From: Adineta vaga
Lineage: Eukaryota; Animalia; Rotifera
Direction: 5' to 3'
Assembly: GCA_021613535.1 (NCBI GenBank)
Contig: CP075492.1
Coordinates: forward strand, 8,866,001 to 8,930,000
DNA: 64,000 nucleotides
In this document: positions 1 through 64,000 of the stretch, one piece after another
Numbering within the stretch: the stretch's first letter is position 1
Layout: each line of letters starts with the position of its first letter
Translations under genes and position numbers: made by a program
The notes under the pieces: generated by a model
The model's database searches: none
What the model saw: the letters and a program-made list of their open reading frames with translations, nothing else
What the model was told of the DNA's origin: nothing

Positions 1-483
1 GTGGTTGAGGAGTTTGCACACGTTTCCAATGTTGCTTTTTGATATCATAAACATATAAATCATTGAATAATAATGTTGTTCGTCCATCGAAAAATTCTCC
101 ACCAAATAGTAAAAGTTCATCTTTCAAAGGATGCTCAGTAAGGGAAGCATTTGCTCTAGAAAATAAATACTAAAACTATGATAAATGAATGTTTCAAATC
201 TAAACTAGTACCTTCTGGATGGTGGAATATCAACTGGATCTTCAATAACTACGGCTTCAATTTTATTATCTTTTCCAACATGTTTCGTAATTAATTGTTC
301 GATATTATCCTAGAAATGAAGAAAAAAAAAGATTCAAATGATAATCATTGCAGGAAATAAAATTTTTACTTCTCCAAGTTGTTCAATTTGTTTCTTAAGT
401 TCTTTTTCTGTTTTCTTCTTTGCTTTTGTAGCTGTTTTTTGAACAACAGCACCTTTTTTCTTTCGATCTTTATTCTTGCCCAT
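1..483 (-). CDS. KLHDC4: Kelch domain-containing protein 4-like, 5' part (gene runs off window start)
   Basis: Exons ~483-370, 309-212, 155-1 splice to [92 protein letters not shown], the basic N-terminus plus first kelch repeat typical of KLHDC4. Confidence 0.85.
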
Positions 484-780
484 TTCGTATTTGAAAAATT
501 GAAATAGTTTCTCAAGTAAAATTGTCTTCTATTGGAACAACCAACACCATCTATCGTCAAGTTTCATAATAAAGCAAAAATATTTTTTTCTTTATACATT
601 CTTTTTTTCTAAATTTAAAATATTTTACTCTAAATATGATTCGTTTTCGAAATATCGAAATTCCTCAATGGAGAGTCTTTTTTCCTATCTGTCAATATGG
701 CATCGACAAAGACCTTAAAACTATCATCGTCTTCATTGCCATTTATTGTTTTGGACGGTGTCTAAGTTAAATCCGTTAGC
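484..780. promoter_or_regulatory. Probable bidirectional promoter between KLHDC4 and RAD21
   Basis: The two ATGs face away from each other, 297 bp apart. Confidence 0.5.
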
Positions 781-3622
781 ATGTTTTATACACATGCGAT
801 ATTGACCAAACGTGGTCCCTTAGCTCGTCTTTGGCTTGCTGCACATTGGGATAAAAAATTAACGAAAGCACAAATTTTTGAAACGGATATTCGACTTAGT
901 TGCGAATCGATTCTTGAACCATGTCTAAAACTAGCATTACGTACCAAAGGACATTTATTACTTGGAGTTGTACGAATCTATTCACGAAAAACGAAATATT
1001 TATTAGCTGATTGTAATGAAGCGTTTATTAAAATTAAAATGGCTTTTCGGCCAGGAATGGTAGGAATTGAAGGAGCAAATACACATCATGTCAATCCAGA
1101 TTCTGATACACGAGAAGTGTCAATTGCTGCAATAACTTTACCAGAAAATTTTCACGATTTTGATTTAATTGATCTTAATATTGAGTAAGTTTCATCTGCC
1201 TTATCTTCAACTAGTTTATCTAAGAGGATAAAGATTATCTTGAGACATTTTGATACAAACTATTTCTAAGATTGAAATATACGTAGAAGTTATATCGTAT
1301 GTTTTCTAAGAAGAAACATTTTTCAATAAAGAAAACTCATCTGTTGATTCTATTTAGTTATATTGATGATCCATCTCGTTTTCAAATGCATCAAGCACGC
1401 GCAGAAGAAATCACATTGAAAGAAGATTTTATTAGTGTACCTATGCCAATGGATGATGATTTTGGTAAGTTTGTAAAATAAGAAAAATGAACAACGATTA
1501 TTTATTATCATTTATCATTTAGGTGATGCCAATGGACTTGATGAACCTGAGTTCTTTCGTAAACTTCAACCATCACTTCATTTTAATGCACAAAATTCAA
1601 ATATGGATTTAGATAGTATGTAGAGATTACTTTTGAAATAGGATAATTCTTAATTAATTCTTCTTTTATTAGATACTAATATACGCAAAGAACAAAGTAT
1701 TGCACGACCATTTGGTGATGATCCATTTGCATTGGATGGTTTCGGAGATTGTATGTATTTAGAATAGATGATTTAATTTTTGAAGATACTATTGATCTTT
1801 CTCATTAATAAGAATCATTTGTTTGATTCCATAGAAAAAAACCTTATTGAGTATATCCGTTTGAGAACGGTGCAAATTGATTTACAGATGAAAAGAAGGA
1901 ACGGAATATACGAAACGAAGAAATTCCTTCTTCATATATTCTTGATGATGTATCTATAAATTTTTTCTTCGAATTTCCAGTTGCTGCACCTGCTTCAGTA
2001 ATTGGCATTGGTGGTGATAATTCGAATCTATCTAATGCAAAAGATCATTATGATCATGTTATGTCACCATTTCATCGTAAGTTAATTTTTCTAAATTTCA
2101 ATCACACATTTACATATCTTAACTTTACAGAAGATGACAATGAACCTGCTATACCAACACTTGATGATCATGCAGCTCCAGCTAATGCAAAGAATCGAGG
2201 TATGAAGAAAAACTAGGATTTAATCGAGTTTTCTTTTTAAAAATCATCACTATCTTTAGATAACGATGAAAATCGTATGGATATTGAAGACGGAAATCAA
2301 GGTTTACAACACATTCCAGGTGTTGATGATACAACACTTTTATCAAATGTTTCGGATGAATTTGTTCTACCACCTATTTTAACCACTGGTAAAAATAAAA
2401 CAAAAAAGATTTTTCATTTATCACTTTCTTTCGAATAGGTCAAACACCAGCTGCAGCTCGTCAAGCAGCAAAACGTAAACGAAAATTAGTTGTTGACGAA
2501 GTTAAAGAAATCGACAGTACTGCAATGAAAACACAATTAAGTGATACAACAGATATTGTTGGTGTACTTGAACTAGCACCACCAACACGTCGTCTCATGC
2601 ACTTGAAAGAAACCGGTGGAATTGAAAAATTATTTTCTCTCAGTGCTACATCTATGTTTTCAAAAACATTACAACAGGTAAAACAATTATAGTGAATTGT
2701 TTTAGAAAAAACGATCGATTGTATTCTTCGTTTTCAATAGTTATTTACACGGAATATGATCACAAAAGCATTAGATCAAATGCCACCGGATAATTATCAA
2801 ATTCAACATGATCTTGCAATGGAACAACTTGAACGTGATCGAGATGATTCATCCATTGAACAAATGCGTGCATCACATCATCATTATTTAGAAGTACTAG
2901 GTAATAATTCACCGAATCGTTCAAGAAAACGTGGTTTATCACCGGGTCATGAATCAAATATGGATAAACGTCAACGTATCGATTCATTTCTACCGGGTGA
3001 TTCATTATTTTTTCCACCAATGACTACATCCATGGATAATTTAATGGATGTAATGCCAGCACCCATGTCACCGACACGAAAGAGTGGACGAAAAGTTCAT
3101 GAATTAAATCAATTACCACCATCACCATCACGTACACCTGGAAGTGTCCGACGTAAAAAAGGAATGGGACATTTATCAAAAGAAAATCATGACGAACAAG
3201 ATGATGATGATGAAGAACATGGACAAATAACGACCACAGCTCAAGAAGTAAATAATTCTTTTTTTTTCTTCATATAAGATACTTTTTGAATCAATCCCAA
3301 GTCTATGTCTTCCGAATAAATCTACGATGAATTCTTTTTCTAGGACTTTGAATCTGGCAAGAAATTGAATCGTCGTGCTAAAATCATGCTCAATGCTTTC
3401 GAACGTTCTTTTGATTCAGCTGATGCCCTTTCTTTTCATGATCATCTATCATCGGGCAACCCGAATTATCATACAAGAAAATTGACTGCACAAAAATTCT
3501 ATACATTATTAGTATTGAAAAAATTGCAAGCTGTTGATGTTGAACAAAGTGAAGCCTTTGGAGATGTAACAGTAACACCGGGTGTGAATTTTCATCAGTA
3601 TATAACCAGTGGTGGAAGATGA
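781..3622 (+). CDS. RAD21: Cohesin kleisin subunit RAD21/SCC1, multi-exon
   Basis: N-terminal [54 protein letters not shown]; central [25 protein letters not shown]; C-terminal winged helix [27 protein letters not shown]; ExxR separase-type sites (EFFR, EQMR); short GT-AG introns. Confidence 0.96.
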
Positions 3623-4542
3623 AAATAACAAAAACAAATCAATAACGATGTTGTCAGATGAATGTTTTGGCAGAGCTAATCAAATCACGATGGTATTTGC
3701 AAAATAAAAATCAATTCTTCTATTTCTTTAGCCGTTCAAGTATTTTCTTCTTTCTCTCAATGTGTGCATGTATATTGTACATATTTCTATCGATGTATTG
3801 TGTCTTTGGTTGTATGATAATATTCATTTTTCTTCTTCTTTTTTTGTGTGTGTCTCAGAATGGTTCCATCGTATTCGATTTTTCTTCTTCTTTATTAATA
3901 TGTATGTTGTTGTCTTCTAGAACTTTGTGTGTGCTTTTTTTGCGCTCTCCCTGTCTTTTTTTTGTCTTCTGATTTATTAATACCTTCTTTTGTCTTCTGT
4001 GTTCTCATGATTGTATTTTTCGCATTCATCGCACGATCATATTGAAATGGTGGACGATTAGAATGCCTTATTTACAAAAAAAACAACAACTCAAAATAAA
4101 AGCAAATCGAATTTTTTAATCAACTTTTCTAGTAAATCGAGTGCATCACTTGCAAGAAAAAAAATCATCTGTTAAATCAATTGTTGATATTAATAGTTCC
4201 GTTATTTTTACATTATTCGATTAAATTCTTCTATGATTGTATCTAAAGTATTTAACGAGTTTATATATATATATATATATATCTTGTCATTCATGCATAT
4301 ATATAATAACTGAAGGTTATATATCACATCAAACGATCGTTCTTGACGAAGATAGAACACACATAAAATTATTCAGGGTAAATCAAAAAATCAATGATGC
4401 AATTCACACCTGATGCACACCGAAAGAGAGCAACGAATGGATTCATAAAGATAATTGTTTTATTGAACAAATTAATTCTATACATAGATAAATATCAATT
4501 GTATGAAACAACAGGAAAAAAAACAGAAAGACAAAGAGATAT

Positions 4543-7507
4543 TCAAAATTTTTCTTCATAAAATCGAAATCGAAATGTTGCACAGTGATTTCGAATTGTT
4601 TGTGCCATTGTTGATGGTCCACAAAAGAAAACATTAACATCATTTGCCATTGATGCATTTTCATTTGAAATTAAATTACTAAATAAATCTTCCCATTTCG
4701 GTCGTCCAAGATGTGTCTTTGATTTTAAACTTGTAAATATATCTTGTCCAGCTACTGCCCAAATTTTCGTAACAAGATCTAATGGAACATTACCAATATT
4801 TTCATCATGTTTGATTTCCGTGAAATATAAATGAATATCAAGAAAACGATTTTCATTCGAATTTGATGCTAAATAACATTCTTGTTCTTGTTCAAATTGA
4901 TGAAGAAGATTAAGAAACCATTCGAAATTTTTGTGATCACGATTAACCCAAATAAAATCTACTTTTCTCAAACGATGATTTTCAACTAATCCTTTGGAAT
5001 TATAATTGATTCCATTACAATGTTTACAAATAACACGTGATGCACGAAATTGTGCCATAAGACTTGATAATATCGATGCGTACGGTGTTATACCAATTCC
5101 ACCACCGATTAAAACAACATGCTTACAATCAAAGACATAACGTGCACATGATGAATAAGGTCCATTAATAACAACTGGCTCTCGTTTTCTTGATTTCGTA
5201 CAACATCTACCCAAATGACTTTCATTTTCATCCTGATCACCATCACCACAATGATCTTGATTCATTGCTTGAAGGTCGGCAACGGATTGTTCTGGATGAA
5301 TATCAGCACGATAAACTTTCATCTGATTTTCATTCGCATCATTGGCAGACATCTCATGAAAACGTTGATAAACTTGTTTAGTCCAATTGCCAACTACTTG
5401 AATATGTAAACGAAGATAGTTTGCATCTTCTGGTGCACTACTGATTGTAAATGGATGAAATTCATAGAGTGCAACACGTGGTAAATTAATACTTATATAA
5501 TCACCTGGTTGAAAACTAAAATATCAATTTCTTGTGTGAATTAGATAGAACTGAGAATATTCAAATTAGATTTACGTGAAATTTTTTGGTCGATGTATAT
5601 TTAAACTAATAACATTGGATTGTTCAATTGTTGCTGAATGAAGATAAGTACGACCACTTCGAACTGAATATCTTGTTAAAATAGAATAAGATTTTTCCAA
5701 TAAAAATAATGATAATGGACCCACAATCCATTTCTAAAAGTACTCATTTTATTTATTCGATTCATAGATCTTTGAAACATGAAACTTACCCAAAAATTTT
5801 CTGCATGAAGAATAAGAAGAACGAAAAATGGAAAATAAAGTAGATGTGTCCAATAGAAAATCTACAAAAACAATGAAGATAAATTCAGTAACAAAACACT
5901 TTTATCTGCTTACTTGAAAATGACCACCACGTCGAATCCATTGCATTGAACAAATAATAATAACAGCAAGTATAATACATAAAATAACACCACTCAATGG
6001 TGCAAAACCACCAACCCATCCTACATTAGGTTTGGTCGTAAACTAAATAGCAGAAAAAAAATCTTTTAATTAATTTCAAAGATAAATCAACATACCATAA
6101 AAGCTCCCCATGAATGATCTAAATATTTCAAATCAATTGTTTTCATTTCAATAGAATTCATTTTTACCTGGTAGTCTACCAAAATTGATCATATGTGCAA
6201 CTGTATGTAAGATAGCTAGTGCACCAATGACTCGTCCAACAACTTTATGAAAATCAATATGATCATCGACAGGTATAATTTTTCGTAGGAAACTGTTAGT
6301 ACGAATTACTAATATGGTATGTTTAAGCATTAATGTAATAATAAGTGCACAATTAAAATTTAATAACATTCCACCAATACGTGCAAGAACAACAAAGGCA
6401 TGTGATTTGGTTACAGATACTCGATAAATAATAACATAGATGGTAAGAGCAAGATTTATTAAGATATATAAAATCAAAACAATAATACGTGATAGATTAT
6501 CTCGAATATAATCTATGGTTAATCGATGCATTTGTGCTTCATATATTGTTTGTTCTTCACAATAACGAGTAAGAAAACGTTGAAATTTATTTACTTTTCG
6601 AGGTAAATTTGTTGGTGAATTAATAAACCATGTTGGATGAACAGTAAAGTGTGATAATGATTCAAGTAAAGTAACATCTTTTGATACAATGGAATAGAAT
6701 TCTTCAAAATCAATTCGTGATTTCTAAATTGATTGAATAATATAGATTTCAATAGTAGATTTCAATCTTTTAGCTTACTTGTTTGAGATGAAATCTTTCT
6801 AGAAGTACTTGTATAACTTCTTGTAAACGATTTCCATCGAATGTTTTTAAAACTTGTAAACATTTTTCATAGAAAAATGCTAATTCATTACTTGTTACAT
6901 AACCATCGGCATCTTCATCGAGCATCATAAAAAATACAAGAGCTCGAACATCCATTGTACTATTGAGAACACGTGTTAATCTTTGTGCTTCACTTTTACT
7001 TAATGTTTTGATATTTTCATCGTCATCTGTTGATGAATAAAGTGCATGGACAAGACGTTCAATAATAAATGGTTGAGTATTGAGTAATTTAGATACTTCT
7101 TCTAGTGAAAGATTCTCATTCGTTAACTGATCACTTGCACGACGTACAAATGTCGGTAAGGATTCTTCAGGTTCATCAAGTATACCATGAAGTTGGATTT
7201 CAGCTCTTTGACGATTTGAAATTGTTCGTTGTACTAAACTTAAAAACAAGGTTGATGGTTATAAGAACAGCATAAGACATTTGGTATTCAATAATACAAA
7301 CTTATTAAAGAATCCACCAGCACTTCCTGATGATGTTCGTAGAAATGAAGAAAACGCTGGAGTCGATTGATGGCTAATTTTACGTCTTAATGGACGTGTA
7401 TGTTGCTTCTTCTGGCGCTCATGCTGTTGCTGTTGCTGCTCTTGTTCTGGGGGTTCTAAGGAGAGTTGTGTTGTAAAAATAATTGCTGGTTGTGATGGTT
7501 GATCCAT
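4543..7507 (-). CDS. EF-hand NADPH oxidase (NOX5-like), multi-exon
   Basis: EF-hand DEDADGYVTSNEL and IDFEEF; ferric-reductase TM region LARIGGMLLNFNCAL..DDHIDFHK..HTVAH; FAD site FQPGDYI..EFHPFTISSAP; NADPH site GPY..VVLIGGGIGITPYASIL..FFCGP; ends FYEEKF. Confidence 0.92.
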
Positions 7508-8581
7508 CGAAAGAGAAGTATGTTGTTTAGTAGGACTAAATAATATTGAACGTTTTAGGTAATAGAAAAAACGATTCGAGACAAACTTTCGTACCTACTA
7601 GACATGATATAATTCTAATACAAGAGAAGAAAGATACGTTCGACGAATAATGCCTTGTTCGCCTATAAACACTCTGAATTTATATCCATACAAAAATGAA
7701 GCGTGACGATGAGAGAAGAACAGTAAAGATTGTACTTTATCGTCTATTATAGTTCTGAGAAGAAGCGAAAAAATCATCCCTCGAGCGACATAATGTTTGT
7801 TATCTTTTTGATTATCGTACGATATGAAGATAATCGAATTTATGCATTAACACAGACACAGTTAAAAAGACAAAATTAATCTCGATTTACATCTTAGATT
7901 TTGAACAGATATATTCGTTTATACCGAGAGAAAGAACAAAGTATGAAACATGTACAATGTTAAACTTTTGACCGTTAAGTACATTTGTGCAGTGAACAAT
8001 GAAAACCGTCATTTGAACTACATTTATATCCGAAAACGCAACGTCACGAATAATTTGATATTTGTACAAAATAAACAGATGATTTATAGTATATGATAAT
8101 AACTATATATGAATCTGACGTTGTTTGTCAAAGTATTTATTCATAACTTAACACATTTTCTATACTTGAAGTTCAATGAAAAAAGTAGAAACTTTAGAAC
8201 TTTATCTCACAAATGACCCTAGTATCACATTAGCGTCGTAGAAGAATAGATACAAAAGATTTCTTTCAATGACGCATCTATTACCTTTACACATATCAAT
8301 CATGACTTACTTTTGTTAAAAACGGATTTACCAAGTCGTAGTTTGAATGAATATACTTTATGAAAGTAATTTATTTCGTCCTTGACAGCTCATTGTTATC
8401 ATGGATCAACGCAAATGAATGTCATTGAAAATAGTTATAGTTAGATAAAAACCAGTTGTTTACTTATTTCTTTATTATTGGATCGAAGAAGTGCAAATTC
8501 CATTCTAATTATATTTTCTTTATTCATATATGTATATATACAAAACAATTCACATTTTCGAATCTAGGATTGTCAATGTAA

Positions 8582-8916
8582 TTAACATCGCCAATCAGGA
8601 ATACATTGACTTTTCGGATGAGAACGACGTGCATAACCACGTTTACAAAAACAACCTTGAACACATTGATAAGTACATGGTTTGAAATATCTTGCATGTC
8701 GAACATCAGTACACGAAATAGGACATGCCGAACCACAATTTAGATACTCCTGATGAGCACCTAAACACCAATGACCAAATAAAAAACCTAAAAACACAAG
8801 ATTTTCATAATGAATATATTTTCATATGCATATCAAACAATCATACTTTGTGTTTGAATGGCAAGGGTAGTTAAAATTAAGAACAGTAGTAGACCGATAC
8901 GAATTGAAAGGACCAT
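8582..8916 (-). CDS. Secreted single-TIL-domain (trypsin inhibitor-like) cysteine-rich peptide, 2 exons
   Basis: Signal peptide MVLSIRIGLLLFLILTTLAIQTQ (8916-8847), intron, then 10-Cys TIL pattern C..HQEYLNCGSACPISC..PCTYQCVQGCFCKRGYAR..QCIPDWRC. Confidence 0.85.
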
Positions 8917-8965
8917 ATTATATATGCAAATGGTACGTGATACTTGTGTGAAACAACTTCTCGAC

Positions 8966-8995
8966 TGAAAATGAAAATGAAAATGAAAATGAAAA
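8966..8995. repeat. (GAAAAT)n hexamer microsatellite upstream of the TIL gene
   Basis: tgaaaatgaaaatgaaaatgaaaatgaaaa read directly. Confidence 0.8.
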
Positions 8996-9554
8996 GAATG
9001 CAAAAAGATTGATAAGAAATGTGATGTAATATAAGATATGTTGTATTCTTCTTTCAATTAATCTATAGACAATGCAAGTGTTCTCAATATTTGAAGACAG
9101 TCTGTCTGAGTGATTGATTTTATTTTCAAAACAAGACGTGTAAAATGATGCTTGTTTGATAATTGAGATAAGGAGGGAGAGAAAAGGTGTGAGAATCATA
9201 TTCTATCGACACTTGTTTAGATGATCAATTAACAACTAAAACAGCACTTGAAAAATTTTTTCATTCATTTAATAGTGAAGAATATGAATACAGGTAACAT
9301 GTGATACTCGATGTTTTTTGATTGATAGCAACAAAAAGAATTAGCTTCGTTCATGACTGTATACATATGTATATATATATATATATATTTCGTTTAGTTT
9401 TTTTTCTTAAACAAGACGACAAGTGGACTACAAAAACAAAAAAGAAAGAAAGAAGAGCAAACAAAATGAATCAGGCTATTCCAGGAAACAAATAGCACAG
9501 ATACATATAATGATATAGAATCCAATGTACAGACAAAAAAAAACAAAAGTTCAA

Positions 9555-12500
9555 TTAATAAGACGAAGGTGTAGTTGATGTTGTTGAATTGATTTTACCC
9601 ATTCGTCGTTTACCTTGATAAACAATCTTTCCTGATGCAACTAAATCAATTGCTTTCGGATATAATTGTTGTTCAAGTGTACGTAAACGATTTTCTAATT
9701 GCATTTCAGTTTCCGTCGGTGCAACAGATAAACTTTCTTGAGCTATAATTGGTCCATCATTATCTGTATCAGATTCACCAATAAAATGAACTGTTACACC
9801 TGTTATACGAACACCTGTTTGCAAAGCATCACGAATGGGTGAAGTACTATGACGAAATGATGGTAATAATGATGGATAAATATTTAATAATCGTCCACGC
9901 CATGCCATAATAAATGTATGTGATAAACGACATGTATAACGATCAAGAATAACTAATTCACAGCCATGTAATTGTAATTCATCATCTACTTTTTGATCCT
10001 ATGAAATAAGAAAATGAATGTATTCGATACGAAAAATATTTTATGAGTTATTTACTAGATCATAATGTCGAGCAGCATATTTTTTTGGTTGAATCACTTT
10101 GGTAACAACTGAAGGATACAATTCATTTACACGAGCTATATCCGATAGACCAGCTACTGTGGCAAGTACAAGAGCAATTTCGAATGCACAATCAAGTGTT
10201 GATGTACTATATGCAAGAAGTGAAAGTAATGAAGTATCTAAAAACAAAGTAGAAAATTGAAGTTTTCTCTTTTTCTTTCATTTTGATCGCGATAGTTACC
10301 ATTATTTGAAAGAAGTACAGCACAACGTGTTTTATCATTTGCAATGGGTTGTTTCATTCGATCTTTAATAACAATAGGTAAACTATTATTCATTAATGTA
10401 GCAGCCGTTTGATATGGTTTTGGATATTTAAAAGAAATATTTTTCAATTGAACCGTACGTAGTTGTGGTGGAGTTATAATTGGTTGTTGTTGTGGTGTAC
10501 GAATGGGTTTACGTACTGGACTTGGATCTGAGAAAGAAAATATTATTCAAACTCATGAATATAACATTCAACTTACTAATAGATATGAATGTTCCTAAAT
10601 AAAAACTTGATGTATGTGTTTCAGTTAAATGACGAAGAACATCATCCATTGTTGTTTTCGTGTGGTCAATAAGAAGTAAATAATCAACGCCACAATTGAA
10701 ATATTCGAACATTTCATCTTGACTAAAACCACTCTGAAAATGAATGAATGAATGAATGAATGAATAATGATAGAGAGAAAAAAAAGTTTTCAAATCCATG
10801 ATCTTACATGTTGATAGATCCAAGTAAAAAGAGCTGGCATTACAGGCCATTGTTGACCATTTAATTCCACATTGAACGTTGATGAAGATGAACCAAGTAA
10901 AGATTCAATCGTACGAGCAAGACCAACATCTAAATGAATATAAAATTTGAAAAATCAAACATTAACAAATGATCGATATGCATCTCTTTCAATAAATTAT
11001 CACTCCAATCATTTTTCTTTTCTATGAGAATTGTTAACATACCTTTAAGATATCGGATTGCTTTGATCGTTCGATTTTTAATCAATTCTGTAATGGTTTT
11101 TGCTAATGATGAAGCCAATATGGATGATTTTTGTAATAATAATGAAAAAAATGATTCTTCTTCACCATCAACAGTTCGAAAAGGTACTGTATCATTCAAA
11201 TGAATATTTTTCTTTTGAAATAACTCTTTCAATTGTATATAACCTTGAGTATTAACTGTACCCGAACTACATCGAAGTGCCACTAAGAAATCACCTTCAT
11301 TAATAGTTGGATGATTTGTATTATTAAATGTTATCAATTCTCTATCGCCTAAACCTGTACACAATGAACTAAATGATGATGATGATATTGCAGTTGTCGT
11401 CGTTTTAAGAAGTGTACAATCCAATTGTTGACATGCTTGTTCAATTCCTTGATAGAATCGTTGAATTGAACGACGAGATGAAATCGGTGAAGAATAACAT
11501 TGAATATAAAGTGTTCGAGCACAAATAAGATCATTAGCACAACGAACAGTTAATTCATGACCAAGATATTCAAAAACAGTTTGACTATCACTCATATCAC
11601 TATCATTCAAATTAAATAAAGCTGCTAATGAATTTAAATTGATTGTCGATGAGATCAGTACAGGTTGATTATAAGTTTTCAGATCAATTTTACTTGTAAG
11701 ATCAAAACATGTTTCACCTTCATGAATATTATGAACATCAAAAGTACCATTATTTTGATAAATATCCATATGTTCTAATTTTGGTGTATCAGATACTGTA
11801 CCAAATGCACGTTCAAAATCCATTGGTTCAGTATCATCTTCATCATCCTCATCACTTGTATCATTCTCTTCATTATCATTGTCTTTTTCTTGTTCAGAAT
11901 TGTTTGAATTACGACGACGCTTTGCTCCATTACGATTCCATTTATTAGATGTTGAAAGAAGTGATTTCTTCTTTTTAACTTTCTTCTTTTTTCCATTCAT
12001 TAAACCACCAGTTGACGAATGATGACGATCACCATGAGTTTTATACCTAGAATAAATTTTTGTAAATTTTCAATATTCAAAACACAAATATTCTCTACCA
12101 TTCAATTGCATGACCACCAATATCCGATTTAAATAAAAGATCTTCTATATTTGCATGTTGTTTAATATATTCACATGCAAGTACTGATTGAATTTGTGCT
12201 TCCTGTAATGTTGAACCATAACCAAGTACATTAAAAATTCGTTCACCATTTGTTGTGAGAAAACTTGTTTCACCTGTTCCATTATTATTCACATTGACAT
12301 CAGTTTGATTATGAAATATTTTCACTTTATTATTTTTCATTGCCGTTAATAAAACTTTATTTGAAATAGTAAGAGATGTTTTTGTTGATGTAATTGTAGT
12401 GTTCACACAATGAACACGACGTTTTTTACTTGTTACAGGAATTATTGGTACCGATGGTAAATCAAGTGCATATTGAAGAAATACATCTGATTCACATAAT

Positions 12501-13942
12501 GATAAAAGAATTTCAGCTTCGGGTTCTTCAAATGTAGAGATATAATCAAGTAGACAAACTTGATTATAATTCGTTCCTTGAATTAATAAACGAAAACCAA
12601 ATAAATGACGAATCGTTGGTGAACATCGAAGAGTTCGCTCAACAATACGACGACGAACATAGGATAATTGTTTCGATGTTAAATATGGACATGGACCATA
12701 AGCACCCATACGTAATGGATCAGATTGTATAATTGGTAATTGTGTATAATCACCATCTCCATCACTAACAATGTATAAAGTACAAACTTGATTATCATCA
12801 AGAGAATAACCATGTTCGAGAATGATAGATTGATTTAATTTACCAAAGATATGATCCTAAAATTGAATATAGATAAAGTATGATTTCTACTATAATAGTT
12901 TGCTTTTTTTTACTTCAAAAACAGCTCTAATTGTTTGTATTGTTTCTTCTTGACTTCTACAATTTATCAAACCATTACCATGTGTTGCACGAACAATCCA
13001 TTCTTGTTGATTAGGATATCTAATTCAAATAGAAATACAATATAGTTTCGAAAATCATACACTTTATTTTCCTTACTTATTGATAAAAACTTCAACATCT
13101 TCCTGATTTAAACAATGTGCCCATTCTAATGTTGGAATTTTATGTTTATTCATGAATTGTTTGGCATTTAATTGATTATCTGTTAAAGCTAATGTATCCA
13201 CTGAACATCCTAAATAATGTAAACCATGTTCACAAAGTCGTGCTTCAAGTTCTTCGAAATAAGATGTTTTATTTAATGAAATAACTAAATCAATTTGTTT
13301 TGAATCGACAAAATCGAGAACATCTTTTTCATGTTGAAATAATGTCGAAATTGTTCCCGCTGACTGATCAATTGTTGTGCCACTATTACCAGGTGAGATA
13401 AAAATTTTAAAATTTCGTCGTTGTAATAATTTCCATACAAGTGCATGTTCACATGCTGTTGAACCAATGACAAGTATGGTTGCTGGTCCTGGTTGTGCTA
13501 ATGATGTACATGTTGAATAGGCATCATTATCATCCGAACGTGCCAAGACACGTTCGAAAACACGTAAATCAGATGGTGCCGTATTGACATCATTATTTAA
13601 TGATTTTGTAAATAGAACACGATCGAATAATTTCTGTAATATTTTAGAATAGATATTTGTTGATGATGAAACAAAAAGATTTCCACCAAGTTCTTTTAAA
13701 TGTAATAAACGTTTCGTTGGTACTTCAATAATCGGTTGTGTTATGATATCATCAACACTGTTCAATTGTTCTTTGATTGCTTCAGATGATTGTTCAGTTT
13801 CATTATCAATAATTAAACCCGATTGAGTTTGAGCGACATTTGTCGACGACGATGTCGACTGGTTCTCACGTTGACGATAGGCGCCCGATGAAGAGATACG
13901 CGACCGCTTGTTGCCGCCACCACGGTTGTTCGCCTGCGACAT
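9555..13942 (-). CDS. Divergent trifunctional GARS-AIRS-GART (purine biosynthesis) paralog, probably catalytically dead; 8 exons
   Basis: GARS-like ILVIGSTACEHALVWKL, ISPGNSG, MGAYGPCP, GERIFNV..GSTLQEAQ, DIG; AIRS-like CANDLI, GIEQACQQLDCTLL, EGDFLVALRCSSG, WP.MPALFTWI, DEMFEYFNCGV; GART-like RCAVLLS, LLNIYPSLLPSF, TGVTVHF..GPIIAQE. Exons join in frame through GT-AG introns with no stops. Confidence 0.85.
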
Positions 13943-14636
13943 CTGATACAACTTTAGCACTATATCGTTCAATATCAACTAGAAGACAAAGATAAATATG
14001 ATTATATTTATTAAAAAGATGTGATATCATTCACAAAGTATCAATAGAATTGATAAGAAAAAGATTTAAACGAACAATATCGTACAAAACAGAAAGTCTA
14101 GTAGAACTCAATAGACGAAAGGCAAGGTGGATGTTTTGTTTATTTACCTTTTCATGTTAAAAATAGAATGCACCAATAGTAAATAAAGAAGAACCTCCGA
14201 ATTGAAGAGATGTCGCCTACTTACCTCACCAATTAGTTTTAAGCATAGCGCTAGTTTTATCTTCCTTATGATTGCATGCTTACTAGCCAATACAAATTCC
14301 AAGAGAGAAATACAATACAATACATTCAACGACAGCTAGAAGCAAAATCGTATTAAACGAAAAAGCATTGAGTAGAATATCAAATATTTAGCGTTATTTG
14401 TGTATAAAGACTGTTCTCTCAAATTCATTGAGTAAATTTCATTTCCAATTCAATTTATTGACCAAAGAAAGAAAAACAATTCATTGAAATCGAATAATCA
14501 ATCGTACACGATTTATACAATGTGCATAAACAGATATCAGACGAGACAAAAAGAAAACCCGAAAAAGAAAAGAAAATTATTTCTTACATCGTCTTGATAC
14601 AAGACATTTCGAAACGAACGATACAAATTCTCAGTT

Positions 14637-15814
14637 TCATTCTCTCATTAATTCAATAACAAAGTTAAATGCAACGTGTTCGTTCAATGGAAAAGTTCGT
14701 TTAACAACTACTTGATAGCAATTCATAATAAAATTACTCAAGACTAATTTTCCACGTGGTAATCGTAATTGATAACCCATTTGTTTACAATCTGGATTGG
14801 GTATACGTTCAATAATTGTTTGATTAATACCATCATATACATATAATGTTGCTTGTCGAGCACGTATCGTATTAAATGAACGAAAAGCACGTTGACAAGT
14901 AAACCAAAATGATGCGCAATCTGTTGAGAATTGTGCATTCGCTTGAAATATTAAACCTTTATAAGTTAATTTATTATCTTTACGACCATTCAATACTATT
15001 GTATGTCGATTGGGATCATAATATGAACGATCATCAACTATATAAAACAAAAATAATCTTTAACATAAAGAAATCTTTGACTACATACCATAGATATGTT
15101 TAAGTTCATAGTTTAATTCTGTTGGATCATCGATTAAACATAGTGAACGTGCAAGAAATGCTTTCTTGAATTTTTCATTCAATTGTGATTTAGCTACACA
15201 AGATATTAGATGACGTTTTTCTACATCACCTGTAAGTGATAATAATTTTGTACGTAGTAATGTTAAAATTTTAATAAAATATTCATCTGGTAAACCAAGA
15301 AACATCATACCATTCAATAAATCATCATAAAATAATAGTTGTTGTGGACTTTGTTGTAGATTTTCATCCGCATATAACAAATCTATACATGTCAATAGCG
15401 TTTTTTCTGTAAAATTAAATGTACAATGATATTCATTGAGATAACATTGTTGACTTGAATCGTATGTAGATTCCGGTTGATTATATTTGAAAAATAAACG
15501 AAAATATATTGATGATGCACTCAAGACAAGACGATGACATAGAACAGAAGATGATAAACCATTGCATATGTAAACAAGACGACAGTCGCAACAATGACGA
15601 GCCGTTAAATATGAACGAAGTTTCGAACTTAAACCAATCGACATAGATGATGGAGATAAATCTTAAGAAAACAAATTTAGTCATTATTATTCTAAATATA
15701 CCTCAAGTAATCTTCTTTCAAGTAAAACATACCGAGATCTTCTTCATCTTGAAATAACATTGAATTTTTTCGTTCTGTAGTGGTTGTTTGTGTTTTGGTG
15801 TTTACAACTTGCAT
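14637..15814 (-). CDS. BTB/POZ domain protein with uncharacterised C-terminal domain, 3 exons
   Basis: Exon 1 MQVVNTK..QDEEDL (15814-15734), then CDCRLV..LCHRLVLSASSIYFRLFF..CIDLLY BTB signature; last exon 14637-~15038. Confidence 0.75.
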
Positions 15815-18360
15815 TCTTTTTTCTTTCTAAATTATGTCTTTTCCACTCGTTGTTGCTTTATCCAAAGATACAGATGACCGATGACGTTCAATATACACCA
15901 ACCAGTCAGTATGAACTATTTTTTCTTGTTGTTATCGGTGGTGTGTGATGTAAAAGCAAGAGAACAGTCAAACATATTGTTCACGATAGACGGCAACTAA
16001 CTGACTGATACATATTCGTTTATGGATAGAACAGTCGATCGTGTCTGTATGTATGCATACATAAATCTTTCTATACATGCAATTGAAAACATAAGAATGA
16101 AAAAAAAAACAGAAAACATCTTTCAGTCCGTCAATGTTTATCGTCGTTTCGTCTTGTTTTTCTTTTCTGTATAAATTCGACGCATCAAGTGAATTGTAAA
16201 TATGTTAATATAACTTGGAAATAAGATTAAATCAATACTAATTTGCAAAGTATTTGAAATTCCGTCGATAAAATCCTCCAAATCATAATCATTATTGTTT
16301 TCATCCATAATTGATGTCGTACTATTCTAAAGTTATAAATCAGCGTTTATGTCACACGTTATGCATTCATGTGTGACCTTTGAATGCAGTGAATGATCCA
16401 GAAAATATCGTAGATAGTCACAGAAAGAAAGCAACGAAAAGTAATCTCTTAAACTGATTTATTGAATAGTTCGAATGTACCAAAGAAATGAGAACTATCA
16501 TTTTCTGTTAGTCAATAGCAAACCGACAGATTGTGTACAACTCTATTGAATATAATCAGTTTCGAAATGTGCTACTTATAACATAAGAGTTTAAATTTAG
16601 TCCTTGTCAAGTTGTCAATACATCATTCCATAGAAAGAACACAAGAATATACACGTCATTATGCAATATTTTGAGATATGATAGGTTTATGGATTATACA
16701 AAGTTGACCACGTATGCTCTGAATAGAACTGTTTTGTTATAGTTATACTGTTGATAAATTATTGTGCTTCTGTAAGCAAATCTAAGACTATAGTAAAAAT
16801 TCAATATGATTCAAATCAATATTGTTTTCTAACCGAATCCATTGAATACTCGTTTATAAGTTTAGTCTTGTACTGCTTTTATGAATGATGAACAGTAACA
16901 ATCAGTATCCATATTAGTAGATAGTAAATTGCTATTTATCTTCGAAATTAGATATGATACAACTTCAAGTAGTTCTGAATTACATATTTCATCTATGAGA
17001 AATGTCGACACGCATCAGAAAGTATATAGATTAACGACTTTGTTTGCTATCGTTGGATATGATGATTGTCAACTGTTGAACACTATCGAACTGAATCAAT
17101 CATAATAAATTAGTATTAAATTAATGCTAGAAAACATATTAATCGAGTCAAAATACAAAATCTAACAGATTTCTGTGTTCTACGTATGTACTATTTGAAA
17201 TTTTTGCTTTTCGAAGTTTCAAATCTAATCCAACTACATTATAACTAACATAAATAATTATTCAGTAAGATATCTATCAATACTAAAATATTGAGTCTAT
17301 TCGAAATCTTGTTACAGTTCAATGAACCAATTGATGACTGCATGTCAATTGTTGTTTACCGATCTATCTATTTTTAGATCATATAGCTTAACCAATATAG
17401 GTATAATTATATGGTTGAAAATTTCCAACATAGACGACATATTCGTCACGTATTTGTCACAAATCAACAAAAATATTAGTCTTAATGTATCGATAGTAGT
17501 TTACCTTTTTATATATTTCTATTGTATTGTAGCTATGCCATGGAGCATAATTGTACGAAACGCGAACATGTATCTAATCGAATAGCATTACTTTGTTAGC
17601 TGTTTTCATCTTGTCCAAAATTAGTTCATTCTATAACTTAATGTGTTTTGATAGATCAAAGACTCAAAACGTAGGAATACGAGTGTCAGTTATTGATAAA
17701 TGAATTCAAAGTTGTGAGAAAAATATTGGCATAATGGAATACTTTTATTTTGATATGTCTTTGTATTATATTTCGTTTTATCGGTAGTTGAAATTACTTC
17801 AGAACTGAATTGATTTTGCAAGATAAAAAGCGATCGATCCAATCTTGAAAGATACGATCAATAAAATATATCCTTTTCATTCTATGATTTTATATCGTTC
17901 TTTAGTAAGAAAAAAATCGTTAACTTCATAGTCATTTTGTTGAATTAATACGCAGTGAAAACCATCTTAAATGATATCTCTACAGTAGATGCGACAATGA
18001 AACGGATCCGATAATATTTATGAATCATTAAATCTACATCATTCGATCGTACCTGATTTGAACAGACTCGTATATAGAGACAGAAAAAACACTATTACAG
18101 TTATATTTTTGTCCCGATAAATACATACTTTCGATCATTATTTAAAACGACTGATTCATATCAATAAAATCTAATGAAACGTATGTAAGAACAAAAATAT
18201 GTACTATGATTGTATTGTATTGTTCCTCCGGTATATCCCAACATACATTGCACGCCGCTTGTGAGTTTAATGTTTACCTGTTTAGATAATAAGATAATTT
18301 ATGATTTACTTCCTTTTTTTTGAATCACTGATCCGTAACGAGGCCGTCTCAAGATTTGTG

Positions 18361-18368
18361 TATATAAG
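18361..18368 (+). promoter_or_regulatory. TATA box of the 140-aa orphan gene
   Basis: TATATAAG 49 bp upstream of the ATG at 18410; AATAAA downstream near 18894. Confidence 0.5.
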
Positions 18369-18409
18369 ACATATACTACCTTCTTTCAAACTAGTAAATA
18401 AAAACACAA

Positions 18410-18832
18410 ATGGCTTCTCCTTTTATTGATCCTTCACAAAGACGTCGTCGTCGACGAAATCATGCTTCTCAACCATCGGTAGCACAATATGAACATGGAA
18501 TTCATAATAATTACAACAATGGACGACAAGCAGCAGCTTATCCTGGGCTATCTGCTGGATTTGGTTACCCATTGGGTGATGTTGTTCGTCCTGTAGGTAT
18601 AACAGGCATGCCGTTCTATACTACCCCTCGTAGATATGCTTATGGTAACATTAGTACAGGAAATTATCAACCCTTTAATGGAAACAGAGGTAGTGGTGGT
18701 GTTCAGTACGCTAGTCGCCCTCCTCAATATTATCGCGAAGTTGAAATTGATCAACCTGCTACAAGTGGCCCAACTGTAAATTTTGATGCGCCTATCGCTG
18801 CTATGAACGTTCCTGCCTTTAGCGCTTTTTAA
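18410..18832 (+). CDS. Intronless 140-aa Tyr/Gly/Pro/Asn-rich low-complexity protein, unknown function
   Basis: ORF more GC-rich than its flanks, good ATG context (acaaaATGG), TATA and polyA signals; poly-Arg stretch. Confidence 0.65.
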   Translation: MASPFIDPSQRRRRRRNHASQPSVAQYEHGIHNNYNNGRQAAAYPGLSAGFGYPLGDVVRPVGITGMPFYTTPRRYAYGNISTGNYQPFNGNRGSGGVQYASRPPQYYREVEIDQPATSGPTVNFDAPIAAMNVPAFSAF

Positions 18833-20230
18833 AATTAACGTTTTGAGTGTTGATAAACATTTTTTGTACAACATTCTGTTCAACTAAATTTTCAATAAAT
18901 AACAGAAAACAGTATATGTTATATATGTTTATCCTTTTCTATATTTTGTCTTATGTTTTATGCATTATCGATTGTGTCATTACATACGAATGAAAAACAC
19001 GATAGGAATATCCCGGAATTTGTCAAGATGAAAATACTAATAACTCGAGTTTTTACTCGATCGATTATAATAATTTACTTTTATTCTAATTAATGTGCAA
19101 AAATGGTCATTCAGTCATAAAAAATTATTTTGTATGCGTTTTTGATATATAAGAAATTATAGCAACAGCTACAAACACCTAGTAACTAATGTTACCCTTC
19201 GGAATGTGAAAAACAAAGATTAGTTTTCATCATTAGTGAATCAAATATATGTTTTTAGAGCTATTATTGGCAAAGAAAAAATGTGGTTCGAGAGAACTGG
19301 TTGAAGATATCTATTATGCCTTCTCATTTATTCAAAAATATCATAAATAGCTATGTTTTTCCTCCACAAATTAGTTTGTATACAATTTGATATTTCGTTA
19401 AAATCATTGAATGAAGCGTGAAACGATGAAATATGAATTACGATCATATTCATACTAGTGAACGATTTTCAGATCATTCTTTCCAGATTTTTCGTAATTG
19501 GTTTGTTACATTGTTCTAAAACTATTCCAGAAACCAAAACTTTCTTTTTCATATTTCTCATCTCCAGTTAAATATGATTCATATGAATTTAATGAAATTT
19601 TATAACTTTTAATTGCCTTTTTCCAGAAACGAAGTAATGGAAATATAATCCAACCGATATTTCTCTAAGTGTTGGATTGAAATAATTTCTTTAAACGTCA
19701 CAGTAATTTCAGGATGTATTGACAGATTCTCACTCGATTGTTCAAAACGAATATTTGATATATGTTTTTATATGGCAAAATTAAAAATATACGACGTTTG
19801 GTTTACGAGAGGGTAATTTACAAAAGTTGATAATAGTTTTCGAAAAGAGAATCGATACATAAGCTGAAGGTAGAATGTATGTTTTCAAGGGTAACTTATC
19901 GTTATCAGTGACGTAAAATGTAAGATGAATAACTATGACACAATAAGAGTAAACTTATTGAATAGATTAGAATAAAAGTATTTCAAAAAAAACAAACGAT
20001 AAGAAATATAATAAGTGAAGCAAAAATAATTAAACAGATCATAAGAATAACACATATTAAACGACGATGATATTTGTCCATCATTTTTAAAGATTTATTT
20101 ATATACGATGAAAAGAATTAAATGATTTAATTAGAAAAGTTTTTATAAAAATCGTTATAACAAAGTATGGAATAGAAATTTCATTGAATAAATGTTAGAG
20201 ATGAAACGATTTGATTGTTGAAGATAATAT

Positions 20231-20395
20231 CTATTTGAGAATAATCCAAAAAGCATGAATAATACCGATAATATAAAATCCTAAAATGGTTAAGATTAAA
20301 TTTATTAAGACTTGATTATTGCATGCATTTTGATGCAAATAAACAGCCAATGGTGGAATAAAAAAGGCAAGAATAAGTAATATAATATCGGCCAT
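20231..20395 (-). CDS. PMP3/RCI2 (UPF0057) two-helix proteolipid, 54 aa, not in ORF track
   Basis: Translates to MADIILLILAFFIPPLAVYLHQNACNNQVLINLILTILGFYIIGIIHAFWIILK*; carries the family motifs ILA..PPLAV, LINLILTILG and GIIHA.W. Confidence 0.9.
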   Translation of the reverse strand: MADIILLILAFFIPPLAVYLHQNACNNQVLINLILTILGFYIIGIIHAFWIILK

Positions 20396-21708
20396 ATTTC
20401 AGCTGTTTTAAGAAGAGCGCTTGTTTAACAACGAATTGTCTATTTGAATAAACGAAATGCAACTAAACTCAATATATAAATATGAATAGTTGTTTTTTTT
20501 TCTTATCAATTCTTCTTTTTGTAGTATCATCGAATGTGGGGGAGAGAGAGAAAGATCCAACGATTAGGCACAGTGAAGATATTTTTGACGATAAAAGAAA
20601 ACATGCAAAAATGTCTTTTTCAAAGATAATTGTGCATGACCATATACTCGCCTGCTTCACTCATACTATTGTCGTAATACCGGCAATAAAAAATAGAAAA
20701 TATTTTTATGAAAAGGAAATATTACTTATCTACTTGAGCGAATCAAATTAAATGACTAATTAATCACGCTGAGTTTTACGTGCATCATTAAAAACGAACA
20801 AATTGCATATGAATAACTCAAAAGTCGTTCGATTATTCTTGCCGATAATTTCGTTTGAATACTATGAAAGATTTCTATGCTTATAATGATTGACTTTAAC
20901 ACTGACTTATATATATGAAATCTTCCATAGAACATATTAGATTATAACGATTCATAGAACATGATATGTCTTAATTCTCTATTAGTAATAGCAGATAACG
21001 AATAAAGTTGTACCTAGTCATCGTTTAGCCTATAGGCAAATCCATTGACACTAGAGAGAACTTATCATTGACTATATTGATGAAGTCGATCAAAGCTTTG
21101 GAAAAAAAAGAAAAGAAATGTATTGAATTATATTACTGATTTACGATAAAGCTTATCGAAGTTAAGTGTTGTTATTTTTCAATTGAGTTTTATTCCTGAT
21201 TATAAATTGTAGAATAATACCGTAGTAAAAGAACTGATGTATTAATTCAAACATTATCGTTACTTTCTTCTTTGGGTATAACAACTTCCAAAGGGAAAGA
21301 ATTTGAGATTTTTAACTCAGAAAGTCATCCCTCACGAGAGCATACTACTATGTAGTATTTGGTTACATTCATCCTATACTAGCAAGAAACTCTATTTACT
21401 CTATGAATCGTTCAAGTTGCATTCATTAATATGATAAGATTTATTTTGAGGGTGTTGTGATTAGTTGAAAATACGTATATGTTTGGTATATGTAAAAGAA
21501 AAACACAGATATGGATTGGTATAAAAAAAATATTTGTTTCAATTACTACAAATATTACACAACACTGAAAAACAACTGAACACGAAGCGTACCGAAGATG
21601 TTTCACCGATAAACAATACAAAAATAAATCGAAGTTTGTAGTGCAACAAAATATAATATGTTATCTTACGATAGATTAATAGAACAAAGAAATGAAAACC
21701 GGTTTGAA

Positions 21709-23391
21709 TCAATGTTTGACTCGTTTACGTCTTCCACTGGCATAAGTACTTTCGGAAGGTGCTGTAGTGCTTTCTGTTGCTGGATTTTCTTCTACATCCT
21801 CGCATACAGCACGTTTACTGGTGTTAACTATTGGAGGTGTTACGATGACATGCGAAGGATACATAATACTATCCACTCGTTTCGTATTGTCACGATCATC
21901 AGCTAACCATGGATGTTGAAGAACATCGTCCATTGTTAAACGTTTTGCTGGATCAGTGCACATCATTTTTCGGATAAGATCTTTTACCGATTCTGACACA
22001 TCGGACCAAAATTCATTAGGAAATGTATAAAGACCCTGAATAATTTGATCATTTAAAGGTGTGCCACTAATCGATTCACTAAATGGTGGATAACCAACTA
22101 GAAATAGATAGAAGATACGAAATAGAATCAAGAAAAACCAAGTCTTTTCCTTACCTAAACAAATATATAGAATCACACCTAAACTCCAAACATCAACTTT
22201 ATTTGTATAACTTGCTTCACCACGAGTTGAAAGAACTTCTGGTGCTGTAAAATAAAAATGTTGTTTTTTCTAGAAAATATATATTCTTTCTGTTACCCAG
22301 ATAATTTGGTGTACCACAAAATGTTTTCATCAATGATGTTTCATTAATAAATCTTGATAAACCGAAATCTGTAATTTTCACCAATGTTTCATTCGTATCT
22401 GGTAATGTTAATAGAACATTTTCTGGTTTTAAATCACGATGTGTTATCGAACGATCATGTAAATATTTAACTCCAAGACACATTTGTCGAAAGAGAAATT
22501 TACTTGTTGCTTCATCAAATTGAGCATTAGCTACGATACGATCAAATAATTCTCCACCTTCGACTAATTCAAGAATAATATAAACAGCATTTGAAGTATC
22601 ATAAATATCATATACACGAATGATACATGGATGATCAAGTTCTTGTAAAATTTTACATTCTGATTGAATTTGTTGATTAAATGAATGAGCTTGAGCACCC
22701 AATATTGTAAAATGTTTTTTCGCGATAATTTTCATTGCAAATCGATTGCATGTACCTAAGCAACAGGATGAATTTCACTAGGAAAAGGAATGAATTTCTC
22801 ATACCTCGAATAAAACATAATTTAACTTCTCCATATGCACCACGTCCAATTTCTTTTGATACAATATATTTTTCTCTTACAACATCAGGTATTGAACTAT
22901 CTTCTTTAGCATTTGTATCAATATAAACATAAACACGATTTGTTTTTGATGCTAAAGCAATTTCTGCATTATTATCGAGAACATGTTTTTTATTTTTGCC
23001 AATCTTATCTCCATTTACATATGTACCATTTGACGAGAGATCTTGAATATAAACAAAATCTTTTATTGTATCACGAATGATTTTAAAATGGGTCGATGAA
23101 TATGTTGCATAATATTTCGATGTTTGAATTTCTTTTGAATCAAGCATTATGGAACATTTTTTACCACGACCTAATGAGTATTCATTTTCAGTTAAATTAA
23201 TTGAAGGAAAAAGTTTATTTATAGATAAAAGTCGTCCCCAAATGTCTAAAGTTTGTTCGTCATTTTCTTCATCGGGAAATGTGTTGCCTGCTTCACCACA
23301 TTCTTGCGTTATTTGAGTTGGTCCGTCGTTCTATAAAATAGGAAAATGATTTTTAATTCGAATAGAATCAGCTAAACGCAAAACTAACCAT
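21709..23391 (-). CDS. CHEK2: Checkpoint kinase 2 (FHA + Ser/Thr kinase)
   Basis: TQ motifs; WGRL..LGRG..YSSTHF..IQDLSSNGTYVNG FHA domain; IGRGAYGEVKL, AMKII, HRDLKPENVLL, KITDFGLS..SLMKTFCGTPNYL, DVWSLGVILYICL..GYPPFS. Confidence 0.95.
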
Positions 23392-23897
23392 CGATGCTGA
23401 ATATCTTTTGTATAAAACTAAAATACGGCAAACTACTACTCAAATTCAAATTCAAACATGAGTCAGGGTTGCATAAATGCATTCACAACAAGACACGACC
23501 AATAAACATAACTTACGAGTGACATCTGTTTTGAAGAAAAAATATTCTCGTTTAGTTAATGATTTTGCATTTAAAATTCATTGCGAATGTTATTCTATCA
23601 ACATGAATGATCTATACAAAGGAAATATCACATTTTATACGGAAAATAGTGAACGAACCATATCAAACTTTTACATTCATTTTCGAAAACAACTTAATTG
23701 ACATACTTATTATCAAATGAAGTTTTCTCTGGTGATCATGCCTCAAAGAACAGTCGATGTCGAGAGAGAGAGTGTGAAATTTCTCTATGCACTTCTTATC
23801 AGATCATTATGCAATATTTGTGAATTAAAGCATATGGTTTGATTATATACTTAATCACATTGGTTTTATTCTGTTCACATACAGCGAAGTACAAATA

Positions 23898-24616
23898 ATG
23901 AATACGACTTCTCATATATTATCTGTGAATAAATCGATACTTGTTGTTGATGGATTACTTGCAACAAATTATGATTCAACTGGTGAAATTCTCTTCATTA
24001 TTGTTGTTCTAATTTGGTATTCATTGGGTATCGTCTGTATGTTAGGAATGCAAATAAAAGCACGCGATGAAACTGTTGAAGATTGTGCTCGACGTCGTGC
24101 AAAAGTTTTACTTGATACTCTTCGTGATCAAACACATACAAAACAGATACTTGGTATTTAAGACGATGAAGTTTTGAATTGAATTTTCTTTGTTAACTGC
24201 TGTTTCTTTTTTCTTCAGAAGAACTTGTCGATAAACAAAAACGTGGTAAACTTTGGGATATTTATTTAGGTACGAATGAAAATTCTAATGATAAAGTTAT
24301 TCAAGATGATTTACTTCGAATAAGAAATATTCAGAAACAATTAGCTGTTATTAATCAAAATCAAATATTTGCTAATGAAAGTTTAATTTCTTCGACAATA
24401 CATTCAAATTCTCAATCAACCATCATCTCAGATTCAATTACAAATGAAACTCGAGTTCGTATTCGACGTCGTTCATCATTAGATCAACAGATTATTCAAC
24501 GATGGAAAATATTAGTTGAACAATGTAGACGACATGAACAATTACCATGGACAATACAAAAACTGATGATTCGTCGACATTTTCGACGGCATTATAAAAC
24601 AATGTTACAACAATAA
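23898..24616 (+). CDS. Single-pass membrane protein of unknown function, 2 exons
   Basis: TM segment ILFIIVVLIWYSLGIVCMLGM; intron 24154-24218; exon 2 EELVDKQKRGKLWDIYLG..RRRSSLDQQIIQRWK.. ends TAA at 24616. Confidence 0.7.
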
Positions 24617-25340
24617 TAGTTACAAAAAAGAACATTGTCAATATTTTGTTTTTCATTTTCTTCACAAATAAAAATCTAGTATAGATCTTGTTCAAATACA
24701 AATAGATAGTTTAAAGTGACTTCTCTGGAGTATATTTTCAAAATGACTATAACTATATTTAACTGATAAGTAAAATAATACTGTTGATTTAGGATTTAAT
24801 CTTCTGTCGAAAAGAGATTCAATGATCAAATTACGTCGTTTTTTTATTTTCTTTAGCGAAAAAATCTTATTGATTCGTCCTTAAAGAATAGCTTAATTCT
24901 ATTGTCTTTTGACGATATGACGTCATTTAAAACATGATAGAAAAAAGAAAAAAAAACGAACGAACGCAGACAAATTGATTAAAACAAAAAAAACCGGTCG
25001 TATTCGTTTTGTTATCAATTTTATTTTTTTTTATTGTAATTTTTTCATCTTATTCAACTACACCTACATTCTTCATAGATCCTTTCATTGCATGCTGATA
25101 TCAGGAAGACAGAATATTCTGGTCGAAGTTCATTTGTGGTTTGTCGGTTGAGAGAAATATATATATATAGATAAGGATTCTATGCAAATAGATGAGAGAG
25201 ATTTTTCTTGATGTACTGATTCATTCTTTCAAGATGTGTAGCAAAGTCCTTTCTCAGTTCGCTTTTTGAATATAGAAGCGTAATCATTATTTACTTAATG
25301 AAAAACAAATCTAAAACATATTTTGATCTAATTTTCAGAT

Positions 25341-27399
25341 GTGGAAAAGAAGACAATGAGATCAGAATCAACGGCATCTCCCGATGTGGTTTCTCCACAT
25401 TCATCATTACCATTTCTTCATCGTTATTATATCATTTTAAAAGCACATTATTTTCTCTTTTTTTCCGCTTTTGGTATCATCTATCCAATATTAAATATAA
25501 CATTACGTGATCGTGGTTTGTCAAATACGGAATTATCCTATATTAATATCGGTATTCCATTTTTAGTCTTCTTTACTAATACATTACTAGGTTATATTGC
25601 TGATCTTACACGTCGTTATCGATTAATATTTAATTGTATTCTGACAGCGGGTGCAATTGCTTGTATTCTTATATTTGTAATTCCACCTGTTAAATCACAT
25701 AATATACAAGCTGATCTGATCTATGATCGTCAACTAGGACAAGTATTAGAATTTTGTGCTAGTCAAGAAGTAGCAACAAAATGTGCTTCAAGAACAGGAT
25801 GTGGATGTTCCTATCAAGCAAATTGTACTCTTGTTGATACACCTTATCAAAGAAATACGAATCAAATAAAAAGTTTTATATTTGAATTTTCTATGACTTC
25901 CAATAATGTTTCCAAAGAAATCAAAGATGTAAATGGTTTATCTGTACAACGATCTTGCGGACTTCAGTATCGAGTACCGGTCAATCAAGCAGTACAATTG
26001 TATACTTTACGAAACCAAATGATTGGTAGAAATAATTTTAATCCAAACCGATTTTCTTCTCAGGACCTTTCATTTCGTTCAGCAGTATGCGAAATAACTT
26101 GTTCCATGGCACATTTTTGTCATGGGCCACGCTATACTAATCAAGCACGTTTTATTGTTCTCTATTTACTTTTATTCGTTTTGGGAGCTAATTTTCTGAC
26201 AAATGCCATTCCTCTTGGTGTTGCAATTGGTTTCGCTAGTTTACATCGTCCAGATATTTTTGGAAAACAACGTGTTTGGGGAACAATAGGTTTTGGTATT
26301 TCAGCATTCCTTGCTAGTCGTTTATACGAAATTTTTCAAACAGAATATGTTTATATAATATTTTTTATTATTATCAGTATTCTTTGCATGTTTTTTACAA
26401 GTTTTATTCGTATTCAACCAGACAAACGAAGACGTCGGGTAACAGTCGATGAAGCTCTTGCCGAAGATGATGGTCAAGTCAAGAAGAAAAAATCTCGATT
26501 TCAAGCAGCTGAACTTTTCCCACTATTAAAACGAATTGATGTCATTGTATTTCTTTCCTTAGCTTTCATTTGGGGAATGTCATATGGAGTTCTCGATCCA
26601 GTAAGTATAAATACAGAACAAAATCAAAATCGTGATCATTAATTTCAATTTTAGTATCTTTATTTATACGTTGATGAAATTGCACCATGTCAATCACGTT
26701 CTATTGTCGGTTATATGTCATTAGTATCAGCTATAGCAGAAGTTATTGCTCTTTTCTTTGCCGAAAAAGTATTGAAAGTATTAGGCACAAATCTTGCTTC
26801 AGTTATTATTTTATTGTCTTTTACTGCCCGATTCTGTGGATATTATTTTATTCGTCAACCATCTTTTCTACCATTCGTAGAAACTATGCATTTTTTTAAT
26901 TTTGGTATATTGTATGTTTTGATTATTCAAAAAGCTGGTTCAATTGGTAAGTTTAAAATCGAATACAATTTGTATTTTGTTTTCTTTTGATATATTCTAG
27001 CACCACCAGGTCTATCTAGTACACTTCAAAGTATATCTCTGGGACTCACTTTCGGCCTAGGTAGAATATTTCTTTTATCTTACGAATAGTAACGACACAT
27101 ATTTCATTTAAAAAATAGCTCGTGGTGTTGGATTAATTGCTTCGTCATTTATTTATACACGTTTGGAACAACGTCTTCTTTTCTTAATCTTTGCTATATT
27201 TAATTTGATTTGTGCAGTTCTTTATGGTCTTTATTTTATCGTAAGTAGAAAACAATCAAATGAACAAACGAATGAAGCACAGTCTGTTGTCGAAGCTGGT
27301 AAATAATATCATTTTGATAGATTAGAATATTCAGTTCATGTCTTTCTTATAGATATTAAATCCAAGAAAGAACCATTGTTAACATCAACAAGTCAATAA
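25341..27399 (+). CDS. MFS transporter, MFSD6-like, with large Cys-rich luminal loop
   Basis: LKAHYFLFFSAFG..YP, GYIADL..RYR (motif A-like), FGKQRVWGTIGFG, later exons APPGLSSTLQ..GLARGVG; start codon uncertain. Confidence 0.85.
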
Positions 27400-27613
27400 A
27401 AATATCATATAGTCGAAAGAAGAAAACAAACATTTTGATTTAATTCATAAAAACAAAGTACTTTTGTTGATTATGAGATGATTTAAATGAATAATAGTAT
27501 CAATAAACAAAAGAGACTTCTTTTAAATGATATTTTACGAACTGAGAAAATGAGTTAAGAAAGTCTTTTATTGAAAGATAAATTGACAGGATAGTTAAAG
27601 AAAAACCAATCGC

Positions 27614-27982
27614 TCATTTCTTAGCTGGATCAACAGATTTGATTGAATCATTAGTGATTTCAAATATCCAATCTTTCTTGGGCGATGTAACACCATCAAA
27701 TGGTTTCTTCAATTCAATTGTCGAACCATCGAATTTTCGAACACGAACTAACTCCACTGTTTTGTGACATTTTCCATCTGATTCACCATGATTAAATTCT
27801 TTTTCATCAATACGTTCTTCTTCACCTTGTGCTATTTCAATATCAGCAACTTCAGCATGATGATCTTCGATGCCAGCAAAATGTACTTGAACATCGACTT
27901 CAGCATCACTATTGTTTTTGATTATACATGAATAAATAGCTGCTGGTGAACGGAGACCAACTGTACGACTATCTGTAGACAT
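27614..27982 (-). CDS. 122-aa acidic, beta-strand-rich protein of unknown function
   Basis: Clean ORF MSTDSRTVGLRSPAAIYSCIIKNNSDAEVDVQVHF..; ATG directly preceded by a ttttcag acceptor. Confidence 0.75.
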   Translation of the reverse strand: MSTDSRTVGLRSPAAIYSCIIKNNSDAEVDVQVHFAGIEDHHAEVADIEIAQGEEERIDEKEFNHGESDGKCHKTVELVRVRKFDGSTIELKKPFDGVTSPKKDWIFEITNDSIKSVDPAKK

Positions 27983-28363
27983 CTGAAAAGCAAGTAAATC
28001 GTTACGAAAACGACTTTTATCTCTTCTACACAAGAAGATGAACGACAAATATGTGTATTATGTGAATTTATTTGGTATTTAAAGAAAGAAAGCTATTCGT
28101 AGAATGATGAATCATTATGCAGTGGATTCATTCATTTATGAAAAGAAAGAAAGAAACAATAGGTAATATACTGTTGAAGAGGTCACCATACGATGACATT
28201 ATATTATTACAAAATCTTTTTTTGTGAATAATTTGTTATCTGTTCAAATAAAACAGTTGTATATCTTATCAAAAACTAGACAATTGAATAATAATTAACA
28301 ACCATCAATATAACCTTATTGTCTGAATAAATGTCTCTTTATATGTATATATAACAATATTTA

Positions 28364-28948
28364 TTAGGTGAATATCGTTAGTTTTAAGTACAAAAGAAAA
28401 TTAAAAATGAATAGAATCAAAAAATGTCTATTCATTTTTATTGCATGATTACACATATCTTGATCAGAACAGAAGCAGACTTCTTTCATTTTTCGATCGT
28501 CTCTTCTGCACTTGTCGACATCCATCGGATGTATTAACACCCATTTCAGCTGCTCGTAAAAGTTCAGTAGCCGAAAAACATCGTCGACTTGATCTAAGTT
28601 TGAATAGATCAGCATCTCGACGTAACAATGCATTGAGAGTATTGTTTTCAAATGTTCTTGTTTCAATTAAATCAACTAATTTCCAACATTTCCCATCACA
28701 AGCTTCTCGTGTATGTTGTGTAAAATCAAATCGAGCTCGGCAATCTTCGAAGAAAAAAAGCGAACACATAGTCATGAATTCATATAAGAAACGACATCGA
28801 TACATATACCATCTAAAAACAATCCAGCTTTTTCTGATGCTTGAACAGTCACTTCACATCGCCAACATTGTAGTGGAATTTCATGAGAAACAATTCCATG
28901 AAGAATCACGAAAAGATATAACCATATCGACATCCATCGATTTGCCAT
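28364..28948 (-). CDS. Ly6/three-finger (quiver-like) GPI-anchored protein; one-base frameshift near 28490
   Basis: Signal peptide MANRWMSIWLYLFVILHGIVS; LQCWRC, CDGKCWK, RRC, then EVCFCSDQDMCN and a hydrophobic tail in a shifted frame caused by an extra A in an A-run. Confidence 0.75.
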
Positions 28949-29419
28949 TTTGTTTGAATGAATAACTGATCGAACTGATTAGATATACAAAAATTTATTT
29001 GCTCATTCGTCTCTTTACTGTTACTTGTTGACAAAGCCATGTAATGATCTACTTTATATTTAATCTTTTTTTTTCAACCGCAATTCAAATTGATTGTATT
29101 ATTCTTTTGAAAATGAAATATTTGTAATAGAATAACATATGTAATCATCTCTTTTTTTTGTCTCTTTAGTAGTCTTTGTCAATAATTTCAGATGTTCATT
29201 ATGAACTAAACAACCATTCTTTACTTTGATGAAGGTAACTTACATAGGAAAAGATGATTTTGTTGAAAAAAAAGGTTCAGATACCAATGATAAAATATCA
29301 AGTTTTATGATTATTGATTAATTGTATTTTCCTATTATATGTAAAGTTGAACAGATATAACTATTTATCAGTTTCGATAAATCACACATAAAAAAGAATT
29401 GTTTGTTTCAATACAATGT

Positions 29420-30257
29420 TTAAAATTCTCTTATTCTGATTAAAAAAAGATTTATTTTGACCTTTATAAGGACTGTTCGATCGATTCCAGTCCATCCAAT
29501 TAACAAGAAATGATGATCTGGAGAAGTTCTCGCGAAGATTTCAAGTATTTTTTCATAATATAAAAATGCTTTCGAATACTCTTTCATCTTGTCATATAAT
29601 TCATCTATGTTGTGATAAAGAACATTCAAATGAGGATAAAAATTACCTATTCGGATTAATAAGTTATCCAGTTGTTTCCATCTTGAATCATCTGCAGTCT
29701 CTTTTCTTGCTGATAGATAGAAAGTTGTTGAAGAACATTAGACTACCTTTAATATTTACTAGTTTCTGAAAATCCATCTTCAACGGATCTTGTCCACGAT
29801 AAACTTGAAAAAGTTGTCTACTATAACTATCTGTCTGTTGTTGATATAATTGAGCGATCTGTCGATGAAGATCTTGAATAAAACATCGCATTTTAATAAT
29901 TGTATCAGATTCTAACGTTCGAAATGTTCGACTCAGCATGTGATAGATAAAAAATTCACGTGTATATCACCTAAGTGCTTGTTCTGATCGATATTCACAT
30001 TCAAATTCATTAATAGCATCTAATTTACCTCTATTACCAGTATAGAATTTACGGCTATAAACCACTAAATCTTCGATAGCTTTTTCATCATGTGCTGTTT
30101 CCAAGAGTATGTCTTTGAATATTAGAGTGTACATAAATGTTGGATCCGATTCATTTAAATTTTTATCATCAGAACTTAAAGTTAGTTCAATAAAACTCAT
30201 CGAAATCGAATGTTGATTGCATTGTTTGATATCGGTATAAACACCCTTTATTTTCAT
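29420..30257 (-). pseudogene. Degraded ADP-ribosyltransferase + TPR family gene
   Basis: LNESDPTFMYTLIFKDILL..INEFECEYRSEQALR*YTRE (stop where W is expected), FIQDLHRQI..VYRGQ..FNNFLSIS, then a jump to a lone TPR fragment LYDKMKEYSKAFLYYEKILEI. Confidence 0.8.
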
Positions 30258-31336
30258 ACACGATTCAAATATATATTTGTTAAAAGAATATATTGTGTCA
30301 ATATCACACCAAAAAAGTTAGACAAAGACTGTTCAGTGTTTTTCAGTGTTCAGCAGTTGCCTTTTTCTTTTCAATTACATTCTGTTGATCCGATTTAAAT
30401 GTATTATATAAAATTTCGTCAAGACACTAAAGCATCTACTGAAATGAATCATAAACAATTAAGTCTAATGTATTTTTTGATCGAAATTCTACTAAAATAT
30501 AAAGATAAACAATACTTTGACTCATTCTAATACTATTCACGTCAGAGAATTCTATTAGTAGTACACGAAAATCTATAGTCTCTTATTGGTAGATTTCGTT
30601 TATGATACAAATGAGTCATCGTAAAATTTTATTGATATCATACTCATATATATTTTTAACAGCAACAAATTCACCTACATACTGACGTCATTTGTAGAAC
30701 TTTATAGATATGGTTGTTATCACTACTTCCATGTTCTATATTCAAACATTATAGACAACCTTCTGTATCACCATACTCCAGTATACAGATAATACAACTA
30801 AAAAGAATAATCTCATTCAGTTATACAAAAATTTGTCTATCCTGAAATCAGATTTTATATTTCACGATCTTTGGACAAACAGAATATGTACATTGGTTGA
30901 GAATAAATATAACATTGTTATTACCAGAAGACTGTTGCACCTGTATTATGTATTATTGCATATCGTATTTTTTTATTTGTCGAAACACACATAATAATCC
31001 TTTATAAAACATGGAAGAAATGGATAATATATACGTCCGATAAAGAATATCAACGATAAAGAAGTTTCTTCCTGAAATATAAAACTTTTATTGCAAATAT
31101 CTTAGTAATCCAGACGAGAGTAAATGCATGATTTTTTCTCACGAACTTTACTTCTCAATCTGAAAAAAATATAAAGGTTACTAATATTCTCTTCTGTTTT
31201 ACCAGCAAACCTACTCAATGTCGTCATCAATATGTTGACTATATAAATCAATATATCTGTTGTCAATATTCATTTCAAGAAGAATATACAGATCGTGAAG
31301 AAATACAGTTAAAGAATAAAATACGTTTTGATAATC

Positions 31337-31717
31337 ATGGCAGTATCAGCTAATGTACGTGTGTTGATCATATTGGGAATCATTGGTCTATTTGGAATTA
31401 TTACTTTTGCCCTTGCTGCAGCTACTCTTGGAACTTTGAACAGACGTGATAATGATTTCAAAAATCAATTAAATGAGCTTTCGAATAAAATAGATGAACT
31501 CATTAAAAACAAAACAATAACAACAACAACAACAACACTAACACCAACTACACATAATACAACGTTACCTATAGATCCAACTATCGCAACAGTAACTGTA
31601 AATCCATATGACACAACGGTATCTTTAAACCCAACTATCGCAACAGTAACTGTAAATCCATATGACACAACGGTATCTGAAGGTCCATCTACCGTAACAG
31701 GAAGTGCAAATCCATAA
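31337..31717 (+). CDS. Anchor-only paralog A of the M28 array (TM + coiled coil + Thr-rich stalk), 126 aa
   Basis: MAVSANVRVLIILGIIGLFGIITFALAAATLGTLN is near-identical to the N-terminus of the M28 gene at 33956; no peptidase domain follows. Confidence 0.75.
   Translation: MAVSANVRVLIILGIIGLFGIITFALAAATLGTLNRRDNDFKNQLNELSNKIDELIKNKTITTTTTTLTPTTHNTTLPIDPTIATVTVNPYDTTVSLNPTIATVTVNPYDTTVSEGPSTVTGSANP
31577..31717 (+). repeat. 54-bp-period coding tandem repeat (two copies with 48 identical bp plus a degenerate third)
   Basis: ccaactatcgcaacagtaactgtaaatccatatgacacaacggtatct at 31577 and 31631; third copy begins at 31685. Confidence 0.9.
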
Positions 31718-33005
31718 CTACGAATACAAGTCCTGTTGTCAGCCTAAAATAACTTCACACAATATCAACCAATTTGATCAAATGAATCAATATTATCTTC
31801 AATATTGATGAGTCATTATTATAATGTACAAATACTAAATACGTATGATAAGTTCTTCTTTGTTTTTAACAAGTTTTTTATTTTATGTTCTTTCCCATTC
31901 AAAAATAAAATTAATTACACCTACAAAATTTTGTATTTATTGAAAAGTTAACTTCTTATCCAAACCAATGATTTTAATGAAATGTTGTACTGAAGTAGTA
32001 ACAGTGTCACTTACAATATTGTCCGTTAGAAATGAAACCTAAATGTCCAAGAATGATTTTAATGCCAAGTACTCTTCTATGAGTATTACTCGTATAATTT
32101 CTTTCTATTTATTTAGTAATATACATCAAGTTCCTGTGATTTGCTCGTGGATAACTTGACTGATATTCAGATATATTCATATGTTTCAAAAGTAGTTTAT
32201 CTTCGTAATTTATTCTTCAATGTGAAGTTTTTTTTCTTCAGAAGATCATCGAATGCATAAAATTGTTTGTCTATGTATAGAGTTTATCTCTTTCACTGTT
32301 TAGTTTGATAAAGATTCTTTTAAGACTAAAAATACGAAATCATCGTTCGAAATAGCAATCTGTTAGAAATCAGTTGATAAATGCTGGCTATCTTCAATGT
32401 AATTTGAAGGACTCGCATGATATGGATCTCATTCCTTTCCTACGATTTAATATTTCAACAAGGAACATAACCTTCCTTCTCTAAGACTTGAGTATACATA
32501 CAGAACTACTTCATAAATCTTGTCTTTATTTGATCATATTTTGATGTAAATCTTTTCTGCAATGCATGTCATATATTCAAAAAAAATCAATGACTCCTTA
32601 TCTCTAGCTGAAAACCGAGATGAACACTAAAAATATCATGATATTATACATGAAGATGATTAATATATATATATATATATACGTCAGATAAGAATACGTC
32701 AAAGATGAAGTATTGTTCTCTTGAAATATAAATCTATTATTGCCATCGATTAGTCATCCTATTGCACTGGTATGCATGACTTTTCTTATGTAAATTCATT
32801 TTTACAATCTTAAAGAAAATAAAAGGTAGTGATATTTATCATTTCGTTTTACTAAAAACATATTCAATATTATCATCGACCTGTTGTCTTATAGACCAAT
32901 CGAATCAGTATTGATTTACAGTTTAAGAAGAATACTAGGTAGAAAGAAGTTTTATTCTCCCAAGACAATTTGAAACGTTTTGCTGTTAAAGACATTTTAT
33001 TAGAC

Positions 33006-33230
33006 ATGGAAGGATCAGCTAATATGCGTGTTCTTATTGGATTAGGAGTTATTACTCTGTTTGGAATCATTACATTTGCACTTGCTGCTGCTACTCTTGG
33101 AACTCTGAATCAACGATATAATCATCTCAATGAACAACTAAATCATCTCAAGGAACAAGTAGCTGATATCCCGAATAAGTTGTTTACAACGACGGAAATG
33201 ACTGTGTTTGATAATGAAACTGTTAGTTAA
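33006..33230 (+). CDS. Anchor-only paralog B of the M28 array, 74 aa
   Basis: MEGSANMRVLIGLGVITLFGIITFALAAATLGTLNQRYNHLNEQLNHLKEQV.. with its own stop and a downstream AATAAA. Confidence 0.75.
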   Translation: MEGSANMRVLIGLGVITLFGIITFALAAATLGTLNQRYNHLNEQLNHLKEQVADIPNKLFTTTEMTVFDNETVS

Positions 33231-33955
33231 CGTACTGATTTATCGAGAGACTATTATGAAGGAATGTATCAGTGTTTTCTCACTTGAACATAGATGAAAG
33301 AACAATTATACTTCCATACTATGCAAAGTAGATCGTTTTGAATGAAATATTCTTTTCAAATTTAAATAAAACACAACATATTCAAACAGTTTTTCTTCCG
33401 TAATGGTATAATTAAATTTCTCAACATTGACGTATTAGTTCAAGTCTAATTAGATTATAAATAAATACGACTTTAAAATTTCTGTAATAATGATTGCATA
33501 TGATAGGTTAATTGTATTCCAGTGAGAATAGTACATATGTTTCATTTTCACATTTTTAAAGACAAATAAATATCTTGAATGACAATTGAAAATGATAGTC
33601 TAAGATAAGAAAAGATTGTATTAGCAGCTAGTCGAAGACATTTTCTATTGTGTGAGATTTGGATTTCTAATTCATAAATATGTCATATAGCTCATAAATA
33701 ATGTATTCAAAAATTTTCTTTATCATGTAAAACATAATTTACACAGAATGGATACTTGACAGTTTCCAGGCAAATAATGATTTTGTCTTCGTAATTAAAT
33801 TTAATCGTTTAGATAATGACAAGACACAAATAATAAGTTTGTTCGTAAATGGTAGATAAGTAAGCCTACTCATTTTCGTTCTATAAATTCGTATACATTA
33901 ATGTATTTGCAATATTTCTTGAAGAGACAAGTTTTGTTTTTGAAAATTAGTCGCT

Positions 33956-35692
33956 ATGTTGAATGAAGGATCGATAAATGTGCGTTTACTGGTTATATTA
34001 GGAATAATCGGTTTGTTTGGAATAGTTACTATTGCTCTAACTGCTGCTACTCTTGGTACCGTTAATAAGCGACTAGATACTATTGATAATAAACTATCAG
34101 TATTAGAGAGAATCCAACAGTCATGACAACTATGTCTACAACTACATCAACGTCAACAACTACAACAGCAACAACAAATATCGTGGGACCCAGTCAGAAT
34201 CAATCACTTGCGACATCGATTAACGTTACTGACGTTTTAAAACATCTTCAAGAGCTACAAATTATTGCGGATAAGTCAAATAATACTCGAGCTATAAATA
34301 CAATTGGTTTTAATCGAACACTTCAGTATATTAAGGATACTCTTCGCAATGAAACCAACTTAAATATAACCGAAGACAGTTTTAAAGTAAGAGACTTTGC
34401 TCTCAATACTAATCCTATCCTAATATCGTCTCGATCGATGGCACTATCGAAAACTACACCTACTCATCGGATGCTAAAAAATCTGATTTTTTACATGTTA
34501 AATATTCGAATAATTCGTCTGTTTCGACAATTCATGAATTAAATATTATTCCCAATGGTGGATGTAAAGATACAGACTGGGAAAATTCTAAACCTGATCG
34601 AGTAGCTCTTATCAAAAGAGGAGGTGATTGTGCATTTCGTGATCGCGCTTCTCAGGCTGCGAAATATAATGCAACTGGAATCCTCTTCTATAATAATGGT
34701 GCATCATCGGACAACATGTTACCCATAGAAATTACTCTTGCTCAAGAGAATGTTCTACCTGCGTTGTTTCTTTCATATAGAACCGGTCAAGATCTCGCTG
34801 ATACAATTCAAAACTCATCGTCAAATGTAACTGTTCAATTAGGTATTGATCTGAAACTGCTCCCAGATTTCCCTGTTGGAAATATTTGTGCTGATACACC
34901 GACAGGTGATCCAACTCAAACGATTGTCGTTGGAAGTCATAGCGATAGTGTACCAGCCGGTCCAGGCATCAATGATAATGGTACACTCTCAAGATTACAT
35001 GTCTTTCAGATTCATTCTCTGTTGTAGGTAGTGGTAGTGCTGCCAATCTCGGTCTTGCTATTGCACTTGCTCGACTCTTTCAAACATCAACATATGCAAA
35101 ATATTCATATCGTGTTCGATTTTGTTGGTGGGGTGCCGAAGAAGTTGGTCTTCTTGGTTCTGACTTTCATGTCAAAACAGCTAAAAATTCTACAGATGAA
35201 GGTGAACGTCTTCAAGATTATCTTGTCAACTTAAACTATGATATGCTTGGCTCACCTAATTATATCTTTGGTATTTATGATGGGCAAACAGCAAAAAACG
35301 GTACTCCAGAAAAAGCGCTTAATGGAAGCAGAAAGATTACTGCTCTATATCGTGATTGGTTTCAAGGACAGAAACTTCCGTGGAGCAATACTGACTTTAG
35401 CGGTCGAAGTGATTATGGACCATTTTTAGCTGAAGGTATTGTTGCTGGTGGATTATTTTCTGGTGGAGATGGGGTTAAAACACAAGTACAACGTGATTAC
35501 TATGATCAATTACTCGGTCAAGGTATGGGAGGAATCGCTGGAGCTACTTATGACCCATGCTATCATAAAGCATGTGATTCAATTCAAAATATCAATCCAT
35601 TTGCTTTAAATAAAATGATACAAGCAGCTGCTTATATTTTGGAAACGCTCGGTCGGGAACATAATTTGAAAGAATGGCTTTATCCTCAATAA
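33956..35692 (+). CDS. PA-domain M28A aminopeptidase copy 1 (two 2-bp frameshifts near 34108 and 34430: pseudogene or assembly error)
   Basis: TM anchor, Thr stalk, PA domain (ALIKRGG.C.F), GSHSDSVPAGPGINDNG|SGS, WWGAEE, NYDMLGSPNY, GRSDYGPF, DPCYHKACD; intron 34981-35027. Confidence 0.85.
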
Positions 35693-36233
35693 GTAACATT
35701 TCATTTTTGTACTAAAGATTACGAATACAGAAGGATATGATGAACAAATTGTTGTGTCTTTGTTTTGTGCATTAAATAAAATCATCCTTTATAGATATGT
35801 CTGAAGAATAAATCAAGAAAAAAAACTGCATCATAAACCAAATATGTGAATTAAACGTCGATAAAATGTTCTCTCTTCGAATGATAAGATTTAAGAATTA
35901 CTGTAAAAGCTGATGTTATTTTGAAGATTACTCAGTACATATCAAACACACTTCAAAGTTGAATCACTCAGTTATCAATAAAACTTGAAAACTACTGATT
36001 TGCAATTGTTTTATTACATGGTTTTTGTCAGTAACAATGAAACAAATATCTCGTAAAAAAAGTCTTTGTCATATTATTATATGGCTCATAATGACAAAGC
36101 ACAAGGCTTATCTTGATTAACAATCTTCTGATTTTTCTAATCGACCTCTTTAAATAATACAATATAAAACAATTGTTGCTTATCATTATTCGTTTTTTGT
36201 CCTTGATACAATCAAACGAATAAAAAAAGAATT

Positions 36234-38107
36234 ATGTCTTCGTCTTACCAATATCGCAACGAAAGTGATGGTGCTAGTGGCACACTGAGTAGAGGTACGA
36301 AACTCGCTGCCATTGCCATTGGACTGGTGATAATACTAACAATCGTTATCTTTGGCCTTTCCATAGCCATCTTAGTCAAAGTAAATGGTAGTCAATCAAA
36401 AACAACAACAACAGTGGGAACAGCAGTAACAACAACAACAACAACAGTGGGAACAGCAGTAACAACAACAACAACAGTGGGAACAACAGTAACAACAACT
36501 GCATCAAACTTCTTGAATTCGGTATTAGCTGAGTCTATTCGTATTAAAGATGTCATGGGTCATCTCGACGGATTACAACGTATTGCAACCAATGCTAATG
36601 GTAATCGAGCTGTTAGTACACTTGGTTTTAATCAGACACTTGATTATATTACTAATAGTCTTTCCATGCATACAGACTATAATGTAACGAAAAGCTTCTT
36701 TAATATCCGACAATTTGCTTTAGCGAGTAATCCAATTTTCATGTCGTCTATTAATGGTGTGACTAAAAATTATACATATTCAGATGATCTTTCTGCTGCT
36801 GATTTTTATCATATTCAATTTTCTACCGCTGCTGATTTCTCCACTTTTGAGTCCATTTCTGTTATTCCTGGTGTTGGATGTTTCGATAGTGACTGGACTA
36901 GTGTAAATCCTTCTCCAGCTGGAAAAGTAGCTTTAGTTAAACGAGGTGTTTGTCCATTTTCTGATAAAGGTGCACTTGCTGTTAAATATAATGTCAAAGC
37001 ACTTCTACTTTACAACGATGGTGACGGACCAGATCGATTATCACCCATTGCTATTGGTCTTGGCCAATCGAACAATTTGCCTGCACTATTTCTTTCATTT
37101 CCTGTAGGCCAGGCGCTTGTTGATGCGGCTCAAAATGCATCAACAAATACCGGTGTTAAACTTACTATTAATGTACAAAATCTACCTTTATCACCCGTAG
37201 GAAATATTTGTGCTGATACACCGACAGGTGATCCAACTCAAACAATTGTTATTGGAAGTCATAGTGACAGTGTACCAGCTGGTCCAGGCATCAATGATAA
37301 TGGTACATTTTCAAGATTACATATCTTTTACATTCATTCTCTATTGTAGGTAGTGGTAGTGCTGCCAATCTCGGTCTTGCTATTGCACTTGCTCGACTCT
37401 TCCAAACATCAACATATGCAAAATACAAATATCGTGTTCGATTTTGTTGGTGGGGTGCCGAGGAGATTGGTTTACTTGGTTCTGACTTTCATGTCAAACA
37501 AGCAAAGCTCGCGACAGCTGTTGGTGAACGTCTTCAAGATTATCTTATCAACTTAAACTATGATATGCTCGGTTCACCTAATTATATCTTTGGTATTTAT
37601 GATGGGCAAACAGCAAACAATGCTACACCACCACTAGCTCTTCCAGGTAGTAATAAAATGAGTGCTCTATATCGTGATTGGTTTCAAGGACAGAAACTAC
37701 CGTGGACCAATACTGATTTCAGTGGTCGAAGTGATTATGGACCATTTTTAGCTGAAGGTATCGTTGCTGGTGGATTGTTTTCTGGTGGAGATGACACGAA
37801 AACACAGGCAGAACGAGATTACTATGATCAATTACTTGGTCAAGGATTAGGTGGAATTGTCGGAGCTATTCATGATCCATGTTATCATCAAGCTTGTGAT
37901 TCAATTCAAAATATCAATGTTTTTGCTTATGAAAAGATGGTACAGGCAGCTGCTTATGTTTTAGAATATTTAGCACGACAAAATGATTTAATTACATGGC
38001 TTTATCCAGCGGTAGACCTACACGAACACATGATCAATCGTCACGACAAAAATATGACTCTATTAATGAATATTTTGGCATGCCATATCTATGAAAGCTT
38101 TTACTAA
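36234..38107 (+). CDS. PA-domain M28A aminopeptidase copy 2 (1-bp deletion near 38007 alters only the tail)
   Basis: Same Zn-ligand motifs (HSD, DNGSG, AEE, DM, YH); intron 37303-37349; relative to copy 4 the ancestral stop would be at 38094. Confidence 0.92.
36402..36500 (+). repeat. Coding minisatellite (TTTTVGTAV)x~3 in the stalk of M28 copy 2
   Basis: Repeated acaacaacaacagtgggaacagcagta units. Confidence 0.85.
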
Positions 38108-38556
38108 ACTCCTTTTTGTGTTCTGTTCTTTTCTTTACTAACAATAAATAATTAAAATACAATTCTAATAAATTTTTGTTAATTAAAACACAGCGTTCTA
38201 CTTATTATACATCTATGCAAAAAAAGAAAGTAAAAAATTCATGATGGCAGAATAGAAAGTTTTCGGAAGGTTAACTATATAGTGTAATAAATCTACGATA
38301 GTTTTCTATTTTTTATTATGACATATATTATTTTCTTTTTTTTCATGATAAATATGAAATTAAACCAATAAATTTTAGTTGACATATGATTCTATTAACG
38401 AGCATATTTTTATTGTTATGATCTTGTACGAGGTCATTAACGTCAGATAACATCATTGTTATAAGTCATTTTTTTTCTTTCTAAATTTCTGATATAAATA
38501 TCGAGTATTCACATCTCTTTTCTTTCTTTAACAATTTTATTTTCTTAAAATCTATC

Positions 38557-38773
38557 ATGGACAATAGTGTCAATGAATATAAAACTTTGAAATGTATGAA
38601 AATTTTAGTACCAGTTGTTGGAATTGGTATTATTTTAACGATAGTAACATTTGGAATAGCTATCGCAACTTTAGTCAAGGTCAATCAAGGATTCGATAAG
38701 ATTGAAACTAATAGTGTTCAAACAACGCCCAGCACGACTGCAAGAACAACAAATCCAATTACTACAACTACAC

Positions 38774-38806
<33 letters not shown>

Positions 38807-40403
38807 ATCGACCATTTTTCGATGCGATCTTGCCAAAACAAATTCATATTCAACAAGTTATGGATCATCTGAATGAATTACAACGAATTGCTACAGGTGC
38901 AAATGGAAATCGTGCTATTCATACAACGGGTTTTAATCAAACACTGGACTATATCACTGATGTCCTAAATACAAAAACAAATTTTATAGTCAAAACAAGT
39001 TTTTTTCCTGTAAGAAAGTTTGATCTTTCGAAAGATCCTGTCTTTAGTTCATTGATTAATGACACCATTACCAACTATACATATTCAAAAAATCTCTCTA
39101 TCAGTGATTTTTCCGTTGCTCGTTATTCGACATCTGTAGATTTTCCTGATTATATCGAACTGGTAGTTATACCAAATGAAGGCTGTTCCGATATCGACTG
39201 GAATAACACTAATCTGACCGTAGTTGGCAGAGTGGCTTTAGTTAAACGAGGTACTTGCACATTTATTGAAAAAGCTAAGTTGGCAATGCAATATAATGCT
39301 TCCGCTATTTTAATATACAATCGTGGAAGTTCAGACAGTGACATACAACCAATAACTATTGACTTAGGTCAAGAAAATAAAATTCCAGCATTGTTTCTCT
39401 CTCACAATATTGGCCAACAACTGATTGAAGCCATTGCAAATCCAGCAAATAATGTTACAATATATCTTAATATTGCTGTTCTCAACGATTTACCAAGTCC
39501 TGTAGGTAATATATGTGCAGATACGCCTACAGGCGATCCAAAGCAAACAATCGTCATCGGAAGTCATAGTGATAGTGTACCGGAAGGTCCTGGTATCAAT
39601 GACAATGGTAAGAGAGATCTACTTCTCAATATTCCGTTAGTGCATATTCAATTTTAGGTAGTGGAAGTGCTGCAAACCTCGGTCTTGCTATTGCACTTGC
39701 TCGACTTTTCAACACATCATCATATACAAAATATCCATATCGTGTTCGATTTTGTTGGTGGGGTGCTGAAGAAGTTGGTCTTCTTGGGTCTCGTGATCAT
39801 GTCAGGAAGGCTAAAAATGCTACTGATGAAGGTGAACGTCTTCAAGATTATTTAATTAATCTAAACTATGATATGCTTGGTTCACCTAATTTTATGTTCG
39901 GCATCTATAATGATGAAACTGCAAAAAATGATACACCATCAGAGGCACTTCTAGGTAGTAAAAAAATCAGTAATCTTTTTCGTGATTGGTTCAATGAACA
40001 GAAACTACCATGGACTAATACTGATTTTGATGGTCGAAGTGATTATGGACCATTTTTAGCTGAAGGTATCGTTGCTGGCGGTCTAGCTACTGGTGCTGAA
40101 AAGAAGAAAACAGTCGAAGAACGTGATCGTTATGAACAATTACTTGGTCAAGGATTAGGTGGATTAGCTGATGTTGCTTATGATTCATGTTATCATCAAG
40201 CTTGTGATTCAATTCAGAATATTAATGTATTTGCTTATGCAAACATGGTGCAAGGAGCTGCTTATGCTTTAGAATATTTAGCGCGACAAGATAATTTAAC
40301 TACATGGCTTTATCCAAATGGTCGAACAATACGTTCAATTAGTCAAACGTTACAGCAAGAATATGTTTCTTATAATGAATATTTTCGCTTGCCTTATTAT
40401 TAA
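38557..40403 (+). CDS. PA-domain M28A aminopeptidase copy 3 (intact)
   Basis: Full ORF with intron 39608-39657 and all Zn-ligand motifs. Confidence 0.93.
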
Positions 40404-40958
40404 TAACTGTTTAGTTTGATTAATATTTTTCTTTTCTCAAATAATACTACAATTCTTGATATCTATTCGATAAAGAACATCTGAAGAATAAAATATTATA
40501 TATTTGTTTTAAAACAGATACTACTAGGAATATTTAATAACAATGAACAATATATATTAATCTGTGTATCAATAAAAAAGAAAGAAGAGTAGAAAAACGA
40601 AGGATAAATGTTTTTCTTGATAACAACTACTAACTTAGTTACTGTTGTTTTGATTCAATCATGATGACTACACAATTTCAAAACACTTCATAAAATTTTT
40701 TTAAACTAATAAAACTCTTATACTCATTCTTCTGTGCAAAGATCATAATTATTTTATAACAATCATTTCAGGGCAATAGAATCTGATTATATCTGTTGAC
40801 GAATACTTTACTGAAGAGATGTTGTCATAATACAATGTATCATGAGAGAAAATGAAGATAAAAATTTATACTTGTCCTTCTTCTATGTATAAATACCTGG
40901 TTTGTAATCGATTATTTTTTTTATTAAAATCAGTATTATTCGAAAATATTCAATAGTG

Positions 40959-41131
40959 ATGAACGGAAACCAAGTCACGCCTGGGAATAGCCATGAAAAA
41001 GTTACATATGCAGTAGATAAACGTAGTAAACTGTTTCTACCAGCAATTTCGATTGGAATTATTTTGGCTCTTGCTACACTTGGTGTTGCAGCAGCGACAT
41101 TAGCTATCGTCACTAGTCGATTGAAAGATTC

Positions 41132-41163
<32 letters not shown>

Positions 41164-42774
41164 AAACAACAACAACAACAGATAAACCACCACTCAATTC
41201 TGTCTATGCTGAATCCGTTAAAATTACAGATGTTATGACACATTTGAATGAATTACAACTTATTGCAACAAATGCTAATGGTAATCGTGCTATTAATACA
41301 CGTGGTTTTAATCAGACACTTGATTATATTTCCAATTCATTAACATCACAAACAAATTTTCAAGTAACCAAAAGCTTCTTTTATTTACGAAATTTTATAC
41401 TTGCAAACAATCCTATACTATTAACATCCATTGCTGGTAACGTTAAGAATCGTACATATTCAAATACGCTTTCAGCAGCTGAATTTTATATTGTTCAATT
41501 TACGAGATCAGCTAATTTTCCTGATCCTGTTCCTATCAGTGTTATTCCAAACGAAGGATGTACAGATAGTGATTGGACTGCTGCAAGTCTTTCTCCTGCT
41601 GGAAAAGTAGCTTTAGTTAAACGAGGTACTTGCAATTTTATTGATAAAGCAACACTCGCTGCTAAATATAATGTTGCTGCGCTTCTAATATACAATGATG
41701 GTGCTGCACCAGATCGAATTTCACCGATATTTATTAGTTTAGGACAAGAAAATGAATTAGTTGCATTGTTTCTTTCCTATACTCTTGGTCAAGAATTGGT
41801 TAATGCAGCTCAAAATCCATCAAATAATGTTGGTGTTCGTATCATCATTTCAATCACCGATGACGTACGTTTTCCAGTCGGTAATATTTGTGCCGATACA
41901 CCGACAGGTGATCCAACTCAAACGATTGTTGTTGGAAGTCATAGTGATAGTGTACCAGCTGGTCCAGGCATCAATGATAATGGTACATTTTCAAGATTAC
42001 ATGTCTTTTACATTCATTCTCTATTGTAGGTAGTGGTAGTGCTGCCAATCTCGGTCTTGCTATTGCACTTGCTCGACTCTTTCAAACATCAACATATGCA
42101 AAATACAAATATCGTGTTCGATTTTGTTGGTGGGGTGCCGAGGAGATTGGTTTACTTGGTTCTGACTTTCATGTTAAGCAAGCGAAACTCGCGACAACTG
42201 TTGGTGAACGTCTTCAAGATTATCTTGTCAACTTAAACTATGATATGCTTGGCTCACCTAATTATATCTTTGGTATTTATGATGGTCGAACAGCAAACAA
42301 TGCTACACCACCACTAGCTCTTCCAGGTAGTAATAAAATGAGTGCTCTATATCGTGATTGGTTCAATGAACAGAAACTACCATGGGATTATACTGATTTT
42401 AGTGGTCGAAGTGATTATGGACCGTTTTAGCTGAAGGTATTGTTGCTGGTGGATTGTTTTCGGGTGCTGACGAAACTAAATCGTTTGAACAACGTGATCG
42501 TTATATTAAACTGTTAGGACAAAATGCGGGTGGTGTTGCTGGTGCTATTCAAGATCCATGTTATCATAAAGCTTGCGATTCTATTGAAAATATCAATGTT
42601 TTTGCTTATGAAAAGATGGTACAGGCAGCTGCTTATGTTTTAGAATATTTAGCACGACAAAATGATTTAATTTCATGGCTTTATCCAAACGGTAGACCTA
42701 CACGAACACATGATCAATCGTCACGATCAAAATATAACTCTATTAATGAATATTTTGGTTTACCTTATCTATAG
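40959..42774 (+). CDS. PA-domain M28A aminopeptidase copy 4 (1-bp deletion in a T-run near 42425)
   Basis: Intron 41983-42029; reads ccgttttagct where paralogs have ccatttttagct; reading resumes in the shifted frame to ..YFGLPYL*. Confidence 0.9.
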
Positions 42775-43102
42775 ATTTTCTTTTTAGCAAGACATTTTAT
42801 TCTAACTTTTTCACTTTCAATTCACTCACATGTTAATGATGAATTACTTTTTCTTACTCTATTATAAATAAAATCGTGATCTACCACAATGTTTCTGGTA
42901 TTGGTAGAAAAAGAGTTATTGATAGAATATCTTTACTCATATTTCCTGTTCGCGTTTTTTCTTTGTCTAAAAACACGGAAATACTCTATATGTAGAGAGA
43001 GAGAACGGAGAAAAAGTTTCAGTCTCTTTCACTTTATATCGTCATTTCTAAGAAAACAATCGTTTGTAAAACGGATCGATTTATTACTACAATTAAGAAA
43101 CG

Positions 43103-43795
43103 ATGACTTTCAATGGCATGTTAAGAATTTTAGTTAATGATTATAAGAAACAACATGTAAGTTCATTCATTTCATAATAAAATTCATCAAAATTATTTAG
43201 GAACAAAAAATGGTTTCAATCGTGGATGAACTAATGAGAACACGTGATGAATTAAAAGAAGTTAAAGAAAAACTTCAAAATGTAATTCATTGTTTTTCTT
43301 GAAAAAAAAACATTCTTTCATTTCTCTCTTCTTCTAATTCAGCTACAATTAGGTATTAGTCCACCTTCATCATCTAATCTTTGTCATACTTCAATACCTA
43401 TTATAAGTTTATTTGTTCAATATAATGGATTTTTCAATGAACTATGTGATATCCGTCAAACAATAACTATTAAAGAACTATTGGTAAGTACGTGAGAATT
43501 TGCTCTTTATCGAATTTAATTATTCTTTCTCATCTAAAAATAGATCAAACTTCGACAAATAACTGGAATTTCTCTTGAACATCCCATAAATATACGTGTA
43601 CTTAGTGAAGATGGTTTAAACACATTATTTTTTCTTAATCAAAATCTTGATCAAACATTAGAATCCTATCGTGATCAGTTAAAACCACGAATGATTTTAA
43701 ATATTGAAGATGATGAAATCGCAATCCTTTCTAAAATCCGATCAAAAAGTACAACGAGTAGTGAACGCACTTATTCTTTTGAATCTGATGTTTAA
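43103..43795 (+). CDS. Coiled-coil + ubiquitin-like fold protein ending in -ESDV, 4 exons, not in ORF track
   Basis: Exons 43103-43156, 43201-43281, 43343-43483, 43544-43795 join in phase 0: MTFNGMLRILVNDYKKQH|EQKMVSIVDELMRTRDELKEVKEKLQN|LQLG..ISLFVQYNG..QTITIKELL|IKLRQITGISLEH..LDQTLESY..MILNIE..FESDV*. Confidence 0.75.
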
Positions 43796-44888
43796 CAAAA
43801 GAAATTTCGAAGATTTTTTCTGTAATTAAACATATATGTTTTATTTCGAATAAAGATATTGTTTGTCGTTTTCCAAATGTTGTTTTTTTACGGCATATGA
43901 AGAGAAATTTGAATGTCGATTAATCAACCATAATAAATAAGAATATTATCTAGTCGATTGCTTAGATAATTTAGTCTATAAAAGATTGTGACTGAATTAT
44001 TCCAAGGTTTTTCTTCTTCTTTTCGTTTATCGTTTATTGACATATCGTCTCTGTAATAAGATACAGTTAAAGAAAAATATGTTTTTTTTACATTCGACAG
44101 GAAATCTTAACAGTAAAAATCATATCAATGAGAAATGTCAAGAAGATAAAAAACATTCAAAGAAGACATTCTACTATAATCATTCAAATTTATTTCTATT
44201 CCTTTGTTATTTTCTACTTGTTATCTAAATAAATATTCAAATTCAAGTATTTGATGATCAATTTATATGCCAACTTTTGTTCTTTATTTTATAAGGTTAT
44301 TTATTGATTACTTGTTAAGTGCTTGACAAATTGTCCTATGTAATCTTATGAGCTTAACAAATAGAGTGTCAAATAGACTTGTACAATCACAAGAAAACAA
44401 TCTATGCTGATTATATAATTATTTTTATGGAATCAATTCTTACTATTGAATTAAATGATAGGTCAATTTTCGTTTACTTTTCTTCCTTTATAAATGTACC
44501 TCGTTAGTATTTCGTTTGACACATATGTATATGTGTATATGTGTATATATACATATATAACTGAAGATAATAGTCCGTATGATAGGTCTCATTTGTCATT
44601 GATTGAATGGTCATTGGCAAGCCTCATCATACATTTCGATTTGTATATTCGCCTATTCTTATCTGATTTTTGTTTCTTCTTCTTCTTCTTCTTTTATTTG
44701 CTCAAAAGTGCGCGTCTCTTTCTTCTCTTCTCTTCCTTTTACTTTACGTTTCGTTCGGCAGCAGCGACAATGACGATCACCGTTGATTGATTGTAAAATT
44801 TGTTGTATATATGTTCTGTTCTTTCTCTTTTTCTTTCTCCTGCGCAATTTTTTATACTTTATTGTAAAACAGCTCGCGATGCTCCACT

Positions 44889-47285
44889 ATGGACCTTCGA
44901 GTGTATGTTGATGGTGTTGCGCGCATCATCTGTGATTTGACTCGAACAACTACAGTGCATGATATCATCATTGCACTTGCTCAATACAAAGGTAAAGCAG
45001 GAAGATATTCATTAATACAACGTGCACCAGATGGAACACAGCGAACTTTATCTCCAAATGAATTAACATGTGAATTAATTCATCATCCTGATTGGGCTTA
45101 TATTTTACGACAAAATCCATCAAATCAAAGTTTATCAAATGGTCAGAAACGTTCGAAAAGTTTAGATGGACGAAAAACACCAACACAACAACAACAACAA
45201 CAACCACAGCATCAGCAGACATTTACTGACAGTATGTTAAAAGATTTTATTGCTTGACAAAATTTCGATGATGTATATATATACACAACCTTGGATACGA
45301 TAATACGTCTCAGTGAGAATCATATTTTTATGACATGTCAGGCAAATATAATTACATATATATTCAGTTATTTTCTAACAGAAAATATAATCAATTCATT
45401 GAGAAGCAATAACTGTATTCTTTTTTTTTCAAAATCTTCATTTGCTCATGTATACTGGCTGGTTTAATCTTTCACATTGTCATGTGAAATTTCAAGGTAC
45501 ATTTATTATTTTAATCTCTTCAGATCATTTTACTAATCAAGAGACACAGTATGATGAACGTGTAAGCAGATGTGTACATATACAAATCATTTCACTTCAC
45601 TTCAAAATCATCTACACTAGTCATTTATTGTTCGAATAACATAGTCAAGAGAAAGTAACATGAAGTTAATATCAAATACCTAAATTCTAATCGGCTTGAT
45701 GCTTGCGTGTCCATTAGAAAGATTAGTCTGAACATGTACAATCGATTGTTCTCTACTTAGTACATTAAATCTAATAATGTAGATATCGATTCTTTCGTTT
45801 TTCTATTCAATTAGATAAATTTTTCAATGAAGAAGTCAGTGACTGATTGTAGACAATAACAATATATACCTTGACACATTTTTTTTTCGAAATATATGTA
45901 TAATGTAAAGTTTAAAACAAGTAGAAGATAGGGATGATAGAGAAGGTTAATGACATAGGACGATGAAAGTAAACAGTCATATAAAATGAACAAAGATCAA
46001 ATATATCTTGCACTTTAAAATAAAAATATTCATTCTTTTTTCTTTGTACGTTAGAACTATCACCTATTACCTCATCGTCTCAACACTTTCGAACAATACC
46101 GAGTAGTGCATTTGTGACGTTAACATCTGACAATAAAAAACGTGCAAATATCCATCAGATATTTTCCTCAATTAATACAAATAATAATAACAATAATATT
46201 AATCACTTTCTTACTGATTCAACACCATCATCACCGACTTCAGCTAGGCATCGTTTATCACGAACTCCTATTAGTGAAAATCATCACCCATTTCCTTATA
46301 CTCGACCAAAATCTGCTATACCATCATCGTTAACTGAAAACAGTGCTTTTCATATTGTGCATAATCCGAACAGTAATTATACAAATATTCAACAGCAACA
46401 ACAACAACAACAACAGTATCTTGCATTAATACAAATATTAAAATCGCAGGAATTACAAGTTGAACAACAAGAAAAAGAATTAAATGAGAAACAAAATGGT
46501 TTGTAGAAATAAAAGACGAGTAGTTTCCTCAAAATGACTCATTTTGTTTTAGAAATTGAATATCGTGAAGCGATTCTTCGTCAAACTCAATTATATCATG
46601 AAAGTATTCAACATGAATTACAAATACTCGAAGAACGTGAACGACGTCTGGCATCTGAATGTCAAACCTATACTCAAGAATATTCACCAGATGCACTAGA
46701 TATTGAATTAGATTTTCACGAAAAACTACATTCAAATTATGAACATTTACAACAACAACTTGCACGTTGTTCTTCTACATTAGAACAAAAAAGACAGATA
46801 CAAGAGCAACTTCAATTTAATATTGAACAAATTCATGAAGAAATTGAACAAATACAAACAAATATTAATAATGATAAGAAGGTATTTATTTCACTACTTT
46901 TGTTTTTGAAATATCTACGCCTATTTTAGGATATCCTTCAATATGAATACGATCTTCAACGTTCAAATGTTTCATCAAAACAACAAGATGATTTATTAGA
47001 CATCTTGAATCAACGTAATGATGATATTGAACATATTATTCAACAAGATCAAAAAGATATTATGAACTTCGAAGATGCATTACTTGAACTTGAAGATCTA
47101 CTTATTCAAGGTAAGTCGATATTAACTCAATGATGACATGAATATAAATTTTTGAATTTCTAGATCTTCCCAATACATCCTATCATTTTCATGAGACTAC
47201 AACAAATGGTACGCTTATGCCTGTGCATCTTCAATTTATGAATAGTACTCTTTTAAAAATATGTCCAAGTGGCATATGGGTTTGA
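44889..47285 (+). CDS. N-terminal Ras-association domain protein, RASSF7/8-like
   Basis: MDLRVYVDGVARIICDLTRTTTVHDIIIALAQYKGKAGRYSLI matches the RASSF7/8 RA-domain start; long coiled coil; C-terminus PSGIWV*. Confidence 0.88.
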
Positions 47286-47530
47286 AAGAAAGAGAATCTA
47301 TTCCATTTTTATTTTTATATATATACTTATAATCAAATAAATATGTCTTTTTAATATTGAATTCAAGATAAACATTACTGCTTGTTCATAATCAACAGAA
47401 ATTTGTTGATTAGCTGAGTGTTACTGAATGAAAAAGACATAACATTTGTATAGTATTTGATTGTATAACTGATCGTATTAATACAATGTCATTTTTATAA
47501 GTAAGAGGATTACGATCATTGTTCTTATTT

Positions 47531-48107
47531 TCATAAGAGTCGTTTTGTTTCGATATCACGATTAGTAACAACTCGTTTATGAACAATTTTCTCTTCGTCT
47601 GGCAATGCATTCCATTGTAATTCAAGTTCTTGACGTATACTCCAACAGTGTGTTAAAGATGGTTTATAATCAAATATTTCATTCTTATCAATTCGTATAT
47701 ATGCTAATTGATGAAAAATATCATTATCAATAGCTTCATTTTCATATTTGTTTCGATCTTCTAATGGTAATTTATTCCAACGTTTCAGTAATTCCATTTC
47801 AATTTGTGTATTCGTTTTATATTTATCTATCTGAATGGAAATGTTTGAAAAGGAAATCTTTTGTATGAGAATAAGAATATCTTACTTGAAGATATTTAAT
47901 TTCGTGTCGATTGAAAGCAGCAAGACTGATTAAAGCAAGATAATCTTTATATGAACAAGTTTGTTCGCGTTCTTCATAAGCTTTTTTAGTCAATCGAACT
48001 GCATATTGAAAATTAGTTGATGATGATGTTGGATCTTTTTTATTTAGATTTGATTTCGTTTTCCTAATAGTTTTCGTTCGTGCTTTGGAAGAATTATTTA
48101 AAGTCAT
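47531..48107 (-). CDS. Small basic protein with two divergent HMG-box-like repeats, 2 exons
   Basis: ELLKRWNKLPLEDRNKYENEA and ELELQWNALPDEEKIVH resemble HMG-box helices 2-3; intron ~47885-47831. Confidence 0.55.
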
Positions 48108-48553
48108 TTAAAAATAAATTATATCAACCAAAAAAAAACGCGCTATCATAGTCAATAAGATTGATCTTGGTATAGTTTTCACCGACATTCTCTACTAGTT
48201 TAATTGTAAAAAAATGAAGTTGATATCGAATCTCTATAATTATCTCATTGTTTTGTTTTATAGTCAGACAAACATTTCAGCTCAGCATTAACAAAAAAAA
48301 TGTTAGATAATCGTAATGAAAAAAGTGGTTTTTTTTCTCCTAATGTATGCTATTCTATTCTTTCTTTTCTTACTGTTCTCATGTTGACATAAACCGTCAT
48401 ACTCCGCCATGACAGTAGGAAGTCGGTACAATTTTATTTTATTTCTTCATTTTCAAGAAAAAAAGAAAACAGTTTTGCTCATACCATTTGGTTTTTTCCT
48501 ATTTTGAAATAAATTTTGATTTATCATAACAATTGAAAGTTTCATTCGCAGCA

Positions 48554-50154
48554 ATGCAGTATAATCGGTAGGTTAACTTAATAATTTATTCATTCAAAGA
48601 ACGTCATTTGTCCGTGTATAGATTTCCAACAAATAATACGTCGAGAAATAAGCAAATACAACGTTGCAGAGATGGACATGATTGCCTTTTACAACATGAT
48701 AATTCGAACGAACATAATTCACTCTATTCACATCCTTGTCGTTGGTCAGAATTATGTCGTGAAATGAATAATAATAGTGAACATGCGCGTCTTTTTACAC
48801 ATGAACCACATCGTGTATCTCTTTGTAAATATGGTACTGACAGTTGTACTAAATTAACTGACCCAGAACATCGACGTGATCATCGCCATGAAGGTTTACC
48901 AGATTTCCTTGCTCAATGTAGATATAAAGCTGAATGTCGAGATCATTCGACAGAACATTTGAAAAAGTTTGCACATCCAATGAGTTTCTATCAACAAAGT
49001 CAAAGTAAATAAAAACAATACATTTAATATTTACAAATAATTTGATTTGATTAGATTTTAAAATTAATTCAAGAAATAATCAAACCCAATCTTCAATATT
49101 CAATCAAAAAGCTTGTAGATACGGTAGTGATTGTCGTAATCGATCTGATCCCGAACATTGTAATCGATATTCACATCCAATGATGACAACTTCCTCTCAA
49201 TCATCTAATTCTTCAACAAAATCATTCACTCCTCAATTACTTTTCACATCAACTAATAATTCAACTACTCGAATACCACGAAAATTACCTACATCGAATT
49301 CTCATATGTGCGGAGGTGGTGATGATATGGAACACGCTTATCGTATTGGCGGTGCTTTAGCTTTAGATTCGCTTAGTAAATCTGATCAACAAGCTATTCA
49401 AACTATGTCTGCTGATAAAATTATCGTCGTACCAGGTTCATATGATCATATTGATCGTGTACTGAGTAGTTTAAATATTAAATTTATTACTGTTCAGCAA
49501 CATGAAATATCAACTTATCCATTTCGTGCTGATCAAACTGTCTATATCAATTGTACGTCAACATTTCCTAAGGAAGCAGCAAAACGACTTCGACAAGAAG
49601 TGGAAAAGGGTCTTCATATAATTACTACTGATTGGGCATTAGCACATATTCATGATGTTGCATTTTCGGATTTTATCCGATATAATAGACAATCAACACG
49701 TGATGAAGTTGTTGGTATACAAGTTGCTGATTCTAATCATCCATTAGTAAATGGTTTTCTTCCTGCATCTAAACATGCACAACCACAATGGTGGTTAGAA
49801 ACGGGTTCATATCCGATCGAAATTATCAATAGAGATAAAGTACGCACTCTAATTCGATCAGAAACTTTAGGTCGAAACTATCATTCAGATGCTGTTCTTG
49901 TAACATTTGATTGTGGTCGAGGAAATGTTATTCATATGATTTCTCATTTCTATTTACAACGTTCTGAAACACGTGATTCTCGTCATCAAATGTCTGCACA
50001 ACAATATGCATTAGATATTAAAGCTTCACCTGCAGCAACAACTCTTGTTGCACAGCAAGGTCAAAATTTAAATTATGCTCAAATTCAATCATCATCAACA
50101 TCAGCACAATTTATTTACAATCAGCTTTCCACTCGTCTTAATTCAAGAAAATAA
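48554..50154 (+). CDS. Five PBZ-like zinc fingers fused to a class I glutamine amidotransferase-like domain, 3 exons
   Basis: Exons 48554-48567, 48622-49004, 49055-50154 join in frame; repeats C.YG..C......H...YSHP; C-terminal alpha/beta domain IIVVPGSYDHI..VYINC..GLHIITTDWA..WWLETGSYPI..GRGNVIHMISHFYLQ. Confidence 0.8.
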
Positions 50155-50227
50155 ATATATTTCCCTTATTTTTTTTCATATCTTATAATCTTAAACATTT
50201 CTCCATTTATACTTCAATAAAAGAAAG

Positions 50228-52742
50228 TTATTCTTGAATATTTGCTGTCATTTGCGAAACTTGAGTTGATGTGACACTAACTGAATCATTATCATTGACA
50301 TCCATCGAATATATTTCAGTCAATATTGATTTACTATCATGATCGATCGAATCTGTTTGTTTCTGACGAGATTTCAACATTTTTCTGCGGCTATACAATA
50401 AACCAATGATGAGTATGACACCTACTGTTGATAAGATAATAATTAACCAAAGATTGACACTTATTGTTGTCGTTTTCTTTTGACTACTTGCTATATTCCT
50501 ATCAAGTAAGATTTCACAAAAATCACCTGCTGTTGATGGATTACAAAAACATTCATTCTCAATGCATGAGCCACTATGTTGACACGGTTTACCTGAACTT
50601 AAACAACCATTCTCTTAATAGAAATTAGAAATTATTAGTACTGTAAATATAGTTAAAATTTATACCACAAAATGCTCCTTGATATCCAGTTTTTAGACAA
50701 TTACAAGTAAAATTATCTCGTCCTGAAGGTTTACATTGTCCATTATTCTTACCTAAATACCCTTCAATATAATCGTCTTTGAAAAGTAATTTATAAAAGT
50801 CTTACAGCGTTCAGCTGGACATGGATCTAAAAATATTGAGATATTATACATGATATCAATGTAAAAAAGCTGGTTGTTACATGAAGTAAGATGACAGAAT
50901 TTACCAGTCCAACCAGAATCTTCACAATCACAAATGAAACTAAAAATAAATACTAAGTAATAGTTAGAAAAGTCGAAAATCTGTTTCTTTTGTTGCCATT
51001 ATCCAATGACGAAGAGATATTATATAAAGTTTTCATTGACTCACTTTGGTGTATTACCCTAATAGAAGAACACGAATTTAAAACGAAGTTATATATATAT
51101 TGTGAAGTATTACTTACAAGTTGTAAGCATTTCGTATTATGTTGACAAGGATTCGGAAGACATGGATCTACGAAAACATTCATTAGAACAGTTTTTACAC
51201 AGCAATTATATTTACTTTTCGCTATCTCACAGATAGATCCTCTCCATAACGATGTACATGTACAACTATCTGGTTTGGTACAATTGCCACCATTCAGACC
51301 TAATTGAATTCTTAGATCGTACATTAACAAATGATTCAATTTCTTACAATGTGATGATAAGATGCCACATTTTTCTGTACAATAAGTACCACTATATGGT
51401 GTTTCTGTACAATCACATCGAACTAAATCTCTATCAGTAACTGCTGAACAGATGCCGTTGTTTTTACAGATATTTTTGTTGTCGTCACACTTTGTTTTGA
51501 AGGTAATCGCGGCTGGAAAAAAAATCTTAGTCAGTATCCTATAGGATAAATTGATGAAAATCTCTGAATGTTTAGTGAAATACAAATGTTCTAGTTAATC
51601 CAAATTTACTTATTTCACAAGCACCGGCTAAGTATTCATCGGGCTTTTCATCATTCAAACAATAAACAGGTCTAGCACTTAAGAGAGTACTTGACCACCT
51701 GTCATAAAAGACATAGAAATAGTTCTGTAAATTTCACTTAGTACAAATTGTACCTAACGAGAGAGATACGAGTTTCGTTTGAACTATTCTGAGTCCATGA
51801 TGGTCGAGGTACATGATATGATGGCTAAAATAAAACAGAACTTCACTAATGAAACTATGTAAATTATACATCACTTACTACTCCATTGATATTTGGACGA
51901 CACCACATTGAACTATTTTGATCAAATGTGAAACTTGTGTTATTAATCCATGAAAATTCACCAACTTAAATCGACTCATTTCTTTCTTTTATTTAGATCA
52001 AAAGATGAACTTACATTCAGCAAAGGGTTTATTCATTGCACCTATCCTGTAACGAATTTGTATTTCTTTTTAAGATAAAAGAAATAGGATAATCTACCAA
52101 TATCGACGATAATTTTCTCCATCGTTCGATCATAGATTCTTGACTCATTTGTACGGAATAGTTCTATGAACTAAGAAATACTTCTAACAATACTAAAATT
52201 ATTTTTGATTTACTCGAATCCAATCCAGATCATTAGGACTTCTGAAGACAATTAACTAGAATAGAGTAGAGCGATATATGAAAATAAGTCATAATATCTA
52301 TACATCAGCGAGATTCGTTTGACATCTACTTCTTGCACCAGACCAAGTACTTTTTATATAATCAAAATAATAACAACGTGATTCTAATATATATATATAT
52401 ATATGAAATTGAATTATAAGACATGAATGAAATTCAAACCTCTTTGAAACCATCGAAATGGACAATAAACACAACGATGACCAGTATCATCCCAAAAGAC
52501 TCTTCCTGGATCATTACTGTACGGTTTTCTACAAGTGCATCTGTTTTTATCGTCACATACTACTCTTCCATCATGCCAATTAGTACAATCATGCGTAAAA
52601 TTACAAATACCATTGTAAGGTACGTTCTGTCCATCTATATCATATTTGTAAAAGTGAATAAAAAAATTTTTAACAGAAGAAAAACCTTACTCGAATAAGC
52701 ATACTGAAGTAATATAATGATAGTAGTAAGAATGATTAGCAT
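50228..52742 (-). CDS. Type I membrane protein: Cys-rich module + C-type lectin + multiple EGF repeats
   Basis: Signal peptide MLIILTTIILLQYAYS; CPFRWF..RCYYFDYIKSTWSGARSRCQ..FSWIN..RPVICL lectin domain; EGF repeats CKNNGIC, CLPNPCQH, TGWTGKFC, CQHSGSC; TM LWLIIILSTVGVILIIGLLY; many short introns. Confidence 0.85.
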
Positions 52743-52878
52743 AAATAGTAATGAATCGAAAATTTATTCAGCATGTAAATGCTTAGCAACGATAGTTTTA
52801 CTCAGTCTTCTTTGCTCGATTATCTGGCACAAAAATTTTATTATAAAAATATTATTACAACAAAAGTATATATATAAA

Positions 52879-54208
52879 TTAGCCAAGTCCAACTGCTTCT
52901 ATACTTAACTTCCATAAACGATTTGCCGTTGCATCATCAGTACATAATGAAGTTGGTTGAACTGCTTTACAACTCCTAGATGACAAAAAGAATAAATCGT
53001 TTGACGATATGTTTTCCTATTGATAAAAAGAGTCATACTCAAAATACAATTCTTGTGATTTTTCAAGCGAAGGTTCAACTGCACAGTAAATTGTTGTTCG
53101 TGATCCTGTTTCGGGTGTTTTTGCAAATGCTATTTTAAGTAAACGTAATATTGGATAAGCAATTAGAAAACCAAATAATCCAAGTGCTTCTCTCATTGGT
53201 GATTGAATTGATGTCCATACCCAACCAGGATTTATTGAAAATGTATTAATACCATCTTCTATAGATAACAACAGAAATAGTACAAACAAAACTCAAATAT
53301 TAGCAACATACTCGCAAGTAAATCACGTTTTAATTTATAAGTTGATAAGATCTGAAATCCTTTCGACGCTGGATATGCACCCCAGAGACGAGAACTTTTG
53401 AATTGTGTAAATGCATCAGACCAATCAATAGATCGAATACCTATGTTTAAACACAAACGATCGTATGTGCTACAAATATCGATTAAGAATTCAAACTTTT
53501 ATGTGCACCAGATGAAATATTAATGATTCGACTTGGCCGACATTTTTTCAATTTATCTAATAATAGTTGTGTTAAAAGAAAATGACCAAGATAATTTGCT
53601 TGTATAATAGAATTAAATCCATCTTTGGTAACAACATTAGATGACCAAGCGAGACCAGCATTACAGATGAGAACATCAAGTCGATCTTCTTTTTCATTGT
53701 ATACTTTAGCAAATTTACGAACAGAATCTAATGAACATAAATCACATTCCATTAACCGAAGATTTTTTTCGTTGCAGTTAGTTTCAGAACGAAGTTGTCG
53801 AATTGCCCGATGTCCTCGTTCCATATTTCGACAAACAATGATAACTCGAGCTCCTAAAAAGAATTTACAGATCGTATAAAACTAATTTAGATCATACCGC
53901 GTTGGAGAAGATCTTTTGCAGCTTCATAACCAATACCAGTATTACCACCAGTAATAAGTATAGTTTTGCCTTGCATGGTTTGTGTACTTGGATAAAACTG
54001 TCGATTTACCCATAGTTTATTATATAACCATCCAACTATTACTAAAAATATGTTTGTCAATAGCAAATCGATCAATAAAAGAAAAATACGTCATACATGT
54101 TCCTGTTAAAACAAAAACTGCTACACGATATTGATCGAATAATTGGTGAACTACAGAGAAAATAGTATCAAGTGTTGATGGAGATGCTTTAGTACTTGTT
54201 TCAACCAT
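52879..54208 (-). CDS. Retinol dehydrogenase 11/12/13-like short-chain dehydrogenase, copy 1
   Basis: TGGNTGIG, CDLCSLDSVR, LICNAG, NYLGHFLLT, INISS, YPASK (YxxxK), NPGWV, RLWKLS. Confidence 0.92.
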
Positions 54209-54584
54209 TTTTTGTACGATTCAACGTTGGTCTAATATTTAGACATTGTATCTCTTTTTCATAAAAACCTTGATATATTTTATATAAACGAAAATAAACA
54301 TGAGAGTTAACCAATCGTGAGATAGATTGATGAATATATATTTACATGATACTATCGACCTCTGCGGTATGATTTTTTTATTAATTAAAGGACGGAAAAA
54401 TTTTAGATCTGCAAGTGCAGGTAATTACAATCAAACAGTAGAACTTTCTCTATAAAAAAATACCAACATGGCATATATTATAGGATCGTTCTACTTGGAA
54501 AATTATTGAAATTTGGTAACAAATTATATGGTTGATGATTTGATGTCACAAATATTATTCATCTGCAAAGGTATACATTAGATA

Positions 54585-55885
54585 TTATAATCCTACTGCT
54601 TCACAACTCAATTTCCATAAATGTTCCGCCGATTTTTGATCCGTACATAACAATGTTGGTTTCGACGGTGCAGAGTTCCTTAAAAAAACATACCATCGCA
54701 ATTTTTCTCATTGATAAAAGAATATTCTTTACTCACTCAAAATATAAATGCTTGGAATGCTCTAGAGAAGATTCAACAGCACAATAGACAATCGTACGTG
54801 CACCAATATACGGTGTTTTAGCAAAGATAAACTTTGTAAGATGTAATAATGGAAAGAGAATAAGAAAGAACCATGTGCCAACTGCTGAATGTAATGGATC
54901 TTGAAATGAAGTCCATACCCATCCGGGATTTAAAGCAAATACATCAATACCATCATCTAGATGATCCAGAATTATAAACGATGAATTCAATAAAACTTCA
55001 GTGTTACCGTAAAGATCATGTTTAAGTTTGTAAGATGATAGAATTTGACTTGCTTTTGATGGACAATATGCACCCCACATTGCATCTGTTTTAAAATTAG
55101 TTAATGCCGTTATTCCTTCAGTTGCTGGAGGAACTATAAATACAAGAGCAAGGTTCATCAATTTTCAGACAAACACAGAATGTTTTACTCACATTGATGT
55201 GCACTCGATGAAACATTAATAATTCGACTGGGTCGACATTTTTTCAATTTATCTAACAATAGTTGTGTTAAAAGAAAATGACCAAGATAATTACTTTGCA
55301 TAATATCATTGAATCCATCGTTTGTATAAATAGTCGGTGTATAAACTTGACCAGCATTGCAAATGAGAACATCAAGTCGATCTTCTTTTTCATTGTACAA
55401 TTTAGCAAATTTACGAACCGAATCAAATGATGATAAATCACATTCCATCAATCGTATATCATCTCTTTTACATCCTGTTTGTGAATGGAGTTTTGTTAAT
55501 GCTTGATGACCTCTACCGATATTACGACATGCAATGATCACTCGTGCACCTATAAATAATTAGAACAAAAATCGAAAAAATCGAACAATGTAAGAACTCA
55601 AACCTCGTTGAAGAAGATCTTTTGCTGTTTCATAACCAATACCAGTATTACCTCCAGTGATGAGAACAGTTTTGTTCCTCATTGATTGTGTACTAGTATA
55701 CAACAATTGATTCATCCAGAATTTATTGAATAACCGTATTAGTATTACTAGGAAAATAATAAATAAAGTTAAATTGAGAACGTATTTATCTTACCAAGAG
55801 AAATTACGATGAAAAAAGTCATACGATTTTGTTCAACCAATTGCTGAATAACAGAAAAAGAAGTGTTGATAATCGATAGAAACAT
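54585..55885 (-). CDS. Retinol dehydrogenase-like SDR, copy 2 (tandem paralog)
   Basis: TGGNTGIG, CDLSSFDSVR, NYLGHFLLT, YCPSK, NPGWV; same exon layout as copy 1. Confidence 0.92.
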
Positions 55886-56110
55886 GATCTAAATTTTGCT
55901 AAATATTTAGTTCGTTCTTTGTACGTGTAGATATATTATTATTATTAAATGTATACTTTTATGTTCACACAGACACAAGCACACCCTTTATTTATCATTC
56001 ATCCTTTTCTTTTCTACAATAGAACAAAAAATCGAAACATCTATCTGAGATTTTTCTATATACAAAAAAAAACAGATCTTCATCTTCCAAATATCTCTAA
56101 AGATATATAA

Positions 56111-59100
56111 TTAAACATAGATTATAGTCGGAGGTCCATTGTTTCTTGAATATTGTTGATGAGATTTTTCATTATCACTACTAATTGTTTCATGATCATA
56201 ATCATCATCATTACTACTTGAACTACCATGAAGCATAGCTGTATCATCTTCATTCCATATAATTGGTTCTAGTTCCATATTTGATGAACTTGTTCCAGTA
56301 GTATTTGTACCAATAATTGAATGCGAAGAAATTCGTTCTAACGATGATAATGGCATGTGATTTGATGATGATAACAAACTTGTTTTTGTAGTTCGTTCAT
56401 TAGATCTTAAGATAAGATCACATTCATTTGATATTAGATGTGTTAATTTTGAATTGATCATATGTTGATGACGATGATAATGGTGAGAAAGTTTGGGAGA
56501 ACGATGTTGAAGATGAGAGATTTGATTCGATGATGAATGAGATCGATGTTTTCCATGTATTAAACAATAGAGGAGAATAAGTATAACAGCAATGGCAATA
56601 AAAATGAGAATTGAAAAGAGAATCATTATCCAAAAGCTAAATCGGGATGATGATATTCGTACTAAATAAGAAAATGAATTCTAATAAGTAAAGGATAAAA
56701 TTTCTCGACACATCATACATTTGTCTTGATAGTTAAAAAAAGCAAGTTGATCTTGACAGATAGGACAACAATGTCCAGATAATGTCACTGTATGTAAACA
56801 CGTTAATGATGGACATTTATGTTGATGACAAACAATTGTTCCAAGTGAACATTCACAATGATGACATTCGCTGACCTAAAATGAAAATATCGATCTTAGG
56901 AAAAAAACAAAGATTAATTGAATAAAGCTAATTTACATTCCAATGTTCACCAGAACGATATTGAACATAATTAAAAACACAAACAGCAACAGCTGCTGTT
57001 GGTGGAAGACAAAAAGGACAACATTGACCTTTCTTGAGAATAGGATTCGAACATGGTAAATCTTGTTTACATGTTTGAGAAAAACACTCAATTTGTCCTA
57101 CACCACCACGTGGACATAGACAGGACTGACATGCATCTGTTGTCCATAATTCTCCTGCATGTTTAATCATTCCATTTTCAAGTACACAAACATCTTCATC
57201 TGTTGTTGATGTATCGATACTTGATAATGATTGAGATGATGTTGGTGGACATACAGGACAACATAATGATGCATCATAAATTGGTGAGGAACAACGAAGA
57301 GGTGGGCATAATGATATGCTACAAAATGCAATATTATGTAAACACATACATTTTGTACATTTATCAAATTCAAGTTCTTCTCCAGTAGCATATTGACTGG
57401 CATAACAAACTTGAGAGGATGGAGTTGGTTCAGGTAAAAGTGGCGTATCTAGAGAAGAATGATGTTAATTTCGAGAAAAAGAAGGCATGAAAAATAAAAT
57501 TAACCTGGACATGTAGGACAACATCGATTTGGTAGAAGTACAGGATGAGAACATTTTGGTGTTGGACATGAAATAAGTGCACAGAGTTGTTCACCTTTAT
57601 GACATAAACATTGTCGACAACTATCAAACCAGATTTCACCATTTGAATATGAAAATGAACCAGACTGACATTGTCGAGGCCATGGTTGTACGATAAGATC
57701 AGTTTTTGAAGTTAAATTACTTTCACAAACACAAATTGAACAACCAACTTCATTTCGTTTTAATCCATAAGTACAATTTTTCGTACAAATTAATTGTGGA
57801 CATGGATTACAAGCACAAGAGGGACAACCAGTTTTTTCATCGACTGCATAATTATAAGGACAATGTTTATCACAACGTAATTCGCCACAATCTCTATCCA
57901 ATGGTGATGAACATAGACAATATTGTTTTGATAATTTTTCAAATTTCAATGTACATAAGGGTGCTGGACATGACATAGTTGAACATGCACATTGAGAACA
58001 ACCATGTTCATCTTTCGTTAAGCCATGTTCACAAACTAATAAACAATTTTCTAATTTAGGACATTTATATACTGAAGTCATGTTTAATTTCATTTCTTCG
58101 GAATATTTATGTTCATCAATGTCACATACAGGACAACAAACATTAGCAATTTGACGAGGATTTTCACATGGAGGAGCAATACATCCTTCAGCGAGACAAT
58201 GTGATCGACCATTTTCACATGAACATCGCATACAACCATCTGATTCAATCCATGTTGAATTCATATGTTGAACATGAAAACGATCATTTAAACAACCTAA
58301 TGATAAAATTAAAATGAAAACTATCTTATGAAAACAAATACACACCTCCACATCTCGGACAACATTCATTTTCTGGTTTGTACATGTATCCACAATGGGT
58401 GTAAGTTGGACATTGAACCATCGAACAATCGGCACGTCCAGAACGGCAAGTACATGTTGTACAATGATCAATAGACCATGTTTCATTTTCATGATAGATC
58501 TTTTTTCCATGTTGACATTGTTCCAAATCTTGATGAGAGATTAAAAAATAAATTGAAATTATGGATTATTATGATCAAGATATCCCCCTTCTCTCACCTA
58601 CTCTTAATGCAATTAAATTGATCACAACATTGTCCAGGAAGATACGGATTGCCTGTTCGATAGATTTGTATAATAGAATTTTCTCCACAAATCGTTTTTG
58701 GACATGATGAACAGACACATTGACCTTGAGGTTCACAACAAATCGATGGAAAAGTTTTCAAAAGAGAATATGTTGCTCGTCGAGAAGGAGTATGATCTTT
58801 AACGAAATGACTATCGGATGGACATATAGATGAATTGGTTGGTGCACTTTTACATATAATATTCGAGCAATCAATTAAATCTTTAGCTAAAAACAAAAGT
58901 AATTGAGAATTTTCTTTTCTTAATGTAATCTGATTCTTGTATAGATCATTTCATATTTCTACAAGGATAAATATTACATCGTATGTCAAACTGTCTATTG
59001 CATCGTTAGTAAAGTAAGTCTTGCAAGTTCTTCTAGAACAATCTATCGTATCTCATATTTATTTACAGGTCATCATGTCTCATGTTTCTCCTAATTCTGT

Positions 59101-59939
59101 ACCCAGCTTTGTTTGCCTTTCCGATATACTATATATTATTCTAACAAATCGATGTATTCTTAACGAATGATTTGTATGGAACTATTTAGATCAGATGATT
59201 TAACATTACTAATGAAGAATAACATAATTCTTGATATAACAAATATATAATTACATGAGTTATCCAACTAATCTATTTTGTCAGAGCAAAATTGAAGGAA
59301 AAAATCAATTCTTACCATCGCTGGCTTTCAAAGCACTTGCATCGTATTCTTTATGTATAATTGATTGATTTTTACAATTATCTTTTGTATCATATGAAAG
59401 ATTTTTATCACAAGGTATACGTCTATTGATACATTCACATGTTCTTTTCTTATCTTTAATAACGGATAAACATTGAAATTTTAAACATGCTAAAATAAAC
59501 AAACTATTTTTTCATAAAAAGAAACAATATTATTCTAACCTTTGACACAAATTCCTGTTTGTTCATAAGGAGATTTTGTTGTTGTTATTGTTTTAGTGGA
59601 TTTATAACACAATAAATCTTCTTCACATATACCATAAATATTAAATCGTCCTCCACATATTTCATTTTCTTTTCGAAGACAAACTGTACAACAATCACAT
59701 TGATCACGAATTAATTTTGTACAATTTTTATTTAATAAGGCATGTTCATAACAATAGTCTACTACACATGGTTCATGACATTCAGTTTGATAACCAGATA
59801 ATGAAGTTGATTGAATTGGTACAACGATTAATTTCAATTGTTTATCATTGTTGTCATTGGAAGTTGCAGTCGTAAGAGAATTGAAAAGAAATGTCGAAAA
59901 TAGAATAATAATAATGAGCAGAAAACGCCCGATGAGCAT
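56111..59939 (-). CDS. CRIM1: Cysteine-rich motor neuron 1-like BMP regulator
   Basis: Signal peptide, IGFBP-like CDCCTVC..EICGG..GIC.EDL.C, several VWC repeats (W..D.C..C.C....C....C..CCP.C) flanking antistasin-like repeats (C.YG...N..GC..C.C), TM helix, cytoplasmic tail. Confidence 0.88.
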
Positions 59940-62900
59940 TACTGCTCGACTGTTAAACACATTGCCTTTTTCAGACTAATATAGAGGATGTTGATGGACG
60001 ACGTATTTGTCGATACCACCTAGGCATTCCAATTAAATTCGGCCTAAAATGAATAAATAAATGTTTTTCAAAGCCTCACACATAAAAATTTCAATCAAAA
60101 ACAACTTCAATCTTTTATATTTATTTTATTTCAAGATTATTTTTTCTAACGAAAAAAATAATATTTTCTCTTTTTATAGAATAAAAAGATTTGAAGTTAT
60201 ATTTCTCTATATAATCAAACTGATTTTCTACGCTTATCTTTCTCTCATTCGAAGATACGACCTAATAATACTCGTTCTGATGTCACAAACAATATCTACA
60301 AAAGAAAATTGATTTCCTTTTAGTAAGAAGAAAAAACCTGTATCTGAAGGGTATTTATTGTATTTAAGAGAAGTCATAAATGGTTATTCATCGATGGATT
60401 TCTTTCTTCGTCGAGTGAGTCAAAGAAAGAAAGAAACACAACAAAAAGAAGAGAGACGGATGGTATGTTAGAAGAATATTTCTTCAATAACTTTGTTTTT
60501 TTACAAAGGAAAAAAACGAAAAAGAATGTATATATTAACATTTTTGCTGTTTGTCTGTTGACTAATCTTTCGTTCTTTGATATAAAAAAAAATAAAAATC
60601 GAATACATCGGATGTCTTCGAATTCGTATAGACAAAGAGAAAGAGAGAGAGAGGAAGAAAAAAAACGAAGGTGGGCGATCATCTCATGTACAAATAATTG
60701 CCATACCAGACATATCTGTGCTTCTGTTTTTTTCTGCTTGGATATGTATATATTTCATCTTTGACTAATAACGACAAGAAGCAGTTCTTCATCTATTATC
60801 TCTTGTTTCGGAATCAAAGATGACATCAACAAAAGAATCGGAAAGAAAGTACATCGACAACAATAACAAAAAACAACACCTGATCAAGCTTAAGAAAATT
60901 GCTTGTTATTAATTCAATAAATACTACCTTAGAAATTGATAATTAGTTGTTGTACTTGTCTAGTACCATTGGTGTTTTTTCTTCATACCAAGATAGATCA
61001 CGCATGTTATGTGTAAAAGACACGATAATTGTTTTTTTTTATTCGATAGCAATGAAGAGTAAAAATCACATGCAACAAACAGCGAATGATACTTGAAACG
61101 AAAAAGAAAGAAACGAAAAGAACGATAGCATGCGCAATTGATTGAAAAAAATATGAAAGAAAGGCAAACATTATTATTCGCAAAAGTTTTGACTAACTGT
61201 AACAGAAATAGCATTACTAGTTAAAAGAGTGTATACCCTTGAAGTCATACTAATAAAGGACTCGATTTTCTATCCATCCGATAAAATAAAATTTTGATAT
61301 TTAGTTCCGCCTGATAAAATAGAATGTCAGATTCAATAGAAGAAAGCATGAAGTACGTGAGCAAATAGCATCGTCGATAGTAGGATTTAGTGAGAAAAAA
61401 AATATAAAAGGTAAAGATAAGTATTACTTATCATGAAACAACAAAAACAGATGTTTCTTTTATTCTTCAAGGTGTCGATTGAAGAAATATTCTTCTATGT
61501 GAAAAACATTTCTACTCATGATTGCGCATAATTATTCTTGAGGGACAAGTTGTAATCGATAAATATATCTATACGCCTATTAAGAAGTGATAACTGTATG
61601 TGCTAATCTTATTTTTTTGATCTCGACGAATAAATAAATAAATATGTCGAATAAGTAATAACAAAAGAACAAGTGTTTGTTGAGGTTTGTGGCAACAATG
61701 ATTGCGAGCTATCTTCGAAGTAGACAAAGATTCTCTCACCCATTAGAGCCTATCTTTTACTTTTCTTCCCGTCGACGACTACGTCTGTTACAGAGAAATT
61801 TCTTCTCGAATCAGAAACAGTGCTTTTGGGAAGATTCGAACAAGGTCATAATAACACATTAAACCATTCGATTAGAATTGATTCTCATTAAAATGAACAA
61901 AGTAGACTATCAATTTATTATCATCAATAGTCCAAGTGAGAAAAAAAAATATCCATAATCTAAAGATTTATTTTTGCTAATTAAAACGCCATTTTGATCG
62001 TATCATTAAGCACAGATACTTTCTCCTTCGTTTTCTTTCTTTCTTACAAATATAGATGTGTATGTGTGTGTGTGTGTCTACTTGACAGTTTTATTTTTAT
62101 TTACCTGTTAATTTTACACAGCTTACTAATATGTAAGAGATATTATCTTGATGTGGAAAAAAACGAACATATTCGATACTCACCTTTTAATTTTCTTTTC
62201 TTAAATGAATAAAGAATGTTTTCAAGGCAACAGCTGTACATTACCATTAACGCTTTCTCTCTCCCTCTCCCTCTCTCTTCTAAAGTAACAACATGAATAG
62301 CTGATGTTAGATTCTCAATCTTTTCTTTTTTCCTTACATATTATATATCAATACATTCAAGTAACTAAACAAACCTGTTTTCTGTATGTCGAATGCGTTG
62401 TTGACTGAGAATAATCATCATGGATAGCAGCGACGACCTCGAAATGTCCGTGTCTGTTTTACTGATAATCGTAACGATGATAGAATGAAGCAAAGAATAG
62501 TAGTAGTTGTTGCCTATAAAACATGACTCATCATACATGAAATTCTAATACTGATATTATTTTATACAGTCAGAATGCTTCTCATTTGCAGAACAAGTTA
62601 AACGAAAGAGGAGAAGAGAATAAGAATAAGAACGCTAAGTCAAAGAACAGCTATTTATCTAAAACAAAAGAAGAATAACATGTATGCAATACATGTTTAT
62701 CAGTAGATAAGAAACAAGGTACTAATATATTAAATTCGAATGGTGTTTTTCGAAAGATATATGATATATATACGTTAATCGGTTGAAAAGCTAAAACAAA
62801 GTCACTCGATAGATCTGGAATTTGAGATTAATCATTGTAATAAAATATAAACAAGAATATTCATTACATACAAATATGTGTTTTTTATTGATGCTTCTAC

Positions 62901-63030
62901 TTTTCAATGAATTCATAAAAAGACAGACAAATCAACATTCGTATGAAAAACTGGTAATACTCAAATGAACAAACTAATGTATACAGATCGCGAGAATAAA
63001 ATAATTATATTTTCTCTTCAGTCATTCAGT

Positions 63031-63264
63031 TCATTGATGTTGAGCTAAATGTTCATAACCTTGTCCAGTTCGCATTGGTTGACCACCTGAACCACCTGAT
63101 GAACCAAATTTTTCAATACCAGTTTCTTCATGACCACTCGATTTTGGTACATTTTGTGTACTCGCTGTTTTTGAATGTGTGTCGTCATCACCGGAAGAAG
63201 CTGGTTTACTTGTATCTAAATCTGTATTTGCTTCAGTTGAAGGTTGCGAATTTTTATCCGACAT
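63031..63264 (-). CDS. 77-aa hydrophilic, probably disordered protein (hydrophilin-like)
   Basis: MSDKNSQPSTEANTDLDTSKPASSGDDDTH..GSSGGSGGQPMRTGQGYEHLAQHQ; S/G/T/D-rich, no Cys or Trp; splice acceptor just upstream. Confidence 0.65.
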   Translation of the reverse strand: MSDKNSQPSTEANTDLDTSKPASSGDDDTHSKTASTQNVPKSSGHEETGIEKFGSSGGSGGQPMRTGQGYEHLAQHQ

Positions 63265-63604
63265 TATTCGTTTTCTTTTCAATTTCTAAATAAGTAATTT
63301 GATAAAATGAATTACGAAGTAAATCAAGATACTTTTACTTTTACTTTTACGTCTTAATCTATTATCCAATACAATAACTGGTACTTGGTAGCCTCCTCTT
63401 TACGTACCAACACAAGGGCGACAGTAACCAATCACAAAACAATCAACAGCTGTGATGATGATGATGATGATGATCTTTTTACAAGTAATCAAAACGTATA
63501 TTTTGAGTAGATAGATAGGTTTCATATTTATTCTACATATGAAAACTAGTAGTTTGTACATTGCTTTTTTTCTCAATAATGTATACAAAAAAAAACGAAA
63601 GAAA

Positions 63605-64000
63605 CTACCAAAACAATTCTACTGGATGTTCATCAACATAAACATCTTCGTCTTCATGTTTTCTATCGCTTCCTCCACCTCGATAGAAAAACATCCCAAT
63701 TAAAATAATTGGCAGAGCACCAATACTAAAACCAATATCCCAAGCATCCATTGCTCCAACACCAGCCCATTTATTAATTGATGGAAAAATAAACCAAAAT
63801 GATGTTGCTAATAATGGAGAAATCGACGATAATATTGACAGCCAATTAGCAGAGACATGATCTGTTAGAAATGTGCCAGTTATGTATGTTGCTAAATATG
63901 ATACAATAAATAAAACTCCTGTAGCTCCAGCATAAATACAACGACCACCACTGAGACTACTATCATTGAAAAAACATTTGAATCCATTCGAAAATGAACT
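63605..64000 (-). CDS. CRT-like (chloroquine-resistance-transporter/CLT family, DMT superfamily) transporter, 3' part
   Basis: Open frame ..NGFKCFFND..RC..GVLFIVSYLATY..VSANWLSILSSISPLL..FW..IILIGMFFY..ELFW*; the two-Cys loop followed by an SA..P.. helix resembles CRT-like proteins. Confidence 0.6.
   Translation of the reverse strand, partial: SSFSNGFKCFFNDSSLSGGRCIYAGATGVLFIVSYLATYITGTFLTDHVSANWLSILSSISPLLATSFWFIFPSINKWAGVGAMDAWDIGFSIGALPIILIGMFFYRGGGSDRKHEDEDVYVDEHPVELFW

What the first reader, a model, noticed from the sequence alone, without database searches (positions are those of the whole stretch)
9555..13942. Intact GARS-AIRS-GART paralog with catalytic motifs altered in all three domains: candidate triple pseudoenzyme
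Seen: eight exons splice to an uninterrupted ORF of over 1200 aa that keeps the animal GART domain order. Compared with the known consensus, GARS changes are GSGGREHA to GSTACEHA, VKADGLAAGKGV to VRATHGNGL, QDHKR..GPNTGGMGAY to QSDPLRMGAY, and EFNCRFGDPE to DYISTFEEPE. AIRS has lost GGETAEMP, and SSGLHSNG became SSGTVNTQG. In GART the phosphate loop SGTGSN became SNNDTS, LAGFMRIL became LDRYTCRL, and the catalytic His of NIHPS became NIYPS. Structural residues persist and there are no stops or frameshifts. Inference: the fold is retained for a non-catalytic role, such as a purinosome scaffold/regulator or a nucleotide sensor.
Basis: partly seen in the sequence, partly recalled or inferred. Interest (0 to 1): 0.85.

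Follow-up and report, generated by a model that had tools for sequence, protein, structure and literature searches.

The report
Dead purine enzyme carrying cohesin hook
Bdelloid rotifers seem to have lost the pathway that makes purines from scratch, yet keep its three-part enzyme GART in a form that lacks its catalytic residues and carries a piece copied from the neighbouring cohesin gene Rad21 that normally grips the STAG subunit, so an old metabolic enzyme has probably become a chromosome protein (binding untested).

Summary
Nearly all catalytic motifs of GARS, AIRS and GART are lost in all 13 full-length bdelloid orthologs, while the folds are predicted intact and dN/dS is 0.16-0.32. Two things change the reading. 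(1) It is not a paralog beside a working enzyme. This gene and its ohnolog on C6 are the only GART in the assembly; PPAT, PFAS and ATIC were not found and PAICS is degenerate, so there is no purinosome to scaffold. This is the best-conserved part of the protein. It keeps S334/I337/L341/L385/F389, and in Didymodactylos it shares an intron position with the Rad21 gene lying next door. A nuclear-localisation-like basic stretch replaces the AIRS N-terminus. Best explanation: a ring-less kleisin mimic that binds STAG, analogous to Drosophila UNO but built on a dead GART. Binding, localisation and function are untested, and A. vaga RNA reads could not be examined. I found no paper describing it. The scan had noted the degenerate PAICS genes before, but not this fusion.

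The parts
9555..13942 (-). Nine-exon gene for a 1288-aa RAD21-segment / pseudo-GARS / pseudo-AIRS / pseudo-GART protein (exons 13942-13077, 13019-12914, 12856-12099, 12046-11043, 10929-10808, 10733-10577, 10527-10300, 10237-10056, 9998-9555)
   Evidence: identical to UJR09324.1
13895..13924 (-). Basic N-terminal motif (aa 7-16), conserved K-R-x-R in all bdelloids; possible nuclear localisation signal
   Evidence: function inferred
13595..13834 (-). RAD21-derived STAG/SA-binding segment (aa 37-116, matching human RAD21 318-393); keeps S334, I337, L341, L385, F389 equivalents (S53, I56, L60, L102, F106)
12046..13486 (-). Pseudo-GARS, ATP-grasp fold (aa 153-577); equivalents of R13, B-loop GLAAGK, D217/K219/R220, N229, N290/R292/D295 lost
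11962..11994 (-). Lysine cluster (aa 595-605), NLS-like, conserved in all 13 orthologs; replaces the AIRS N-terminal segment
11827..11907 (-). Acidic low-complexity tract (aa 624-650), followed by a DFER motif (aa 653-656) found in 12 of 13 orthologs; weak separase-site candidate only
10581..11706 (-). Pseudo-AIRS, PurM fold (aa 691-1003); TDGVG, GGETAEM, HSNG and HITGGG motifs lost
9627..10336 (-). Pseudo-GAR transformylase (aa 1069-1265); phosphate loop and folate-binding motif altered, catalytic His to Tyr; second most conserved part
781..3622 (+). Neighbouring intact Rad21 (alpha-kleisin) gene, the probable donor of the N-terminal segment
   Evidence: also adjacent on C6, in Didymodactylos and in a metagenome bdelloid
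2439..2677 (+). Rad21 exon encoding the STAG-binding segment; its downstream phase-0 intron (2678-2740) sits at the same position as intron 1 of the Didymodactylos pseudo-GART

Best explanation
This is the ancestral animal GART gene of bdelloid rotifers, no longer catalytic. Before Didymodactylos split from Adineta and Rotaria, a genomic piece of the adjacent Rad21 gene was copied onto its 5' end, and de novo purine synthesis was lost (order of these events unknown). The protein now most likely works in the nucleus as a ring-less kleisin mimic: its RAD21 segment occupies the kleisin site on STAG and completes the composite STAG-kleisin pocket for YxF-motif proteins, but it has no SMC-binding ends and cannot close a cohesin ring. 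The dead enzyme domains serve as a folded scaffold, probably dimeric through AIRS as in human GART, giving two STAG-binding arms. That could tether DNA or chromatin sites, or titrate STAG away from true cohesin. SHOWN: gene structure, loss of catalytic motifs, purifying selection, RAD21 homology and origin, absence of the other pathway genes from the assembly, a spliced transcript in one bdelloid. PREDICTED: folds. INFERRED: no catalysis, nuclear location, STAG binding, dimer, DNA tethering or cohesin regulation.
For: Match to the RAD21 chain of SA-RAD21 crystal structures (9HMS, 7ZJS, 4PJU; E 8e-8 to 2e-6) and HHalign 99.25%, E 5.5e-20 against six RAD21 segments. The segment is the most conserved part: 79% identity A. 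vaga vs Didymodactylos, against 42/37/53% for GARS/AIRS/GART; 62% invariant columns against 23/24/42%; dN/dS 0.12 vs Rotaria socialis. Columns conserved in RAD21 are preferentially kept (Fisher p 0.018) and preferentially invariant (p 0.005). S334/I337/L341 (pocket residues, PMC10279526) and L385/F389 (SA-binding helix, PMC3709894) are kept, with only conservative changes. Shared phase-0 intron with Rad21 and Rad21 adjacency in four genomic contexts. STAG is present in two ohnologs and keeps D326, L329, K330, W334. Conserved lysine cluster. Precedent: Drosophila UNO binds SNM through the same RAD21 320-394 segment and the complex binds DNA (PMC9767379). Human GART is a dimer through AIRS (PMC2978367). 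No purine pathway is left to serve.
Against: No binding, localisation or phenotype data, and no protein-complex prediction could be run. The segment has lost the basic KRKRK stretch, has a two-residue deletion after G367-G368 and an altered LDLAP loop, and has D at T390 (a position that also varies among invertebrate RAD21s). No dedicated STAG paralog like SNM was found, so it would compete with Rad21 for the same STAG. No conserved ExxR separase site lies next to the segment. The AIRS N-terminal part is replaced, so dimerisation is uncertain. The AlphaFold alignments included canonical enzymes, which biases the models towards the known folds.
Confidence: 0.62

Rival explanations
1. Ligand-gated version: the protein binds STAG as above, but a dead domain (most likely the transformylase domain) still binds a folate or nucleotide and so couples metabolic state to cohesin. 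This extends the best explanation rather than excluding it.
For: The transformylase domain is far more conserved than a passive scaffold needs (86-88% identity between ohnologs and genera, dN/dS 0.11-0.20, 42% invariant columns). It keeps the Asn of the triad, an Asp in the 144 loop and the E173 equivalent.
Against: The phosphate loop and the LAGFMR folate motif are replaced in all 13 sequences; the ATP and phosphate ligands of GARS and the Gly-rich loops of AIRS are gone. High conservation fits a protein interface equally well.
Confidence: 0.13
2. The RAD21 segment has been repurposed and no longer binds STAG (another partner, or an intramolecular role); the protein is a scaffold unrelated to cohesin.
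For: The segment has its own fixed changes and is only about 40-48% identical to any RAD21.
Against: The pattern of conservation follows RAD21's conserved and STAG-contact positions, and exactly the STAG-binding unit was retained.
Confidence: 0.12
3. One domain keeps or has changed catalysis, for example a formyl transfer or formyl-folate hydrolysis by the C-terminal domain, or a new ATP-grasp reaction.
For: Didymodactylos keeps the Asn and His of the transformylase triad; the folds are intact.
Against: His is Tyr in the 12 Adineta/Rotaria-type sequences; substrate-binding loops are lost in all 13; upstream and downstream enzymes are absent.
Confidence: 0.07
4. One reading: a catalytically dead paralog that scaffolds or regulates a purinosome beside a working GART.
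For: Pseudo-PAICS is also retained across bdelloids, so the two dead proteins might still interact.
Against: No canonical GART, PPAT, PFAS or ATIC in the chromosome-level assembly, with a positive control found.
Confidence: 0.03
5. Decaying pseudogene, or a gene-prediction or assembly artefact joining a Rad21 fragment to GART.
For: The Rad21 gene is close by, so a local mis-join is conceivable.
Against: The RAD21 segment and GARS lie in one continuous exon; the fusion is intact in both ohnologs and in at least eight named species or lineages; dN/dS is 0.16-0.32; two independent intronless 4.2-kb contigs carry the full ORF.
Confidence: 0.01

Closest known systems
Drosophila UNO (univalents only) in the SNM-UNO-MNM complex (PMC9767379)
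   Same: Keeps only the internal stromalin-binding region of an alpha-kleisin (human RAD21 320-394), lacks both SMC-binding ends, and is fused to unrelated domains; lineage-restricted.
   Different: Independent origin. The segment is N-terminal here and C-terminal in UNO. The fusion partner is a 1100-aa dead trifunctional enzyme. No clear separase site and no dedicated STAG paralog were found. A meiotic role is not shown.
Animal trifunctional GART (GARS-AIRS-GART; PDB 2QK4, 2V9Y, 1MEO)
   Same: Domain order and predicted folds (TM 0.82, 0.75, 0.85-0.88 by target length); human chains are the best PDB matches for all three domains.
   Different: Catalytic and substrate motifs lost in all three domains; extra 150-aa N-terminus with the RAD21 segment; basic and acidic insert in place of the AIRS N-terminus.
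RAD21/Scc1 alpha-kleisin
   Same: About 76-residue STAG-binding segment, with pocket residues and one intron position.
   Different: No Rad21_Rec8_N or Rad21_Rec8 C-terminal domain, so it cannot bridge SMC3 and SMC1; KRKRK stretch absent.
Degenerate GART-like proteins of lizards (XP_061483737.1, A0A670K0J3, XP_072850199.2)
   Same: Full-length GART with several catalytic motifs altered, including His to Tyr in the transformylase triad.
   Different: No N-terminal RAD21 segment; much less erosion in AIRS; seen in passing and not followed up.

Membership tests
Trifunctional GART (enzyme) | GARS-AIRS-GART domain order and folds | tested here: met
   Pfam, PDB sequence matches, AlphaFold and Foldseek
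Trifunctional GART (enzyme) | GARS catalytic and substrate residues (R13, GLAAGK loop, D217, K219, R220, N229, R292, D295, E297; PMC2978367) | tested here: not met
   Only E14 and E297 equivalents remain throughout the 13 bdelloid sequences
Trifunctional GART (enzyme) | AIRS motifs Dx4GAxP, TDGVG, GGETAEM, H620, H680 | tested here: not met
   The Asp of the first motif is mostly kept; the other motifs and both histidines are lost in all 13
Trifunctional GART (enzyme) | Transformylase phosphate loop and Asn/His/Asp triad (E. coli numbering 106/108/144, own knowledge) | tested here: not met
   Loop lost in all 13; His to Tyr in 12, kept in Didymodactylos
Trifunctional GART (enzyme) | Enzyme activity or complementation | not testable with these tools
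   Needs an assay
Alpha-kleisin (RAD21/REC8) | N- and C-terminal SMC-binding domains (PF04825, PF04824) | tested here: not met
   No such Pfam match in any exon or in the full Didymodactylos protein
Alpha-kleisin (RAD21/REC8) | Internal STAG-binding segment with S334/I337/L341/L385/F389 | tested here: met
UNO-like ring-less kleisin derivative | Kleisin STAG-binding segment without SMC-binding ends, fused to an unrelated domain | tested here: met
UNO-like ring-less kleisin derivative | Conserved separase cleavage site | tested here: inconclusive
   No ExxR near the segment; a DxxR after an acidic tract at aa 653-656 in 12 of 13 sequences, absent in Didymodactylos
UNO-like ring-less kleisin derivative | Dedicated stromalin paralog (SNM-like) | tested here: not met
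   Only the two STAG ohnologs were found; a very divergent paralog could be missed
UNO-like ring-less kleisin derivative | Physical STAG binding, DNA binding, multimerisation and meiotic function | not testable with these tools
   No complex prediction or bench data available
UNO orthologs (sequence family) | UNO N-terminal domain; restricted to brachyceran flies | not tested
   No UNO sequence was compared; origin from rotifer Rad21 is indicated by the shared intron

The most novel reading that the evidence does not exclude
The protein is the bdelloid counterpart of UNO: a dimeric, STAG-bound, DNA-bridging linker built from a dead metabolic enzyme. It holds homologs or broken chromosome pieces together during the non-reductional meiosis and germ-line repair described for A. 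vaga (PMC9710870), possibly gated by a metabolite or released by separase at the DFER motif.
Probability: 0.15. Interest if true: 0.95.

Novelty: new variant of a known kind. Interest (0 to 1): 0.82.

Why it matters
If STAG binding is confirmed, this is a second, independent invention of a ring-less kleisin mimic after fly UNO, and the first I could find built on a metabolic enzyme. It offers a bdelloid-wide, directly testable candidate for how these ancient asexual, desiccation- and radiation-resistant animals handle chromosome pairing, cohesion and break repair. Separately, the data predict that a free-living animal is a purine auxotroph, which my searches did not find reported, and that annotations such as 'phosphoribosylglycinamide formyltransferase' or 'saicars' in bdelloid proteomes are misleading. 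It also shows a clean origin story: exon capture from a neighbouring gene with a shared intron left as a trace.

Tried and rejected
The only PF01071 hit in the genome (C3:19.45 Mb) is an intronless ATP-grasp plus threonine-aldolase-like fusion, not GART. The AIRS_C hits are selenophosphate synthetase. The purF hit looks like an asparagine-synthetase-type amidotransferase, 35 bits against a cut-off of 350 (family call from the sequence, not scanned). The other formyltransferase hits look like a mitochondrial Met-tRNA formyltransferase and a HoxX-like protein (read from the sequence). My first acceptor for intron 4 was two bases off and broke the frame; corrected. A weak secondary match to the human RAD21 separase site 2 region (3-5 bits) was rejected as chance. 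The ESM Atlas feature search gave no hit for the N-terminal part and only GARS clusters for the enzyme part. Literature searches for rotifer or bdelloid with purine, GART, Rad21 or cohesin gave nothing on this gene, nor did the supplements of PMC10809525. Monogonont rotifers, acanthocephalans and Seison could not be searched directly, so the outer limit of the fusion and of the pathway loss is unknown. dS against Didymodactylos is near saturation, so those ratios were not used.
Full report
Setting. The window lies on contig C3 of a 100.8-Mb, six-contig assembly. The gene product is identical to the Adineta vaga protein UJR09324.1, so this is the bdelloid rotifer A. vaga, whose chromosomes 3 and 6 are ohnologous (PMC8494291).

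Observation. Splicing the minus strand from 13942 to 9555 over eight GT-AG introns gives nine exons and 1288 codons without an internal stop. Exon-by-exon Pfam scans give GARS_N, GARS_C, a weak AIRS and Formyl_trans_N in the animal order. By the human numbering of PMC2978367, GARS has lost R13, the GLAAGK loop, D217, K219, R220, N229, R292 and D295. AIRS has lost H620, H680 and its glycine-rich motifs. The transformylase has lost the phosphate loop, and its catalytic His is Tyr. The same losses hold in all 13 full-length bdelloid sequences, except that Didymodactylos keeps the His. AlphaFold models keep the three folds: GARS pLDDT about 90 and TM 0.82 to human 2QK4; AIRS TM 0.75 to 2V9Y; transformylase TM 0.85-0.88 to 1MEO/1MEJ. 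Canonical enzymes were in those alignments, so this is supporting and not independent evidence.

It is a live gene. A second copy on C6 has ten exons and an intact 1281-aa frame. Orthologs of both ohnolog types occur in A. ricciae, A. steineri and several Rotaria species, and a more distant one in Didymodactylos carnosus. Nei-Gojobori dN/dS is 0.16 against R. socialis and 0.32 between the ohnologs. Two independent 4.2-kb contigs (JGI 3300002346 and SRR5248462) carry the full 1285-aa ORF of a related bdelloid without introns, with short flanks and nearly the same ends, which fits an assembled mRNA. The library type of those samples was not shown to me. The message did not name the places as human-like.

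It is the only GART, in a genome without the pathway. A canonical insect GART finds only the two degenerate copies, and so does GARS_N. GARS_A, AIRS_C and Formyl_trans_N add only unrelated enzymes. ATIC and PFAS give no match, and purF gives only a weak, unrelated amidotransferase. PAICS is present twice but degenerate: against human PAICS the AIR-carboxylase His and several synthetase residues are changed, and such copies occur across bdelloids. The same search finds both ADSS ohnologs exon by exon, so it can see ordinary purine genes in this intron-rich genome. I infer that A. vaga cannot make purines de novo. An assembly gap or very divergent replacements cannot be excluded, and other species were not screened for absence.

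Exon 1 searched against the genome also hit the Rad21 gene at window 2438-2683 and its ohnolog on C6. Residues 37-110 align with human RAD21 318-393 in the SA-RAD21 crystal structures; profile comparison with six other RAD21 segments gives 99.25%, E 5.5e-20. This is the STAG-binding region (PMC9767379). It is the most conserved part of the whole protein: 79% identity to Didymodactylos against 37-53% for the enzyme domains, and 62% invariant columns. Positions conserved among RAD21s are preferentially kept. The pocket residues S334, I337, L341 (PMC10279526) and the helix residues L385, F389 (PMC3709894) are present; F389 is Ile in one ohnolog group, as in some rotifer Rad21 sequences, and T390 is Asp. 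In the model this region is low-confidence with three helices at 53-61, 76-85 and 100-115, as expected for a peptide that folds on a partner. STAG is present as two ohnologs and keeps D326, L329, K330 and W334. A lysine cluster at 595-605 and an acidic tract replace the AIRS N-terminus, and the cluster is conserved in all 13 sequences.

Origin. Rad21 lies about 6 kb from this gene on C3 and near it on C6 as well, 5 kb upstream on the same strand in Didymodactylos, and 7 kb downstream in a metagenome bdelloid. In Didymodactylos the fusion gene has a phase-0 intron directly after SKTLQK, the same position as the intron after SKTLQQ in Rad21 of Didymodactylos and A. vaga. That points to a DNA-level copy from the neighbouring Rad21 before these lineages split. 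Whether capture came before or after the loss of catalysis is unknown.

Mechanism. I favour a nuclear, ring-less kleisin mimic (0.62). The RAD21 segment binds STAG; without SMC-binding ends no ring forms; the dead enzyme body, probably dimeric through AIRS as human GART is, presents two such arms. The STAG-kleisin-segment module binds DNA in the fly SNM-UNO complex, so the complex could bridge DNA, or it could limit STAG available to true cohesin. All of this paragraph is inference. Rivals: a ligand-gated version (0.13), a repurposed segment that no longer binds STAG (0.12), residual catalysis (0.07), a purinosome scaffold (0.03), an artefact (0.01).

Comparison. It works like Drosophila UNO in design but fails two UNO features tested here (no clear separase site, no dedicated STAG paralog) and has a separate origin, so I do not file it as an UNO. 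It is a GART by descent but fails the catalytic tests, and it is not a kleisin. A. vaga has a non-reductional meiosis with bivalents and delayed germ-line repair (PMC9710870), which makes a meiotic or repair role attractive, but nothing here links the gene to it.

Novelty and limits. No paper in the searchable library describes the fusion or the pathway loss; subscription journals are mostly not covered. Earlier notes of this scan flagged the two PAICS copies, and none mention Rad21, cohesin or STAG. As the operators asked, I did not send my own spliced model to any search tool: searches used single exons by reference, or proteins returned by the tools under their ids (P0159, P0162, P0165, P0201 and P0171, the NCBI protein that proved identical to my model). 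The joined model was used only inside scripts. Verdict: real, conserved, apparently undescribed; new variant of a known kind; interest 0.82.

Noticed in passing
L018:1276-2964 (C2) and L019:382-1977 (C5): Two intronless PAICS ohnologs with degenerate active-site motifs and inserts, conserved across bdelloids and annotated 'saicars'; a second dead remnant of the lost purine pathway with no obvious added domain.
   Followed up: partly
proteins P0183, P0184, P0185 (Rhineura, Podarcis, Pogona): Lizard GART-like proteins with altered GARS loops, altered AIRS motifs and His to Tyr in the transformylase triad; possibly an independent pseudo-GART paralog in squamates.
   Followed up: no
L002:4441-6729 (C3:19.45 Mb): Intronless 762-aa fusion of an ATP-grasp ligase with a low-specificity threonine-aldolase-like domain; looks horizontally acquired.
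   Followed up: partly
L015:2354-5223 (C3:11.53 Mb): HoxX-like formyltransferase / enoyl-CoA-hydratase-like reading frames running into a FolD-like dehydrogenase/cyclohydrolase; possible multi-domain folate protein (read from the sequence only).
   Followed up: no
proteins P0004, P0006, P0008, P0010 (Rotaria sordida, R. sp. Silwood1): Short, internally deleted copies of the N-terminal part of this gene in Rotaria; extra partial duplicates or mis-predictions.
   Followed up: no
window 4543-7249 (-) and 8524-9057 (-): NADPH-oxidase-like gene with EF hands and small TIL-domain genes between Rad21 and the fusion gene; the same order is seen on C6 and in L028-L030.
   Followed up: partly
window 21709-23147 (-): FHA plus kinase gene resembling the DNA-damage kinase Chk2 (read from the sequence).
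   Followed up: no
window 31328-42029 (+): Tandem array of at least four membrane-anchored M28-type aminopeptidase genes with Thr-rich stalks (read from the sequence).
   Followed up: no
L028:4019-8894: In the metagenome bdelloid a Piwi/Argonaute gene lies directly upstream of the fusion gene, and that lineage lacks several introns in both the fusion gene and Rad21.
   Followed up: no
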